From: Hyphomicrobiales bacterium
GTDB taxonomy: Bacteria; Pseudomonadota; Alphaproteobacteria; Rhizobiales; Aestuariivirgaceae
Assembly (NCBI GenBank): GCA_038230015.1
Contig: JBBRNW010000013.1
Location: 1,336-65,335, forward strand
Length of the DNA: 64,000 nucleotides
Reading direction: 5' to 3'
Under the pieces are notes generated by a model. That model worked only from the letters and a program-made list of their open reading frames with translations. It did not search any database and was not told where the DNA came from. Of this stretch, positions 1 to 64,000 are shown in pieces (within the stretch, counting starts at the first letter, position 1; each line of letters opens with the position of its first letter). The position numbers were made by a program, and so were the translations under genes.

Positions 1-818
1 TTAGCGGCCTTTTTTGGCTTAGCACTAGCATCAGCCTTTACCTCTGGATTAAAGATTGCAACAGAATTGTCGTCAGTTTTTCCAGCCTCAGCCGGCGTTG
101 TTGCAGATTTTTCCTCAAGTACTTTAACCTTGGTGTTGGTCGCTTTCTCAACCTCATTCACCTGAATAACATTATTAATTACAATGTTGTTTTCAATGTG
201 CACTGTTTCCGGTTTGCCTTGTTGGATAATGGTACGAACGTGCTCTCGATCCCGAATGACTTCGGTTGATAAATTAATCGAAAGAAATGAGGAAGTGGGA
301 ACTGCTTGCCAATAATAGTCTGGTACATCGCCAATTGTGATGTTCACGTCAACATCAAAGTCACGGCCTCGACGAGGCGGCAACGGTGCCCATGCTATTT
401 CATTGCGGCCATGGTTCCAGACCACCCAAGCAGGTGCCCAACGATGGCCAGGAACCCAATACCAACCGATCTCGCGCGAGTAACCCCATCGACCGTAATG
501 ATATGTGGCCCAACCAAAGCGCTCATCTGAAACCCAGAGCCAACCATAACGTTTGGTGTAAGACCAATGACCCACCGTATAAGGACGCCAACCTCGGTTC
601 ACTTTCTGTGGAATAAATACAAAACGATCTTCGAACAACACCCAGTTCCCATAGGGTTGCAATTCGTCATAAAAATTGCCAAATCCGAAATTCACCGAAA
701 TATTGGTATCGGCATTTGCAGGCGATGACACTTGATACGCCGGAGGGGAAAATGCAGCTAAACCAAAGAGGATGCCGGTTACTGCAGCAGTACCTAAAAC
801 AGTTTGCTTGAATTTCAT
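1..818 (-). CDS. Secreted DUF6600-like protein, 3' partial (runs off window)
   Basis: Not in ORF track; translated by hand. ATG at 818, GGAG RBS at 825-828. Signal-like MKFKQTVLGTAAVTGILFGLAAFS, then FYDELQPYGNW...GWRPYTVGHW...YGWLWVSDERFGWATYHYGRW...GWYWVPGHRWAPAWVVW. Open to base 1. Confidence 0.75.
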   Translation of the reverse strand, partial: MKFKQTVLGTAAVTGILFGLAAFSPPAYQVSSPANADTNISVNFGFGNFYDELQPYGNWVLFEDRFVFIPQKVNRGWRPYTVGHWSYTKRYGWLWVSDERFGWATYHYGRWGYSREIGWYWVPGHRWAPAWVVWNHGRNEIAWAPLPPRRGRDFDVDVNITIGDVPDYYWQAVPTSSFLSINLSTEVIRDREHVRTIIQQGKPETVHIENNIVINNVIQVNEVEKATNTKVKVLEEKSATTPAEAGKTDDNSVAIFNPEVKADASAKPKKAA

Positions 819-852
819 TTTGATCTCCTGAAATAGATTCTTCAGGAGTTAG

Positions 853-877
853 AACGTGGATTTAGAACTGAAGTTCC
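853..877 (-). promoter_or_regulatory. Candidate EcfG (general stress response ECF sigma) promoter
   Basis: Minus strand GGAAC-ttcagttctaaatcca(16 nt)-CGTT, 35 nt upstream of ATG 818; matches the alphaproteobacterial GGAAC-N16/17-CGTT consensus. Confidence 0.6.
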
Positions 878-999
878 CTTTTGCGCAGAAGAAAACAGGT
901 AAGAAAACCTTTCTCCAAGCGGACTATGGCGTGTCGTGATTTTGGGTGTTCGCAAATCAACTTAAGCGTGCATCACTAGCAGCCTTCTTGAGGGAGGCT

Positions 1000-1286
1000 T
1001 TGATTGTTAAACGATACGGCTTGCTGGATGATCAGCATGTTCGTATAGAAAATCTTGTACAGGGTTGCCCGGGCCATGGGGGCCACAACAGTGAGGCGGC
1101 AATCGACTGTTTGTCGAAGACATAATTTGGAAGTTCAGAGCTTGCGCACCATGGCAGGATTTACCGGAACGCTTTGGTTACAGGAGCGCCCACCGTCGCT
1201 TTTCTCAATGGTCGCAAGACGGCATTGAAGAGAATTTTGTCAGAGCCTTTGCCGTCGACCCTGACGATCAAATCGTAATAACAAAC
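1000..1286 (+). mobile_element. IS5-family transposase N-terminal relic (frameshifted, truncated)
   Basis: Hand translation KRYGLLDDQHVRIENLVQGCPGH / frameshift / GNRLFVEDIIWKFRACAPWQDLPERFGYRSAHRRFSQW resembles the IS5-family N-terminus (RYxLxDxQW...DNRLFVEAVLW...PWRDLPERFG). No DDE domain follows. Confidence 0.7.
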
Positions 1287-1453
1287 GGGTTTTCGATTTT
1301 GCACACTATTTAGAATGCAAATTAGTCGAGTGTTTGGCCAATACCACTAAGTACTTCATAGGAATTCCAACAGGTAACTAAAACCCTGTGCGAAACTTTT
1401 TCGCAGAAATTCATCTCTCCTGTTCAATCGTATGGTTCAACTGGCGACACACT

Positions 1454-2185
1454 CTAGTTATTCAGCCCATCTAGGTAAGCGCAGGTATCTCGTGTTTTTT
1501 GGCTGCTTCCATACTCGAAAATGCGATTACGGTCGTCAGGTCCATCGCGCCGTTCAGCCACTGAGCGCGGCAAAAGCTGCGCCTGTTCAACAGTCGCGTC
1601 TGCACCGGCACTCACCTGACTTTTATCGAAAAAAGTTACAAAGCAAACCAGACCCTGGTTGTTGTTGCCATTACCATTATTCCCAACGTCATTCGCTGAA
1701 TTATCATTATTCAATTGATCGAGATAATTGCAAGTCTGGCGTGTTTTTTTGTTGTTACCATAGGTAAATATACGGTTCCGGTCATTTGGACGATCACGCC
1801 TTTCAGCTTCCGAACGAGGAAGCGTCCTTGCTTGTTCAACATCTGCGTCTGCACCACCACTTACTTGGCCGCGCTCAAAGAACGTCACAAGGCACACCAA
1901 TTGTTCGCCACCTCCACCATTTCCTTGGCGATATCGATCACCGAAATAGAAGCCTCCGGGCCCGAAAAACAATGTAAAGCCAAGCTGAGCACGCTTCTGA
2001 AAGCGGGACGGCAAATGATGGCAATAAGTCACTCTCTTTCGGATATGCCCAAAAGAATCCACCGCCTGATAGCGACAGAGTGATCCGCGCCTGTGGGCTT
2101 CGGCGGACGTATTTAGGAATGGAGACGTAAACAAGACGGCTACAGTGGCAGCGATACTAATAAGTTTGGGGCTAATATAGTTCAT
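1454..2185 (-). CDS. Secreted hypothetical protein with two tandem 65-aa Cys-containing domains
   Basis: ORF 1454..2329; preferred start ATG 2185 (AGGA RBS, signal peptide MNYISPKLISIAATVAVLFTSPFLNTSAEA). Confidence 0.75.
   Translation of the reverse strand: MNYISPKLISIAATVAVLFTSPFLNTSAEAHRRGSLCRYQAVDSFGHIRKRVTYCHHLPSRFQKRAQLGFTLFFGPGGFYFGDRYRQGNGGGGEQLVCLVTFFERGQVSGGADADVEQARTLPRSEAERRDRPNDRNRIFTYGNNKKTRQTCNYLDQLNNDNSANDVGNNGNGNNNQGLVCFVTFFDKSQVSAGADATVEQAQLLPRSVAERRDGPDDRNRIFEYGSSQKTRDTCAYLDGLNN
1457..1900 (-). repeat. Intragenic duplication: 65-codon units at 1706-1900 and 1457-1651
   Basis: LVCLVTFFERGQVSGGADADVEQARTLPRSEAERRDRPNDRNRIFTYGNNKKTRQTCNYLDQLNN vs LVCFVTFFDKSQVSAGADATVEQAQLLPRSVAERRDGPDDRNRIFEYGSSQKTRDTCAYLDGLNN: 47/65 identical by manual count; 18-aa Asn/Gly linker. 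Confidence 0.95.
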
Positions 2186-2236
2186 TATCTTTTCCTGTGT
2201 ACAAGTGCATTTAGGTTTACGTCGGATAATATTTAT

Positions 2237-2261
2237 AACGGTACAGGTACAAATTCGTTCC
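2237..2261 (-). promoter_or_regulatory. Second candidate EcfG promoter
   Basis: Minus strand GGAAC-gaatttgtacctgtac(16 nt)-CGTT, about 50 nt upstream of ATG 2185. Confidence 0.6.
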
Positions 2262-2389
2262 CAAGATAAATTTTCACAAAACTCCTTAGATATCAAATGG
2301 CGGGCGCTGGACACTTGATATAATTCCATAAGACCGCGCCATCAGTCATCAGAGAAAATGTGGCTCAAAAATTTTAAAAGAAAGTCTGG

Positions 2390-2705
2390 TTAAAGGATCT
2401 CTTGTGTCTCTACGTCCTCGTCACGGACCCAAACTTTGTGGTGAACAATCCGATGATGATCATGTTAGCGGTTCCATTTTCTGACCATTACATACTAATA
2501 CCGAGAACTTTGATCGGTATAACAGTCATGGCCATGATCTAAACTGGGGTACCTTACATAATCCGGATAAAGTTAGGCGTAAAATCCCGGATATCCACCG
2601 CCAAGGTTCAACTAAATGACAGACCATCGTGAGCAGAAGCAAATGTGGCTGCTACTTAAACAAAAGTAGCAAGACGGAGGCAGCTAATAAAAACTTGCGA
2701 TACAT
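2390..2705 (-). pseudogene. Possible decayed small secreted-protein gene
   Basis: GAGAAGG RBS, ATG 2705, MYRKFLLAASVL then frameshifts/stops; pieces read AATFASAHDGLSFS / LGGGYPGFYA*LYPDYVRYP...HRIVHHKVWV. Confidence 0.35.
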
Positions 2706-3517
2706 TTAATCGACCTTCTCATTTGACATAAGAATTAATAAATTAATTTGATGAGGCTTGATTGATAGGGCGCTCAACGTGAACTCAAGCAATACAGCTC
2801 GTTCATCTGCCGTTCATGTTGATCTGCGGATTACATGCATTCGCCGTGGCTAAGCTTCTGTCGTCAAAAGAGGCTAAAATGAGTTGAAGTTGAATATTCG
2901 GAAGCGCGTTCCGAGTTGGATCAGCGTTCCGCCATTCCCTATAATCGCTGTCCAAGTTCAAATCTCATGGGACAAATTTGCTGGCCTGAATAAAGAAGGA
3001 GTTTTGAAGACACTGTAGCATCACGGAGACTTGACCGAAGAGTGTCTCGATCGTTTGTTCGCCTGTCTTATCGATATGCCGATCCAAAGGCTGTTTATTT
3101 GGTAACTGAGCTTGAGTTGCTTTTGAAGCAACATTTTTGAAACATTGGACAGTTCGAAATTGTGGAGATAACCCGGGTCATGCCCACCGAACACTGTCGC
3201 GGGCCTGCGCCGACTTCGGCGGGCAATCCGCAAAATCAATGATTGATCGGCGGCCTTTAACAGAGGTTAAACGCTATGAGGGCCTATCAGGAAAAAACCG
3301 TAGAACAACTTGCTATTAACCTTGGTCTTGAAGCTGAAAGTCGCCTAATCTGATTTCTTGAGAATACAAACGGAATGTCCCTGAATGAATTCCGTGAACG
3401 TGAACGCGCAGGTCGTTTTTGATACCTAAGAACACGTTTTATCAGTCGAGATTTGTGGAGCATACAACGCCATGGTGACGAAATCCGCATCTTAGCCGAT
3501 ATTAAATGAGCAAACGG

Positions 3518-5938
3518 TTACGACCGCATCCTTGAACCACTTGGATCGTAAATTGGTAGTTTAGAAATCGAAGCAGAGTAAGTTGTGCCGTTGATTTCTA
3601 CGTCTACACGCGCCCCTTCTATGGCGAATGCAGTAGGCACATAGCCCAAGGCCATCGACTTGCCGGTATGATGGGCAAATCCACCTGATGATACATAGCC
3701 GACCGCCACCCCGTCTTTGAGAATAGCTTCGTCATTGACGACGTCTCTGCCTTCTATTTCGATGGTTATACATACCAGTTTTTTAGCTGGTCTCGCTTTG
3801 CGTTGCTCAATTGCTGCCTTCTTGCCGATGAAGTCTTTGTCCCAGTCGATAAAGGCATCCAGCCCTGATTCTGCTGCTGTAAAATCTGGTCGGAAATCGA
3901 GAGTCCAGACACCCCAATTTTTTTCCAATCGCAATGACATCAGAGCGCGTGATCCGTAGAGCTTGAGACCCAAACCCTCACCCGCTTCCTCAATGGCCTC
4001 AAATAGACGCATTTGAAACTGTGGTGCGCAATAGATTTCGTAACCAAGTTCACCTGAAAACGAAATGCGTGAAAGAATTACCGGCACACCACCGACAAAA
4101 GTTTGACGAATGTCCCTGAATTTCAATGCTTCATTTGAAACGTCAACGCGTGTCATCCGCGACAGCAGGCTTCTTGAATTTGGGCCTGATATCGCAAATC
4201 CGTGAAAATCGTCAGAGCGATTGCGATAGGTAACCCCAGTTTCAGGGAGATGGCGCTCAAACCAGCGGCGATGCATATCTTGCGCAGCACCAGAGCCAAA
4301 GATCATGAAGTGATCCTCTGCTAGGCAGGCCACCGTCAAGTCACCATAAAGCATTCCCTTTGGGGTTAACATTGGTGTTAGCGCTATGCGACCCACTTTC
4401 GGCAAACGACCTGCAAGGACGCGATCAAGATAGATTCGCGAGTCCGGCCCCTTAAATTCATGTTTGGAATAATTTGCGATTTCAATTGCGCCCACTGCTT
4501 CTCGCACAGCTTTTACTTCAGACCCTACATAGGTATGACTGCGATTGCGATCAAACGTTGGTGGTTCATGGGCGTCTTCGGGACCATTGGAGTACCACAG
4601 CACATGTTCCAGCCCGAATGATGTGCCCATAACTGCGCCACGCGATTTCAACCGATCATAGAGGGAGGTGGTTTTTTGACGACGACCTTTAGGCAAGGTT
4701 TCATTGGGGAACGTCATCACGAAACGGCGTTCGTAATTTTCTGAAGATTTCATGGTGCCCCAATCGGGTGTTGCGAAGTTCCCAAATCGCGCAATGTCCA
4801 TGGCCCACACATCAATCGATGGTTCTCCATCAATCATCCACTCAGCCAAACACATCCCCACTCCGCCAGCTTGGCAAAATCCTGCCATAACGCCAACAGC
4901 AGCCCAGTAATTCGTCATTCCGGGCACAGGTCCAATCATAGGATTGCCATCTGGTCCGAAGGTGAAAGGGCCATTAATCACATTTTTAATGCCAGCACTG
5001 CCGATGGCCGGAATACGTTCAAAAGCAAGTTCCAATCGTTCAGCAACACGGTCAAGATCAGGCGACAGTAACTCATGGCCAAAACTTTGCGGCGTGCCAC
5101 CAACTTTCCACGGCGTCGAACTTGGCTCGTAAGTGCCGAGCAACATACCGGTACGTTCCTGCCTGAAATAAATATTGGCCTCATAATCTATGCCAGCGGG
5201 CAACCGCAGGCCGGACTTCATGCGCTCGGCAATGGCAGGAATTTCCTCAGTGATAAGATACTGATGTTCCATCGGTTGAACCGGCAAATGCAAGCCTGCC
5301 AGATGACCAACTTCGCGTGCCCACAACCCTGCAGCGTTCACAATCATTTCGGCATGGATGGTGCCATTGACTGTTATGACATCCCAACCACCATCCTTGC
5401 GTTGGCGGGTTTCGAGAACAGGCGTGTGAGTATAGTATTTTGCACCGAAATGACGTGCGGCTTTGGCGTAAGCATAAACTACTCCGGACGGGTCGACGTC
5501 GCCGTCAAGCGGATCCCATAGCGCCGCCATGTAATGTTTAGGATCAATCAGGGGATGGAGGCGGGCTGCCTCTTCAACACTCATAAACTCTTGGTCGAGC
5601 CCCATGTAACGGGCCTTGGAACGCTCACGTTTTAAGTAGTCGTACCATGTTTGATTTGAAGCGAGATAAAATCCACCCGTCGCATGCATACCAACCGAGT
5701 GACCTGATAATTCTTCAATTTCTTTATAAAGTTTGATTGTGTAGCCCTGCAGCCGTGAAATATTTGGATCAGACGAGATGGTATGAATTTGCCCAGCGGC
5801 ATGCCACGAAGAACCTGACGTGAGTTCTGATCGTTCGAGGAGAATGACATCTTTCCAGCCAAACTTGGCGAGATGAAACAGAATCGAGCAGCCGACAACA
5901 CCACCTCCAATAATCACAACGCGCGCATGGGTTTCCAA
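3518..5938 (-). CDS. GcvT-family FAD/THF-dependent oxidoreductase (dimethylglycine dehydrogenase-like)
   Basis: 806 aa; GGGVVG FAD motif, ELTSGSSWHAAG (His of the DMGDH flavin-attachment motif), C-terminal GcvT domain (SRISFSGELGYEIY). Confidence 0.9.
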   Translation of the reverse strand: METHARVVIIGGGVVGCSILFHLAKFGWKDVILLERSELTSGSSWHAAGQIHTISSDPNISRLQGYTIKLYKEIEELSGHSVGMHATGGFYLASNQTWYDYLKRERSKARYMGLDQEFMSVEEAARLHPLIDPKHYMAALWDPLDGDVDPSGVVYAYAKAARHFGAKYYTHTPVLETRQRKDGGWDVITVNGTIHAEMIVNAAGLWAREVGHLAGLHLPVQPMEHQYLITEEIPAIAERMKSGLRLPAGIDYEANIYFRQERTGMLLGTYEPSSTPWKVGGTPQSFGHELLSPDLDRVAERLELAFERIPAIGSAGIKNVINGPFTFGPDGNPMIGPVPGMTNYWAAVGVMAGFCQAGGVGMCLAEWMIDGEPSIDVWAMDIARFGNFATPDWGTMKSSENYERRFVMTFPNETLPKGRRQKTTSLYDRLKSRGAVMGTSFGLEHVLWYSNGPEDAHEPPTFDRNRSHTYVGSEVKAVREAVGAIEIANYSKHEFKGPDSRIYLDRVLAGRLPKVGRIALTPMLTPKGMLYGDLTVACLAEDHFMIFGSGAAQDMHRRWFERHLPETGVTYRNRSDDFHGFAISGPNSRSLLSRMTRVDVSNEALKFRDIRQTFVGGVPVILSRISFSGELGYEIYCAPQFQMRLFEAIEEAGEGLGLKLYGSRALMSLRLEKNWGVWTLDFRPDFTAAESGLDAFIDWDKDFIGKKAAIEQRKARPAKKLVCITIEIEGRDVVNDEAILKDGVAVGYVSSGGFAHHTGKSMALGYVPTAFAIEGARVDVEINGTTYSASISKLPIYDPSGSRMRS

Positions 5939-5954
5939 ATAGATTGCCTCCGAT

Positions 5955-7526
5955 TTAGTACCATTGGTCCGCGCCAGCTGATTTGCGGCGGGTTACAAAA
6001 TCTGTCAACGCTTCATCAAGAGCGGGATCGAGGGCTGGTTGGTGATAATCAGCGAGCAATTTTTTCCACATCGTGTTGGCTCGTTTTTGAGAGTCCTGTT
6101 CGCCCGCATCGCGCCATTGCTCGAAAGAATTATTATCAGCCAACGCTGATTCCCAAAATGCAGTTTTGTAGTTAGCCATGGTATGACTGCAGCCGAAGAA
6201 ATGCTTGCCTGGGCCAACTTCCTTGAATGCGTCAAAAGCGAGCTGATTATCGTCGATCGTGAAGCCAGCCATATAGGTGTGAAGCGCACTGCAGTAGTCA
6301 GCATCGAGGATCAGTTTTTCATAACCCATGACCAAGCCACCTTCCAGCCATCCAGCTGAATGCAAAATAAAGTTCGCACCACATTGCACAGCAGCCTGCA
6401 TTGAAACGGTACTTTCGGCCATAGCCTGACCATCAGCTAGCTTTGAACTGGTGAACGCACCTGAGCAGCGCAAAGGCAGGTTTAACCGTCTGGCCAATTG
6501 TCCAATGACAAGCGAACCCAAGGCGGGTTCTGGCGTTCCAAAAGTTGGTGCCCCTGATCGAAGTGCCATTGAGGATAGAAAGTTACCAAATATCACAGGA
6601 GCACCCGGCCTAACCAATTGAGTGAGGGCGCAACCCGCCATGGTTTCTGCCAAGCTCTGCGCGATAGCTCCGGGCGTTGTGACCGGGCCCATTGCGCCAC
6701 CCAAAATAAAAGGCACAATCAAGGTGCCTTGATTGGCACGGGCATAAACCTTAAGCGCTGTTGTCATGGTTTCATCGAAAACCAACGGCGAGTTCACGTT
6801 GATGTTGCCGAGGATAACGCAGTTTTCATCGACGAACTTATCGCCAAACACGATGCGCGCCATCTGTATAGAATCTTCAGCGCGATCGCCTGCCGTAACA
6901 GAGCCCATGAATGGCTTGTCCGAGTAGCGAATATGCGTGGCAATCATGTCAAGGTGACGCTTGTTCACCGCAATATCGACGGGTTCGCAAATTGTCCCGC
7001 CCGAATGATGAAGTGATGGAATGGCATATGCCAATTTCACGAAATTCTGGAAATCCTGCAACGTTCCATAGCGCCTGCCGCCATCAAGATCACGCACGAA
7101 GGGAGATCCATAAGCAGGAGCAAAAACCGTATTCCTACCACCAATCTTAACCGAGCGAGCAGGATTGCGCGCGTGCTGTGTGAACGTGTTTGGAGCCGTT
7201 TTCAGGATGTTGCGAAGCAGGCTGCGAGGGAAGCGCACAAGTTCACCATCCAGCTTCGCTGGAGTCGCTTTCCACATTTCCAAAACTTCAGGGTCACCAC
7301 GAAACTCGATCCCTATTTCTTCGAGGATGCGGTCCGCTTCATTCTCAATTGAAAGGAGGTGTTCTTCACTCAGCAGATCATAGGTTGGGATATTGCGAAC
7401 AATCCCCGGAAAGGCAACTTGGCTCGCCCACTGGGACTCAACACCTCCGCGCCTTTCCCTGCGCGAGTTTCTTCCACGTTCAGGCTTTGTGGATATCCCC
7501 GGTACAACATTTTCATTAGAGCTCAT
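5955..7526 (-). CDS. Trimethylamine methyltransferase (MttB) superfamily protein, non-pyrrolysine
   Basis: 523 aa; FTQHARNPARSVKIGG, NINVNSPLVFD, GAPTFGTPE, HSAGWLEGGL motifs; no in-frame amber codon. Confidence 0.9.
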   Translation of the reverse strand: MSSNENVVPGISTKPERGRNSRRERRGGVESQWASQVAFPGIVRNIPTYDLLSEEHLLSIENEADRILEEIGIEFRGDPEVLEMWKATPAKLDGELVRFPRSLLRNILKTAPNTFTQHARNPARSVKIGGRNTVFAPAYGSPFVRDLDGGRRYGTLQDFQNFVKLAYAIPSLHHSGGTICEPVDIAVNKRHLDMIATHIRYSDKPFMGSVTAGDRAEDSIQMARIVFGDKFVDENCVILGNINVNSPLVFDETMTTALKVYARANQGTLIVPFILGGAMGPVTTPGAIAQSLAETMAGCALTQLVRPGAPVIFGNFLSSMALRSGAPTFGTPEPALGSLVIGQLARRLNLPLRCSGAFTSSKLADGQAMAESTVSMQAAVQCGANFILHSAGWLEGGLVMGYEKLILDADYCSALHTYMAGFTIDDNQLAFDAFKEVGPGKHFFGCSHTMANYKTAFWESALADNNSFEQWRDAGEQDSQKRANTMWKKLLADYHQPALDPALDEALTDFVTRRKSAGADQWY

Positions 7527-7616
7527 GGGTCACCAAATAATGTGTTGAGAACAACATATACTCATGCCAAAATCAATAAACCCCAATAAAACTGATCAAT
7601 TGAGAAAGTTGTTCTT

Positions 7617-8525
7617 ATGTCAAACTTGAAAAAACTAGTCGCAAGCCCCAGTGCGCTGTTTACCTTCGAGGCCGCTGCCCGTCTCGGTGGTTTCAAGCTG
7701 GCGGCTAACGAACTAGGTGTAACTCAGGCTGCCGTCAGTTTTGCGATAAAGACTTTGGAGCAAAATCTCGGCGTTCAGTTGTTTCGGCGTGAACATAAAC
7801 ACGTCAAATTGTCAGATGCGGGGGATAAATTTTATGCCGATGTATCAATGGGGCTCGGTCATATTGGCCGATCAGCTGAAGAATTGCGCAGCATGTCCCT
7901 TGATCAACTTGTAACTCTATCTTGCTCGACGGCTTTTGCAGGCCATTGGGTCATTCCGCGCTTACCCTCATTTCGCGTTGAACATCCCGGCATCGATTTT
8001 CGCATTCAAACATCAGACAAGGATATCGATATAATGCATTCTAAAATCGAACGTGGAATCAGGCGCGGAAACGGTCGGTGGCCGGAATATGAATCTGAAC
8101 TATTTGCGCCAGAGGAGTTAATCCCAGTTTGCAGCCCTACTTTTTTGATCGACAATGGTCCTATCGACACAGTTGAAGAGTTGGCTTTGCGCAAACTCAT
8201 CCATCTGGAAGAGCCCTTCCGTCCGCGCCCAAATTGGTCTGATTGGTTCAAACATTTTCAAAGCAATGTTAAAATTTCCACGGAAAGATTGCGGCTCAAC
8301 GATTATGCGCTGGTCGTGCAAGCGGCTATTGGTGGCCAAGGTATCGCTCTGGGCTGGAGCCACATTCTAGAATACCCAATGCATCATGGACTCCTCGTAA
8401 CAGCTTACCAAGAAAAATGGAGGACTGATCAGAATTTCTACATCGTGTCACCACGAAACAGCACCCTATCCAAAAACGGACAGATAATTCGTGATTGGAT
8501 TTTGAGAGAAGCGATATCAAGCTAA
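7617..8525 (+). CDS. LysR-family regulator (GcvA-like), divergent from the mttB-like gene
   Basis: FEAAARLGGFKLAANELGVTQAAVS HTH; GcvA-type PBP2 domain. Confidence 0.9.
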   Translation: MSNLKKLVASPSALFTFEAAARLGGFKLAANELGVTQAAVSFAIKTLEQNLGVQLFRREHKHVKLSDAGDKFYADVSMGLGHIGRSAEELRSMSLDQLVTLSCSTAFAGHWVIPRLPSFRVEHPGIDFRIQTSDKDIDIMHSKIERGIRRGNGRWPEYESELFAPEELIPVCSPTFLIDNGPIDTVEELALRKLIHLEEPFRPRPNWSDWFKHFQSNVKISTERLRLNDYALVVQAAIGGQGIALGWSHILEYPMHHGLLVTAYQEKWRTDQNFYIVSPRNSTLSKNGQIIRDWILREAISS

Positions 8526-8845
8526 AAAATTTAAATCGAAAGACTATAACTCAAAATAGCCCGGTCATGTAGGTCTAGTCCTGTGAACGACATGTTAATA
8601 GAGCTATGATTGACGCTCAATTTTGACGGATGTTTCTGAAATTTAAACCTGGGCCGCAATTAAGCGAAGCACGGATATTGTTCATTGCGATTAGGCGCCG
8701 AAGTTGATGAGTATTGTTTGCATTTTTTTAATCCGCTTCGGAAGGTAGCGCTCAATCAAGACAAAATATTGAAAACTATCTTTAGTTATTGGCTTAGGTA
8801 ATCACTTTCCATGGCGGTACACAAAGCGGGTTCGGTAAAGGTGGG

Positions 8846-8863
8846 ATCTGGCTCCCGCAACCA
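8846..8863 (+). other. att-like relic: isolated tRNA-fMet 3' end mimic
   Basis: ATCTGGCTCCCGCAACCA matches the E. coli-type tRNA-fMet 3' end ATCCGGCCCCCGCAACCA (recalled) at 16/18. No tRNA 5' half upstream. The opposite strand reads LVAGARSHLYRT. Confidence 0.55.
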
Positions 8864-8866
8864 AAT

Positions 8867-8901
8867 AAAAACCCGTTATCTCAATGAGATGGCGGGTTTT
8901 T
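8867..8901. terminator. Bidirectional intrinsic terminator-like hairpin
   Basis: AAAAACCCGTTATCTC-AAT-GAGATGGCGGGTTTTT, fully paired with two G:U pairs. Confidence 0.8.
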
Positions 8902-9014
8902 CATGTTAGCTAGGACTTCAACGAATGTCGTTCACGCGGGGTGCAATCCGTGATTTGCTATCGTCGCATCTGAGCGGTGGGGAATGCTGCCCGAATAGCG
9001 CGGTGGGCGTATTC

Positions 9015-9439
9015 TTATATCGACGACGACCAAGACAAATTTTCCCAGTCGACATCCTTGGCGATAAAATGGTCTTCCAACGCCGACGTCGATTTTTCAC
9101 GCGCGAACTGCATCTGTGCGTCCGATACTGGCAAAGCGGCAATCCAAGAAACGCGGCGCTTGCCCAAGGTTGTCGTGGCAAAGCCATCCTGCGCGAAAGG
9201 TGTCGTGAAATACAGATGCTTCATGTCGCCAAATCGTAAATGGGCTGGTTCGATACGCCATTGGTCGCGCAAGTCGACAGACCGCCAGCTGGGTAATTTT
9301 CCGCAATACCAATCGCGACATACATCGGGTCATCGGGGCTATCGCGATGAACAAAAAATCGCGGCCTAGAACCAAAGCGTGTTTCGAGAAAGCGAGCGAT
9401 CAGCTTTTCCTCTTCGGACACTTTCGGGAAATCGCTCAT
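9015..9439 (-). pseudogene. Suppressor-of-fused (SUFU) domain immunity protein, split by frameshift and internal deletion
   Basis: ORF 9221..9439 (MSDFPKVSEEEKLIARFLETRFG...TNGVSNQPI) plus 9015..9272 (MKHLYFTTPF...VSWIAALPVSDAQMQFAREKSTSALEDHFIAKDVD) resemble the N- and C-terminal parts of bacterial SUFU proteins. Confidence 0.65.
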
Positions 9440-9443
9440 TCAG

Positions 9444-9647
9444 TTACATAATAGAACCCGGCGGGCGTTCAAGCGAATTAGACCGGTTGCTCGTTGGCAA
9501 CTCGGGCCGAACGTAATTTGCATTATTGTATTCGTTGATAACATCATTGAACGCGTTGAGAAACTGTTCCCGCGTGAAGTCTCTTGCCTGCGCAAAGGCG
9601 CTTGGTATGGGTGTTACTGTAAATCGGTCACAAAGCACAATCGCCAT
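9444..9647 (-). pseudogene. C-terminal tip of a GH-E (HNH/EndoVII) nuclease toxin
   Basis: TREQFLNAFNDVINEYNNANYVRPELPTSNRSNSLE resembles the GH-E tail (RxxFLDEYNNPxxYRPELPSSNRSHxxE). Stop lies 4 nt before the SUFU ATG. The upstream GH motif is absent. Confidence 0.55.
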
Positions 9648-9770
9648 ACTGCGAAGCTATCGATTTAAGAGATAGTTGGTATTTCAAAAGTCGTGCAAAA
9701 TAGTCGAATTTGATAAGAGGGCAAGGCTATCCCCTAGTGCATTGCTCAAAACAAATCAGGAGATATTTGC

Positions 9771-10262
9771 ATGTTGAAACTTCCGAAATTAAACCGCATT
9801 GCGCTCGCTGCCAGTCTGGGCGCAGTGGTTGCGATCACATCTCACGGCATTGCTTTTGCTGGCCAATGCCCAGCAGACCAAATTAAAGACGGAGCGAGAA
9901 CCTCAGGCGAGACCAAAGCCGTTGGTGTCACCGATGAATTGATAGCCTCAATCGACTTAGCACCGAAGGGCGGCAGCTTTGAAGGCCAACTTTTGCGGAT
10001 GCGCAAATTAACCATTGCCACAGGGGGTGTCGTCCCATGGCATGAGCACAGTGAGCGCCCATCAAATATTTATATTCTATCAGGCTCAATTGAAGAATAC
10101 CGCGCCAACTGCGCTGTTCCGATCGTTCACAAGGCAGGCGAGGTTGCATCAGAGTTCGGTACAGGCTTTGCCCATTGGTGGAAGAACATGGGTTCTGAAC
10201 CAGTCGTGCTTTTGTCGGCTGATATTGCCAAAGATACAATGCCTAACAAACATATGATGTAA
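9771..10262 (+). CDS. Secreted cupin-domain protein
   Basis: Signal peptide; PWHEHSERP...YILSG...E and G..HWW cupin motifs; GGAG RBS. Confidence 0.85.
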   Translation: MLKLPKLNRIALAASLGAVVAITSHGIAFAGQCPADQIKDGARTSGETKAVGVTDELIASIDLAPKGGSFEGQLLRMRKLTIATGGVVPWHEHSERPSNIYILSGSIEEYRANCAVPIVHKAGEVASEFGTGFAHWWKNMGSEPVVLLSADIAKDTMPNKHMM

Positions 10263-10273
10263 TTCAATTTAGC

Positions 10274-10319
10274 TGGCACGTTGATATGGCCATCTAATCA
10301 TTTGGCGTGCCATTTTTTT
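10274..10319 (+). terminator. Possible terminator/attenuator between cupin and DUF302 genes
   Basis: TGGCACG...CGTGCCA stem followed by T7; long loop. Confidence 0.35.
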
Positions 10320-10333
10320 GACAGGAGAGAAAA

Positions 10334-10813
10334 ATGCTTCGAAAACAATTCTTCCTCGTGGCCATGGTCGTAGGTTCAGCCATGTTTGCGATGTTAAGTC
10401 GTGGTGTCGCCGAAACTCAAAGTGATGGCATTATAAAGAACAAGAGCGCCTATTCCATGAAGGAAACGGTCGAGCGCATCACGAATGACATTGCAACCAA
10501 GAAAATAAAACTTTTTGATGTAATTGACCAAGCTAAACTCGCTAAGGAAGCTGGGGTAACATTGAATCCTTCAGAGCTTATTGTGTTTGGCAATCCGCCG
10601 CTTGGCACACAGTTTCTAACAGCCAAGGCTGAGTCTGGTCTAGATTGGCCCGTGCGACTGTTGGTTTTCCAAGATGACAAGGGCCAAGTTTGGACGGCTT
10701 ACACAGATTTTTCGTGGATCGCCAAGCGCCACGGAATAACAAATAGGGAAGAACAATTCAAAAAGGCAACCGAAGTCATTTCCTCCATTACATCTAGCGT
10801 TAGAGCACCGTAA
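10334..10813 (+). CDS. Secreted DUF302-domain protein
   Basis: Signal peptide; FGNPPLGTQFL...GLDWPVRLLV motif. Confidence 0.85.
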   Translation: MLRKQFFLVAMVVGSAMFAMLSRGVAETQSDGIIKNKSAYSMKETVERITNDIATKKIKLFDVIDQAKLAKEAGVTLNPSELIVFGNPPLGTQFLTAKAESGLDWPVRLLVFQDDKGQVWTAYTDFSWIAKRHGITNREEQFKKATEVISSITSSVRAP

Positions 10814-10935
10814 TTGATGAGCGCGAGGTGAATGGTCGTCGCCGTATCACATTTTTTCACTTATTGGTTTTTTTCTAATGAATTCAATCCACATTGAATT
10901 GATTTTGGCTACTCAAGGATTTTCGCTATGACCAA

Positions 10936-11934
10936 TTGTGGCCTGAATGTCAGTCTTTAATTGCAAGGACTAGTGCAATGGACGAAACAGGGTTAGCTCT
11001 AAGTGAAAGTAACTTTGTGGAACTCCATCAGATTAAATATTTCTTGGCCTTGACCAAGGCTTTGAATTTTACCCGTGCGGCAGAAGAATGCAATGTTTCG
11101 CAGCCTGCTTTGTCGCGCGCCATTTCACAGCTTGAAGGGGAGTTGGGTGCAAAACTTTTCCGTCGAGAAAGAAATCTCACGCATCTAACAGAATTTGGGA
11201 AAAAAGTGGAACCAGAATTGCGTCAGTGTTTTGATGCAAGTTTGAACGCCAAGTCAGTTGCGCGGGACTTTCTAAAGTTAGGACAAGCGCCACTCAATAT
11301 TGCGCTGTCTCGTTCAATTGAGATGGATTCGCTTTCCACTCTGCTGGGAGAGCTAGCAGTTGCATACCCAAAAATAGAAATTAGAATCGTGCGTGGCGCA
11401 CCACGTGAGATTGGAGAAAGACTGAAAAACGGCGAGGCAGAAATTGGTATAACCGGCCCGTTAGGATATGATTGGGAAAGGATCGACGCAAAGAAGCTCT
11501 ATGAACAAGAATTCGGCCTGCTTTTGAATATGGACAATCCGCTTTACCTTCGTAACGAGATTAAGCTTGCCGATTTAAACCATCAACGTTTCCTGAGTCG
11601 GCCTTTTTGTACAATTAGTGAAATACTCGTGGCGAGATTGAGAGAGCTTGGACCTCAAACCATTTCTAAACATGAAGTTCCCTCCATTGACGACCTTCCA
11701 GGTTTGGTATTGGCAGATTTTGGTATTGGAATATGGCCAATGACCCGCAGATATAACAACAGACTATCTATCGTAAAGATTCATGATTTTGATATGACAC
11801 GCCCCATCTATGTTCATACCGTGTTTGGAAGAAAGTTATCTTCAGCTGCTAGTGCTTTTATTCTGTTGCTGCGCTCAAGAGACTGGTCTGAAACAGGGAC
11901 TTATGAGCGTTCGCAAGCGGAACAACACGCATGA
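10936..11934 (+). CDS. LysR-family regulator (true start probably GTG 11017)
   Basis: ELHQIKYFLAL...NFTRAAEECNVSQPALSRAI HTH. Confidence 0.9.
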   Translation: MWPECQSLIARTSAMDETGLALSESNFVELHQIKYFLALTKALNFTRAAEECNVSQPALSRAISQLEGELGAKLFRRERNLTHLTEFGKKVEPELRQCFDASLNAKSVARDFLKLGQAPLNIALSRSIEMDSLSTLLGELAVAYPKIEIRIVRGAPREIGERLKNGEAEIGITGPLGYDWERIDAKKLYEQEFGLLLNMDNPLYLRNEIKLADLNHQRFLSRPFCTISEILVARLRELGPQTISKHEVPSIDDLPGLVLADFGIGIWPMTRRYNNRLSIVKIHDFDMTRPIYVHTVFGRKLSSAASAFILLLRSRDWSETGTYERSQAEQHA

Positions 11935-12632
11935 ATGAGCCGACGGTTGATGAGGAATATGAAACTTGCATTGATGATTGTAAGGCAATGGATGCGTCGA
12001 TCAATCAAAGACTAGATGCAATGGCCGATGACATACGGCGCATCACGCCAGAATTTGCGGGCATGGTTGATCGGTTAATCGTTCGCTTGAAAAATAATGG
12101 GGCTGGAGCAGCAACACCTTCAATCGGCGAACCAATGCCTGAATTTGTGCTGCCAGATGAAAACGGGCACCTGGTCAGCCTCTCCCAACTTCTCGAAACA
12201 AGCCAAGTTGTGGTTGCGTTTCACCGCGGACATTGGTGCCCTTATTGCCGGATCAACGCTGATGCTATGGCGAAAATAGAAGCAGAAGTGAAAGCAGCAG
12301 GGGGTCAAATTGTGATCATCTTGCCTGAGACCCAGAAATTCACCAGAAAACTAAAGGCGGAAGCTGGTGCGACCTATCCAATCCTGACCGATATGGACAA
12401 CGGCTACGCACTTGAACTCAATCTGGCCATCGTTATTGATGACGAGCAGCAGGCTTATATGACGCATATGAAGTGGGAGTTTTCAGAATTCCAAAGCAAT
12501 AACAGCTGGATTGTGCCTATTCCAGCAACGTTCGTCATTGATCAAAACGGATTGATTAAAGGTCGATTTGTTGATCCTGATTACCGCAAGAGAATGGATA
12601 TTGATGACTTGTTGGACGCATTGCGAAAATAG
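11931..12632 (+). CDS. Peroxiredoxin-like (AhpC/TSA) protein
   Basis: FHRGHWCPYC CxxC and PIPATFVIDQNG; ATGA overlap with the LysR gene. Confidence 0.85.
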   Translation: MNEPTVDEEYETCIDDCKAMDASINQRLDAMADDIRRITPEFAGMVDRLIVRLKNNGAGAATPSIGEPMPEFVLPDENGHLVSLSQLLETSQVVVAFHRGHWCPYCRINADAMAKIEAEVKAAGGQIVIILPETQKFTRKLKAEAGATYPILTDMDNGYALELNLAIVIDDEQQAYMTHMKWEFSEFQSNNSWIVPIPATFVIDQNGLIKGRFVDPDYRKRMDIDDLLDALRK

Positions 12633-12638
12633 GCTCTG

Positions 12639-14048
12639 TCAATCCAGCGGCCGCAAATCCTGCAAAATTGTTGGCAAATATTCTGACACGGTGGGGTGAA
12701 TATGCATGGTTCGCGAGATCGCCTTATAAGGTGCACCCACTGCCATAATATCAAGGAAAGCATGCACAACTTCGTCGCCGCCTATACCCAGAATGGTGGC
12801 GCCTAGAATTTTGTGGGATTCGGCATCGACCACCACTTTCATGAAACCTTGGGTCTCGCCGCGCTCTCGCGCCCGGCCGACACCAGTCATCATGCGCTTG
12901 GCGACCAATGCCTTTATACCTTTCGCCCGAACTTCTTTTTCTGTCATGCCCACACGGCCCAAGGGTGGATCGACGAACAAGCCGTAACAAACAATACGAT
13001 CAGAAATCTTTCGCGCATCATTATCAAGCAGATTGGCGGCGACGATTTCATAATCATTGTAAGATGTATGCGTGAATGCGCCACGCCCATTCACATCGCC
13101 CATGGCCCAGATACCTGGCACATTGGTGCGACATTGATCATCCACGATAATGAAACCCTTAGCATCAGTTGCGATGCCTGCTCGATCGAGGCCAAGATCA
13201 TCGGTGTTGGGCTTGCGCCCCACGGCCATCAACACATGGCTGCACACAATGCGAGATGGCCCGGCGACGCCCTCAATATTTATGTGAATGGTGTCATCTT
13301 GCTTTTCGAACGACATATTTTTGCTACCCAGTCGAACATCGATGCCTTCCTTTTCAAGAATGTCCTGCACCGCTAATGATACATCTTCATCCTCACGGGC
13401 AATCAATCGATCAGCCGTTTCGATAACCGTTACGCGCGAACCAAAGCGCCTGAAGGCTTGCGCAAATTCAAGTCCGATGTAGCTCCCACCAATAATCGCT
13501 AAATGCTCTGGCAAGAACGTAACATCCATCATCGTTGCATTGGTGAGATAAGGGATAGATTCAACGCCTGGTATTGAGGGAACAAAGGCGCGACCGCCCG
13601 TGTTGATGAATATCTCTTTGGCTCGCAATATCTCATCATTCACACTGACTGTATTAGGCCCGGTGAACCGCGCATGACCACGGTAAACTTTACCGCCCTC
13701 CAGACCTTCCATCCAGTTCGTGACGCCAGTGCGTGACTTTTCTACGATCGCATCTTTGCGCGCCATCACGCGCTTCATATCAACTTTGATGGGCCCATCA
13801 ATATCAACGCCGTATTCGGCTGACCTTCCCGCCAGATGGGCTGCATAAGCACTGGCCACCAAGGCCTTGGTGGGAACACAGCCAGTATTGACACAAGTGC
13901 CACCAAAATATTCGCGTTCAATAATGGCTACTTTTCGTCCAGCCTTCGAAAGCCGTGCGGCGAGAGACGGGCCAGCTTGGCCCGTACCAATAATAATGGC
14001 ATCGTATGTGGCAGTCATGACATGCTCAAGGTTATTGTAACTAACCAA
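12639..14048 (-). CDS. Class I pyridine nucleotide-disulfide oxidoreductase (RclA/MerA/Lpd-like fold)
   Basis: GTGQAG, GGTCVNTGCVPTK redox motif, GGSYIGLE, HIHPTVSE; no C-terminal Cys pair. Confidence 0.85.
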   Translation of the reverse strand: MVSYNNLEHVMTATYDAIIIGTGQAGPSLAARLSKAGRKVAIIEREYFGGTCVNTGCVPTKALVASAYAAHLAGRSAEYGVDIDGPIKVDMKRVMARKDAIVEKSRTGVTNWMEGLEGGKVYRGHARFTGPNTVSVNDEILRAKEIFINTGGRAFVPSIPGVESIPYLTNATMMDVTFLPEHLAIIGGSYIGLEFAQAFRRFGSRVTVIETADRLIAREDEDVSLAVQDILEKEGIDVRLGSKNMSFEKQDDTIHINIEGVAGPSRIVCSHVLMAVGRKPNTDDLGLDRAGIATDAKGFIIVDDQCRTNVPGIWAMGDVNGRGAFTHTSYNDYEIVAANLLDNDARKISDRIVCYGLFVDPPLGRVGMTEKEVRAKGIKALVAKRMMTGVGRARERGETQGFMKVVVDAESHKILGATILGIGGDEVVHAFLDIMAVGAPYKAISRTMHIHPTVSEYLPTILQDLRPLD

Positions 14049-14053
14049 AAGCC

Positions 14054-15268
14054 TTAGCTTGTTGTCGCGCCGCTCGCTATATCATTTTCAGTCATAATGG
14101 CTTTGACTGGGGCCATTTCTGCGGATGACTCGTGTAAGATTACCCCTTCAAGTGGGTCAAAATCACCCTCCCACGGCGAGCTTTCGATCATACGCATGGT
14201 GTTCTCATAGCCAGCTTCCATGCGTTGGCGTATGCCTGAAGAACTGAAATCGACATCCTTGTTATTATCTTCGTGTTTCAGGCTTGGTGCCAGAAGCCGC
14301 ACGATATGCATTTGGGTTACGCAACCCCAACTCGCAAGTTCGCGCACTTCATTGCTGTTACGAGCAGGTTCAGGAATTTTTTCGACCAAACTCTTTATCA
14401 CATGACGCAGGCGGTGTGATTGCAATTGCCGCGCAATTTGGTTGGCAACGCGACTGGAATATTGAATGTCTTTGTGTCGATGCAAAACTTCACCGATGGT
14501 CCCGGGTTCAGCGCCTTTTGGGTTCCACAAATGTACGGCGAAAATCAGGGAGTTGCGGCGCGGAATGTCATCAAACACAACTTCAGTTGGCGTGTTGGAA
14601 AGAATGCCACCATCCCAATAGAGCTCGCCGTCAATTCGTACCGCTGGAAACGCGGGAGGCAATGCGCCTGATGCCAAGATATGTTTGGCATTGATTTTAG
14701 TATCGCGGCTATCGAAATAGCGCATCATACTCGAGGTCACATGCGCTGCACCCACGGTGAGACGTGGGTTGCACTGGTTCAACATCTCGAAGTCAACGAG
14801 TTCCGCTAATGTTTGCTCAAGTGGTGAAGTGGAATAATATGCTGCTTCTTCGGCGCCAAGAATTGCATCTTGACCCAAGAATGCCGCCGGATTTGGTTTA
14901 AAAAATCCTGGGATACCGCCAACTGTCGTGTTCATGAGTGACATTGATTGTGCGAGCTTGGGCCATGGTGCTCCAAAATCCAAAAATGATTTCCGCGCCA
15001 TCCGTTGCCAAAACTCGGTGAGCGCCGGCAATCGGTTTTCGGGTTTGTTGCCAGCAATCAGGCTGGCATTGATGGCACCAATTGAAGTGCCGATGATCCA
15101 ACTTGGTTCAATACCCGCTTCATGCATAGCCTGATAGACACCAACCTGATAAGCGCCGAGCGCTCCACCTCCCTGGAATACCAATACCACCTGCCCGCGA
15201 CTGGTCTTTGGCTTGGTGCCATTGCTGGAGTTCGGCTGTTTTTTTGACGTCTTCACATCGGCTGTCAT
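14054..15268 (-). CDS. Patatin-like phospholipase/esterase with probable DUF3734 C-terminus
   Basis: GGGALG, GTSIG, DGG motifs; start ATG 15268 with AGGAG RBS. Confidence 0.85.
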   Translation of the reverse strand: MTADVKTSKKQPNSSNGTKPKTSRGQVVLVFQGGGALGAYQVGVYQAMHEAGIEPSWIIGTSIGAINASLIAGNKPENRLPALTEFWQRMARKSFLDFGAPWPKLAQSMSLMNTTVGGIPGFFKPNPAAFLGQDAILGAEEAAYYSTSPLEQTLAELVDFEMLNQCNPRLTVGAAHVTSSMMRYFDSRDTKINAKHILASGALPPAFPAVRIDGELYWDGGILSNTPTEVVFDDIPRRNSLIFAVHLWNPKGAEPGTIGEVLHRHKDIQYSSRVANQIARQLQSHRLRHVIKSLVEKIPEPARNSNEVRELASWGCVTQMHIVRLLAPSLKHEDNNKDVDFSSSGIRQRMEAGYENTMRMIESSPWEGDFDPLEGVILHESSAEMAPVKAIMTENDIASGATTS

Positions 15269-15294
15269 TTCACTCTCCTGATTAATTACTGCGT

Positions 15295-16113
15295 CTACTG
15301 TGCTGTCCAGCCGCCTTCGATAGGCAAGGCGGCGCCAGTTATTGACGCTCCTCCATCGGTGCATAAAAACACAGCCAGCGCACCGATTTGTTCGGTTGTT
15401 ACGAATTGTTTGGTCGGCTGCGCGTGAAGTAAAACGTTATTGATGACGTCTTCTTCACTTATGCCACGGGCTTTTGCGGTTTCCGGAATTTGCTTTTGCA
15501 CTAAAGGTGTAAGCACATAGCCCGGGCAAATGGCATTGACTGTAATTCCAAATTCCGCGGTCTCAAGAGCGACGGTTTTAGTTAAGCCGAGCAGGCCATG
15601 CTTTGCCGCAACATAAGCTGATTTGAACGGCGATGCGACAAGCGCATGGGCAGAAGCAACATTTATGATACGACCCCACTTGCGCACTTTCATATCTGCA
15701 ACAACAGCTCTCATAGCATGAAAAGCAGAAGACAAATCGATCGCGATAATCGCATCCCATTTGGCCACCGGAAATGTCTCGATGGCCTCAACATGTTGAA
15801 TCCCAGCATTATTGACCAGCACATCTACTTGACCGAAAAGTTTGAAAGCAGTTTTAACCATATTGCTGATTTCATCTGGCTTTGTCATATTGGCGCTCGA
15901 GTAGGCAACACCAACATCAAATTCTTGTGACAATGCTGAACGCGTTGCTTCAATCTCGTTTTCATCGCCCAATCCATTAAGCATAACATTCATGCCCTGC
16001 GCTGCGAAAGCACGAGCAATGCCTAAGCCAATGCCGCTTGTAGAACCCGTAACGATTGCACTTTTGCCAGTTAGTGTTGATTTAGCATATGTGCTTGTAT
16101 TTTTATCCTGCAT
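15295..16113 (-). CDS. bdhA: 3-hydroxybutyrate dehydrogenase (SDR)
   Basis: TGSTSGIGLG, NNAGIQHV, SPFKSAYVAAKHG, ICPGYVLTPLVQKQI; start ATG 16113 with GGAG RBS. Confidence 0.85.
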   Translation of the reverse strand: MQDKNTSTYAKSTLTGKSAIVTGSTSGIGLGIARAFAAQGMNVMLNGLGDENEIEATRSALSQEFDVGVAYSSANMTKPDEISNMVKTAFKLFGQVDVLVNNAGIQHVEAIETFPVAKWDAIIAIDLSSAFHAMRAVVADMKVRKWGRIINVASAHALVASPFKSAYVAAKHGLLGLTKTVALETAEFGITVNAICPGYVLTPLVQKQIPETAKARGISEEDVINNVLLHAQPTKQFVTTEQIGALAVFLCTDGGASITGAALPIEGGWTAQ

Positions 16114-16258
16114 AGAAAGCTCCAATAACTTGGGTCAGCTAAAACTACTGCGCTGGATCGAAATACGGAAATGCCCGATACGTCTCAATTCTATAGCAAA
16201 TGCACATTGATACCAGAGTAACAATGCATTTTACTCGTTAGAGAATTGCCCGCATGAA

Positions 16259-17518
16259 TTGACGCAGAAAATCGGATTGGAGCAAAGTTTGGTGATACCT
16301 GCGGAAGTTGTTAATGGTCCAATGTCAGAAGCCGCCAAGGCGCAAAAAGGCTTAAATTTCCTGCGGTCACTATTTATCGGAGTAATCGGATTCTTGACCT
16401 TGGTTGATTTGTTTGCAACCCAAGCCATCTTGCCATCGCTTGCCATGCATTACGGCGTGAAGCCCGCTGCAATTGGCCTAGCCGCCAATGCGAGCACCAT
16501 GGGCATGGCCGTTTCATGTTTAGTCGTGGCACTCATCAGCCGCTCTCTCAACCGTTGGCGTGGCATTTGGGTCTGTCTTGCTTTGCTTGCAATACCCACA
16601 TCACTTTTGGCCATTGCGCCTGATCTTACAACCTTCACGGCACTTCGTATTGTGCAGGGGTTTTTCATGGCGGCAGCCTTTACGTTGACCATGGCCTATC
16701 TCGCCGAACATAACAGCGCTGAAGCAACAGCCAGCGCATTGGCGGCCTATATTACGGGCGTGGTCGCCAGCAATCTTGTAGGTCGTTTGGTGTCTGCAAC
16801 CTTGGCTGATTTCTTCGGCTTAGGTGTGAATTTTTATTTCTTTGCTGCGCTTAATCTTGTGGGAGCTGCTTTGGTCTTTTTAAACCTAGACCGCATGTCG
16901 CCAATGGTTTCAACGGCGCAAATAAGTTCGCCCTTGGCAAGTTGGGGGCAACATTTAAGTAATCGTGCTTTGCTCGCCAGTTTTGGAATCGGGTTCCTTA
17001 TACTTTTCGCCTTTATCGGAATCTTCACTTATGTGAATTTTGTGCTCTCGGGCACCCCCATTTCCCTCAGCCGGATGTCACTGGGTCTTGTCTATTTCGT
17101 CTTTTTACCGGCCATGTTTACAACACCAACAGCAGGTCGAATTGCACTGCGGGTTGGAACGAGGCCAGCAATTTGGGGTGGGCTGGCGGTTGCATTGGTC
17201 GGTCTGCCATTTTTGCTTGTGTCTGATATTGGCGGTGTGGTTGTGGGCTTGGTCTTAGTAAGTGCCGGTACTTTTTTTGCGCAAGCTATTGGCACTGGTT
17301 ATGTTGGTCGCGCGGCTATGGGTGATCGCGCGTCAGCCAGCGGGCTTTATCTTGCGTGCTATTATCTTGGTGGCCTTATGGGAGCAGCTTTACTGGGCCA
17401 AATTTTTGATCGTTATGGCTGGCCTGCGTGTGTTGCTGGTGTTGCAATTTCGTTGGCATTGGCGGCTGTGTTGGCTTTCGGACTCGAAGTGCCGCCGAAG
17501 TCCACACCTACGGCATAA
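16259..17518 (+). CDS. MFS transporter (YnfM-like)
   Basis: About 12 hydrophobic segments; GNLxGR-like SNLVGR and SGLYLACYYLGG motifs. Confidence 0.85.
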   Translation: MTQKIGLEQSLVIPAEVVNGPMSEAAKAQKGLNFLRSLFIGVIGFLTLVDLFATQAILPSLAMHYGVKPAAIGLAANASTMGMAVSCLVVALISRSLNRWRGIWVCLALLAIPTSLLAIAPDLTTFTALRIVQGFFMAAAFTLTMAYLAEHNSAEATASALAAYITGVVASNLVGRLVSATLADFFGLGVNFYFFAALNLVGAALVFLNLDRMSPMVSTAQISSPLASWGQHLSNRALLASFGIGFLILFAFIGIFTYVNFVLSGTPISLSRMSLGLVYFVFLPAMFTTPTAGRIALRVGTRPAIWGGLAVALVGLPFLLVSDIGGVVVGLVLVSAGTFFAQAIGTGYVGRAAMGDRASASGLYLACYYLGGLMGAALLGQIFDRYGWPACVAGVAISLALAAVLAFGLEVPPKSTPTA

Positions 17519-17694
17519 AATCGTTCATAGATTGAGCATCGGAAGACTATTGAGCTAGGAGTTGAAACAAAGTGCGAGAGTGATCAGCCAACCTAAGTCT
17601 TGATGCTATTTGTGCGGTCTAGAGCAGCAGAAAATGCCGTAGAATGCAAAATTGAATCCGTATCTTGCATTTGTTACATGTTAAATATTAGACA

Positions 17695-17889
17695 ATGGAA
17701 ATGAAATAGTTAGAAGATTTTGTTGCCTTGGCTGAAGCAGAAAACTCACTATCGCCGAACAGATGAGGAATTTTTCAAAGCCTGCGTTATCGAAGAATAA
17801 CTCGGTGCACCTTTTCTTCGGCGCGACAGCAAGCCAGCCCGCGTTTTACTCGCCATCAGTCATAAAATCGAACAGATAAAATCGATGTC
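17695..17889 (+). pseudogene. LysR N-terminal relic truncated at the IS3 end
   Basis: MEMK*LEDFVALAEAEN / AEQMRNFSKPALS / LGAPFLRRDSKP; in-frame TAG where Trp is expected (MExKWLEDF type), plus frameshifts. Confidence 0.6.
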
Positions 17890-19112
17890 TGAATAGCCCC
17901 GGGATTCTTAGACACCCTGCGTGTTCAGTTTTTGCTCCAATTAGAATACGACTGGTGACAGCATCTCGTTTTTAGCGTGTTTGCGTTTTGGATTGTAGAA
18001 CATTTCAATTTATTCGAATACGTCTTGGCGTGTTTCTTCTCTCGTGCGGTAGATTTTGCGTCTGACACGTTCTCGCTTGAGTGGGTTGAAGAAACTTTCG
18101 GTAACGGCGCTATCGTGAGAGTTACCGCGTAGGCTCACCGAATGTCCGAGATTATGTTGCTTTAAAAAAAAGGCCCAGTCGATGCAGGTGATTTGTGAAC
18201 CTGTGTCTGAATGGATGAAGACTTTTATTGTTGGCTTCCTGCGTCAGACAGCCATCAGAAAAGCTTGTAGACCATGTCGGATTTTTCACCGCTTGACAGG
18301 GCCCAGCCAACAACTTTGTGCGCGTAGATATGAATGACAATGGTCAAATGGGCTAAGCTTTTGCTGGTTTTGATCTAAGTGATATGGCTGACTCAAACTT
18401 TATCGGGCGTATCGACTTCAAATTGTCTCGCCAGCGTATTGTCGACAGCGATTGATGGCTTGCCACGACAGCTCATTATGCTGCCTTTATAGCCAATGAG
18501 CGCTTTGATCCCAACCAGCGTTGTCAGTCGCGCTACGCGGTTTAGACAACAGGTCTCGCCATGATCTCTCAAGTCATTATGCAGTTTGAGATAACCATAG
18601 ATCTTGCCACTGTTGTCCCAGGTTTCCCTAAGCAGCTTTGTCTGGCGGTCATCTTCACCACCGCTCTTCCTTATTGGTTGTTTCGCCCCTGCACAGAAAA
18701 CGCTGGGATGTAGGCAGAGCGTCTGACACATGACACGGATCGTGCACTGCAGCTGGTGCGCCTTGATGAACACGTACTTCACTTTGTGTCTTTGGCGAAA
18801 TACGCGGTGGCTTTTTTGCATGTCACGCTCCTCAGTGACACGCGCCAGCTCCTGCTTCAGCCGCCTGATCTCGGCTGACTGGTCATCCTTCACCGCTGTG
18901 CCAGGCAAAGCTGCATGCCGCTTTATCCAAGCGTACAGTGAGTGCGTACTGACGCCCAAGCGCTGCGAAACATCTGCAATAGAATGTCCCCGTTCCGTAA
19001 TTTGCTTGATGGCATCAGTTTTGAAATCTTCCATAAATCTAGGTTGTCCTATGATCGTCTCCTTGCCTCGTTTTGTAAGGGGCAAAGTGTCTACAAATCT
19101 AGGGGCTATTCA
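17890..19112 (-). mobile_element. IS3-family element, 1223 bp, transposase decayed
   Basis: 26-bp terminal IRs at 17890-17915 (TGAATAGCCCCGGGATTCTTAGACAC) and 19087-19112 (rc TGAATAGCCCCTAGATTTGTAGACAC), 22/26 identical. OrfA HTH (GHSIADVSQRLGVSTHSLYAW); orfB with stops, ending ESFFNPLKRE...FYNPKRKH...LSPV. No flanking direct repeat. Confidence 0.9.
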
Positions 19113-19114
19113 TC

Positions 19115-19597
19115 TCACTTCTCAACCAGCTGGAACAAGGTGAGGTCGATCTGGGTCTCATCACGCCGGAAAGCGCGCCCGACCAGTTACGGTCTCGCAA
19201 ACTCTTGGATGAACATTTTGTAGTGATTGCCAGACGCAATCACCCGACTGTCCAACGCAGCCTTGATCTTGACCTATTTTGTTCGCTTGACCACATCATC
19301 GTCTCGCCGCGCGGGGGCAGCTTTACAGGCGCGACCGACACCGCCCTAGAATCGGTTAGCCGAAAGCGACGGGTCACTTTATCTGTTACAAGTTTTCTGA
19401 TGGTACCTGAGATCGTCGCGCGCTCAGATATGATCGCGCTTGTTCCGCAACGCCTCGTGATGGACCGTGCCGACAGGCTGAAAATTATCCAGCCACCACT
19501 TGTCGTGACCGGGTTTACAATCTCGATGGTGTGGCATGACAGAACAAGCGCACATCCAGCCCAAAAATGGCTGCGGGAGCGATTGATGAAAATTTGA
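19115..19597 (+). pseudogene. LysR substrate-binding domain only (NodD/LeuO/DntR-like), 5' truncated by IS3
   Basis: Frame open from the IS edge: LLNQLEQGEVDLGL...HIIVSPRGG...WHDRTSAHPAQKWLRE; no HTH. Confidence 0.8.
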
Positions 19598-19928
19598 ATG
19601 GCTGCGCATTCACCAAACTTCTGCCCAACGCAATTTCGTGTTTATCCACGGTGAGCAATGACGTTCAACCGTGAATGCCCTGTCATCTAACTCTCGTTCC
19701 AGCCCAATAGCGGTGACAATCTCACCAATTTTCACTCAATAGACAGCGCCTTACTGCAGACGTAGCGCACACGACGCCTTTTAAACTCTTGATTTTATTA
19801 AACTGTCGCTCCCATCCATCATCGGCGCAACGACGAATATTTTGTCGTGGACCAACGTTGCTGTTGACTTGCTGTTCATCAAAAATCCCTAGCGCAAAAT
19901 GGGTTCTCTGCTCAAATAAATGCCCGTG

Positions 19929-20972
19929 TTAATTATGCTGCCACATTTCGGGTTGATGGCTCGTATGATCCAGTGCTGCTGCATAGGCCGCTTCAACCAA
20001 TGCGTAAGTTTTCAGATTGTCGCTAATGTCGGTTGCAGCGCGTTCACCGTTCCGAAATGACTTGAATATGTGTCGGCTTGTTTCCATCACAGACCGTTGC
20101 ACCACATGCCAAGGCTTCTGCATCCATGGGGCAAGCGGATTGTCAATCGCAATTCGGGTGTGTGAGGTGCCATCACTCAGGATGATCTCATCATCCGAGT
20201 CCAGAATCAGCGAGCCCTTGGTGCCTTCAATTTCTAGCCGCGTGTGGGGGAAAAGGTCGGGATGACGCTTTGCTGTGTAAGTACATTCAACAACACTCAC
20301 GGCACCGCCAGAATGGCGCAGCAATAGGGTTGCGGTATCATCAGCTTTTACAAGTACGTTGCGCCGTTGGGTTTCGCATGACAGCCTGTCAACCTCACCC
20401 AGAAACACGCGGGCGATGTCGAGCACATGGATGCCAAGATCAAGGATGACCAACCTTTCTTCATCATAAAGATAGGGCTGGTTTCCAAAAACATCGAAAC
20501 CTGTGCGAAAAGCCAGACGGGCCCAACTAACGTCGCCAATGGCGCCACCATCCAATAACGCCTTGACCTTAAGCATGGGAGCCTGAAAGCGGAAATTCTC
20601 ATGCACTGCGAGAAAGCTTTTATGTTCCCTGGCCGTGTTGGCCATCGCTACACAATCCGCCCAGCAGGGTGCCAGTGGCTTTTGTACGATGGCAGCCACT
20701 CCCCTTCTGGCAAGCAAATCACAGATTGCAAGATGACTGTCCATGCGCGTTATCACATCCACAAGATCGGGCTTCACAGTGTCCAGCATTTTTTCAATGG
20801 AGGTGAAAGCCGGCACTCCATGCGCCCTCGAAGCGGCATTGGCCTTTTCAGCGCTTGCGTCACAAACAGCTGCTAGTTCTGCCCCTTCGCCGCGCAGTTC
20901 TTTCCACCCTTGAAGATGGTTTTGTGCAAAAAAACCGCAGCCGATCACGGCTATTTTGAGTGGAGCGCTCAT
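19929..20972 (-). CDS. Gfo/Idh/MocA oxidoreductase, D-apiose dehydrogenase (ApsD)-like
   Basis: IGCGFFAQNH, QKP, VHENFRFQ, FRTGFDVFGNQPYL...DLGIH, PWHVVQRSV, DNLKTYALVEAAY resemble ApsD as recalled. Confidence 0.7.
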   Translation of the reverse strand: MSAPLKIAVIGCGFFAQNHLQGWKELRGEGAELAAVCDASAEKANAASRAHGVPAFTSIEKMLDTVKPDLVDVITRMDSHLAICDLLARRGVAAIVQKPLAPCWADCVAMANTAREHKSFLAVHENFRFQAPMLKVKALLDGGAIGDVSWARLAFRTGFDVFGNQPYLYDEERLVILDLGIHVLDIARVFLGEVDRLSCETQRRNVLVKADDTATLLLRHSGGAVSVVECTYTAKRHPDLFPHTRLEIEGTKGSLILDSDDEIILSDGTSHTRIAIDNPLAPWMQKPWHVVQRSVMETSRHIFKSFRNGERAATDISDNLKTYALVEAAYAAALDHTSHQPEMWQHN

Positions 20973-21287
20973 GTTTTAATTCCGATCAGAACATGGAAAG
21001 TTAGATCTTCCTAAGCTATTCTGGATGCTCCAGATGGTCAATTGTTTGAGAAGCATATAAAAATTTGAGTTTATTCCAGCAAATATTGCTTGGCAGCCCA
21101 CTTGTCGCAAGCCCGGCTTACAATTGCAAACAAGGTCGTTCCAATGTGGATGATTGCTAATATGGACCATGGTGATGTCACAAGCTCTAGCGATTATGAT
21201 TCTTATGTTTGGGCTCACGTTATGCTACGCTTTTCGCCAATTAATGACATCAAGCAAAGCCCCATTGAAAGGGCTGGGCAGTGCATA

Positions 21288-21302
21288 TTGACACCGGTGC
21301 AA
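21288..21302. promoter_or_regulatory. TTGACA -35 element overlapping a CG-centred palindrome (LacI-type operator candidate)
   Basis: TTGACACCGGTGCAA about 20 nt upstream of the lerI-like ATG. Confidence 0.35.
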
Positions 21303-21323
21303 CAGGGCTAAAAGTATGACCCA

Positions 21324-22109
21324 ATGAAAAAGACATCTGATATCTGGATTGGCACCAGCTGGAAAATGAACAAGACATTGGACGAGGCCCTTGTTTTTGC
21401 GCGGGGACTTGCTGCTGCGGAAGCCGCGCGTAAGTCCCGTGTTCAACGGTTTGTCATCCCGGCTTTTACTGCTTGCCGTCAGGTGAAGACCGTATTGGCA
21501 GCAACTTCTATCAAGGTGGGGGCACAAAATATGCACTGGGCCAATGCTGGCGCTTGGACTGGCGAGGTTTCTCCTCTCATGTTGAAGGACTGCAATCTCG
21601 ATCTTGTTGAGCTTGGGCATTCCGAGCGGCGTGTTTTTTTTAATGAGACCGATGAAACTGTGGGCCTCAAAACCGAAGCTGCGGTGCGCCATGGTCTAAC
21701 GCCGCTGATCTGTGTTGGGGAAACACTTTCGCAGCGTGATAGCGACCAAGCCAAGGATGTGCTGGCTCACCAGGTGAAATCGGCGTTAGCGAAACTTGAT
21801 GGTGAGCAAAAGACTGCCGCCCTTGTTTTTGCCTTTGAACCCGTGTGGGCCATTGGCGCCCAAGGAATTGCAGCAACCGCCGACTATGCAGATGCACGGC
21901 AGGCAGAAATAGTCAGTGTGGCGGCAGATATTTTGGGCCGGCGCGTACCTTGTCTCTATGGTGGATCAGTGAATTCTGATAACTGCCAAGAGCTGATCGT
22001 GTGCCCGAACATTGACGGTCTGTTCATTGGGCGTGCGGCATGGAATGTCGAAGGCTATCTCGACATTTTGGCAAAATGTGAAGCAACACTTGGAGAAGAC
22101 TCATCATGA
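21324..22109 (+). CDS. lerI: TIM-family L-erythrulose-1-phosphate isomerase (LerI/EryH-like)
   Basis: [12 protein letters not shown]-terminus (not glycolytic AGNWKM), [23 protein letters not shown]; ATGA overlap with the RpiB-family gene. Confidence 0.7.
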
Positions 22110-22558
22110 AAATTGCAATTGCAGGTGACAGTGCTGGTGAAGGGCTGGCCAAAGTTCTCGCCCTTCATTTAAGCGAAAAACACGACGTTGCGGAGATCTC
22201 TCGAACCGAGGCTGGCGCTGAAAGTTTTTACGCCACTCTGGCAGACCGTGTTGCAAACGATGTGCTGGCCAGAACATACGAACGGGCGATTTTGGTGTGC
22301 GGAACAGGCATTGGTGTCTGCATTGCGGCAAACAAAGTGCCGGGCATTCGGGCAGCACTTACCCATGACACCTATTCGGCCCAACGTGCTGCGCTGTCCA
22401 ACAACGCGCAGATTATCACAATGGGTTCTCGCGTTATTGGCCCGGAATTGGCCAAGGCAATCGCTGAAGCTTTTCTGCAAGAAACTTTTGATCCCAATGG
22501 CCGTTCAGCTGAAAATGTTGCGGCCATCAACGCGGTTGACGCAAAATACACCAAATGA
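22106..22558 (+). CDS. derI: RpiB/LacAB-family D-erythrulose-4-phosphate isomerase (DerI/EryI-like)
   Basis: [59 protein letters not shown]. Confidence 0.7.
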
Positions 22559-22621
22559 AAACGTGGACTTGAGCCTGGTTAATGCTACTCAGACAGCTTG
22601 AAAACTGATTTGGACTAAAGC

Positions 22622-23782
22622 ATGCTTATAGGACTGCGCCTTCAACCAGAACACCGGGTCTATGCTGCTTTTGCCTTACATGCTTTTGCGATGGGAAACA
22701 TTTTTCCGCGCATGCCTGATATCAAAGCCGCGATGGGTGTGGCTGAAGGGGTCTTGGGCTTGAGCCTGATCGGCGTTCCGCTAGGCACGCTTATTACTCT
22801 CACTTTTGCAGCACCCACGCTTGAGCGGATCGGGTTTCGGAAATCCCTGCTCTCACTCATGCCGTGGGTTGCCATACTTTATGCCTTGGCAGTTTACGCA
22901 TCACATCCGGTTTTATTCTTTGTGATGTTAATCCCCATCGGTATGTTGATTGGCTGTATTGAAATCATGGTCAATCTTGAGGCCGACAGAACGGAAGCCC
23001 TGATCAAGCGGCGAATCATGAACCGCGCACACGCATTTTGGAGTTTCGGTTTTTTTGGTGCCGGGTTTTTTGGAGCTTCAATGGCGCAGTTGGGCATTTC
23101 ACCTCAACTGCATCTTGCTTTGATCATTCCGGTTTCAATGATTGGAATTGCAGTGTTTCTTGGTCAGTTTGAACCAGCACCCACACGCGTGGATGAGACT
23201 GATGGGGTGAAGCCTAGATTTGCCTTGCCAACCTGGGGCATTCTTGTGCTGTTTGGGGTTACACTTTCAGCCATGCTGATGGAGGGTGCCGGCATTGATT
23301 GGTCGGCTATTTATATGCGCAGCACCTATAGTTCCGGACCCTTCATGGCGGGAGCCGCCGTGGCTGTGGTGGCACTTTCGCAAGGCATTGCACGATTTTT
23401 CATCGATGGCTTTATTGACAAACATTCGCCCGGCGGCGTTGCGCGGCTTTTGCTGTTTGGCTTGGCCGCAGGTATTATCTTGGTGTTTTTAAAACCATCA
23501 CCTTTCCTCTCGCTCTTGGGTTTTGCATTCATTGGGGTTGGAACCAGCGCCATTTTTCCAATGGCAGTTTCAGCAGCAGCACAGCGAACGGATCGCTCTT
23601 CTGCGATCAATGTCGCTGCCTTTGTTCAAATCGCCTTTACGGCTTTTCTGATCGGTCCACCACTGTTGGGTTTGGTTGCCGAACATTGGGGTATTGAATG
23701 GGTTTATGGAGTGGCCCTGCCTTTGGTGGTTTTAAGCATTCTCACGTCTGGATCGCTGGGAAAGAAAACGACCCCGCATTAA
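22622..23782 (+). CDS. MFS transporter
   Basis: Hydrophobic 386 aa; IMNRAHAFWSFG and WSAIYM motifs. Confidence 0.85.
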   Translation: MLIGLRLQPEHRVYAAFALHAFAMGNIFPRMPDIKAAMGVAEGVLGLSLIGVPLGTLITLTFAAPTLERIGFRKSLLSLMPWVAILYALAVYASHPVLFFVMLIPIGMLIGCIEIMVNLEADRTEALIKRRIMNRAHAFWSFGFFGAGFFGASMAQLGISPQLHLALIIPVSMIGIAVFLGQFEPAPTRVDETDGVKPRFALPTWGILVLFGVTLSAMLMEGAGIDWSAIYMRSTYSSGPFMAGAAVAVVALSQGIARFFIDGFIDKHSPGGVARLLLFGLAAGIILVFLKPSPFLSLLGFAFIGVGTSAIFPMAVSAAAQRTDRSSAINVAAFVQIAFTAFLIGPPLLGLVAEHWGIEWVYGVALPLVVLSILTSGSLGKKTTPH

Positions 23783-23946
23783 ACAAAAAATTGGCACGAA
23801 CCCACATCATTCCCGTTCCAGTCAACACTTGAACCGGAGAACAATCAATTCTTAAACCAGCGGAGTGTGGAATTGCAGATGAGTAATCTCTTGGCTTGCA
23901 AAATCGTTGCGGTGACTAAAGCAAAAACATCTGCTAATTTTTTGAG

Positions 23947-24324
23947 GTGATAGAACGAATTAAGCAATGGGCACGCACCATAAAGCGGGATGTGGTTGCG
24001 CTCTACATAGCAGGACGCGACCACAGAACACCGTGGCATGCAAAAGCCATTGCAATCGCGGTTGCCGCATATGCCATTAGTCCAATTGATCTCATACCTG
24101 ATTTCATTCCAATCCTAGGTTATCTTGATGATCTAATAATTGTTCCGCTTGGCATCATGCTGGCAGTAAAACTCATTCCAGCGCAACTCATGGCTGAATT
24201 TCGTGAAGCTGCTGTAAGGCGGGGCCGCTTGACGCCGCATTGGGCAGGTGCTGCTGCTATTGTAGCCATTTGGGGTATTGGATTAGTTGCAGTCACGTGG
24301 TGGACAATTCATTACCACTGGTAA
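23947..24324 (+). CDS. YkvA/DUF1232 membrane protein
   Basis: YAISPIDLIPDFIPILGYLDD signature. Confidence 0.9.
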   Translation: MIERIKQWARTIKRDVVALYIAGRDHRTPWHAKAIAIAVAAYAISPIDLIPDFIPILGYLDDLIIVPLGIMLAVKLIPAQLMAEFREAAVRRGRLTPHWAGAAAIVAIWGIGLVAVTWWTIHYHW

Positions 24325-24390
24325 TAGAATTCAACGTACTGCCAGTTTCATACATTGAACTGAGGCGATATTTGGTTAAGCTTACGTCCG

Positions 24391-25293
24391 ATGAAAACTC
24401 CTTCTCCCAGTGTGATGCCTAACGCCTTGAAGAAAGGCATGACTTATGCGGCGTTGCTTTTATGGTCGCTGATTTGTATTTTTCCGCTCTATTGGATCAG
24501 TATCACCAGTTTCAAGGCGGTTGATATCATCGACCAAGCACCGACTTACCTTCCGTTTGGTGACTTTAACCCTACGCTGGATGCCTGGCGGTTTATCTTG
24601 GGTGACGTGACAGAGAATCTGGTTTGGCGTGCTGTTAATTCAGTGGCCATCGGAATCATCTCAACTCTGGCAACATTGGCGCTCGGCGGCATGATGGTTT
24701 ATGGCGTGACCCGTTTTAAATCCAAGATCAACGGTTCCAAAATTATTGCAGCAGCACTCGGCACCCGCATCTTGCCACCTGTGGTTTTGGCTTTGCCACT
24801 TTACCACATGGCCCAACTGACGGGTACACTTGATAGTTTGGTCATTCTGATTTTTGTTTATAGTGCCATTAATCTTCCCATCGCCATTTGGCTGCTGGCT
24901 CCTGTCTTTGGTTCGCGCGCTACAGACCAAGAAGAGGCTGCACAATTGGACGGTGCCTCACATTTTCATATTTTGTTTTTCATTCTGCTACCGACGGTTA
25001 AAACGGCACTGGTGACAGTGGGTCTTTTGATTTTCCTCCAATGCTGGAATGAATATCTGTTTGCTGCGTTTCTAACCTCTGATCACGCATTGACTTTGCC
25101 ACCTTGGATGGTGGGGCAGCTTTCCATGAAGGAAGCCCAAACAGGTGGGGGTGCCGAAGAAGTGGCACATCTTGCAGCAGCAACAGTGCTGATGATTTTG
25201 CCTGTGCTGGTTTTTACAATTTTTATTCAGGGTTCTTTGAGAAGTGTATTTTCAGTTCCAACGCGTGAATCCCGCGCAATCAGAAATCCTTAA
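24391..25293 (+). CDS. Carbohydrate ABC permease (MalG-type), extra paralog convergent with the ABC operon
   Basis: FPLYWISITSFK...PTLDAWR; EAA loop EEAAQLDGAS; WNEYLFA. Confidence 0.85.
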   Translation: MKTPSPSVMPNALKKGMTYAALLLWSLICIFPLYWISITSFKAVDIIDQAPTYLPFGDFNPTLDAWRFILGDVTENLVWRAVNSVAIGIISTLATLALGGMMVYGVTRFKSKINGSKIIAAALGTRILPPVVLALPLYHMAQLTGTLDSLVILIFVYSAINLPIAIWLLAPVFGSRATDQEEAAQLDGASHFHILFFILLPTVKTALVTVGLLIFLQCWNEYLFAAFLTSDHALTLPPWMVGQLSMKEAQTGGGAEEVAHLAAATVLMILPVLVFTIFIQGSLRSVFSVPTRESRAIRNP

Positions 25294-25333
25294 AACACCT
25301 GGCAATTTTTGCAGAGGTGCTGACATTGATCAC

Positions 25334-26404
25334 CTATCTGATGCGCCTTCCGTCGGTTGCATCAAAAACAAAAAGATGGTCTTTGGCAAAACTTACGCCC
25401 ACCACATCGCCTGATGTTGCCATATAATCCTTGGCGGCCTTTACGGTTAGAAAATCATTCGCGATTTTCATGGTCACCAGCGTGTGATCACCAATGAGTT
25501 CAGTGGTGTAAACCGTGCCCTTGAGTGCACCCTTGGCAGCGCTTGTAATGCTGCAATCTTCGGGCCTGACACCAAGAACTGCCTTTTCCGCCCTGCCCTT
25601 CATGGTCACTGCAACTTTAGTATCCTGAACATGGAAATGGCTGCCCTCCAGCGCACCCTTCACAATGTTCATGGGTGGCGAGCCGATGAATTGCGCCACG
25701 AACAAATTCGCCGGATCATTATAAATCTTGGCAGGTGTATCAAGCTGCTGAAGAACTCCCTTTTCCAGAATAGCCACGCGGTGCGCAAGCGTCATAGCTT
25801 CGATCTGATCATGCGTGACATAAATCGTTGTGATGCCGAGTGATTGCTGCATGTGCTTAAGCTCTGCGCGCATGTGACCACGCAGTTTTGCATCCAGATT
25901 AGACAGCGGTTCATCCATCAGGAACACGGACGGACGGCGGATGATTGCGCGTGCAAGTGCAACACGTTGTTTTTGTCCGCCCGAAAGCTCCCGCGGATAA
26001 CGATGCAACAATTGATCAAGCTGCACTTGCGCCGCTGCTTCACGCACCGCCACGTCGCGTTCAACCGGATTGACTTTGCGTACCTTCAATGGAAAGCCGA
26101 TATTCTCGCCCACGGTTTTATGCGGGTAAAGCGCATAGGATTGAAACACCATTGAGATGTCACGATATTTTGGCAGCACGTCCGTGACATCACGTTCGCC
26201 AATGCGCACGCGTCCTTCGGTGGCGGTTTCCAGTCCCGATAAAATTCTCAGTGCTGTGGTCTTGCCAGAGCCTGACGCTCCAAGAAGAACCAAAAATTCA
26301 CCGGGCTCAACTTGCAGATTTAACTCTTCCAGCACGCGCACTGCACCAAATGATTTTTGCACCTTGTCAAATGAGACAGGAACGCCCGGTTTTTGAGACA
26401 GCAT
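25334..26404 (-). CDS. Sugar ABC ATP-binding protein (MalK-type)
   Basis: [26 protein letters not shown]; probable start ATG 26404. Confidence 0.92.
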
Positions 26405-26408
26405 GAAT

Positions 26409-27593
26409 TTAACCTTTGACTGCGCCAAGGAGCACGCCCTTGGCAATAAATCTTTGCAACACAATAGCTGCCAGAATAACCGGGATAATCATCACAACGA
26501 TAATGGCGCACATTTCCCACCATAAAGTGCCCTTTTCGCCGGCATTTTTAGCAGCAACCAGAATTGGCATGGTTTGCGCCTTTGAGGTGGAGAGAAAAAC
26601 GGCGAACAGATATTCATTCCAGTTCAAAATCAACGTCAACAAAGTCACTGCGGCCAAGCCGGGGCGCGTCAGCGGTAAGACAATTTCCCAAAAAATGCCC
26701 AGGCGTGTTGCCCCATCAAGCTGTGCGGATTCTTCAAGCTCGATGGGCAGGCCCGCAAAGAAATCATGCATGAGCCAGACAACAATAGGCAGATTGGCCA
26801 CCGCATAAATAATGATCAGGCCCAAATGAGTGTCGAGTAAACCTAAGGCCTGAAACATCATGTAAACTGGAATGATCACCACAATGGGTGGAAGAATGCG
26901 TTGGGAAATAATCCAGAATAAAATATCGCCATTGCCGAGTGTCGCCTTGAAACGCTTGCCAAAGGCGCGCGCCAGAAGGAAGAACATGGCAAGGGCCACT
27001 GCTGCCGTAACGTACCACTTCACGCCGACATAAGTAGTGGCCAGAATCATCATCAAGGTGAGAATGACAAAAATGACGATGTTGCCGAATTTGGGCTTGT
27101 ACGCGATGCGGGCCAGAGCATAAGCCGCCAAGCTTCCGATGGTGACGCACAGAAACGTAGAGGCAAAGCCAATCACCAGCGAGTTGGTGAAGGCCAGATA
27201 GATTTTGCAGATTTGCGGCTCCATGGGTGCAATGCGCACAAAGGGAGAAACAATAAACGCGAATGAATTATTAAGCAGCAAACCAAGCTGGCGCAAGATT
27301 GCATACCCGTCGCAAAACGGATCAGCCGTTTGAATGATGCGCCAGGCATCAAGGTTTGGTTGAAAGTCTACAAAGGGAATAAAGTAGGGCCCCTGGTTGA
27401 CGGCGGCTGCATCTTTAAAAGCGGTAATCACCACCCAATAGATTGGAAAAATTACGAACAGAGACCAGAATATCAAGATGACATAGGCCGACACACTGGC
27501 GACTGGCGACATTCTGCCAACTTCTGGTGGCTCAAAGAGCCGCTCCATCACACCACGGTTGGCCTTTTCGAATTTGTATGACGCATCGCTCAT
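26409..27593 (-). CDS. Sugar ABC permease (MalG-type)
   Basis: FPIYWVVITAFK; EESAQLDGAT; WNEYLFA. Confidence 0.9.
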   Translation of the reverse strand: MSDASYKFEKANRGVMERLFEPPEVGRMSPVASVSAYVILIFWSLFVIFPIYWVVITAFKDAAAVNQGPYFIPFVDFQPNLDAWRIIQTADPFCDGYAILRQLGLLLNNSFAFIVSPFVRIAPMEPQICKIYLAFTNSLVIGFASTFLCVTIGSLAAYALARIAYKPKFGNIVIFVILTLMMILATTYVGVKWYVTAAVALAMFFLLARAFGKRFKATLGNGDILFWIISQRILPPIVVIIPVYMMFQALGLLDTHLGLIIIYAVANLPIVVWLMHDFFAGLPIELEESAQLDGATRLGIFWEIVLPLTRPGLAAVTLLTLILNWNEYLFAVFLSTSKAQTMPILVAAKNAGEKGTLWWEMCAIIVVMIIPVILAAIVLQRFIAKGVLLGAVKG

Positions 27594-28747
27594 CGGTGGG
27601 CCTTTCGCAATTGCCCAAGCACCACATAGTTAAAGAAAGACGCACAAACAATTACCGATAAAATAAGCAAGAGATAGGCAACAGCGGCCGATGAACCCAT
27701 GTCATTGGCCCGCCACAGGAAGTAGGAATGCAGCGTCATTGATTCCGTTGCAATGCCCGGTCCGCCCGACGTCATGATGTTAGGGAGATCAACAATCTTG
27801 AAAGCTTCAATCATGCGAATGAGAATGACCGTGACTGCGACAGGAACAATTTGCGGCCAGGTGATTTCGCGGAAAATCTGAATGCTTGAGGCTCCATCAA
27901 CTTGCGCTGCTTCCACATGATCGCGCGGCACATTTTCCAAGGCCGCCAACATGATAATGAATATGAACGGGATCCATTGCCAGGAATCACCAAGAATAAC
28001 GAAAAAGCGCGCTGCCCACGCATCAGTTGACCACGCCCAATTTTGCAAACCTATCCAATCCCAGAAGGGCTGGAACGGGCCCTTGGTGATATCCAATACC
28101 ATTTTGAAAGCATAGCCCACGCCGAGCGGCGTGATCATCAAGGGAATGAAAAATAGCACGCGAAAGAAACTCTTGCCCATGATGGGTTGCGAACACAAGA
28201 ATGCAAGCCCAGTACCGATAATGAATTGAAGTGAACAGCCCACCACCACATAAAACAATGTAGTCAAAAGTGTGCCCCACTGATTGCCGGACAACAATGT
28301 GCTGGCCAGCAGAAATGTAATGAACACTGCCATGGCGGCTGAAATCAATCGCCCTGTCATGCCGACCCATGTCGAACCGGCTTTAAATGACCGGTAGAGC
28401 CACCATAAAACTGCGGTGAATACAGCAATGGCAAACGCCCAACCCAACAGGCTCAGGCCTTCGAGGCGACCCAAAAAATGGGCTTGCTCGGCACCGGTGA
28501 ATTCATTGATGAAGTTATCAAACCATACAAACCGGAATTTCAGACCTGTAGGTGAAAATTTCACCCGGCTTAAGGCAAAAACGATGGAATAAAAGGTCGG
28601 GAAAATTGCAAAGACGAGAATGAGTGAAACTGCGGGTGCAATAAAGAATGTGCGCGAATGGCAATCGATCCATTCAGCCCAGCTCTGTTTTGCTGAAAGT
28701 CCAGCCGGGGTTTCCCCCGGCTGGCCTATGTCGCTCGAATAAGACAT
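27590..28747 (-). CDS. Sugar ABC permease (MalF-type)
   Basis: WQWIPF...EAAQVDGAS; RMIEAFKIVD. Confidence 0.9.
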   Translation of the reverse strand: MSYSSDIGQPGETPAGLSAKQSWAEWIDCHSRTFFIAPAVSLILVFAIFPTFYSIVFALSRVKFSPTGLKFRFVWFDNFINEFTGAEQAHFLGRLEGLSLLGWAFAIAVFTAVLWWLYRSFKAGSTWVGMTGRLISAAMAVFITFLLASTLLSGNQWGTLLTTLFYVVVGCSLQFIIGTGLAFLCSQPIMGKSFFRVLFFIPLMITPLGVGYAFKMVLDITKGPFQPFWDWIGLQNWAWSTDAWAARFFVILGDSWQWIPFIFIIMLAALENVPRDHVEAAQVDGASSIQIFREITWPQIVPVAVTVILIRMIEAFKIVDLPNIMTSGGPGIATESMTLHSYFLWRANDMGSSAAVAYLLLILSVIVCASFFNYVVLGQLRKAHR

Positions 28748-28758
28748 CGACCTGAAGC

Positions 28759-30237
28759 TTATTTCAAACCAAGGGCCAAAGCCTGCGATTTGATTTGAGC
28801 ATCACGACCGAAATCTTCGGTGATTTTTTCAAACCCAGCGTCGATATTCTTCAATGCTTCATCCACTGTGATTTCACCAGCCAGATAACGGGCAAGTTCA
28901 GTGTCAAGCACCACCGACGTGTATTGTTGAGCACCCGGGATCTTCATGTCTGAAGCCATGTTAGGATTGTTCAACGCGCCGTTGATGGCACCAAGATAGT
29001 TGGTAGCCAAATCAGCTGGCATGCCAGCCTTCACCCAGAGGTCGGTGCTTGAAAGTTGCGACAGTCGATAGGGGTTATAGCCAGTCGCACCAATGGTCAC
29101 GTCCACATTGGATTGGGCAGGTTGGTTCATGTAAGACAGGAACGCATAAGCCGCATCCTTCTTTTTCTGATCAGCCTTGGCATCAATAGCGCCAGCCCAG
29201 CCGCCGAAGGCTGCAAACGGAGCATAATTGATCCCGTCTACCGAGTAGGGCGCGTTTTCCTTGGTTACGGCCACAAGCTTGCCTGTGGCGCGGTCAAGAA
29301 CTTCCTTTGAACCAACAGCACCAACCGCAAAAATCAAGCCTTTAACTTTTGACGCATCAGCATCAAGCTGCAATGTGCCTGGATCACCCCATTCAATCAA
29401 CACACCACACCGGCCTGCCTTGAACAGGCCACGCGTGTCGCCAATGTCCATGTTCAGCTCTTCTGGTGGACCGTATTTGCCGGTTTCCTTGTAAAGTTCG
29501 AAGGCTTTCTTCCAGCCGTCATTGCTGAACATCGGCTTCATAGTTGCATTGTCGAAATGGAAGCCTTGGGTTGTGCCTTGCGTTTGCACGATGGGAGCTG
29601 CAATTGTTTGGATTGCAAAATACGATTGCGCATTGCGCTTCTTGAATATGCATGAGCCATAGTCAGGCGTGCCATCGCCGTTCATGTCCTGGCCGTTAAT
29701 GGCCTTTGCGACTGCAATATAATCTTCCCATGTTTTTGGCGGTTGCAGACCAGCTTTATCCAATATGTCCTTACGATAATAGACCATCTGGAAGTCGCCA
29801 TCGACCTGAATCAGTTTGTACTTGCCGCCGATCTTCATGCCGAAATCGCGGAAATAGGGGGCGATGTCGTCCATTTTGATGTTAGTGTCCTTGGCGATAT
29901 AGGGGTCCAAATCCTCAAGAAGGCCTGCAGAATCAAGTTCCACGCCCCAACCGGCAGCAAACACGCCAACGTCAATCGAGTTGGTTCCAGTTGTCCAATC
30001 GTTCTGAATTTTTGGGAAAATTTCGGCGAAGGGAACTTCGGTGACCACAATCTTGGCCCCTGTCAATTTCTCGAAATCCACACCACGCGATTTCAAAGGA
30101 CCGGCAATGACTGGACCTGGACGCGTCAAGATATTGACGGTCACGCCATCAAACTCCCCGGCAGACACTGAAGAGGCAAGACCGCAAGCGGCAACCCCTG
30201 CAAGAGCAAATCCGGTTACAATTTTACGTAGAGACAT
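28759..30237 (-). CDS. Sugar ABC solute-binding protein (CUT1)
   Basis: Signal peptide; DGDFQMVYYRKD, PPKTWEDY, AFGGW motifs. Confidence 0.9.
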   Translation of the reverse strand: MSLRKIVTGFALAGVAACGLASSVSAGEFDGVTVNILTRPGPVIAGPLKSRGVDFEKLTGAKIVVTEVPFAEIFPKIQNDWTTGTNSIDVGVFAAGWGVELDSAGLLEDLDPYIAKDTNIKMDDIAPYFRDFGMKIGGKYKLIQVDGDFQMVYYRKDILDKAGLQPPKTWEDYIAVAKAINGQDMNGDGTPDYGSCIFKKRNAQSYFAIQTIAAPIVQTQGTTQGFHFDNATMKPMFSNDGWKKAFELYKETGKYGPPEELNMDIGDTRGLFKAGRCGVLIEWGDPGTLQLDADASKVKGLIFAVGAVGSKEVLDRATGKLVAVTKENAPYSVDGINYAPFAAFGGWAGAIDAKADQKKKDAAYAFLSYMNQPAQSNVDVTIGATGYNPYRLSQLSSTDLWVKAGMPADLATNYLGAINGALNNPNMASDMKIPGAQQYTSVVLDTELARYLAGEITVDEALKNIDAGFEKITEDFGRDAQIKSQALALGLK

Positions 30238-30386
30238 AAATATTTACTCCCATATAAAGCAGCACTTACAGGGACTGCCTTGCCTGTTGATCCCGAACAT
30301 GAGGCTTGGCCCCTTTCGGTCAATTTTCTCTGACCTCTGTGAGCCAGTGTTTTTCGGTGTTGCAAAGGTTACATAGAATTTACGTT

Positions 30387-31520
30387 CTAACAAGTATTTT
30401 TCGTAAGATGATGTGCGGCAACCAGCGCTTCGAGCTGTTTAAACTGTGCTGCCGGATTTTTAAGCTTCACCCAAGAAATGAAATCAACAATACGGCGCTC
30501 AATTTTGTAAGCGTGGTTTTGTGCAATGTCGCTGATGCGGTGTTTCAGAAACGGATTTTCAAACCGTTCCAGCGTGCTTGATACGTATGCTTTTGCGGCC
30601 TCTCGCATATGGTGCACAGCAAATCCAGGAATGACTTCACGTTCATAGAGTAACAAGAGCCGCTGCTTTATCTCGCGGTCCTGCAGTATCGCAAACACCG
30701 TTTCGTCCACCATGCGATGTTCTGTTTTCCAGATTTCAGCCAGAAAAGTATGACCGAGGTTTAGAATATGCAACTTGAGACGCAAATAAGGTTCAAGATC
30801 ATCAGTGTAAACAATAGAGGGATGGTGCAATGGCTCGACAAAACCAGGTAGGCGCTTAATCGCCCATAAGCCGTAAGGTTCGCCTATGGCGCCAACAGGC
30901 TCCAGTGCTTCTGACACAATGCGGTCCACCAATGTGTCACAAAACATCACCTTGCGCGCCAGCCAGGTTTTGAAGCTGACAGAATCTCCCGCTGTTTCAG
31001 AAAGCCCGGTCACGATTTTTGACAAAACCTGACCGTTGTTGCTGACGAGCTCGCAAGGCAGAATCGTCAAAGATTTACGATTTTTCTCAAAGCGATGCAA
31101 AAGCAGAGCGTGCAATTTTGCCGGAAAACTAGGGGGCGGGAGTTGCGGAGATATGTCATGCTCGGCTAGACTAAGGTCATATCCCGTTTCGCCAACATTG
31201 CTGATGACTATTTCGGTTTCATGGGCAAAGACATGTTTCAGTTTTTCCCACTCTGAGTTCGCATCCAGCGCACAGACCACGCTGGTCACATGAATGGTTT
31301 CATCAACAGGTTTGCCGTTTTCCAACCCCCTCAAGCGAACAGGATAGCCACCGGCCGTGTTGAAACCATCAACTCGATTGGCACGCAAGGCTGAACTGGA
31401 TGTTTTCACGATGGTGATGGGGCCAATGTCTTGTCCGGCTACTCGTGCTTCATGCACAAAAAGATCCGCATGTGCCTGTAAAAAGCGGCTGGTGCCAAAT
31501 TGAAGGATGCGGTGGGTCAT
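30387..31520 (-). CDS. Mannitol dehydrogenase-family oxidoreductase (UxaB/UxuB-like)
   Basis: ILQFGTSRFLQAHADLF, LPCELVSNNG, DTLVDRIV, LKLHILNLGH, RFENPFLKHRISDIAQNH. Confidence 0.85.
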   Translation of the reverse strand: MTHRILQFGTSRFLQAHADLFVHEARVAGQDIGPITIVKTSSSALRANRVDGFNTAGGYPVRLRGLENGKPVDETIHVTSVVCALDANSEWEKLKHVFAHETEIVISNVGETGYDLSLAEHDISPQLPPPSFPAKLHALLLHRFEKNRKSLTILPCELVSNNGQVLSKIVTGLSETAGDSVSFKTWLARKVMFCDTLVDRIVSEALEPVGAIGEPYGLWAIKRLPGFVEPLHHPSIVYTDDLEPYLRLKLHILNLGHTFLAEIWKTEHRMVDETVFAILQDREIKQRLLLLYEREVIPGFAVHHMREAAKAYVSSTLERFENPFLKHRISDIAQNHAYKIERRIVDFISWVKLKNPAAQFKQLEALVAAHHLTKNTC

Positions 31521-32299
31521 TTCAAATGGCAGCCAGCAGTTCTTTTCTGAGCCAGATATTCATCAATCACAGTCTGCAATCTCGACCCTGAAAAACTGGG
31601 GAAATGACCGCCATGAATTGTACCCACAGGAAATGTCATCAACCGCCGCAGTGATGTTTCATAGTCACCAAGATCGGAATGGTAGGCATCATCAATCAGG
31701 GGACCATCATAAACAATATCACCCGATAGCAATGTAGCCGTTTTCTTTTCCCACAGCGCGATCCCGCCGGGTGAATGTCCGGGTGTGTGAATGACCTCGA
31801 AAACCCGGTTACCCAAATCAATTTCATCGCCATCGTTTAAAAGTCGTGTGGCGGGGGCGGCAAGAATTTTATAATCTTCAGTGCGCCAGCCTTCCGGCAC
31901 ACCATCAAACATTTCAAGTGTGGCATAGCGGTCAGCTGCCGTAAGATGGTTAAGCGGATTTGCCAAAATCTCTGCCTCGGCGCAGTGGATGCAGCGATTG
32001 CTGAATTCGTGGTGATTGCCGATATGATCAAAATGGCTATGGCTTGCCACGCAGATGATTGGACGTTCTCGAAGTTCTGCGACAGCGCTGAGAAGCGGAA
32101 AGTGCCCAAGACCAGTATCAAACAGCAAATCCGCATCACGGCCCTGCACATGCCACATGTTGCAGCGGAAAAACGTTTTGATCCACGGCTCGTGAACAAG
32201 ATTGATCTCGTTATCGTTCTTCACAACTTCATACCAGCGATCTTCGGTGATGATGGGAAGGTTTGTCATCGTGTCGCTCTCATTTCCATTTGATTTCAA
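31517..32299 (-). CDS. Metallo-beta-lactamase-fold hydrolase (start may be ATG 32269)
   Basis: SHSHFDHIG (HxHxDH), HTPGHSPG, SGDIVY, GGHF; ATGA overlap with the downstream dehydrogenase. Confidence 0.85.
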   Translation of the reverse strand: MKSNGNESDTMTNLPIITEDRWYEVVKNDNEINLVHEPWIKTFFRCNMWHVQGRDADLLFDTGLGHFPLLSAVAELRERPIICVASHSHFDHIGNHHEFSNRCIHCAEAEILANPLNHLTAADRYATLEMFDGVPEGWRTEDYKILAAPATRLLNDGDEIDLGNRVFEVIHTPGHSPGGIALWEKKTATLLSGDIVYDGPLIDDAYHSDLGDYETSLRRLMTFPVGTIHGGHFPSFSGSRLQTVIDEYLAQKRTAGCHLK

Positions 32300-32356
32300 T
32301 TGACTGCAAAATCAAATTCCCGCAAGCTTTAATCAGATCAGGCGAAGGGGACAAAT

Positions 32357-33412
32357 ATGAAATACAACTTTTCAAAATGGATGGTGGGAACAGCCACGAG
32401 TGTCTTTATGTTGGCTGGCGCAGCCACGGCGGCTGATCTCAATGCGCTGATTTGGTGCGATCATGCTGACCCTGCCTTGCTGAAGCCATTTGAAGATGCA
32501 AACGGCATCAAAGTGAATATCAAGGAATTCGAAGGCACCGGAGCTGGCCTTGCCATTGTTGATCAATCCAAGCCCGGAGATTGGGATGTCATGGTGATTG
32601 ACTCCATTGATATTCGCCGCGGAGTTGAGCGCAAGCTGTTTGAACCCTTGCCCGAAGACAAATTGCCCTTTACCGACTTGTTCGCCGAAGTGACCATGGA
32701 TGCCATGACCAAGATAGACGGCAAGCGATACGGCATTACCGAAAAATTCGGATACAACACGATCGGCTTCAATTCAAACAAGGTCGATCCGGCTGACATG
32801 GACACGCTGTCGGTTTTGACAAATGAGAAATACAAAGGGCGCGTGGCCATCTATGATTACTACCTGCCCATCATGGGATTGGCCGCCATGGCGATTGGCA
32901 AGAAGACCGCCGACCTGACTGAAGCTGACCTTCCCAGCCTCAAAGAGATCTTGTTGAAGATGAAGGCCAATGCCAAGGCCATAACGGATGTGGCAGCCAG
33001 CCAGACAGCGATTGCCACAGGTGAGGCTGATATTCTGGTGGGCGGTGGCGAATGGGTGACAGCCGGTATTGCCAAGGAAAACCCCGACCTCAATTTCTCT
33101 ATTCCCAAAGAAGGCGCAGTATTGTGGTCGCAGTCTTTGGCGATGTTCAAGGACTCCAACAATAAGGACATGGCGCTCAAGTTCATTCAATATATCATGA
33201 GCCCGGAAGGCCAGGCGCGGCTTTCAACATCATCGTGCTATTGGGGCATGCCTTCCAACACCAAAGCTGCGTTGAACAATGATCAGAAAAAGATTTTACG
33301 CTTTGACGAGCAGCCTGAGTTTCTAAAGCGGGCGCAAGCTTACCCTGCGCCATCAGAAGCACTCGATAAAAAAATGCAGGATTTGTGGACTGAAGTTCTG
33401 CAAACCAATTGA
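32357..33412 (+). CDS. Polyamine-type ABC solute-binding protein (PotD/PotF family)
   Basis: Signal peptide; WCDHADP...FEDANGIKV; IPKEGAVLWSQ; KFIQYIMSPEGQ. Confidence 0.85.
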   Translation: MKYNFSKWMVGTATSVFMLAGAATAADLNALIWCDHADPALLKPFEDANGIKVNIKEFEGTGAGLAIVDQSKPGDWDVMVIDSIDIRRGVERKLFEPLPEDKLPFTDLFAEVTMDAMTKIDGKRYGITEKFGYNTIGFNSNKVDPADMDTLSVLTNEKYKGRVAIYDYYLPIMGLAAMAIGKKTADLTEADLPSLKEILLKMKANAKAITDVAASQTAIATGEADILVGGGEWVTAGIAKENPDLNFSIPKEGAVLWSQSLAMFKDSNNKDMALKFIQYIMSPEGQARLSTSSCYWGMPSNTKAALNNDQKKILRFDEQPEFLKRAQAYPAPSEALDKKMQDLWTEVLQTN

Positions 33413-34248
33413 GCTTTTCACAGAACAGAGCCGTTGCCTGGACAAGTGTTTCACCTGCGCTTTTGTGGACTCTGGTTTTTTTCGCAGTGCCATTTGTGGC
33501 GATGGCGGTTGCCAGCCTTTTTCCGCAAGGGGGTGAGGGCCTTGGCTTGGCCAACTACAGCCAATTTTTCACCACTCGAAGTTACTGGCTTGCGCTGGTA
33601 AATTCACTGCAAGTGACTTTGGGCGTTACGCTGATTTCCGTGGTTCTTGCCTATCCCTTTGCGTGGATCTTGGCGTTTGCCGTGCCCGAGCGCTGGCAGC
33701 GACTGGCGCTGATGTTGGCCGTGCTGCCGTTCTGGACGTCCTATGTGGTCAGGTCTTATTCGTGGCTGCTGGTGCTTGCCGAGAATGGCGTGATCAATAA
33801 AACGCTCATGATGGTTGGTGTGTTGTCGCAACCTGTTCAACTCGCCAACACCCGCTTGGCGACAATCATTGGTTTTGTGCATTTCTTTGTCATGTTGCTG
33901 ACATTGACAATTTACGCAAATCTCAAGCAGCTTTCGCCCAATTATGGCAAGGCCGCCGCAGACCTTGGCGCTTCACCAGTGCAGGCCTTCATCCATGTCA
34001 TTCTGCCCCTTACGTTTCCTGGAATCATGGTGGGTGCGTTTTTGACTTTTGTGCTCGCCATTGGCGACTACATCACGCCGCAAATTCTGGGTGGGAACAA
34101 CGAACTTCTAATGCCCCAACTCATCATGATGCAAATTGGGCGGCGCGGCGATTTTGCCTCGGCTTCCGCCCTTTCCATCATTTTGATGGCCGTGGTCACA
34201 CTCGCATATCTCGCTTGCTCGCGCTGGTTAAAGATTGAGAGGGCGTGA
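33409..34248 (+). CDS. Polyamine ABC permease (PotB-like)
   Basis: LPFWTSYVVRSYSW; AAADLGAS; GDYITPQILGG. Confidence 0.9.
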   Translation: MSFSQNRAVAWTSVSPALLWTLVFFAVPFVAMAVASLFPQGGEGLGLANYSQFFTTRSYWLALVNSLQVTLGVTLISVVLAYPFAWILAFAVPERWQRLALMLAVLPFWTSYVVRSYSWLLVLAENGVINKTLMMVGVLSQPVQLANTRLATIIGFVHFFVMLLTLTIYANLKQLSPNYGKAAADLGASPVQAFIHVILPLTFPGIMVGAFLTFVLAIGDYITPQILGGNNELLMPQLIMMQIGRRGDFASASALSIILMAVVTLAYLACSRWLKIERA

Positions 34249-35018
34249 TGAAGCCCATCTCCATCATTTATGCGGCTGCACTTTATGTGTTCATATTTTT
34301 GCCGGTGGCTGTGTTGGTGTTGTTTTCATTTCAAAGCACCATGTTTCCCATTCCGCCACTGAATGGCTTGTCTTTGCGCTGGTACGTGGCGGTGCTGAAT
34401 GATGCGCGGCTCACATCTGCATTGCTGAACTCAGTTGCCGTTGCGCTTTTGACCTCGGCACTCGCAACCCTACTAGGATTTCTGTCGGCCTGGGGCTTTG
34501 CACGATTTTATCTCCCCGCTTCGGTTTGGTTACGGGGTTTTATCACGCTTCCCTTGACAGTGAGTTATCTCATCATTGGCATGGGGCTCTTGATTTTTTT
34601 CAATTGGCTGGGCCTTCCCAAATCATTGCTGGCCGTTGGAATTGGCCATGTGGTGATCAATCTGCCTTTGTGCTTTGCGGTGATTTACAGCCAGATGGGC
34701 GAAAACCAAGCCAATATCGAGCGTGCAGCGCGCGATCTTGGGGCCGGGGAATTGCAAGTTTTGTCTCTCATCACAGCACCCATGCTGTGGCCCGCAGTGT
34801 TTGCCAGTTTCTTTTTATCCATGACATTCTCATGGGATGAATTTGTGATTTCATTTTTGCTGACACGGTTTGAAACCACATTGCCTGTGGAAATCTGGAA
34901 TCTCTTGCGTGCCGGACTCAATCCGAAAACCAATGCCGTAGGTTCGCTGGTGTTTGGCGTTTCAGTACTTCTCGCAATTGTGTTTGAGTTGTTTGCGTTT
35001 AGAAAGAAGCCTCAATGA
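34245..35018 (+). CDS. Polyamine ABC permease (PotC-like)
   Basis: LSLRWY; ERAARDLGA; SWDEFVIS; TLPVEIW. Confidence 0.9.
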   Translation: MMKPISIIYAAALYVFIFLPVAVLVLFSFQSTMFPIPPLNGLSLRWYVAVLNDARLTSALLNSVAVALLTSALATLLGFLSAWGFARFYLPASVWLRGFITLPLTVSYLIIGMGLLIFFNWLGLPKSLLAVGIGHVVINLPLCFAVIYSQMGENQANIERAARDLGAGELQVLSLITAPMLWPAVFASFFLSMTFSWDEFVISFLLTRFETTLPVEIWNLLRAGLNPKTNAVGSLVFGVSVLLAIVFELFAFRKKPQ

Positions 35019-36043
35019 CCACCTTGCTTGACGTTCAATCCTTGTATCATGAGTTCGGGGCAGCACACGCTGTTGAAAATGTGTCGCTCAAAATCGAGGC
35101 CGGAAGTTATACCGTATTGCTGGGTCCCTCCGGGTCTGGAAAAACGACCGTGCTTTCAATTCTGGGCGGATTTCTAAAGCCAACCCAAGGCCGCGTTTTT
35201 ATCAATGGCGTGGATTGCACAAATTTGCCGCCGGCAAAAAGGCCCACAGCAACCGTGTTTCAGGACTATGCGTTGTTTCCGCACATGACCATTGGCAACA
35301 ATGTGGCCTTCGGATTGCGAATGCGTGGGCTGGCCAAAGACGTCCGATTGAAAAAAGTCCGTGACATGTTGCAGATTGTCGGGCTGGACACATCGTTTGA
35401 TAAAAAGCCGCATCAACTATCTGGTGGTCAGAGGCAGCGTGTGGCTTTGGCACGCGCGTTGATTGTTGAGCCTTCCCTGCTGTTACTGGATGAACCCTTG
35501 GGTGCACTTGATCTCAAGCTTCGCCGCACGATGCAAGACGAACTGAAAGCCATTCAAAGGCGGGTGGGCACGGCATTTGTGCATGTGACCCATGACCAAG
35601 AAGAGGCCATGGCTTTGGCTGACCATATTGTGGTCATGAACAACGGCCGCATTGAAGATCAGGGCGCACCCGAGCGGGTTTACGGACGCCCTGCGACAAT
35701 TTTTACGGCAACCTTCATGGGCGAGAGCACGGTTATCCCTGCTAGCGAGACTGCTGCAGGTCAAGTTCACACATCAATCGGTGTTTTCAACTGTTCTTAT
35801 GCGAAGCCTGTTCAATTTCTCGCCATCCGGCCCGAGCATGTCAAACTTGGCGGTTCAATTCCGGTCGAAATTGTTGAAGTGGTTTATCAAGGGAGTTTCA
35901 AAAGGGTTGCTGCGGTGGCGCGGAACGATGCCAGCATCAGGATATTGTGCCGTGTTTCAGCGGATGCGCAAGTGAGCATTGGAGAAAATACAACGGTGGG
36001 GTTTGATCAGGCCCACTTGATAGCTCTGGATGGCCCTCACTAA
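35015..36043 (+). CDS. Polyamine ABC ATP-binding protein (PotA-like)
   Basis: GPSGSGKT, VFQDYALFPHM, LSGGQRQR, LLDEPLGALDLKLR. Confidence 0.9.
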   Translation: MTTLLDVQSLYHEFGAAHAVENVSLKIEAGSYTVLLGPSGSGKTTVLSILGGFLKPTQGRVFINGVDCTNLPPAKRPTATVFQDYALFPHMTIGNNVAFGLRMRGLAKDVRLKKVRDMLQIVGLDTSFDKKPHQLSGGQRQRVALARALIVEPSLLLLDEPLGALDLKLRRTMQDELKAIQRRVGTAFVHVTHDQEEAMALADHIVVMNNGRIEDQGAPERVYGRPATIFTATFMGESTVIPASETAAGQVHTSIGVFNCSYAKPVQFLAIRPEHVKLGGSIPVEIVEVVYQGSFKRVAAVARNDASIRILCRVSADAQVSIGENTTVGFDQAHLIALDGPH

Positions 36044-36178
36044 AGTTTGCTGAATTGCAGCATGGCCAGCGACATTGCGCCCGCAAACAATATTCGCTTC
36101 ATATGCTAAAGATGCCCGCGACATAATTTTGACAGGATTTTATTCCATGTCGTATTCTTTTATGGTCAGGTTGGAAAT

Positions 36179-38173
36179 ATGATTGCTGAACTCGGACATT
36201 TTGCTTTGCTGCTTGCGCTGATGACCAGTGCGGTTCAATCGAGCTTTCCGCTTTACGGGGCGCAGCGGCATGACCGTGCCTTGATGTCGCTTGCCAGCTA
36301 CTGCGGTGTTATATCTTTTTTGCTGGTGGCCTTTTCATTTGTAGCGCTTGCTGCTGCATTTGTGACTAATGATTTTTCAGTTTCCCTTGTGGCCAATGGT
36401 TCACAGATTGCCAAGCCGCTGATTTACAAAATTACCGGTGTTTGGGCTAATCATGAAGGTTCCATGTTGCTGTGGGTGCTGATCCTTGCAATTTTTTCAG
36501 CATTGATTGCAATTTTTGGAATAAATATCCCGGCACCGCTCAAGGCGCGGGTGTTGGCCGTGCAGGGCATGATAGCGACGGCGTTTCTGGCGTTCTTGAT
36601 TTTTACGTCAAACCCATTTTTGCGCCTGCTTGACCCGCCACGAGATGGCACGGGCATGAACCCAATTCTGCAAGATCCTGGGCTTGCAGTTCATCCCCCT
36701 TGTCTTTACCTCGGCTATGTGGGCTTTTCTGTCGCGTTCTCGTTTGCGGTTGCTGCCTTGATTGAGGGCAAAGTGGATGCTGCCTGGGCGCGCTGGGTGA
36801 GGCCTTGGGTGTTGGTGGCCTGGTGTTTTCTTACCATGGGGATCACACTTGGAAGCTTCTGGGCCTATTACATTCTCGGGTGGGGTGGCTGGTGGTTTTG
36901 GGACCCTGTGGAAAATGTGTCGCTGATGCCATGGCTGGCTGGCACGGCACTTTTGCATTCTGCCTTGGTGGTGGAACGCCGCCACGCGCTGGTGTCGTGG
37001 ACCATTCTTCTCTCCATCCTCACATTCTCACTGAGTTTGATTGGCACTTTCGTGGTGCGATCTGGCGTGTTGACGAGTGTTCATTCCTTCGCAACAGACC
37101 CCTTGCGTGGCACTTTCATTTTGCTGATTTTGGTGGTGGCAACAGGGGGAGCCTTGCTGCTCTATGCGTTTCGCATTCCTGTTGTGAAGCAGGGTGTACC
37201 TTTTGCCGCCGTGAGCCGCGAAAGCAGCTTGCTGTTGAACAACGCCTTGCTGATGGTTTCGGTTGCGACAGTTTTTATCGGAACATTCTATCCCCTGCTG
37301 ATTGATCTGATGGGGAGCGATAAAATTTCAATCGGTCCGCCTTATTACAACAAGACTTTTTTGCCACTTTTCATTCCGCTTTTGGTGGCCATGGTGATTG
37401 GACCGTTTTTAAAGTGGAAGCGAGATGATCTTAAAGGGGTCCTCAGAAAACTGAACGTGCCTTTGGTTGTTGCCTTACTTGCAGTTGCGGCCGTTGCCAT
37501 CTGGTCGGTGGGCGCGCATCTCTTGACGGCGCTGGGGCTGGGCCTTTCGGCATGGATTGTTGTGGGGTCATTTTGGGTTTTGGCCAAGCGGCTAAAGATG
37601 GGGCAGGTGTCGCTTGCCGCATCCTTCGACATCTTGCGGACCACGCCGCGCGCCTATCTGGGGCTGTTTTTTGCGCATATGGGTTTGGGGTTGGTGGTTG
37701 GTGCCATTGCCACTGTTACGACATGGCAGCAGGAAAATATCCTGGCCATGAAATTGGGCGATCAAACTACTATTTCAAGCTATGCGATAAAGATGGTCAA
37801 CATCGAGGCGGTGCCAGGCCCCAATTATGATGCAGAGCGCGGCAGCTTTGAGCTTTCCTCGGGCGGACAGGTTTTCAAGGTCTTAACCGCCGAGCGGCGT
37901 TTTTATCCGGTGCAACAAATGCAAACCAACCAGACCGGCATTCGCACCAACTGGTTTTCCAACATCTATATCGCCATGGGGGATGCTGACACTTCAGGCG
38001 GGTGGACCGTTCGGATCTATTATCATCCCTTGGCGCCGTGGTTGTGGATTGGCGGCTTCACAATGGCGTTTGGCGGTTTCATGTCTCTGTCTGATCGCAG
38101 ATTCCGCGTGGGTGTTGGGCAGGTTGTAAAACCTAGCCCTGCGGTGCCAACCGGCATCAAGGTTCCTGCATGA
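36179..38173 (+). CDS. ccmF: Cytochrome c heme lyase subunit CcmF
   Basis: WANHEGSMLLW, HPPCLYLGYVG, WGGWWFWDPVEN (WWD), SVHSFA. Confidence 0.95.
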   Translation: MIAELGHFALLLALMTSAVQSSFPLYGAQRHDRALMSLASYCGVISFLLVAFSFVALAAAFVTNDFSVSLVANGSQIAKPLIYKITGVWANHEGSMLLWVLILAIFSALIAIFGINIPAPLKARVLAVQGMIATAFLAFLIFTSNPFLRLLDPPRDGTGMNPILQDPGLAVHPPCLYLGYVGFSVAFSFAVAALIEGKVDAAWARWVRPWVLVAWCFLTMGITLGSFWAYYILGWGGWWFWDPVENVSLMPWLAGTALLHSALVVERRHALVSWTILLSILTFSLSLIGTFVVRSGVLTSVHSFATDPLRGTFILLILVVATGGALLLYAFRIPVVKQGVPFAAVSRESSLLLNNALLMVSVATVFIGTFYPLLIDLMGSDKISIGPPYYNKTFLPLFIPLLVAMVIGPFLKWKRDDLKGVLRKLNVPLVVALLAVAAVAIWSVGAHLLTALGLGLSAWIVVGSFWVLAKRLKMGQVSLAASFDILRTTPRAYLGLFFAHMGLGLVVGAIATVTTWQQENILAMKLGDQTTISSYAIKMVNIEAVPGPNYDAERGSFELSSGGQVFKVLTAERRFYPVQQMQTNQTGIRTNWFSNIYIAMGDADTSGGWTVRIYYHPLAPWLWIGGFTMAFGGFMSLSDRRFRVGVGQVVKPSPAVPTGIKVPA

Positions 38174-38613
38174 GACTTGCGTTGCGCATTTTCATAGTGG
38201 CATTTTGCTTTATTTTCAGCAACCAATTGTCCTTTGCTGTTGTGCCCGATGAAGTGCTGAAAGATGCGGCACTTGAAACGCGTGCGCGCGACATCAGCAA
38301 AGATTTGCGCTGTCTTGTGTGCCAGAACGAATCCATTGATGATTCAAGTGCGCCGCTTGCAAAGGACTTGCGTGTGCTGGTTCGGGAACGTCTTACCCTT
38401 GGAGACACTGACACGCAGATTTTTGACTATGTGGTTGCCCGCTATGGCAATTACGTGCTGTTGAAACCGCCGTTCAAGGCGGACACTTTTTTACTGTGGG
38501 CCGCACCTTTTATAGTGATGCTGATTGCGTTGGCCGCGTTGTTCACCACTTTGCGCAAGAGCGCCCCTGTTGATGACGAGATGGGGTTAGAAGCGAAAGA
38601 TGATCTCTCATGA
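38170..38613 (+). CDS. ccmH: Cytochrome c biogenesis protein CcmH
   Basis: LRCLVCQNESIDDS CxxC; VARYGNYVLLKPP. Confidence 0.95.
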   Translation: MRLALRIFIVAFCFIFSNQLSFAVVPDEVLKDAALETRARDISKDLRCLVCQNESIDDSSAPLAKDLRVLVRERLTLGDTDTQIFDYVVARYGNYVLLKPPFKADTFLLWAAPFIVMLIALAALFTTLRKSAPVDDEMGLEAKDDLS

Positions 38614-39746
38614 GTTTATGGCTTTTGATGACCATGCTGTGCAGTGCCGCTGCCGTTGGCATATCAATTCCCTTGATCCGAAAGTTAGATCAACCACAAT
38701 CCACTGCCATGGATATTGCTGTTTATGAGGATCAGCTGAAGGAAATTGACCGGGATCTTTTATCCGGCACCATAAACAGGCCTGAGGCAGAGGCAGCAAA
38801 ACTTGAAATTCAGCGTCGCTTGAGCCGTGCGGTTAAATCCCAAACGATTGTCACTCCCTTGTCTGCCCGGTGGCGCAATTTCTCGCTTATTGCATCTGCG
38901 GGTGTGGTGATTATCGGCAGTGTGAGCCTCTACAGCAGTTTGGGCCGTCCTGATCTCGTTTCGGCGCCGCGACAACCTGGTGCAAAACCTGCCGTAGCAG
39001 ACCAAAACATTCCCAACGATGCGGTTGAAAAAATAACCGCCCAGCTGAAAGCTAACCCGAAAGACGCCCAAGGGTGGCGCATGCTGGGCCTCACACAATT
39101 CAATTTGCAACAATATCCTGAAGCCGCTGAGGCCTATGCCAAGGCTTTAGCCCTTGAGCCTGACAACATTGATTTCAAATCAGCCTACGGCGAGGCGGTA
39201 GTTCAAGTGGCGCAAGGCATTGTCACGCCTGCTGCTCAAGCCCTGTTTGCCGACGTGCTTTCAAAAAACCCGAAGGAACCGCGGGCACGCTATTATGATG
39301 CCATTATGCATGAACAGGCAGCAGACAAGTCTGGTGCACTTGAGCGGTGGACAGCGTTACTTGCCGATACACCGGCGGATGCCGGGTGGCGCAACGACGT
39401 AAGGCAACGCATAGAGGTATTGGGCAAGGCATTGGGCCGCGACGTGACAGCGGGCCTTGCAACTCCTGGGCCTGCCCTCAGTGAGGAACAGAAGGCAAGC
39501 GTTGCAAAACTTGCGCCTGCCGAACAACAAAAAATGATTGAAACAATGGTTGAGCGACTGGCTTCAAGGCTGGTGGCCAATCCCAATGACAGCGATGGCT
39601 GGATTGGCTTGATGCGCGCCTATAAGGTTCTGGATCAGCCAGAAAAGGCAAAGCAGGCAAAACGTGATGGATTGACTGCATTTACGACTGATGCGGCACA
39701 GCGTGAGAAAATCTCGGCCGCTGCAAAAGAGCTTGGCGTAAACTAA
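38610..39746 (+). CDS. ccmI: Cytochrome c biogenesis TPR protein CcmI/CycH
   Basis: VYEDQLKEIDRD...EIQRRL; LYSSLGRPD; TPR repeats (ANPKDAQGWRMLG). Confidence 0.9.
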   Translation: MSLWLLMTMLCSAAAVGISIPLIRKLDQPQSTAMDIAVYEDQLKEIDRDLLSGTINRPEAEAAKLEIQRRLSRAVKSQTIVTPLSARWRNFSLIASAGVVIIGSVSLYSSLGRPDLVSAPRQPGAKPAVADQNIPNDAVEKITAQLKANPKDAQGWRMLGLTQFNLQQYPEAAEAYAKALALEPDNIDFKSAYGEAVVQVAQGIVTPAAQALFADVLSKNPKEPRARYYDAIMHEQAADKSGALERWTALLADTPADAGWRNDVRQRIEVLGKALGRDVTAGLATPGPALSEEQKASVAKLAPAEQQKMIETMVERLASRLVANPNDSDGWIGLMRAYKVLDQPEKAKQAKRDGLTAFTTDAAQREKISAAAKELGVN

Positions 39747-39822
39747 GACCTTTCAAAGAGAGTGACTGCGCGCTCCTTGGCACTCCGCGTCTATCTTGCC
39801 TTTGCTGAAGCCCTTGCAACCC

Positions 39823-39848
39823 ATCATCCCTGCTTTCGCGGGAATGAC
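39823..39848 (-). repeat. REP-like palindrome, copy 1
   Basis: rc GTCATTCCCGC-GAAA-GCAGGGATGAT, between convergent ccmI and BMP genes. Confidence 0.7.
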
Positions 39849-39883
39849 GGATTACAGTCTTATAACTTCAGACCCAGAATGTC

Positions 39884-40963
39884 TTATGCGCCTTCAACGC
39901 CTTTGACGAACCAATCCATGGTTGCCAAAGCTCCATCATCTAGACGCACGCCTTTGGCCACTTTTTCTGCTCCACTTTGGTCAACGATTGGACCGGTGAA
40001 GACATCATAAGTGCCATCTTTCCAGCCCGCCTGGATTTTATCCGCCGCTGCAGCAATCTCTTTGGAAACTGAAGCATTGTAAGGTGAAATCACCACGGAT
40101 GCTTCTTTGAAGCCCCACCATGTGTCTTCGGACTTCCAGGTTCCATCAAGCACGGCTTGCGCGCGGGCAGTGTAATAGGGACCCCAGATGTCTTCGATTG
40201 CAGTCAGGTGAGCCTTGGGTGCAAACTTCGACATGTCAGCACCTTGGCCAAAACCAAAGAGACCTTTTTGTTCGCACACTTGCAAAGTTGCCGGGCTATC
40301 GGTGTGAGCGGTGATTACATCGCAGCCGAGGTTTGCCAATGTTTCGGTCGCGGCTGCTTCCTTGGCTGGGTCAAACCATGAATCGATCATGATCAGTTTC
40401 ACTTTCACATCGGGGTTTACGGCCTGAGCAGAAAGCGCAAAGGAGTTTACGCCCAATACCACTTCAGGAACCTTGAAGGAGCCAAGGTAACCGATGGTTT
40501 TGGTCTTGGTGGTCATACCGGCAATGGTGCCCAAAACGGCCCGGCCCTGATGGAAGCGCGAGTTGTAGGTTGAAACATTGGGGGCGCGTTTAAAGCCTGT
40601 GCAATGCTCAACTTTTACATCGGGGAATTCCTTGGCCAGCTGGATCGATTGATCCATAAAGCCATAGGAGGTTGTGAAAATCAGCTTATGGCCTTGCTGG
40701 GCCAAATCGCGCAAAATGGGAAGGCAGCTTGCATCTTCCTTCACGTTTTCAACGTAATTGGCTTCCACCTTGCCGCCCAGTGCTTCCACCATGGCCTTGC
40801 GGCCTTTTTCATGCGCCCAGGTCCAGCCGAAATCACCGATAGGCCCCAAATAAATAAAGCCCACCTTCAGGGGATCAGCGGCAAACGCCTTGTTGCCCGC
40901 CAGCGGCAAAGCTGTTGCAGCAGCGGCCGTTTTGATCAGGTTACGTCTCGAAATCATCGTCAT
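39884..40963 (-). CDS. BMP-family ABC solute-binding protein (purine/nucleoside), Tat-exported
   Basis: SRRNLIK twin-arginine signal; DFGWTWAHEKG, FTTSYGF, WFDP, HTDS. Confidence 0.9.
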   Translation of the reverse strand: MTMISRRNLIKTAAAATALPLAGNKAFAADPLKVGFIYLGPIGDFGWTWAHEKGRKAMVEALGGKVEANYVENVKEDASCLPILRDLAQQGHKLIFTTSYGFMDQSIQLAKEFPDVKVEHCTGFKRAPNVSTYNSRFHQGRAVLGTIAGMTTKTKTIGYLGSFKVPEVVLGVNSFALSAQAVNPDVKVKLIMIDSWFDPAKEAAATETLANLGCDVITAHTDSPATLQVCEQKGLFGFGQGADMSKFAPKAHLTAIEDIWGPYYTARAQAVLDGTWKSEDTWWGFKEASVVISPYNASVSKEIAAAADKIQAGWKDGTYDVFTGPIVDQSGAEKVAKGVRLDDGALATMDWFVKGVEGA

Positions 40964-40994
40964 CTTTCGTCTCCTTGTTAAGTTGTTCTAGTCT

Positions 40995-41918
40995 TCACGT
41001 ATTCGGCACGAATGGTTTGCCAAGGCAAGCAGGGGCCTCGCTTCCCGTTCGATCACGAAATGAAATAAGTGTCAGCACCACGATGGCCATGATATAAGGC
41101 ATCGCGGCCCAGAATTGCGACGGCAAAAATAAAAATCCGGTGGCTTTTGCGTAAAGCTCTAGCGTCATGAGCATGCCGAAAAAATAAGCGCCCACCGTCA
41201 GCCTTGTGGTCTTCCACCCGGCAAACACAACCAACGCCAAGGCAATCCAACCCCGCCCTGCCGTCATCTGTTCGGCCCACATTGTTGTGATGACCATGGA
41301 AAAGTAACTGCCTGCAATTCCCGCAAGTGCTCCGCCAAATGCTATTGCTGCATAACGGATGCCGATTACTGAATATCCAATTGAATGGGCTGAGGTGTCA
41401 TTTTCACCCACCGCGCGCAACACCAGACCGGCACGTGTGCTTTTCAGAAACCAGCCGACTGCAAACACAATGATCAACGCCAGATAGACCAGCGGACTGT
41501 AGCCAAAGAGCACGCGCCAAAATGGATCGCGCGCCAGCACATCGGGAAAGATTGACGTAAACGGCGGAACGATGATGCCAACAAAGCCTGCACCGATCAG
41601 CGTTGAAAGGCCGATGCCGAAAATTGCCAGTGCCAACCCCGTTGCCACCTGGTTTGAACCCAATGACAATACCAAAACACCAAACACCATGGAGGCTGCG
41701 GCCCCAGCTGCTGCTGCCGCCAAAACACCAAGCCACGGATTGAATGTGGTGAAGGTGACTGCAAAACCAGTAACCGCACCCACCAGCATCATGCCTTCAA
41801 CACCCAGATTGAGCACACCGCTTTTTTCCACCACCAGCTCGCCCGTTGCTGCAAGCAGGATTGGGGTTGAAATGCCAACGATGGTGATAATGGCTGAAAT
41901 GATAAAATCCATGGTCAT
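40995..41918 (-). CDS. Nucleoside/purine ABC permease 2
   Basis: EKSGVLNLGVEGMM; LRAVGEN; AGRGWIALALV. Confidence 0.9.
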   Translation of the reverse strand: MTMDFIISAIITIVGISTPILLAATGELVVEKSGVLNLGVEGMMLVGAVTGFAVTFTTFNPWLGVLAAAAAGAAASMVFGVLVLSLGSNQVATGLALAIFGIGLSTLIGAGFVGIIVPPFTSIFPDVLARDPFWRVLFGYSPLVYLALIIVFAVGWFLKSTRAGLVLRAVGENDTSAHSIGYSVIGIRYAAIAFGGALAGIAGSYFSMVITTMWAEQMTAGRGWIALALVVFAGWKTTRLTVGAYFFGMLMTLELYAKATGFLFLPSQFWAAMPYIMAIVVLTLISFRDRTGSEAPACLGKPFVPNT

Positions 41919-42982
41919 GATGCGGCCCGCACAACACGCAATTTATAGCGCACCAGCACATCACCAGCCAGAATGAGAAACAACATCAACGCCTGAAAAA
42001 TGCCACCCGATGCGCTTGGCACATGCACGACGGTTTGGGCGACCTGGCCACCCACATAAGTAATGGCCAAAACAATGCCTGCAATGAACACGCCCACAGG
42101 ATGCAGGCGCCCGAGGAACGAAACGATGATCGCCGTAAAGCCATAGCCCGAGGGAAAACCCAGATTAAGCTGGCCCAATTGGCTGGTGGCTTCCAAAATT
42201 CCGGCAAGGCCTGCCATGCCGCCGCTGATAAGCAGCGTTGTCCACACGGTATGAGAGGCGTTGAAACCGGCATAACGCGCGGCACTGGGGGCAGCCCCCA
42301 CCACCCGCACTTCAAACCCATAAACAGAACGCGCGCTCACCAGCCAGAACACACCCATGAGAATAAAGGCCACCAGCAACCCCGGCGGAATAACGGTGCT
42401 GGCCAAGGCACGCGGCAACAGCTGCGCATCGGTGAAGGCTGCGGTTTGCGGAAAATTGTTGCCGTTGGGGTCTTTCCACGGCCCGGTTATCATAAAGCTC
42501 AGCAATTGCAGGGCCACGTAAACCAGCATCAAACTTGTAAGCACTTCGTTGACATTGAACCTGGTTTTGAGAAAAGCCGGAATGGCAGCCCACGCCGCAC
42601 CGCCCAAAACACCTGCACACACCATCAGCACGATGACCCACGATCCGGTCACATGCGGCGTGAGATAGGCAACCCCTGCCCCTGCAAGTGCGCCTGCAAT
42701 ATATTGCCCTTCAGCGCCGATGTTCCACACCTTGGCTTTGTTACCGAGCGACAAGCCAAGCGCTATCAAAATCAGCGGTGCTGCCCTGGTGGCCACATCC
42801 AGCCATTTGTAAGATGCAAGAATTGGGGTGAAAAACATTTCTTTCACAGTGCGCTGGCCGTCATAGCCGAGGACATCAAACAATATTGCACCAACTGCCA
42901 TGGTGAGAAGTACTGCTGCAACCGGCGTGATCAGCAACATCAGGCGGCTGGGTTCGGCGCGCTTTTCAAATTTAATGCGCAT
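41915..42982 (-). CDS. Nucleoside/purine ABC permease 1
   Basis: WNIGAEGQY; NEVLTSLML; GYGFTAIIVSFLGRLHP; probable start ATG 42982. Confidence 0.9.
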   Translation of the reverse strand: MRIKFEKRAEPSRLMLLITPVAAVLLTMAVGAILFDVLGYDGQRTVKEMFFTPILASYKWLDVATRAAPLILIALGLSLGNKAKVWNIGAEGQYIAGALAGAGVAYLTPHVTGSWVIVLMVCAGVLGGAAWAAIPAFLKTRFNVNEVLTSLMLVYVALQLLSFMITGPWKDPNGNNFPQTAAFTDAQLLPRALASTVIPPGLLVAFILMGVFWLVSARSVYGFEVRVVGAAPSAARYAGFNASHTVWTTLLISGGMAGLAGILEATSQLGQLNLGFPSGYGFTAIIVSFLGRLHPVGVFIAGIVLAITYVGGQVAQTVVHVPSASGGIFQALMLFLILAGDVLVRYKLRVVRAAS

Positions 42983-44504
42983 AAGCTGTTTCCGTTTCAC
43001 CATGAACGCCACCCATCAGCAGACCGATTTCTTCGATCGAGGCTTCGCCCACTGACATGGGCTTTGACAAGCGGCCCACATTTATCACAGCCATGGAATC
43101 ACAGAGGCTGAGCAGTTCATCAAGGTCTTGAGAAATGATCACAAGGGCAGAGCCTTGGGCCGCAAGATTAAGAAGTGCTTGATGAATGGCAGCGGCAGCC
43201 CCTGCATCCACCCCCCAGGTGGGCTGGCTGACGACAAGCACACTGGGGTTTTGCAAAATCTCGCGGCCCATAATGTATTTTTGCAAATTGCCACCTGACA
43301 GAGAGCCCGCAATGGCCCCTGCTCCTTGAGCCTTGACACCAAATGTTGTGATAATTTTCTCCGCAAATGCGGTGGCCAAAGTTGGGTTTATCAAGGCCCC
43401 TTGGACAAGGTGCATGCTGTCTCTCGCGGTCAGCACGGCATTGTCACACAATGAAAAATCTGAAACTGCGGCATGGCCATGGCGCTCTTCTGGAACTGCG
43501 CACAAGCCGTGGCTGCGCCTTGTGGTTGGTCCCGCTTTGCCAAGACTTTGACCATCCACAGTAATGGCAGACGCGTTATGTGCCAAAGTCTCGCCGCACA
43601 GGGCTTTCAGCAATTCATTCTGGCCATTTCCGGCAACGCCAGCGATGCCGAATATTTCGCCTGCTTTAACACTGAAGGAAATGTTCCGCAGCGCTGTGTC
43701 AAAATCGCCCTGTTTTGCCAGGCTCAGATCTTTGACTTCAAATTTCGCAGCGCCCATGGTTCGGGTTGCATCCTTGGCGACTTCCCTCAGGTTGGCACCG
43801 ATCATCATCTCGGCCAGTTTGCGTGAGGTTTCAGCCCGCGGATTGCAGGTGGCCACAACTTTGCCGCTCCGCATGATTGTTGCGGTATCGCACAACGCAA
43901 CGATTTCTTGCAGCTTGTGCGAGATGTACAGAATAGAGCACCCTTGATTGGCAAGTTTTCGCAAGGTTTCAAAGAGCTGGTCCACTTCCTGCGGCGTGAG
44001 CACCGATGTTGGTTCATCCATGATCAACAGTTTGGGATCAAGCAGAAGCGCTCTCACGATTTCGATGCGCTGGCGTTCGCCCACACTTAATGTTGAAACT
44101 ATTCTGTTGGGGTCAAGCGTTAGGCCATAGGTTTTCAAAACAGCAAGAATTTCGGTTTCAAGTTGGCGCTTGGATGATTTACGGTCCAAGCCAAGCGCTA
44201 TATTTTCCAGCACTGTCAGCGCTTCAAAAAGCGAAAAGTGCTGAAATACCATACCAATTCCCAATTTGCGGGCAGCCTTGGGACCTGCCATGCGCACCGG
44301 CGTGCCATTCCAAATCATGTCACCTGAATCTGGAGCCATGAGGCCGTAAATCATTTTGACGAGAGTGGATTTGCCAGCGCCGTTTTCGCCCAGCAATGCA
44401 TGGATCTCACCGGGTTTTACGGTCAAGCTTACCCGGTCATTGGCCAGAACGCCCGGAAAGCTTTTGCTAATGTCACGCAACTCCAAGCGTGCCGCATGTT
44501 CCAA
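42972..44504 (-). CDS. ABC ATP-binding protein with duplicated ATPase domain (CUT2-type)
   Basis: GENGAGKST, LSVGERQRIEI, LSGGNLQK, QPTWGVD. Confidence 0.92.
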   Translation of the reverse strand: MEHAARLELRDISKSFPGVLANDRVSLTVKPGEIHALLGENGAGKSTLVKMIYGLMAPDSGDMIWNGTPVRMAGPKAARKLGIGMVFQHFSLFEALTVLENIALGLDRKSSKRQLETEILAVLKTYGLTLDPNRIVSTLSVGERQRIEIVRALLLDPKLLIMDEPTSVLTPQEVDQLFETLRKLANQGCSILYISHKLQEIVALCDTATIMRSGKVVATCNPRAETSRKLAEMMIGANLREVAKDATRTMGAAKFEVKDLSLAKQGDFDTALRNISFSVKAGEIFGIAGVAGNGQNELLKALCGETLAHNASAITVDGQSLGKAGPTTRRSHGLCAVPEERHGHAAVSDFSLCDNAVLTARDSMHLVQGALINPTLATAFAEKIITTFGVKAQGAGAIAGSLSGGNLQKYIMGREILQNPSVLVVSQPTWGVDAGAAAAIHQALLNLAAQGSALVIISQDLDELLSLCDSMAVINVGRLSKPMSVGEASIEEIGLLMGGVHGETETAYAH

Positions 44505-44640
44505 ATTTCCACCCCGCCGATCGTCTTCCCTTGCGGCACAGCTCTTTGGCCAAGTCCGTGTTTGCAGTTATGCTTAATCTATAATCTTTTGCAAGTGCGA
44601 AGCGTTGTGGCAAGGTGGCTGTGGGAAACGGAGATGCACG

Positions 44641-45126
44641 ATGAGCCGAGACGATGAAAAACTCCTGCGCCTTTCTTTTGCGGTGGCACGTAAAGCCCGT
44701 GAGGCTGGCGACCATCCGTTTGGATGTCTTCTTGCGGATGCCGAAGGACATGTTTTAATGGAGCAAGGCAATGGCTATACTTCAGAAGGTGGGGATAGAA
44801 CCGCCCATGCTGAGCGCTTGCTGGCATCTCGCGCGGCAAAGCTTTATGCAGTGGAATTTCTGGCGGGCTGCACACTTTACACATCAGCCGAACCTTGCGC
44901 CATGTGCTCGGGCGCCATTTATTGGGCAGGCATAGGCCGCGTGGTGTTCGGGCAGACCGAGAAAGACTTGAAAGCGCAAACTGGCGATCACGAGGAAAAC
45001 CCCACACTGGATTTGCCGTGCCATATTGTTTTTGAGGCAGGCCAACGGGCAACGGAAATTGTTGGGCCTTTAATGGCGGAGGAAGCGGCCCTGTTGCAAG
45101 ATGAATTCTGGTCGAAGCGAAAATAG
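44641..45126 (+). CDS. Zn-dependent CDA-fold nucleobase/nucleoside deaminase 1
   Basis: HPFG, TAHAE, LYTSAEPCAMCSGAIYWAGI; start ATG 44641 with GGAG RBS. Confidence 0.88.
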   Translation: MSRDDEKLLRLSFAVARKAREAGDHPFGCLLADAEGHVLMEQGNGYTSEGGDRTAHAERLLASRAAKLYAVEFLAGCTLYTSAEPCAMCSGAIYWAGIGRVVFGQTEKDLKAQTGDHEENPTLDLPCHIVFEAGQRATEIVGPLMAEEAALLQDEFWSKRK

Positions 45127-45134
45127 GAGGTTCC

Positions 45135-45587
45135 ATGCTGGCTGATATTGACAAAAAATTTCTGCGCATTGCTTATGATGAAGCCAAGGCAGGATTTGAC
45201 GAAGGGGGTTGCCCGATTGGATCAGTTCTGGCGCGCGGCGACCAGATCGTGTCGCAGGGGCGAAACCAACGGGTGCAAGGTGGCGACCCGATTGCGCATG
45301 GCGAAATGGATGCGCTTCGCAAAGCGGGGCGGCAAAAAACTTATAGGGACATGACGATTTACACCTCGCTAAGCCCCTGCATGATGTGCACAGGCACGAT
45401 CATACAGTTTGGAATTCCGCGTGTAGTGATTGGTGAGAACAAAACCTTTGGCGGCAATGAAGACTTCCTGAGGTCGCGGGGCGTTGAAGTAATTGTGGCA
45501 GATGATGCTGAGTGCGTGGCCCTCATGGAGCGCTTTATCAGAGAGAAGCCTGAGCTTTGGGCCGAGGATATTGCGGAGGATATATAA
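45135..45587 (+). CDS. Zn-dependent CDA-fold deaminase 2 (yeast FCY1-like cytosine deaminase type)
   Basis: EGGCPIG, GRNQRVQ...AHGEMDAL, YTSLSPCMMCTG, GENKTF, LWAEDI. Confidence 0.85.
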   Translation: MLADIDKKFLRIAYDEAKAGFDEGGCPIGSVLARGDQIVSQGRNQRVQGGDPIAHGEMDALRKAGRQKTYRDMTIYTSLSPCMMCTGTIIQFGIPRVVIGENKTFGGNEDFLRSRGVEVIVADDAECVALMERFIREKPELWAEDIAEDI

Positions 45588-45740
45588 CAGAGCTTAACAT
45601 CGCTCTATCTAGTGTGCCGTTGCTAACTCTGGCACTTGAAACTTGCTCATATCTGAGCCATTGATAGAAAAAAGGCCTGGAAAAAAGCAGGCGGGAGACT
45701 TTCTGTAGTCATCATGGCTTGCAGTTAATGGGAGAACACA

Positions 45741-46967
45741 ATGAAATATTTGAAAACCATGACGGGTTTGGCATTTGGCCTTGCTCTTTCGGCTTCAACG
45801 GCGTTGGCTGGCGAAATCGTATTGAATTCTGACCAATCTGATCCTGCGCCGAAAAAGGCTATGGAAGAGCTGATTGCTGGTTTCGAGAAGGCCAATCCCG
45901 ACATTAAGGTGAAGTGGAACAACTTTGACCACGAAGGCTATAAATCTGCAATCCGCAACTTCTTGACGGCCGATGCCCCAGATGTTGCTGCATGGTATGC
46001 CGGCAACCGCATGGCACCATTTGTAAAAGCCGGCCTGTTTGAAGATGTGTCTGATGTTTGGAAAGATGCAGGCCTTGATGATCAACTGAAGTCTGCTGCT
46101 GCATCCATGACTATTGATGGCAAAAAGTGGGGCGTGCCCTACACCTACTATCAGTGGGGCATTTATTATAACAAGGACGTTTACAAAAAAGCGGGCTTGA
46201 CCGAGCCAAAGAATTGGGCGGAATTTGTTGCCAATTGTGAAAAGTTCAAAGCTGCTGGTGTTGATTGCGTAACCACTGGCAACAAGGGCGGCTGGCCTGC
46301 TGCTGGTATTTTCGATTACATCAACATGCGCACCAATGGTTATGAGTTCCACATGGACTTGACCGCTGGCAAGGTGAAGTGGACTGACCCCAAGGTGAAG
46401 GCCACTTTTGCGGAGTGGGCAAAGATTGTGCCTTACATGTCAGCCAATGCCAACGCCATAGATTGGCAAGATGCTGCTGCACTTTTGGCACAAGGGAAAG
46501 CTGCCAACTATGTCATGGGCAATTTTTCTGTCGCCACATTCAAGGAAGGCGGCATGACCAACGACAATCTTGGCTTCATGATATTCCCGGAAATTACTGC
46601 GGGAATTCCACGTGCCGAGGAAGCTCCAACGGATACATTCCACATTCCGTCGGGTGCAAAAAACAAGGCCGATGCTAAGAAGTTCTTGGCCTATGTTGCA
46701 TCTCCAGATGCCCAGACAGCCATGAACGCCATTCTTGGGCAGCTCCCTGTGAACAACAAGTCAAAGGCTGCTGATGATCCTTTCATCAAGGCAGGTTTTG
46801 AGGAGTTGTCGACGGCTTATGCCCTTGCGCAATTCTTTGACCGTGATGCGCCAGCTGAAATGGCAAAGGCGGGCATGGATGGCTTCCAGGAGTTCATTGG
46901 CGCACCTGACAAGATCGACGCCATTTTGGAAAAGCTGCAGAAGGTTGCCGACAAGGTTTACAAGTAA
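45741..46967 (+). CDS. Galactoside ABC solute-binding protein
   Basis: Signal peptide; DHEGYKSAIRNFL, VPYTYYQWGIYY; first gene of the galactosidase operon. Confidence 0.88.
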   Translation: MKYLKTMTGLAFGLALSASTALAGEIVLNSDQSDPAPKKAMEELIAGFEKANPDIKVKWNNFDHEGYKSAIRNFLTADAPDVAAWYAGNRMAPFVKAGLFEDVSDVWKDAGLDDQLKSAAASMTIDGKKWGVPYTYYQWGIYYNKDVYKKAGLTEPKNWAEFVANCEKFKAAGVDCVTTGNKGGWPAAGIFDYINMRTNGYEFHMDLTAGKVKWTDPKVKATFAEWAKIVPYMSANANAIDWQDAAALLAQGKAANYVMGNFSVATFKEGGMTNDNLGFMIFPEITAGIPRAEEAPTDTFHIPSGAKNKADAKKFLAYVASPDAQTAMNAILGQLPVNNKSKAADDPFIKAGFEELSTAYALAQFFDRDAPAEMAKAGMDGFQEFIGAPDKIDAILEKLQKVADKVYK

Positions 46968-46982
46968 GCTTTGCTAAAACGA

Positions 46983-47018
46983 AGGGCCGGATCATCACGG
47001 GGGCGATGGTCCGGCTTT
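46983..47018 (+). terminator. Strong hairpin after the SBP gene (mRNA-stabilising or partial terminator)
   Basis: GCCGGATCATC-8 nt-GATGGTCCGGC, an 11-bp stem extendable by AGG/TTT. Confidence 0.6.
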
Positions 47019-47033
47019 CCTTCCTCTAGTGTT

Positions 47034-47059
47034 GTCATTCCCGCGAAGGCGGGGGTGAC
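47034..47059 (+). repeat. REP-like palindrome, copy 2
   Basis: GTCATTCCCGC-GAAG-GCGGGGGTGAC. Confidence 0.7.
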
Positions 47060-47112
47060 GCATGTGTAGTGTGAGAATTCGCTTCAGCACCTATAAACAC
47101 CGCAGGCACACC

Positions 47113-48015
47113 ATGACCCAACAGGCACCGCGCAGTTTCTGGCAGAAAAACCAACTCGCACTTGCACCTTGGCTGTTTCTTGCGCCTGGCATGATCATGT
47201 TTTTGATCTATGTGATCTATCCGATTTTTCAATCCATCAATTTAAGTTTTTACGAATGGGATGGGCTGGGGGCAAAGACCTATGTGGGCTCCCAGAACTA
47301 CATTGATCTTTTGGACGATGATGCGTTTTACACTTCGCTGTGGAATAATTTGATTTGGCTGATGCTCTATCTTCTGGCCATTCCCGCCGGGCTGGCTGTG
47401 GCGTTGTTTCTTAACCAAACGGTTGCTGGCATTCGCATTTATAAATCACTGTTCTTTTTTCCATTTGTCATCAGCCAAGTTGTGGTGGGGCTCATCTTCA
47501 CCTGGTTTTATGCGCCGGGCTTTGGCATTTTACCGCATATTCTCAATTTTTTTTCAGGCACACCCACCGCAATTCTGGCGGATGAGCGCTATGCCACTTA
47601 TGGTGTCATTGCTGCAGGCCTTTGGCCGCAAACCGCTTATTGCATGATCCTCTACCTCACTGGCCTTAACAATATCAGTCCGGACCAAGTGGAAGCTGCA
47701 CGCATGGACAAGGCCAAGGGCTGGAACATGCTGTGGCATATCATTCTGCCACAATTGCGGCCTGCAACATTCATTGCACTTGTGGTGACTGTGATTGGCG
47801 CCCTGCGCTCGTTCGATTTGATTTCGATCATGACGGTGGGTGGACCGGGCGGCGCCACGCGTGTTCTATCTTACTACATGTATGAAAAATCATTCTCGGA
47901 ATATGGTTTTGCCATGGGTTACGGTGCCGCCATTGCGGTTGTGCTGTTTGCCATCATGCTGGTGTTCATCAGCCTCTTCATTGTTCGCATGTTGAGCCAG
48001 GAGAGAAACGCCTAA
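47113..48015 (+). CDS. Sugar ABC permease (MalF-type)
   Basis: EAARMDKA EAA loop, LRSFDLI; probable start ATG 47113. Confidence 0.9.
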   Translation: MTQQAPRSFWQKNQLALAPWLFLAPGMIMFLIYVIYPIFQSINLSFYEWDGLGAKTYVGSQNYIDLLDDDAFYTSLWNNLIWLMLYLLAIPAGLAVALFLNQTVAGIRIYKSLFFFPFVISQVVVGLIFTWFYAPGFGILPHILNFFSGTPTAILADERYATYGVIAAGLWPQTAYCMILYLTGLNNISPDQVEAARMDKAKGWNMLWHIILPQLRPATFIALVVTVIGALRSFDLISIMTVGGPGGATRVLSYYMYEKSFSEYGFAMGYGAAIAVVLFAIMLVFISLFIVRMLSQERNA

Positions 48016-48866
48016 TGTTTCCAAAACCCATTGCGCAAACGAGCTTATTTACGCAGCGACTTTATAAGGTCTTTTTGCCGATTGCGCTGTTGCTCTGGTT
48101 GTTGCCGCTAATCGGCATTGCCATTACATCAGTAAGACCAGGCTCCGATCTGGCAGCAGGAAATTACTTTGGCATTCCATCTGGATTTGTCGGCGTTGAA
48201 AATTACACGGCGGTGTTCAAGAACAGCAACATCGGTTCATATATTTGGAATTCATTCCGCGTCACCATTCCCACGGTGATTGGCGCTGTGGCCCTTTCGT
48301 GCCTCACGGGTTATGCGTTGGCCACCTACAAATTTCGCGGCAATCTGTTTGTGTTTTTTCTGTTCGTCGCGGGCAATTTTGTGCCATTCCAAATTCTTGC
48401 CATTCCGGTGCGCGATCTCACCCTGAAAATGGGACTTTACAATTCGATGACTGGTTTGGTGCTGTTTCACATCGCATTCCAAACTGGTTTTTGCACCTTG
48501 TTCATGCGCAACTTCATGAAGGCGCTTCCATTTGCGCTGATTGAATCTGCGCGTGTTGAAGGTGTCAGCGAATTCAGAATATTCTGGCACATCATTCTAC
48601 CATTGGTGCGGCCAGCCATGGCTGCGCTGGCCGTGTTGATTTTCACGTTTATCTGGAATGATTATTTCTGGGCCACGATCATGGCCACAAAATCAGAAGT
48701 GCGGCCTGTGACAGCTGGCATCAGTGAGCTTAAAGGCCAGTGGAAAGTGGCGTGGGAATTGATTTCGGCTGCTTCAATCGTTGCGGCTCTACCTCCTGTG
48801 GCCATGTTCTTTCTCATGCAAAAACATTTCATCGCTGGCCTCACACTTGGGGCCACCAAGGGATGA
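48015..48866 (+). CDS. Sugar ABC permease (MalG-type)
   Basis: ESARVEG, WNDYFWA, FFLMQKHFIAGLTLGATKG. Confidence 0.9.
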   Translation: MFPKPIAQTSLFTQRLYKVFLPIALLLWLLPLIGIAITSVRPGSDLAAGNYFGIPSGFVGVENYTAVFKNSNIGSYIWNSFRVTIPTVIGAVALSCLTGYALATYKFRGNLFVFFLFVAGNFVPFQILAIPVRDLTLKMGLYNSMTGLVLFHIAFQTGFCTLFMRNFMKALPFALIESARVEGVSEFRIFWHIILPLVRPAMAALAVLIFTFIWNDYFWATIMATKSEVRPVTAGISELKGQWKVAWELISAASIVAALPPVAMFFLMQKHFIAGLTLGATKG

Positions 48867-50986
48867 AACTTGCACGGCTTAACGACAGGCTGACCTTTGC
48901 CTTGCCCGAACGCGGCATGCCGATCGTTTTGAATTGCTTTGCTTCGCATGGCCAAAATATAGAAGGGTGGGAAGTTATCCACCAACGCTCGAACCGCATT
49001 AACGGCATGGATGTGCCTTTGGCTTCCGCACAATATTTACCGACGGGTGGCATGGGCAATTTTGGTTGGCCTGCGATTCAGGGCCACAGGAACGGCACCC
49101 AGTTTATTTTGGAGCCAAGCCAATGGAATGTGGTCAATGGCGACGATGAATTGACTTTAGAGGGGGTCGACCCTGTTGCTGAAATCAAATTGCGTTTGCA
49201 TTTTCGCGAGTCTGCAACATTGATTATGCATAGCGAGCTGATCAATATTGGGACTACGCCCTATAATTTAGATCGCTGCATGGCTGCTAGCGTTTTGGTT
49301 CCGGGCGGTGCTGAAGCCATCACTTCTTACCGCGGCAAATGGGGCCAGGAATTTCAGGAGACAACAGAGCTTGCGGGCAATGCCCTGTGGCTTTTAGAAA
49401 GCCGCAAAGGTCGCACCTCCCATGATCGCTATCCAGCCCTCATCGTTAAGGGTGCATTTAGTGGCCTTTATGCCGTGCATTTAGGCTGGAGCGGCAATCA
49501 CTGCTTGGCTGTTGATCGTTTGGATGATGGTCGTTCAATGATTCATGCGGGCGAATTGTTTGAGCCCGGCGAAATGATTTTGGCCGCTGGCGAAACTTAT
49601 ACATCTCCTAAAGCCTATGCTGCGCGCGAAGCATGGGGCGATATTGATGATCTATCGCCTGTGTTCCATTGGTCTTTGCGCGGTGATGTTTTAAAATGGC
49701 CAAATGCTAAGATGAAGCCACGCCCCGTGTTGCTGAACACATGGGAAGGCAATTATTTTAAGCATGATGTTGAGCGTTTAAAGCAACAGGCCACACTGGC
49801 TGCCGAAGTGGGTATTGAACGGTTCGTATTAGATGATGGCTGGTTTGGCAAACGCGATGACGACACCTCAAGCCTTGGTGATTGGTTTATCGACAAACGC
49901 AAATATCCAAATGGTTTAAAGCCACTCATCGACCATGTGATCAGCTTGGGCATGGAGTTTGGACTTTGGTTTGAGCCTGAAATGGTGAACGTGAATTCTG
50001 ATCTGTATCGTGCCCATCCAGATTGGACATTGCAGGTGAAGGGCCGGCCCCTTCTCGACTCGCGCCACCAACACGTGCTTGATCTGACCCGCAAGGAAGT
50101 TAGCGACTATCTGTTCAACTGCATGCATGATGTGCTGAAATCCAACACCATCGCTTACATTAAATGGGACATGAACCGTGATCTCACCCATGCGGCTGGT
50201 GCTGATGGCCGGGCTAAAACACATGCGCAAACGCGCGCGGTCTATGCCCTCATGAACCGGATACGCGAGGCGCATCCGAATGTTGAAATTGAATCCTGCG
50301 CATCAGGCGGCGGGCGCATGGATTATGGTGTTCTCGAACATTCGCACCGTGTGTGGGTTTCTGATTGCACGGATGCCTTAGAGCGCCTCGAAATTCAACG
50401 CGGTGCAAGACGCTTTCTGGTGCCGGAAATTATGGGCTGCCATATTTCAGCGTCGCCCAACCATCAAACCGAGCGGATCCACACCTTGGCTTTCCGCGCA
50501 ATCGTGGCGTTTTTTGGCCATATGGGCGTTGAGCTTGATCCATCGAAATTATCGCGAGAAAAACTGGAGGAACTGAAGGGCTGGATCGCACTGCATAAAT
50601 CTTTGCGCCATGTGTTGCATGCACCCGAAGCCACAAGTTTTGATTTGCCAGTTGTGGATGGCCGTTATGTTTTTGGTGTGACATTGCATGAAGAAGATTC
50701 GCGCCATGAACATATGATCGTGGCAGTGGCGCAGGGCCCACATCCCAAACGTGAGCAGCCTGCACCGCTGCGCCTCCCGCTTTATAATGGCAATCACTCA
50801 TTCACAGTGCGCGAGATTGGCCCTGGGAAATACAAATTTGCGCGCAGCATTGCTGCACAGCACTTGATATTAAACGGCGAGCAAAAAATCGCCGGTGATC
50901 TCATTTCCTCGCACGGCATTCCGCTTCCTATTCTCTATCCTGAATCTGCAATCCTCCTCGAAATTAAATCTGAAAGGACACTTTGA
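48863..50986 (+). CDS. Alpha-galactosidase (GH36)
   Basis: FVLDDGWFG, FGLWFEPEMV, YIKWDMN (nucleophile), SCASGGGR, WVSDCTD (acid/base); start ATG 48863 overlaps the permease stop. Confidence 0.92.
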   Translation: MKLARLNDRLTFALPERGMPIVLNCFASHGQNIEGWEVIHQRSNRINGMDVPLASAQYLPTGGMGNFGWPAIQGHRNGTQFILEPSQWNVVNGDDELTLEGVDPVAEIKLRLHFRESATLIMHSELINIGTTPYNLDRCMAASVLVPGGAEAITSYRGKWGQEFQETTELAGNALWLLESRKGRTSHDRYPALIVKGAFSGLYAVHLGWSGNHCLAVDRLDDGRSMIHAGELFEPGEMILAAGETYTSPKAYAAREAWGDIDDLSPVFHWSLRGDVLKWPNAKMKPRPVLLNTWEGNYFKHDVERLKQQATLAAEVGIERFVLDDGWFGKRDDDTSSLGDWFIDKRKYPNGLKPLIDHVISLGMEFGLWFEPEMVNVNSDLYRAHPDWTLQVKGRPLLDSRHQHVLDLTRKEVSDYLFNCMHDVLKSNTIAYIKWDMNRDLTHAAGADGRAKTHAQTRAVYALMNRIREAHPNVEIESCASGGGRMDYGVLEHSHRVWVSDCTDALERLEIQRGARRFLVPEIMGCHISASPNHQTERIHTLAFRAIVAFFGHMGVELDPSKLSREKLEELKGWIALHKSLRHVLHAPEATSFDLPVVDGRYVFGVTLHEEDSRHEHMIVAVAQGPHPKREQPAPLRLPLYNGNHSFTVREIGPGKYKFARSIAAQHLILNGEQKIAGDLISSHGIPLPILYPESAILLEIKSERTL

Positions 50987-50988
50987 AC

Positions 50989-52089
50989 ATGGCAAAGGTA
51001 ACGCTGCAAAATGTCACCAAGAATTTTGGATCGGTGCAGATCATAAAAGGGGTTGATCTGAAAATTGCCGATGGGGAGTTTTGTGTTTTTGTCGGCCCAT
51101 CGGGCTGTGGCAAGTCCACATTGTTGCGCATGATCGCAGGTTTGGAGGCCATCACATCCGGCACGTTGCAAATTGGTGGCAAGGAAATGGCCGATGTGGC
51201 ATCAGCTGACCGGGGTGTGGCCATGGTGTTTCAATCCTATGCGCTCTATCCGCACATGACCGTCAAGGAGAATATTTCGTTCGGCATGCGCATGGCAAAG
51301 TTGCCAGCAGACCAGATTGCAGCGCGCGTGAAAGTAGCGACTGACATGTTGCAACTTGATCAATTGATGGACCGCAAACCTTCCATGCTGTCTGGGGGCC
51401 AGCGCCAGCGTGTGGCCATAGGGCGCGCCATTGTGCGAGAACCCGAGGTATTCTTGTTTGATGAGCCGCTTTCCAATCTGGATGCATCACTGCGCGTGCA
51501 AATGCGAATTGAAATTACCAAGCTGCATCAGGATTTGAAATCCACCATGATTTATGTGACCCACGATCAAGTGGAAGCCATGACAATGGCAGACAAGATT
51601 GTGGTGTTAAGCGCTGGGTTGATTGAACAAGTGGGGTCACCACTGGAACTTTATCACCGTCCCAATAACATGTTTGTTGCAGGTTTTATTGGCTCACCCA
51701 AAATGAATTTTATCAAGGCCATGATTTCCCCCGCCAAGGGTGGAAAGATTGCGGTCACCCTGCCCGGCAACAGCAAAATCACTCTCGAGGCTCAAGGCAA
51801 AACGATAACCGAACATCAAGCTGTCACACTGGGCATCAGGCCTGAGCACATTACCATGGGTCAAAAGAATGACGGTGAATTGAAGGGTCTGTTGCGCATT
51901 GCGGAATATCTCGGGTCCGAAACCATGTTCTATGCAAGCTTGGCAGATGGCACTGACTTTGCCGTGAAGGCCGATGGTTTGACCAAGGCCAAAACTGGAA
52001 CGGAAATCAAGTTTGGCATACCAGCTTCCGCATGTCACTTATTTGACAGCGCTGGCCACACAATTCTCAATGGAGACCTTTCAGCATAA
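50989..52089 (+). CDS. Sugar ABC ATP-binding protein (MalK/MsmX-type)
   Basis: [26 protein letters not shown]. Confidence 0.93.
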   Translation: MAKVTLQNVTKNFGSVQIIKGVDLKIADGEFCVFVGPSGCGKSTLLRMIAGLEAITSGTLQIGGKEMADVASADRGVAMVFQSYALYPHMTVKENISFGMRMAKLPADQIAARVKVATDMLQLDQLMDRKPSMLSGGQRQRVAIGRAIVREPEVFLFDEPLSNLDASLRVQMRIEITKLHQDLKSTMIYVTHDQVEAMTMADKIVVLSAGLIEQVGSPLELYHRPNNMFVAGFIGSPKMNFIKAMISPAKGGKIAVTLPGNSKITLEAQGKTITEHQAVTLGIRPEHITMGQKNDGELKGLLRIAEYLGSETMFYASLADGTDFAVKADGLTKAKTGTEIKFGIPASACHLFDSAGHTILNGDLSA

Positions 52090-54008
52090 TGCTTGGAGTT
52101 TGCTACTATCCCGAACACTGGCCGGAGGGCTGGTGGGCTGATGATGCGCGGCGCATGGTGGAGATGGGCATCAAGTTTGTGCGCATTGGTGAATTTGCAT
52201 GGAGCCGCATGGAACCTTCACGCGGCACTTATGAGTTTGGTTGGCTGGACCGTGCGGTGGACATTCTGGGCAAGGCCGGGCTCAATATTGTATTGGGAAC
52301 ACCCACGGCAACACCGCCCAAATGGCTGATGGACGAACACCCTGATATTGCTCCCATTGACGAGATGGAAAATGTGCGCGGCTTTGGTTCACGGCGACAT
52401 TACTCATTTTCGTCGGAAATTTATCAGACAGAATCTAAACGCATCGTCGAAAATCTGGCCAAGCGTTATGGCAACCACCCGTCTTTGGTGGGCTGGCAAA
52501 CGGACAATGAATATGGCTGCCACTTGAGTGTTCTGTCTTGGGGCAAACATGACTTGAAGGCATTCCAGAACTGGTTGCGCAAAAATTATCAAACCACGGA
52601 TCAATTGAACGAAGCGTGGGGCAATGTGTTTTGGTCGATGGAGGTGACAAGCTTTGAGCAGATTTCCCTGCCGCATCTGACCGTGACTGAAACCAATCCT
52701 GCGGCGCGGCTGGATTTCTGGCGTTTCCAATCTTCGCAAGTTGCCGCCTATGATAAAATGCAGTGCGATATCATTCGCGCGCATTCTCCCAGGCGCTGGA
52801 TTACCCATAATTTCATGGGGTTTTTCAACGAATTTGATCATTGGAAAGTGGCGGAGAATCTTGATCTGGCGTCGCATGATTCTTACCCGCTCGGGTTTGC
52901 TGAACAGTTTCCGTTTTCAGAAGAAGACCATGTGAAGTGGGCCGAGACATCTCACCCTGATATAGCGCCGTTTCATCATGATCTTTACCGCGGCGTTGGG
53001 CGTGGGCGATTTTGGGTGATGGAGCAACAGCCAGGACCCGTGAATTGGGCGCCGTGGAACCCGGTGCCAAAGCCCGGAATGGTGCGGTTGTGGACATGGG
53101 AAGCGCTGGCGCACGGCGCTGAGGTGGTGAGTTATTTCAGGTGGCGACAAGCGCCCTTTGCGCAGGAGCAAAACCACGCCGGCCTCAACAAGGCGGGGCT
53201 TTCAGAATTGTCGGTGGGTGGTCTTGAAGCCACGCAGGTTGGAAAAGAACTGTTCATGTTGCCAAAAACGACGCAAGCTCCCGTTGCCATTGTTTATGAT
53301 TACGAGGCGTCGTGGATCACGCGTATTCAACCGCAAGGACAAGACTTCCATTACCATGAGCTGGTGTTCCGCTGGTATGAGTCAGTGCGGCGGTTAGGAC
53401 TTGATGTGGATTTTGTGCCGCCCGGGCATTCGCTGGACAATTACACATTGGTTTTGGTGCCGTGCCTGCCGCATATCTCTGAGCCCGCACTAAAAGCTTT
53501 CGAGCGCAGTGACGCTGTGGTGCTTTATGGCCCACGCACCGGATCAAAAACGAGGCACTTTGCAATTCCTGAAGGATTGGCTCCGGGACCGTTGCGCCAT
53601 CTGTTGAAACTGCGTGTGACCCAAGTTGCATCTTTACGGCCGGGGCTGGTTGAAAAGGTTCAAGGCAAAATATCTGGCACAGCTTCGCGGTGGCGGGAAT
53701 ATGTTGAAACCACGGCGCAAGTGCTGGCTCGCTTTACCAATAAGGATGCGGCCGTAATTGCCAATGGTCAACACCACTATGTGGCCTGTTGGCCAGATGA
53801 GGCATTGTTAAATGATGTGATGGCATTGGTCGTGAAAAAGGCCAAGCTGAAAACTGTGAAGCTGCCGGAGCATATTCGGTTGCGGAAATGTGGTGCGCTT
53901 ACCTTTGCGTTTAACTATGGCAGCAAAGCGTGGAAGCTGCCCCTAGGGGCAAAGCTGGTGCTGGGCGCCTCAGTGTTAAAACCACAAGAGGTTGCGGCCT
54001 GGACATAA
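52089..54008 (+). CDS. Beta-galactosidase (GH42)
   Basis: LGVCYYPEHW, RIGEFAWS, WQTDNEY (acid/base), WVMEQQPG (nucleophile). Confidence 0.93.
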   Translation: MLGVCYYPEHWPEGWWADDARRMVEMGIKFVRIGEFAWSRMEPSRGTYEFGWLDRAVDILGKAGLNIVLGTPTATPPKWLMDEHPDIAPIDEMENVRGFGSRRHYSFSSEIYQTESKRIVENLAKRYGNHPSLVGWQTDNEYGCHLSVLSWGKHDLKAFQNWLRKNYQTTDQLNEAWGNVFWSMEVTSFEQISLPHLTVTETNPAARLDFWRFQSSQVAAYDKMQCDIIRAHSPRRWITHNFMGFFNEFDHWKVAENLDLASHDSYPLGFAEQFPFSEEDHVKWAETSHPDIAPFHHDLYRGVGRGRFWVMEQQPGPVNWAPWNPVPKPGMVRLWTWEALAHGAEVVSYFRWRQAPFAQEQNHAGLNKAGLSELSVGGLEATQVGKELFMLPKTTQAPVAIVYDYEASWITRIQPQGQDFHYHELVFRWYESVRRLGLDVDFVPPGHSLDNYTLVLVPCLPHISEPALKAFERSDAVVLYGPRTGSKTRHFAIPEGLAPGPLRHLLKLRVTQVASLRPGLVEKVQGKISGTASRWREYVETTAQVLARFTNKDAAVIANGQHHYVACWPDEALLNDVMALVVKKAKLKTVKLPEHIRLRKCGALTFAFNYGSKAWKLPLGAKLVLGASVLKPQEVAAWT

Positions 54009-54087
54009 AAGCACTCCTCGGCTTTCCTCAACCTTCCCCCGGTCCTGTTTAGGTGAAAGAACGTTCAGGCGCGGGGGAGCGCTTTTC

Positions 54088-55422
54088 TCACTTCAAATAG
54101 GTCTCCAAACTATCATCCATCGCGTCCAGCCAAGGTGTGTGATGTACGGGTGACATGGTTCCCGTCACGATGCTGCGGTAAGCCTTGTTGCGGTAGCCCA
54201 TAATGTCATGGGCCTTGTCGTGCTCCCACTCCACCAATGTGTGGTTGATCGCTTCTGTATCCAGTTTGGGATAATCAGTGGCGGCGATCAGTTCCTTTAC
54301 ATAATCGCCTTGAAATTGAATCATCTGTTCATCGTTTTCTAATTTCAATTCGCGCTTGCGCCAGACTTTGGAATTTTTTGCCATTTCGTCATGCTTGGGC
54401 AGTTTGATGCGGCCCAAAATCACATCGCGCACATACCAGGCTTGAGCGTCAAACATGTTGAAGGTGTAAAACTGGTCTTGCATTCCAATGTAGGAGAGCT
54501 TTGGATTTTGCTCCCACAACACACCCTTATAAAGATCCAGCGGCCACAGGCGGTTTGCGGTTTTCAAGCGCAGGTCTTCAGCCAGGAATGGGAAATGGTG
54601 TTGGTAACCCGTGCAGAGAATAATCGCATCGACAATTTTTGAAGTGCCATCCTTGAAGTGTGCGGTGTTGCCCTCCAGCTTTTGCAAAAGCGGCACTTGC
54701 GTGAAACGCTCTGGCCAATCAAAATTCATGGGCTTTGACCGGTAACTCGCGGTGACAGACTTCGCACCATATTTCCAGCACTGCGAACCAATGTCTTCGG
54801 CCGAGTAGGAGCGGCCAACGATCAATACATCTTTGCCCTTGAACTCCAACGCGTCCCGGAAATCATGGGCGTGCATCACGCGACCATTAAAAGAGCGAAT
54901 ACCTTCGAATTCAGGAACATTCGGCGTTGAGAAATGGCCGGATGCCACGATCACATTGTCAAATTGCTCCGTGTACATCTTATCTTTCACACGATCATGC
55001 ACAGTCACGTCAAAGAGTTTTTTCTTCTTGTTCCACTCCACCATGCGTGCAGGCGTTGAGAAGCGCACCCATTTGCGCACCTTGGATTTTTCCATGCGAC
55101 CCTTGATATAGTCAAACAGCACAGCGCGCGGGGGATAACTGGGGATGGCCTTGCCAAAATGCTCTTCAAAAGAGTAATCGCCAAATTCCAAAACTTCCTT
55201 GGGCCCGTTTGACCACAAATAGCGATACATGGACCCATGTACCGGTTCACCGTACTCGTCCAAACCGGTGCGCCAGGTGTAATTCCACAAGCCACCCCAG
55301 TCGCTCTGCTTTTCGAAGCACACAATTTCTGGGATTTTGGTTTTCTTTTTGGCGGCAGATTGGAAAGCGCGCAGAACTGCGGTGCCCGATGGTCCTGCCC
55401 CGATAATGGCTATGCGTGTCAT
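54088..55422 (-). CDS. tmm: Flavin-containing monooxygenase, trimethylamine monooxygenase
   Basis: [53 protein letters not shown]; downstream of dmm genes. Confidence 0.88.
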
Positions 55423-55469
55423 GGTATGTCCTTGTTAGATTGGTTTTTTCATCTTTGGCCGAGCACCCT

Positions 55470-56513
55470 TCATTCGGGAAAAATGCCGGGGCTTGTTGGC
55501 AAGCCGTCGTCATGTTTTGAAAGCCATTCTACGGTTGTGGGGCGAAACCGCGTGAGGCCTTTGTAATCGGCCAATTCATTTGGCAGATCGCGCAACACGC
55601 GGTGAAAGCGGCGCGCCCATTTCGGCACTGTCACCAGTTCATCCATCTTCAACAAATAACAGCGGATCACAAACAAAATGGCGTTGCTGCGGGGCAGCCG
55701 CCACAGGCTTTGCAACTCGCAGCGCAAGTGCACTTTATCGCCTACATTTTCAGGCGTTACAGTCAGGCGGTCGGTGCCCCATTTGTGATAATTCTCCGGG
55801 CTGGTATCAAGCCGCGGGTTGATGGTCATTGTCCAGTTCAAGCGACGCACGGGTTTTCCCTGCTGCAAATTCAGCAAAAATTTCAAGGCGCGGTCAAAAA
55901 CACCCATCTGGTGCGCAAGGGGCACAGGCCCGTGCCATTCCAAGAAGTTCATGCCAATATCAAAATCGAGCGACCAATCGGCTTGTGTGGTGACCATGCC
56001 AGCATCCATCCACAAATTGCCGTCACGTTGATCAACAATGCAGAAATCGCCCTGCGCCTGGCGCGTGATATATTCCATCGGCTCATAGGGGAGTGTTGAA
56101 GCATCGCCATAAGTGAATTTTTGATCGATGCCCAAAGGCCTGTTCACCCAGTGCCACTGATCAGCGTTTTTGGTAAGGCTGAAATGTTCGGGGTAATTGG
56201 CAGCCTGCTGCTCCATCAGAAGTTCCAGGGTGTCCCATTGCCCTGCCATCATGTGGGGCAACGCCTGGCAGCGCAGCGGGTCTTCTTTCAAAACCAGTGC
56301 GCGGTCTTGCATTTCACTCACGTAATGCTCGTCCACATCAATCATGTGTTCAAAGGCATAGCCTTTGGGGCCCGCAGGCACATGGGGTTCCATGTTCACC
56401 GCATACATATATTTGTCTTCATGGAACGGAAATGGGAAGCGCATGATATTTTCAGGGCTGTTGCGATAGGTGAAATCACCCCGGAATGTTTCCTGCTTGA
56501 ATTTGATGTTCAT
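55470..56513 (-). CDS. dmmC: Dimethylamine monooxygenase heme subunit (DUF3445)
   Basis: RFPFPFHEDKYMYAVN, QADWSLDFDIGM...WHGPVP, HLRCELQ. Confidence 0.85.
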   Translation of the reverse strand: MNIKFKQETFRGDFTYRNSPENIMRFPFPFHEDKYMYAVNMEPHVPAGPKGYAFEHMIDVDEHYVSEMQDRALVLKEDPLRCQALPHMMAGQWDTLELLMEQQAANYPEHFSLTKNADQWHWVNRPLGIDQKFTYGDASTLPYEPMEYITRQAQGDFCIVDQRDGNLWMDAGMVTTQADWSLDFDIGMNFLEWHGPVPLAHQMGVFDRALKFLLNLQQGKPVRRLNWTMTINPRLDTSPENYHKWGTDRLTVTPENVGDKVHLRCELQSLWRLPRSNAILFVIRCYLLKMDELVTVPKWARRFHRVLRDLPNELADYKGLTRFRPTTVEWLSKHDDGLPTSPGIFPE

Positions 56514-56522
56514 GATGGTTGC

Positions 56523-57488
56523 TTAGAGATCAAGCGTGATCTCATCTCCTTTCAGGCGTGACACACAGATCATTATTTTTGTGCCGGATGTCTTGTCATC
56601 CGGTTCGAGGTAAATATCATTATGCTCCAGTGTGCCATCGCAGGCCAACACGGTTGTCTCACATTGGCCGCAGGCCCCTCCACGGCACAAGTAGGGCGCA
56701 TCAATGCCTGCAGCTTCGACAGCTTCCAAAATGGATTGATGGGTTCCCACAGTAATGGTCTTGTTGGAACGCTTGAGCTTGGCGGTGAATGATTTGCCAG
56801 GCGGTGGGGCCAGGAAACGCTCCGAATGCAAATTCTGTTTGGGCCAGCCCAGATGGGTGGCCTTGTTCATCACGCCGTCAATCATTCCGGCAGGTCCACA
56901 GACGTAAAGATGGGTTCCCAGCGGCTGGTTGCTAAGCAATGCCTCCACTGGGATAAAAAGCTTTTCAGCATCAACATAAATTTTCACGCGGTGGGCACCA
57001 TAGCGCTCCGTCAGGTCTTGCCAGTAAGCGCCGTGCTGGCGGTCCCGCAAGGCATAGTGGAGTTCAAAATTTCCGCCTTCGCGGGCCATCTGGTCCATCA
57101 TCGCCATAAAGGGCGTAATGCCGATGCCGCCTGCCATGAAAATGTGTTTGCGGCCGCGCACATCATGAGGAAACAGGTTGATGGGTTGACTGATGATTAC
57201 GGTGTCACCTTGCGTTAACTTCTCATGCAGGAAGGCCGAACCCCCACGTGACTGTTCAACCCGCAGCACTGAAATTTCATAAGCACTTTGGTCCTGTGGA
57301 GACGACATCAGCGAATAAGGATTGCGACGCAGAAGATCCCCATCGCGCATGGCCACCACCACATGTGCTCCGCCTGAGAACACCGGAAGAGGCTTGCCAT
57401 CAAGGCGTTCGAAGCGAAAGCGCTTCACCCTCTCGGCAACCTGAGTGATTTTTGCAACGCGCACGTGCATTTCGGTGTTCACTGTCAT
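56523..57488 (-). CDS. dmmB: Dimethylamine monooxygenase reductase (PDR/VanB-like, FMN + 2Fe-2S)
   Basis: NPYSLMS, GGSAFLH, AGGIGITPF, YVCGP, LCRGGACGQC...C. Confidence 0.85.
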   Translation of the reverse strand: MTVNTEMHVRVAKITQVAERVKRFRFERLDGKPLPVFSGGAHVVVAMRDGDLLRRNPYSLMSSPQDQSAYEISVLRVEQSRGGSAFLHEKLTQGDTVIISQPINLFPHDVRGRKHIFMAGGIGITPFMAMMDQMAREGGNFELHYALRDRQHGAYWQDLTERYGAHRVKIYVDAEKLFIPVEALLSNQPLGTHLYVCGPAGMIDGVMNKATHLGWPKQNLHSERFLAPPPGKSFTAKLKRSNKTITVGTHQSILEAVEAAGIDAPYLCRGGACGQCETTVLACDGTLEHNDIYLEPDDKTSGTKIMICVSRLKGDEITLDL

Positions 57489-58060
57489 GGAAACATCTCG
57501 ACAGGTGGGGGTGCCGTGCCTGGTTCCTCGGCATCAATGCACACCCCTTGGAAGGCCGCAAGGCGGCGCGAATAATGATCACGCACCAGCAGATTCAAAC
57601 CGCAATGGGTACACACACAGGGCGAGGTTTTCACATCATCGGTGATGCCCTTGCAATGCACACATTGCACGCGCCTTGCGCGGGAGCCGCGGTGCTCGGT
57701 CAGGATGGAATTGAAATCGATGTCTTGGTCCAGTGCCACCTTCATGGCTTGGCCGATGAAGCCTTCAGTGCCCGCAAGATAAAGCCGTGTGCCCATTTTT
57801 GCGTTGATCAAATTGATGCGCAAGCGATTGAGCAGCACGGGAATGGTGGGGGCGGACCACATGATATCAGCTTGCACAGTCGCCAGCGGGCCCACGCTGA
57901 GAATGTCTGAAACCTTGAGAAAATCTGGGCCGTGAATTTTGACTTGATCGTGAAGGGCGTCAACACCCTTGCCCTCAAGTGCAAAAAGATGACGACGCGC
58001 ATTCGGGTCGATGGTCAGGCCTGTGTAGACAGGACGACTTTTAATCCCTTGCACTAGCAT
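57485..58060 (-). CDS. dmmA: Dimethylamine monooxygenase subunit A
   Basis: RRVQCVHCKG...CTHCGLNLLVRDHYSRRLAAFQGVCIDAE; probable start ATG 58060. Confidence 0.8.
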   Translation of the reverse strand: MLVQGIKSRPVYTGLTIDPNARRHLFALEGKGVDALHDQVKIHGPDFLKVSDILSVGPLATVQADIMWSAPTIPVLLNRLRINLINAKMGTRLYLAGTEGFIGQAMKVALDQDIDFNSILTEHRGSRARRVQCVHCKGITDDVKTSPCVCTHCGLNLLVRDHYSRRLAAFQGVCIDAEEPGTAPPPVEMFP

Positions 58061-58061
58061 G

Positions 58062-58093
58062 AAAAAAAACACTTCTCCACACAGCGGAGAAAG
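58062..58093 (-). promoter_or_regulatory. Hairpin plus U-tract covering the dmmA ribosome-binding site
   Basis: Minus strand CTTTCTCC-GCTGTGT-GGAGAAG-TGTTTTTTTT-C-ATG. Confidence 0.4.
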
Positions 58094-58135
58094 GGGCCGA
58101 AGGCCGGATGAGGTTCTTTAATCAAAGGCATGGTC

Positions 58136-59269
58136 CTACCCAATCGCGTTCCGCTTCTTTTTTTCCGGATCATCGAAGGTAATGGTGTGGGCTATGGCAC
58201 TTGCGCGCACAGTTTTACCGCGCACTTCAAGCTTGGTGCCTTGCACGGCGCACGCCACATCCATGCGGGCAATCGCCATGCTCTTTTTTGTAAGCTTGGA
58301 ATAGCAGGGGCTGGTAATCACACCCACTTTTTTATCGCCTGCATAAAGTTCATCGCCCAAATCGGTCGGGCCATCATGGTCCACCAGCACGCCGAAGATC
58401 TTGAAGCGTTCTTTGCCCTTCAGGCGGCGGTGTTCTTCGGCACCCCGAAACCCAACTTTGTTGGGGCTGACGGTGAAATCCAACCCAAGTTCCCACAGTG
58501 AGTCGCCTGGCGGTTGATCGGCAAAGGGATACATTTGCGAATTGTCATAGGGATAAAACAGAAGGTAACATTCGGCGCGCAGCATATCGAGCACAGAAAA
58601 GCAGACGGGGATGATGCCCATGTCCTTGCCTTCGGCCAAGATCCGGTCCCAGATCATGCCCGCATCTTGCCCACGCACAAACAACTCATAGCCCCGCTCG
58701 CCTGTATAACCGGTGCGCGAAATCATGGCAGGCGCACCAAAAAGCGTTGTTTGCATATGGTGAAAATATTTCAGGTCGCGAATGCCGGGCACATATTTGG
58801 CCAGGTAGTCAACCGCGAGCGGGCCTTGGAGAGAAAGATCATGGATATCATCATCAAACAAAACGGCGCAGTTTCGGCCATGGGCTTGTTTGACCAGTTC
58901 TTCATGCGCGGTGCCCGACCCATGCACCAGCATCCATGAATTGGGGCCGGTGCGATAAATCACACAATCATCAGTGAACATACCCCTGTCATTCAGCATG
59001 CAGGCATAAATTGACCGACCCGGATAAATCTTGCTCATGTCGCGGGTGGTGCAGTATTCCAGAATATTGATGGCGTGGGGCCCCACCAAATGAACTTTTT
59101 TGAGGCCAGATACGTCCATCAGACCAGCCTTGGTGCGAACGGCGATGTGTTCTTCGTAAATGTCCTTGTCATAAGTCCAGGCGGTGCCCATGCCGGACCA
59201 ATCCTCAAGCTTTGAACCCAAAGCCCGGTGGCGGTCTGCGAGAACTGAGAATCTCCAACACAGTGGCAT
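58136..59269 (-). CDS. dmmD: GcvT-like THF-binding subunit of DMA monooxygenase
   Basis: WRFSVLADRHRALGS...AGLMDVSGL, SRTGYTGERGYE; AAGGAGG RBS; first gene of dmmDABC-tmm. Confidence 0.8.
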   Translation of the reverse strand: MPLCWRFSVLADRHRALGSKLEDWSGMGTAWTYDKDIYEEHIAVRTKAGLMDVSGLKKVHLVGPHAINILEYCTTRDMSKIYPGRSIYACMLNDRGMFTDDCVIYRTGPNSWMLVHGSGTAHEELVKQAHGRNCAVLFDDDIHDLSLQGPLAVDYLAKYVPGIRDLKYFHHMQTTLFGAPAMISRTGYTGERGYELFVRGQDAGMIWDRILAEGKDMGIIPVCFSVLDMLRAECYLLFYPYDNSQMYPFADQPPGDSLWELGLDFTVSPNKVGFRGAEEHRRLKGKERFKIFGVLVDHDGPTDLGDELYAGDKKVGVITSPCYSKLTKKSMAIARMDVACAVQGTKLEVRGKTVRASAIAHTITFDDPEKKKRNAIG

Positions 59270-59385
59270 GACGGCCTCCTTAATGTTTCTTGTTGTTTCC
59301 TGAGCGGAATTATTTATTCATTAATCTAACCAAGATTTTGCAGCATGCAAGTGCGATGATGACCGGGGGAGAAAAAAAGATAATT

Positions 59386-60342
59386 ATGGATGACAGCCTT
59401 CTCAACATTGCCAAGCGAGCGACGCGCAATTTTAGTTTGCCTGATCATCTTGCTGTGAAACTTATCAATCTTTCTGAAAATGCCACTTTCAAAGTCGAAG
59501 CTCCAGATGGCAGGCGCTGGGCGTTGCGCATTCACCGGGCAGGTTATCATTCTGCAGAGGCAATTGCTTCCGAACTTTCGTGGTTGACCGATTTACGAGA
59601 GCGCAGCGTTGTTGTGACGCCCAGACCTGTGCCCGGGCGCAATGGTGAATTTATCCAGCATGTTGATGATCGCCATATTGTTCTTTCAGAATGGGAAGAG
59701 GGCTCGGAGCCTGGGATTGGTCAGGATTTGCAAAAGCCTTTTGAAGTTTTGGGCGAGGTGACGGCGCGCATGCATAAACACGCACGGCAGTTCAAAAGAC
59801 CCGCATTCTTTACGCGCTTCACCTGGAATTTTGAAACCAGCTTGGGTGAGAGCAAACCCCACTGGGGCCGCTGGCGCGACGGGATGGGCGTTGATGCCGC
59901 CAAAGCAGAGGTTTTTGAACGAACGGTAGATCTGATTGGACGACGGTTGAAAACCTATGGTCAATCTGCTGAACGGTTTGGCCTTATACATTGCGATTTG
60001 CGGCTGGCAAATTTGCTGATCGATGGACACTCCGTAAAGGTTATCGACTTTGATGATTGCGGGTTTGGCTGGTACATGTATGACGCGGCAACACCTGTGT
60101 CATTTTATGAGCATGAACCCCAAGTGCCTGCTTTGCTTGACGCCTGGAAGACAGGCTACCGCAAGGCCTCTGTGCTGTCTCTTGAAGATGAAATTGAAAT
60201 TCCAACCTTCATCATGTTGCGCCGGTTGTTGCTGGTGGCCTGGATTGGCTCACATGCTGAAACAGATTTGGCACAGTCCATGGGGGCTGGTTACACAGAA
60301 GGCACTGTGGGGCTGTGTGAAACCTATCTGTCGAAGTTTTGA
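59386..60342 (+). CDS. APH/choline kinase-family phosphotransferase (amino-alcohol kinase-like)
   Basis: LINLSENATF...LRIHRAGYH...SELSWL; catalytic IHCDLRLANLL; IDFDDCGFGWY; probable start ATG 59386. Confidence 0.8.
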   Translation: MDDSLLNIAKRATRNFSLPDHLAVKLINLSENATFKVEAPDGRRWALRIHRAGYHSAEAIASELSWLTDLRERSVVVTPRPVPGRNGEFIQHVDDRHIVLSEWEEGSEPGIGQDLQKPFEVLGEVTARMHKHARQFKRPAFFTRFTWNFETSLGESKPHWGRWRDGMGVDAAKAEVFERTVDLIGRRLKTYGQSAERFGLIHCDLRLANLLIDGHSVKVIDFDDCGFGWYMYDAATPVSFYEHEPQVPALLDAWKTGYRKASVLSLEDEIEIPTFIMLRRLLLVAWIGSHAETDLAQSMGAGYTEGTVGLCETYLSKF

Positions 60343-60354
60343 TCTTCCTGTGGT

Positions 60355-60381
60355 GTCATTCCTGCTGTCGCAGGGATTGAC
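60355..60381 (+). repeat. REP-like palindrome, copy 3
   Basis: GTCATTCCTGC-TGTC-GCAGGGATTGAC, between the convergent kinase and tdm. Confidence 0.65.
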
Positions 60382-60390
60382 AGAGTTGCC

Positions 60391-62736
60391 TTAACCGCGC
60401 GGGCGCGTTTTCTCCGGATCAAATGCTGCAAATTTTGTGATGCGTGCGGGCAATCTTTTGGCGTGGCCGTCAAGTTTGCCGATTTCAACTTCGGTGCCAA
60501 TTTCAGAATTCAGCGCATCGAGGCGCGCCAGTGCAATGTTCTTGCCCAAAATCGGCGAGCGGCAAGAGCTTGTAACAACACCCAATTGCGCCCGACCTGA
60601 AAACACGGGATCACCGTGGCCAACAGTTTCATTCGATGCAATTTCAAGACCCACTAATTTGCGGCGCGGGTGTTCTTTGCGCTGTAGCAAAGCCGCGCGG
60701 CCGATGAAATCATCAAGCTTGGTTTTCAACGGCACCGTAAAGCCAATGCCTGCTTCAAAGGGATCCGTTTCCGAATTGAATTCTGAATTGGCAAAAATCA
60801 ATCCTGCTTCAATGCGCAGAATGTCCAATGCTTCAAGCCCCAGTGGCTTCAGCCCGTAGGTTTGGCCGGCTTGCCACACGGCATCAAACACTTCAGTGGC
60901 ATGCTTGGGGTGGCAAAAAATTTCATAGCCCAATTCGCCTGTGTAGCCCGTTCGCGAAACAACCAGCGGCACGCCTTCAAAATGACTGATACGCGCCACC
61001 GTAAAGCGGAACCATTCCAGCTCGCCGATGGCGGGTTGGGTGGGCGACGTCCATAGAATGTCTTTCAGCAAATCGCGGCTCTTCGGGCCTTGCACTGCTA
61101 TGTTGTGCAATTGGTCGGTCGATGAGCGAACCCATGCCTTGTAGCCCATTTTCTCGGCTTGCTCGCGAAGCCAGATGCCGGAATAATCATCCCCGCCAAT
61201 CCAGCGAAACAGATTGGGGCCCAGCTTGAATACGGTGCCGTCATCAATCATGCCGCCGTTTTCATAACACATGGCCGTATAAACCACCTGCCCGGTGGAG
61301 AGCTTGCGGATGTCGCGCGTCATGCAATATTGCAGCAATGCTTCTGCGTCAGGGCCTGTGACTTCAAATTTGCGCAGAGGTGACAAATCCATCACCGCCA
61401 CTTTTTCGCGGGCCGCCCAATATTCTTCGGTGGGGCCATCATTGTTGAAACGGTTGGGCAACCAATAGCCGCGGTATTCAGCATAATTGCGCGTCAGTTT
61501 CGAGAAGCTTTCATGGAAAGCGGTTTCTTTGGTCATGACGGGGTCTGCATCGGGTGTCATTCTGGTGGCCACTGCTCTTTGGAATTTCTGTTCGGCGCCA
61601 TACACACGCACATGAATGTCAGTTGGGTTCCAGCCATTGCCGGGATCGATATCATCAGGGCACGATGAGGTGACGCATACCAGATCCGTCAGCGCCTTCA
61701 CCAAAACATAATCGCCCGCGCGCGACCACGCTTCATCCGATACAATCACATTGGCGTGGTTCATCTGGGTGTTGTAAAAAAAGTTCAAGGCTTCCCAGCC
61801 TTTGCGTTTGGCGATGCCGAAGGGGTCCAATGCGTAGTTGAAATTTTCAGTGCAATTGGCATGGCCGGGATAGCCCATGTCATCATAGAAGCGCGGATTG
61901 CAGGCCGTGGCAAACGCATCGTGGCGCCCGCAGGTGTCTTGCACCACTTCAAGAAGCGGCTCAAAATCAAATGCGAACGCCTTGGAGGGCAAGCCCGGAA
62001 TGGGCAAGGCATGACCTGTCAGCGTGCGCGTGATGGTGGCATCCAACGCGTGTTGAATGCCTTTATCGAGTTTGCGGGCCGAGAAGCATTGAAAATCTGT
62101 CATCTGGCGGCCAGAGACATCAATGATCTGAATATATTCACCCGCTTTCACTTGAAAGCCACGTGCGGTTGCTGCTGTAATGCGAATTTCCTGCAAGGGA
62201 TCAGCCAAGGGCTCCGGCAACTGATCATGCGCAGTTTTGATTTTTGGCGTGGCGCGGGTGAGGCGCAGTTCAAGGCCTGTTGCTGTGTCTTGCGCGTGCG
62301 GACTCATGTCACTGGCAGGTGCTACAATGATCAGCGTGCCATCCAAGTGCACGGTAAAGGTGGTGGTGCACCCAGCCGGGCTCGCCTCTCCCGGGATATG
62401 AGTGGCCTCCAGTTGACTGACATCAATTCCCCGACGTTTCAAATTTGCGGCGAGCTGATGTTGGGGTGTTAATTTGCGGTCTGCCTTGGTTGCAATTCCT
62501 GAAAGATCGCTGCGGCCTTTGGCATCGCAGAAACTCACCTCGATTGTCTGTCCGCCTTCAACATCTTTAAGCAGCGCTTTGTCGCCCGCCGTGACACCAA
62601 CCACCAATGAGCCGCCGCCTGCGATGGGATAGCGCTCAACATTGGGCGGCAGCACGCGCTCGCCCGGCCGCAAGATTCGGCTGGAGGTTGGAAAACTTCG
62701 CTGTTGGGGCACGAACAGGTTCATGGTGGCTCGCAT
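60391..62736 (-). CDS. tdm: TMAO demethylase (DUF1989 + GcvT fusion)
   Basis: 781 aa; DUF1989 with GRHDAFATAC, HANC, SSCPDDIDP; GcvT domain with DLSPLRKFEV and SRTGYTGELGYEI; located in the tmm/dmm cluster. Confidence 0.82.
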   Translation of the reverse strand: MRATMNLFVPQQRSFPTSSRILRPGERVLPPNVERYPIAGGGSLVVGVTAGDKALLKDVEGGQTIEVSFCDAKGRSDLSGIATKADRKLTPQHQLAANLKRRGIDVSQLEATHIPGEASPAGCTTTFTVHLDGTLIIVAPASDMSPHAQDTATGLELRLTRATPKIKTAHDQLPEPLADPLQEIRITAATARGFQVKAGEYIQIIDVSGRQMTDFQCFSARKLDKGIQHALDATITRTLTGHALPIPGLPSKAFAFDFEPLLEVVQDTCGRHDAFATACNPRFYDDMGYPGHANCTENFNYALDPFGIAKRKGWEALNFFYNTQMNHANVIVSDEAWSRAGDYVLVKALTDLVCVTSSCPDDIDPGNGWNPTDIHVRVYGAEQKFQRAVATRMTPDADPVMTKETAFHESFSKLTRNYAEYRGYWLPNRFNNDGPTEEYWAAREKVAVMDLSPLRKFEVTGPDAEALLQYCMTRDIRKLSTGQVVYTAMCYENGGMIDDGTVFKLGPNLFRWIGGDDYSGIWLREQAEKMGYKAWVRSSTDQLHNIAVQGPKSRDLLKDILWTSPTQPAIGELEWFRFTVARISHFEGVPLVVSRTGYTGELGYEIFCHPKHATEVFDAVWQAGQTYGLKPLGLEALDILRIEAGLIFANSEFNSETDPFEAGIGFTVPLKTKLDDFIGRAALLQRKEHPRRKLVGLEIASNETVGHGDPVFSGRAQLGVVTSSCRSPILGKNIALARLDALNSEIGTEVEIGKLDGHAKRLPARITKFAAFDPEKTRPRG

Positions 62737-62861
62737 TATTCCACAGTTTCACTTGACCGCCAATATAATCTCATTCAACATTGTTTCCCAAGGGGAAGCG
62801 AGACTGGCAGCAGAATCGGCAGCTTTCATCTTGTCATGTTGGGACATATGGAGGGAATATT

Positions 62862-64000
62862 ATGTCAACTGAAACAGGCTTGGGGCTGAACGCCCGAGCG
62901 TTAGACCGTGCCGATGCTGGCACGAGCGGGCTGGTCCGCGCGTTAGACTGGAAGGGTGCTTTCTGGGTGGCAGCGGGTGTTCCACCGCTGGTGCTGTTTT
63001 CAATCGGCGGCATTGCCGGAACCGTGGGCAAACTTGCATTCGTGGTCTGGATCATTTCCATGATCATGGGTTTCTTGCAATCTTTCACCTATGCTGAAAT
63101 GGCTGGCATGTTTGGCAACAAGTCAGGCGGTGCTTCGGTTTATGGGGCCACGGCATGGCTGCGTTATTCCAAATTTATCGCTCCACTCTCGGTCTGGTGC
63201 AACTGGTTTGCGTGGAGCCCGGTGTTGTCACTTGGCTGCGTAATTGCATCCGGTTATATTCTAAATGCGTTGTTTCCAATTCCCGTTTTCACCGAACAAT
63301 CAACTGAAGTTATGTCATGGCTTGCCGATCCTGCAAATGCAGGAAAAGTGGCGGCTGACGCCATTGCAGCTGTGACAGGCGCTGCGACGCCAGCAATCAG
63401 AACGTGGGAAGCCTTCAGCTTCAATATTCCCTATCTTGGCACGTTGCATTTCAACACCACGTTCTTGATTGGTGCGGTTCTGATGCTGATCATTCTTGGC
63501 ATTCAACATCGCGGCATTGCGTCAACTGCAAGTGCACAAAAAGTTCTGGCGATTATTGTTTTGGTGCCTTTGCTTCTGGTGGGCTTGGTTCCAATTTTCA
63601 CAGGCGCCATTCAAACTGCAAACATCACCAATTTGTTGCCGCCAACTGCGGCCTATTCTGGCGTGGACGGAATGTGGAACCTTGGAGGGTGGACGCTTTT
63701 TCTTGGCGGTCTTTATATCGCGGCGTGGTCTACCTATGGGTTTGAAACCGCAGTGTGTTACACTTCGGAACTTAAAAACCCCAAGACCGATACGTTCAAG
63801 GCTATTTTCTATTCCGGTTTACTGTGCTGCGTGTTCTTCTTTCTTGTGCCATTTTCATTCCAAGGTGTTCTTGGCCTGTCTCCTGGTGCTGGCATGCTGG
63901 CACCTGGCATTGTTGATGGCACCGGGGTTGCTGCTGCACTTGGCAACTTGATTGGTGGCCATCCCATCATCACGCAGATTTTTGTGATCCTGATGATCAT
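62862..64000 (+). CDS. APC-family permease, TmoP (TMAO permease)-like, 3' partial
   Basis: Not in ORF track; translated by hand. ATG 62862 with GGAGG RBS; LDWKGAFWVAAGVP, YAEMAGMFGNKSGG, WSTYGFETAVCYTSE; divergent from tdm. Confidence 0.8.
   Translation, partial: MSTETGLGLNARALDRADAGTSGLVRALDWKGAFWVAAGVPPLVLFSIGGIAGTVGKLAFVVWIISMIMGFLQSFTYAEMAGMFGNKSGGASVYGATAWLRYSKFIAPLSVWCNWFAWSPVLSLGCVIASGYILNALFPIPVFTEQSTEVMSWLADPANAGKVAADAIAAVTGAATPAIRTWEAFSFNIPYLGTLHFNTTFLIGAVLMLIILGIQHRGIASTASAQKVLAIIVLVPLLLVGLVPIFTGAIQTANITNLLPPTAAYSGVDGMWNLGGWTLFLGGLYIAAWSTYGFETAVCYTSELKNPKTDTFKAIFYSGLLCCVFFFLVPFSFQGVLGLSPGAGMLAPGIVDGTGVAAALGNLIGGHPIITQIFVILMI

Follow-up and report, generated by a model that had tools for sequence, protein, structure and literature searches.

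The occurrence of a Gfo/Idh/MocA oxidoreductase gene divergent from a TIM-family and RpiB-family gene pair raises the question of whether the three genes belong to one D-apiose/tetrose pathway or have come to lie side by side by rearrangement. The genes are located in a 64,000-nucleotide stretch (hereafter the window) from a Hyphomicrobiales bacterium. A preliminary description of the window proposed that an ApsD-like dehydrogenase and a divergent lerI-derI pair form a partial apiose/erythrulose pathway, with the remaining genes either elsewhere in the genome or replaced. We recovered the three open reading frames at exactly the coordinates reported, each with the expected Pfam domains. The TIM gene and the RpiB gene share 4 bp, and a 351-bp spacer separates the dehydrogenase gene from the pair. 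The preliminary description missed a decayed eryC-like gene within this spacer. The features of the locus are as follows.

17888-19116, no strand assigned: IS3-family transposase debris (HTH_Tnp_1, HTH_21, partial NF033516)
19205-19597, plus strand: LysR-type regulator, 5'-truncated (Pfam LysR_substrate; six-frame read)
19929-20972, minus strand: Gfo/Idh/MocA oxidoreductase, intact, 347 aa, ApsD-family paralog (Pfam GFO_IDH_MocA N- and C-terminal domains)
21087-21316, plus strand: eryC-like relic, xylose-isomerase-like TIM barrel (tblastn)
21324-22109, plus strand: lerI/eryH, predicted L-erythrulose-1-phosphate isomerase, 261 aa (Pfam TIM, 244 bits; PDB 11ef, 404 bits)
22106-22558, plus strand: derI/eryI, predicted D-erythrulose-4-phosphate isomerase, 150 aa (Pfam LacAB_rpiB, 143 bits; NCBIfam NF051858)
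22622-23782, plus strand: MFS transporter (Pfam MFS_1)

The LerI and DerI assignments were upheld. The window TIM-family protein matched PDB 11ef, named 'L-erythrulose-1-phosphate isomerase', at 404 bits, compared to 178 bits or less for any true TIM, and it is 67% identical to the product of the TIM gene that R. phaseoli carries in its apiose cluster. It is the second TIM-family copy in the genome; the other, on contig C5, is only 36% identical to the same R. phaseoli gene and is presumed to be the housekeeping tpiA. The RpiB-family protein narrowly passed the 240-bit cut-off of NCBIfam NF051858 (242.2 bits; 241.5 bits in the genome search) and matched PDB 5ifz at 241 bits, an entry deposited as ribose 5-phosphate isomerase that we take to be Brucella EryI. 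The derI gene is the sole RpiB-family gene in the genome, and a separate rpiA is located on C12. As judged from these matches, the window isomerases are good LerI/EryH and DerI/EryI proteins. LerI would convert L-erythrulose-1-phosphate to D-erythrulose-4-phosphate, and DerI would convert the latter to D-erythrose-4-phosphate. The MFS gene starts 63 bp past derI and is probably co-transcribed with it.

The spacer and the region behind the dehydrogenase gene both consist of gene wreckage. The relic at 21087-21316 showed 51% identity to residues 175-242 of a 310-aa protein from the relative G008 (tblastn, genome-wide E 4e-13), a full-length protein that carries Pfam AP_endonuc_2. About 174 N-terminal residues are gone, and what remains is interrupted by a gap and switches frame, the C-terminal 14 residues matching the spacer in another frame; the relic stops 7 bp upstream of lerI. 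A scan of the spacer with the sigma-70 consensus only found no promoter-like site. Behind the dehydrogenase gene sit a truncated LysR gene, which retains the C-terminal substrate-binding domain only and no HTH (matching positions 76-204 of the 209-position Pfam LysR_substrate profile), and the IS3 debris. The longest reading frame of the debris (18393-19085, minus strand, 230 aa, roughly 60% of a complete transposase) covers profile positions 2-218 of 369 of NF033516 at 121 bits, below the 160-bit cut-off. The debris DNA has matches of 71-95% in several relatives within the genus, including 81% across the whole stretch in G022, and a second partial copy lies on contig C18 of the same genome. 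There was no sign in GC (0.52) or GC3 (0.52) of a recent import of the dehydrogenase gene, both values appearing native.

Inspection of the relatives revealed how lerI-derI is usually arranged. An intact eryC is colinear with lerI in G101 (MFS-eryC-lerI-derI) and in G082 (eryC-lerI), and the MFS gene of G101, just upstream of eryC, is 64% identical to that of the window. G008 carries FGGY, GlpD-like, eryC-like and SorC genes along with DeoR-lerI-derI, and in G062 two FGGY kinase genes adjoin lerI-derI. Across the relatives that were inspected, covering eight lerI-derI loci and about 12 dehydrogenase loci of the genus, the dehydrogenase gene was never found beside lerI-derI; these relatives carry eryC-lerI-derI or full ery loci instead. 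Among 160 outside loci, a LerI or DerI gene was present only in the canonical clusters of R. phaseoli and Acidisoma. We suggest that lerI-derI, probably together with the MFS gene, would be what is left of an earlier eryC-lerI-derI tetrose unit, namely its lower module. Compared to the Brucella/Rhizobium erythritol locus and the oxidative apiose/apionate routes, the window isomerases match, overlap as in the known operons and are second copies alongside tpiA/rpiA; unlike the erythritol locus, the window pair lacks eryA, eryB, eryD and eryR, has eryC as a relic, and is followed by an MFS gene.

The closest structural match of the window dehydrogenase was PDB 5uhw (267 bits over 331 residues), the next PDB match scoring 65 bits. 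We take 5uhw to be the D-apiose dehydrogenase of Agrobacterium radiobacter K84; this enzyme, ApsD (EC 1.1.1.420), was reportedly described by Carter and colleagues in Nat Chem Biol in 2018. The same entry matched the dehydrogenase of the canonical R. phaseoli cluster (oiaX, OiaK, TIM, RpiB, ApnO, ABC, DhaKL) at 634 bits. The possibility that 5uhw is an ApnO was ruled out, as ApnO has a KARI-like fold and Pfam PGDH_C. The window protein retains the QKP, HENFR and DLGIH motifs and 57 of the 68 columns that show no variation among 10 context-verified ApsD-type proteins, and it carries T74R, Y259D, P276N and S313D (R. phaseoli numbering) at otherwise invariant positions. It is about 41% identical to the ApsD of the R. 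phaseoli cluster, 38% to a second copy on contig C1 of its own genome, and 38-44% to the context-verified ApsDs, which are 45-51% identical to each other. The trees placed it in a derived clade with SH-aLRT support of 97-100, and none of the 11 context-verified ApsD-type rows fell in that clade; the context-verified ApsDs formed a basal grade. The root, a distant paralog on C14 with a branch length of 4.8, is unreliable, and the direction of evolution was read from the nesting only. The arginine in place of the invariant threonine and the altered Tyr259 and Pro276 occur throughout this clade. The preliminary description had named clustering away from ApsD as a result that would speak against it, and the outcome was divided: the gene is inside the radiation of the ApsD family and outside every context-verified ApsD lineage.

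The closest homologs of the window dehydrogenase (P0002, P0003 and P0016) were about 71-78% identical. The metagenome scan recovered none closer than 64% and the scan of genome contigs none closer than 56%, and the genus-wide search yielded only a G062 homolog (about 72-73%) and a truncated copy in G104 (67%, 259 aa). Homologs at 59-76% bear the JGI label 'D-apiose dehydrogenase', which is an automatic name covering the whole family. The ApsD family holds a large uncharacterised derived radiation that receives this label without support, and the label should be used with caution. A canonical-type and a derived-type dehydrogenase co-occur in the present genome (G000, canonical copy on C1) and in G062 (canonical copy on C27). 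The window enzyme shares with 5uhw the Gfo/Idh/MocA subfamily, the motifs and most invariant columns, but differs in its low identity, in its derived subclade without ApnO, OiaX or OiaK neighbours, and in its coexistence with a closer paralog. The earlier designation as ApsD-like was supported for the family, whereas the designation as the pathway's own ApsD was not, the C1 copy being closer to 5uhw (334 bits versus 267 bits). The window dehydrogenase belongs to the ApsD family but is a paralog, and we consider with moderate confidence that it is not the dedicated ApsD of this genome. Homology predicts an aldose 1-dehydrogenase that depends on NAD(P)+ and yields a sugar lactone. It might still oxidize apiose, because the 57 columns are kept and its distance from the verified ApsDs exceeds the distances among them only by a little. 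We predict that its substrate is somewhat more probably another aldose, with apiose a weaker though serious candidate and the lack of any role improbable.

We searched for the rest of the pathway in the window and in the genome. As the preliminary description had reported for the lactonase, oxidoisomerase, decarboxylase and kinase genes, the ORFs scanned at 12-36 kb included no recognisable lactonase, ApnO-type, RuBisCO-like, OiaK-type or Dak-type gene. A cluster on contig C1 contains apnL-like, OiaC-like, apnO and ApsD-like genes, a CUT2 ABC transporter and nanR, with the domains PGDH_C and AP_endonuc_2. In tblastn with R. phaseoli apiose-cluster proteins, the C1 cluster matched ApnO at 49%, ApsD at 46% and a 624-aa protein at 37%. 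Its ApnL-like protein scored 512 bits against NCBIfam ApnL, below the 750-bit cut-off. The AP_endonuc_2 gene between apnL and apnO exceeded the cut-off of no NCBIfam model, two L-ribulose-5-phosphate 3-epimerase models giving 27-28 bits (cut-offs 317 and 200); from the features of the family and from the gene position, its product would have the OiaC role. The sole Dak-family kinase is a fused Dak protein on C14, inside an inositol (iolE) cluster and below its model cut-offs, making it a weak candidate for LerK. No eryA ortholog was found in the genome (best FGGY matches 25-27% identity) and eryB was not found, the only GlpD-like gene being glpD beside glpK. A DeoR/GlpD-like/FGGY trio on C15 was examined as a hidden ery cluster and ruled out as this glpD-glpK pair. 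Of the two options left by the preliminary description, the gene content thus points to the missing pathway genes lying elsewhere, with the kinase the least certain, and not to their replacement.

The proposal that the window dehydrogenase is the organism's ApsD, acting as a divergent functional unit with lerI-derI while the middle steps are encoded elsewhere, draws on ApsD as the nearest characterised or solved relative, on the conserved motifs and columns, and on the JGI name. It is also in line with the G062 homolog, which hints at an apiose-related role because it lies back to back with a gene 65% identical to the OiaC-like gene of C1. We nevertheless regard the proposal as unlikely: a closer ApsD-like gene lies within the C1 apnL/apnO cluster, the JGI name is automatic, the pairing rests on wreckage and recurs in none of the inspected relatives, and among the outside loci only the two canonical clusters hold a LerI or DerI gene. 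A stronger contender, though one we hold only tentatively, is that the dehydrogenase acts in an unrelated pathway of sugar metabolism with no link to tetrose phosphates, the remaining genes of that pathway having been lost here. The substitutions shared across the derived clade are consistent with this, as are the sister-clade neighbourhoods without ApnO and Oia genes, including a Mesorhizobium cluster (FCD/OtnK/OtnC-ABC-MBL-ZnADH-FAH) and the ABC-SDR-RraA-like cluster of G009/G014, and the copies that are orphaned beside an MCP gene (G002 group) or truncated (G104). However, these neighbourhoods vary and none is simply transferable to the window gene; OiaC-like neighbours and ApnL-like neighbours (33-38%) recur, the latter beside many members of the wider clade and also in the Mesorhizobium sister clade; and the window holds no partner genes, its MBL hydrolase (31517-32299) having no match to the MBL that accompanies the Mesorhizobium dehydrogenase.

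The flanking relics and IS debris, the apparent loss of a regulator (the truncated LysR), the truncation in G104 and the spacer without a promoter-like site would also suit a stranded gene heading to decay with no present role. This is improbable given the full-length open frame, the intact motifs and the native composition, and the promoter scan was limited to the sigma-70 consensus. Slightly less remote, but doubtful, is the suggestion that the derived clade (the window gene, its G062 ortholog and metagenomic homologs at 59-78%) evolved a new aldose specificity from ApsD, and that in this genome it perhaps provides a second, as yet undescribed entry to LerI-DerI, with the MFS protein importing the sugar or a tetrulose.

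The explanation that we favour, with reasonable though not high confidence, is that a rearrangement placed the dehydrogenase gene beside lerI-derI, while the apiose cluster with the closer dehydrogenase is on C1; the window would then hold a split portion of a known pathway and a spare paralog. Erythritol could not feed LerI-DerI, given that neither eryA nor eryB was found and only a relic of eryC is left, and the C1 apiose/apionate cluster would be the most likely supplier of the module. An L-erythrulose kinase would be needed between the C1 products and LerI, a step for which the fused Dak protein on C14 may be the candidate. An argument from neighbouring genes would mis-assign function at this locus, because the adjacency was probably made by rearrangement and the real pathway partner appears to be a paralog on another contig. 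The route differs from that of Aurantimonas altamirensis in that the C1 cluster has no LerK, the Dak-family candidate being in the inositol cluster. EryH-EryI is often encoded apart from ApnO-OiaC-LerK, and the arrangement resembles the split layout of A. altamirensis (Watanabe et al. 2026, PMC13753588), with the upper genes on one contig and lerI-derI elsewhere.

The preliminary description reported a Gfo/Idh/MocA gene divergent from a TIM-family and RpiB-family pair, and the coordinates of our open reading frames (ORFs) agree with it. The genes of the region are as follows.

Features of the window around the dehydrogenase gene
17888-19116: IS3 debris, behind the dehydrogenase gene
19205-19597: LysR gene reduced to its substrate-binding domain, behind the dehydrogenase gene
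19929-20972, minus strand: Gfo/Idh/MocA protein, 347 aa (window dehydrogenase)
21087-21316: eryC-like TIM-barrel relic, inside the 351-bp spacer between the dehydrogenase gene and lerI
21324-22109, plus strand: TIM-family protein, 261 aa (lerI)
22106-22558, plus strand: RpiB/LacAB-family protein, 150 aa (derI), with a 4-bp overlap with lerI
22622-23782: MFS gene, starting 63 bp past derI

As noted earlier, the other pathway genes were not recognizable here: a scan of the ORFs from 12 to 36 kb of the window identified none for a lactonase, an ApnO-type or RuBisCO-like protein, a four-carbon-acid kinase or a Dak protein.

In the PDB comparison, the TIM-family protein scored 404 bits against a solved 'L-erythrulose-1-phosphate isomerase' (11ef) and 178 bits against the best genuine triose-phosphate isomerase. 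The RpiB-family protein matched 5ifz at 241 bits and narrowly exceeded the 240-bit cut-off of the NCBIfam DerI equivalog NF051858 (242.2 bits; 241.5 in the genome search). The source genome G000 (3.11 Mb, 48 contigs, 99% complete) carries a second TIM-family gene on contig C5, presumably tpiA, and a separate rpiA on C12; the window gene is its sole RpiB-family gene. Because of these matches and the genomic distribution of the two families, the earlier assignment of the pair as LerI/EryH and DerI/EryI is well supported, with the activities predicted from sequence.

We searched the whole G000 genome by tblastn with proteins of the Rhizobium phaseoli plasmid apiose cluster, and the matches were then annotated. 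The R. phaseoli order is NanR, oiaX, four-carbon-acid kinase, TIM, RpiB, PGDH_C protein (ApnO), ABC transporter, Gfo/Idh/MocA, 624-aa protein and DhaK/DhaL. An apiose/apionate-type cluster was found outside the window at C1:208976-219347 (5977-16348 of inspected locus L020). It encodes an ApnL-like protein (NCBIfam D-apionate lactonase, 512 bits, under the cut-off of 750), a xylose-isomerase-like TIM barrel of 286 aa, ApnO (PGDH_C; 49% identity to the R. phaseoli query), a Gfo/Idh/MocA protein (46% to R. phaseoli ApsD), a CUT2 sugar ABC transporter and a NanR-type regulator. From its position and family, we take the TIM barrel to be the OiaC candidate. Genome G013 has the same core, with OiaC-like, ApnO and dehydrogenase genes adjacent (65%, 83% and 62% identity), but its ApnL-like gene (51%) is on a separate contig. 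Immediately upstream of the C1 cluster is an AbiEi/AbiEii toxin-antitoxin pair (L020:4178-5820).

This search gave neither an OiaX nor a DhaL homolog in G000. The only four-carbon-acid kinase match was weak (27%, on C10), and the only Dak-family protein, encoded by a fused 540-aa gene adjoining iolE in an inositol cluster on C14, scored under its model cut-offs. Other neighbours of this Dak1-Dak2 gene (L207; C14:78000-92662) are a GntR/FCD regulator, another AP_endonuc_2 protein, a distant Gfo/Idh/MocA gene and an ABC ATPase. Because the C1 genes were found, with only weak kinase matches on C10 and C14, most of the ApsD-ApnL-ApnO-OiaC route would be encoded in G000; the window holds LerI-DerI, and the kinase is uncertain. 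The missing genes had been proposed to be elsewhere or replaced, and 'elsewhere' holds for the ApnL-like protein, the OiaC candidate and ApnO. EryH-EryI are often sited apart from ApnO-OiaC-LerK (Watanabe et al. 2026, PMC13753588). The lerI-derI pair would be a lower module that the genome has kept, most plausibly for the C1 cluster.

The window dehydrogenase is ApsD-like, as first described: among solved structures only 5uhw is close to it (267 bits; next PDB match, 65 bits). This structure, named just 'oxidoreductase' in the PDB, is presumably ApsD of Agrobacterium radiobacter K84, and it scored 634 bits against the R. phaseoli cluster Gfo/Idh/MocA gene. Many homologs at 59-76% carry the automatic JGI name 'D-apiose dehydrogenase'. 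The window protein keeps 57 of the 68 columns invariant in an alignment of ten context-verified ApsD-type sequences, and is 38-44% identical to these, which share 45-51% among themselves; an apiose activity may be compatible with these values.

A role of the window gene as the pathway's ApsD, however, is not supported: the C1 protein is closer to 5uhw (334 vs 267 bits). Trees made with FastTree (226 sequences) and IQ-TREE (48 sequences) agree in picture. In both, proteins with ApnO, OiaX, OiaK or ApnL neighbours form a basal grade (R. phaseoli, G007, G018, G024, G062-C27, Acidisoma, a Geminicoccaceae MAG, G013 and the C1 protein), and the window dehydrogenase is a paralog nested inside a derived clade (SH-aLRT 97-100). 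Both types occur together in G000 and also in G062.

The functional pairing implied for the dehydrogenase gene and lerI-derI is not supported. Their adjacency is secondary, with the eryC relic, LysR remnant and IS3 debris around it. The relic is 51% identical to residues 175-242 of the G008 eryC-like protein and has no N-terminal half; the C-terminal 14 residues are matched in a different reading frame, stopping 7 bp short of lerI. In G101, eryC-lerI-derI is intact and colinear, with a 64% homolog of the window MFS gene upstream. That compact tetrulose-phosphate module (C30, L215:5792-9800) lies behind a DeoR gene, with eryA/eryB not adjacent and no obvious upstream kinase. eryC adjoins lerI in G082; G008 has FGGY, GlpD-like, eryC-like and SorC genes plus DeoR-lerI-derI, and G047 has DeoR-lerI-derI. 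When 120 genomes of the genus were searched with 13.9 kb of DNA, no syntenic relative turned up, and the dehydrogenase gene was beside lerI-derI in none of the eight lerI-derI and about 12 dehydrogenase loci inspected in the genus. In a set of 160 loci taken from metagenomes and from taxa outside the genus, a LerI or DerI gene was present only in the canonical apiose clusters of R. phaseoli and Acidisoma. No eryA or eryB orthologs were found in the G000 genome; a GlpD/FGGY pair on C15 proved to be glpD-glpK. Base composition is native. Rearrangement would have left an intact ApsD-family paralog stranded beside lerI-derI. A lone ABC permease gene (BPD_transp_1; 24391-25293, plus strand), with neither a binding-protein nor an ATPase gene to partner it on that strand, and the DUF1232 gene preceding it (23947-24324, plus strand) may be another leftover of the same rearranged region.

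Gene contexts vary within the derived clade.

Contexts of derived-clade dehydrogenases (identity to the window protein)
Mesorhizobium, 56%: FCD-OtnK-OtnC divergent from PanE-like, ABC, MBL, Zn-ADH, FAH, Gfo/Idh/MocA, ABM, ApnL-like
G009, G014, G074, G122, 52-55%: GntR, CUT2 ABC, SDR, Gfo/Idh/MocA, RraA-like, second Gfo/Idh/MocA, 2-hydroxyacid dehydrogenase
G002 group, 56%: orphan adjoining an MCP gene
G062, 72-73%: AraC, ABC transporter with Bmp-type binding protein, Gfo/Idh/MocA, then, in convergent orientation, a homolog (65%) of the OiaC-like gene on C1; locus identical to the contig of homolog P0011
G104, 67%: copy truncated to 259 aa (C14, L220:9547-10326), adjoining a GMC oxidoreductase gene

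In some genomes, decay of the window-type subclade seems to be under way. The sugar cluster of Mesorhizobium sp. INR15 plasmid NZ_CP045498.1 (about 26.2-39.9 kb; L005/L227) is conserved, with six syntenic loci (L022, L024, L027, L031, L037 and L069), and is apparently undescribed. One divergent arm encodes an FCD regulator, 3-oxo-tetronate kinase and class II aldolase; the other encodes a PanE-like reductase, ABC transporter, MBL hydrolase, Zn-ADH, FAH-family hydrolase, the ApsD-family dehydrogenase, ABM and an ApnL-like protein. This cluster may specify a route from an aldose to a 3-oxo-tetronate. The GntR/CUT2 ABC context recurs at L204 (G009:C18:113000-132999), L205, L222 and L224; its CUT2 binding protein is 40% identical to that of the C1 cluster, and it includes an RraA-like aldolase and a D-2-hydroxyacid dehydrogenase.
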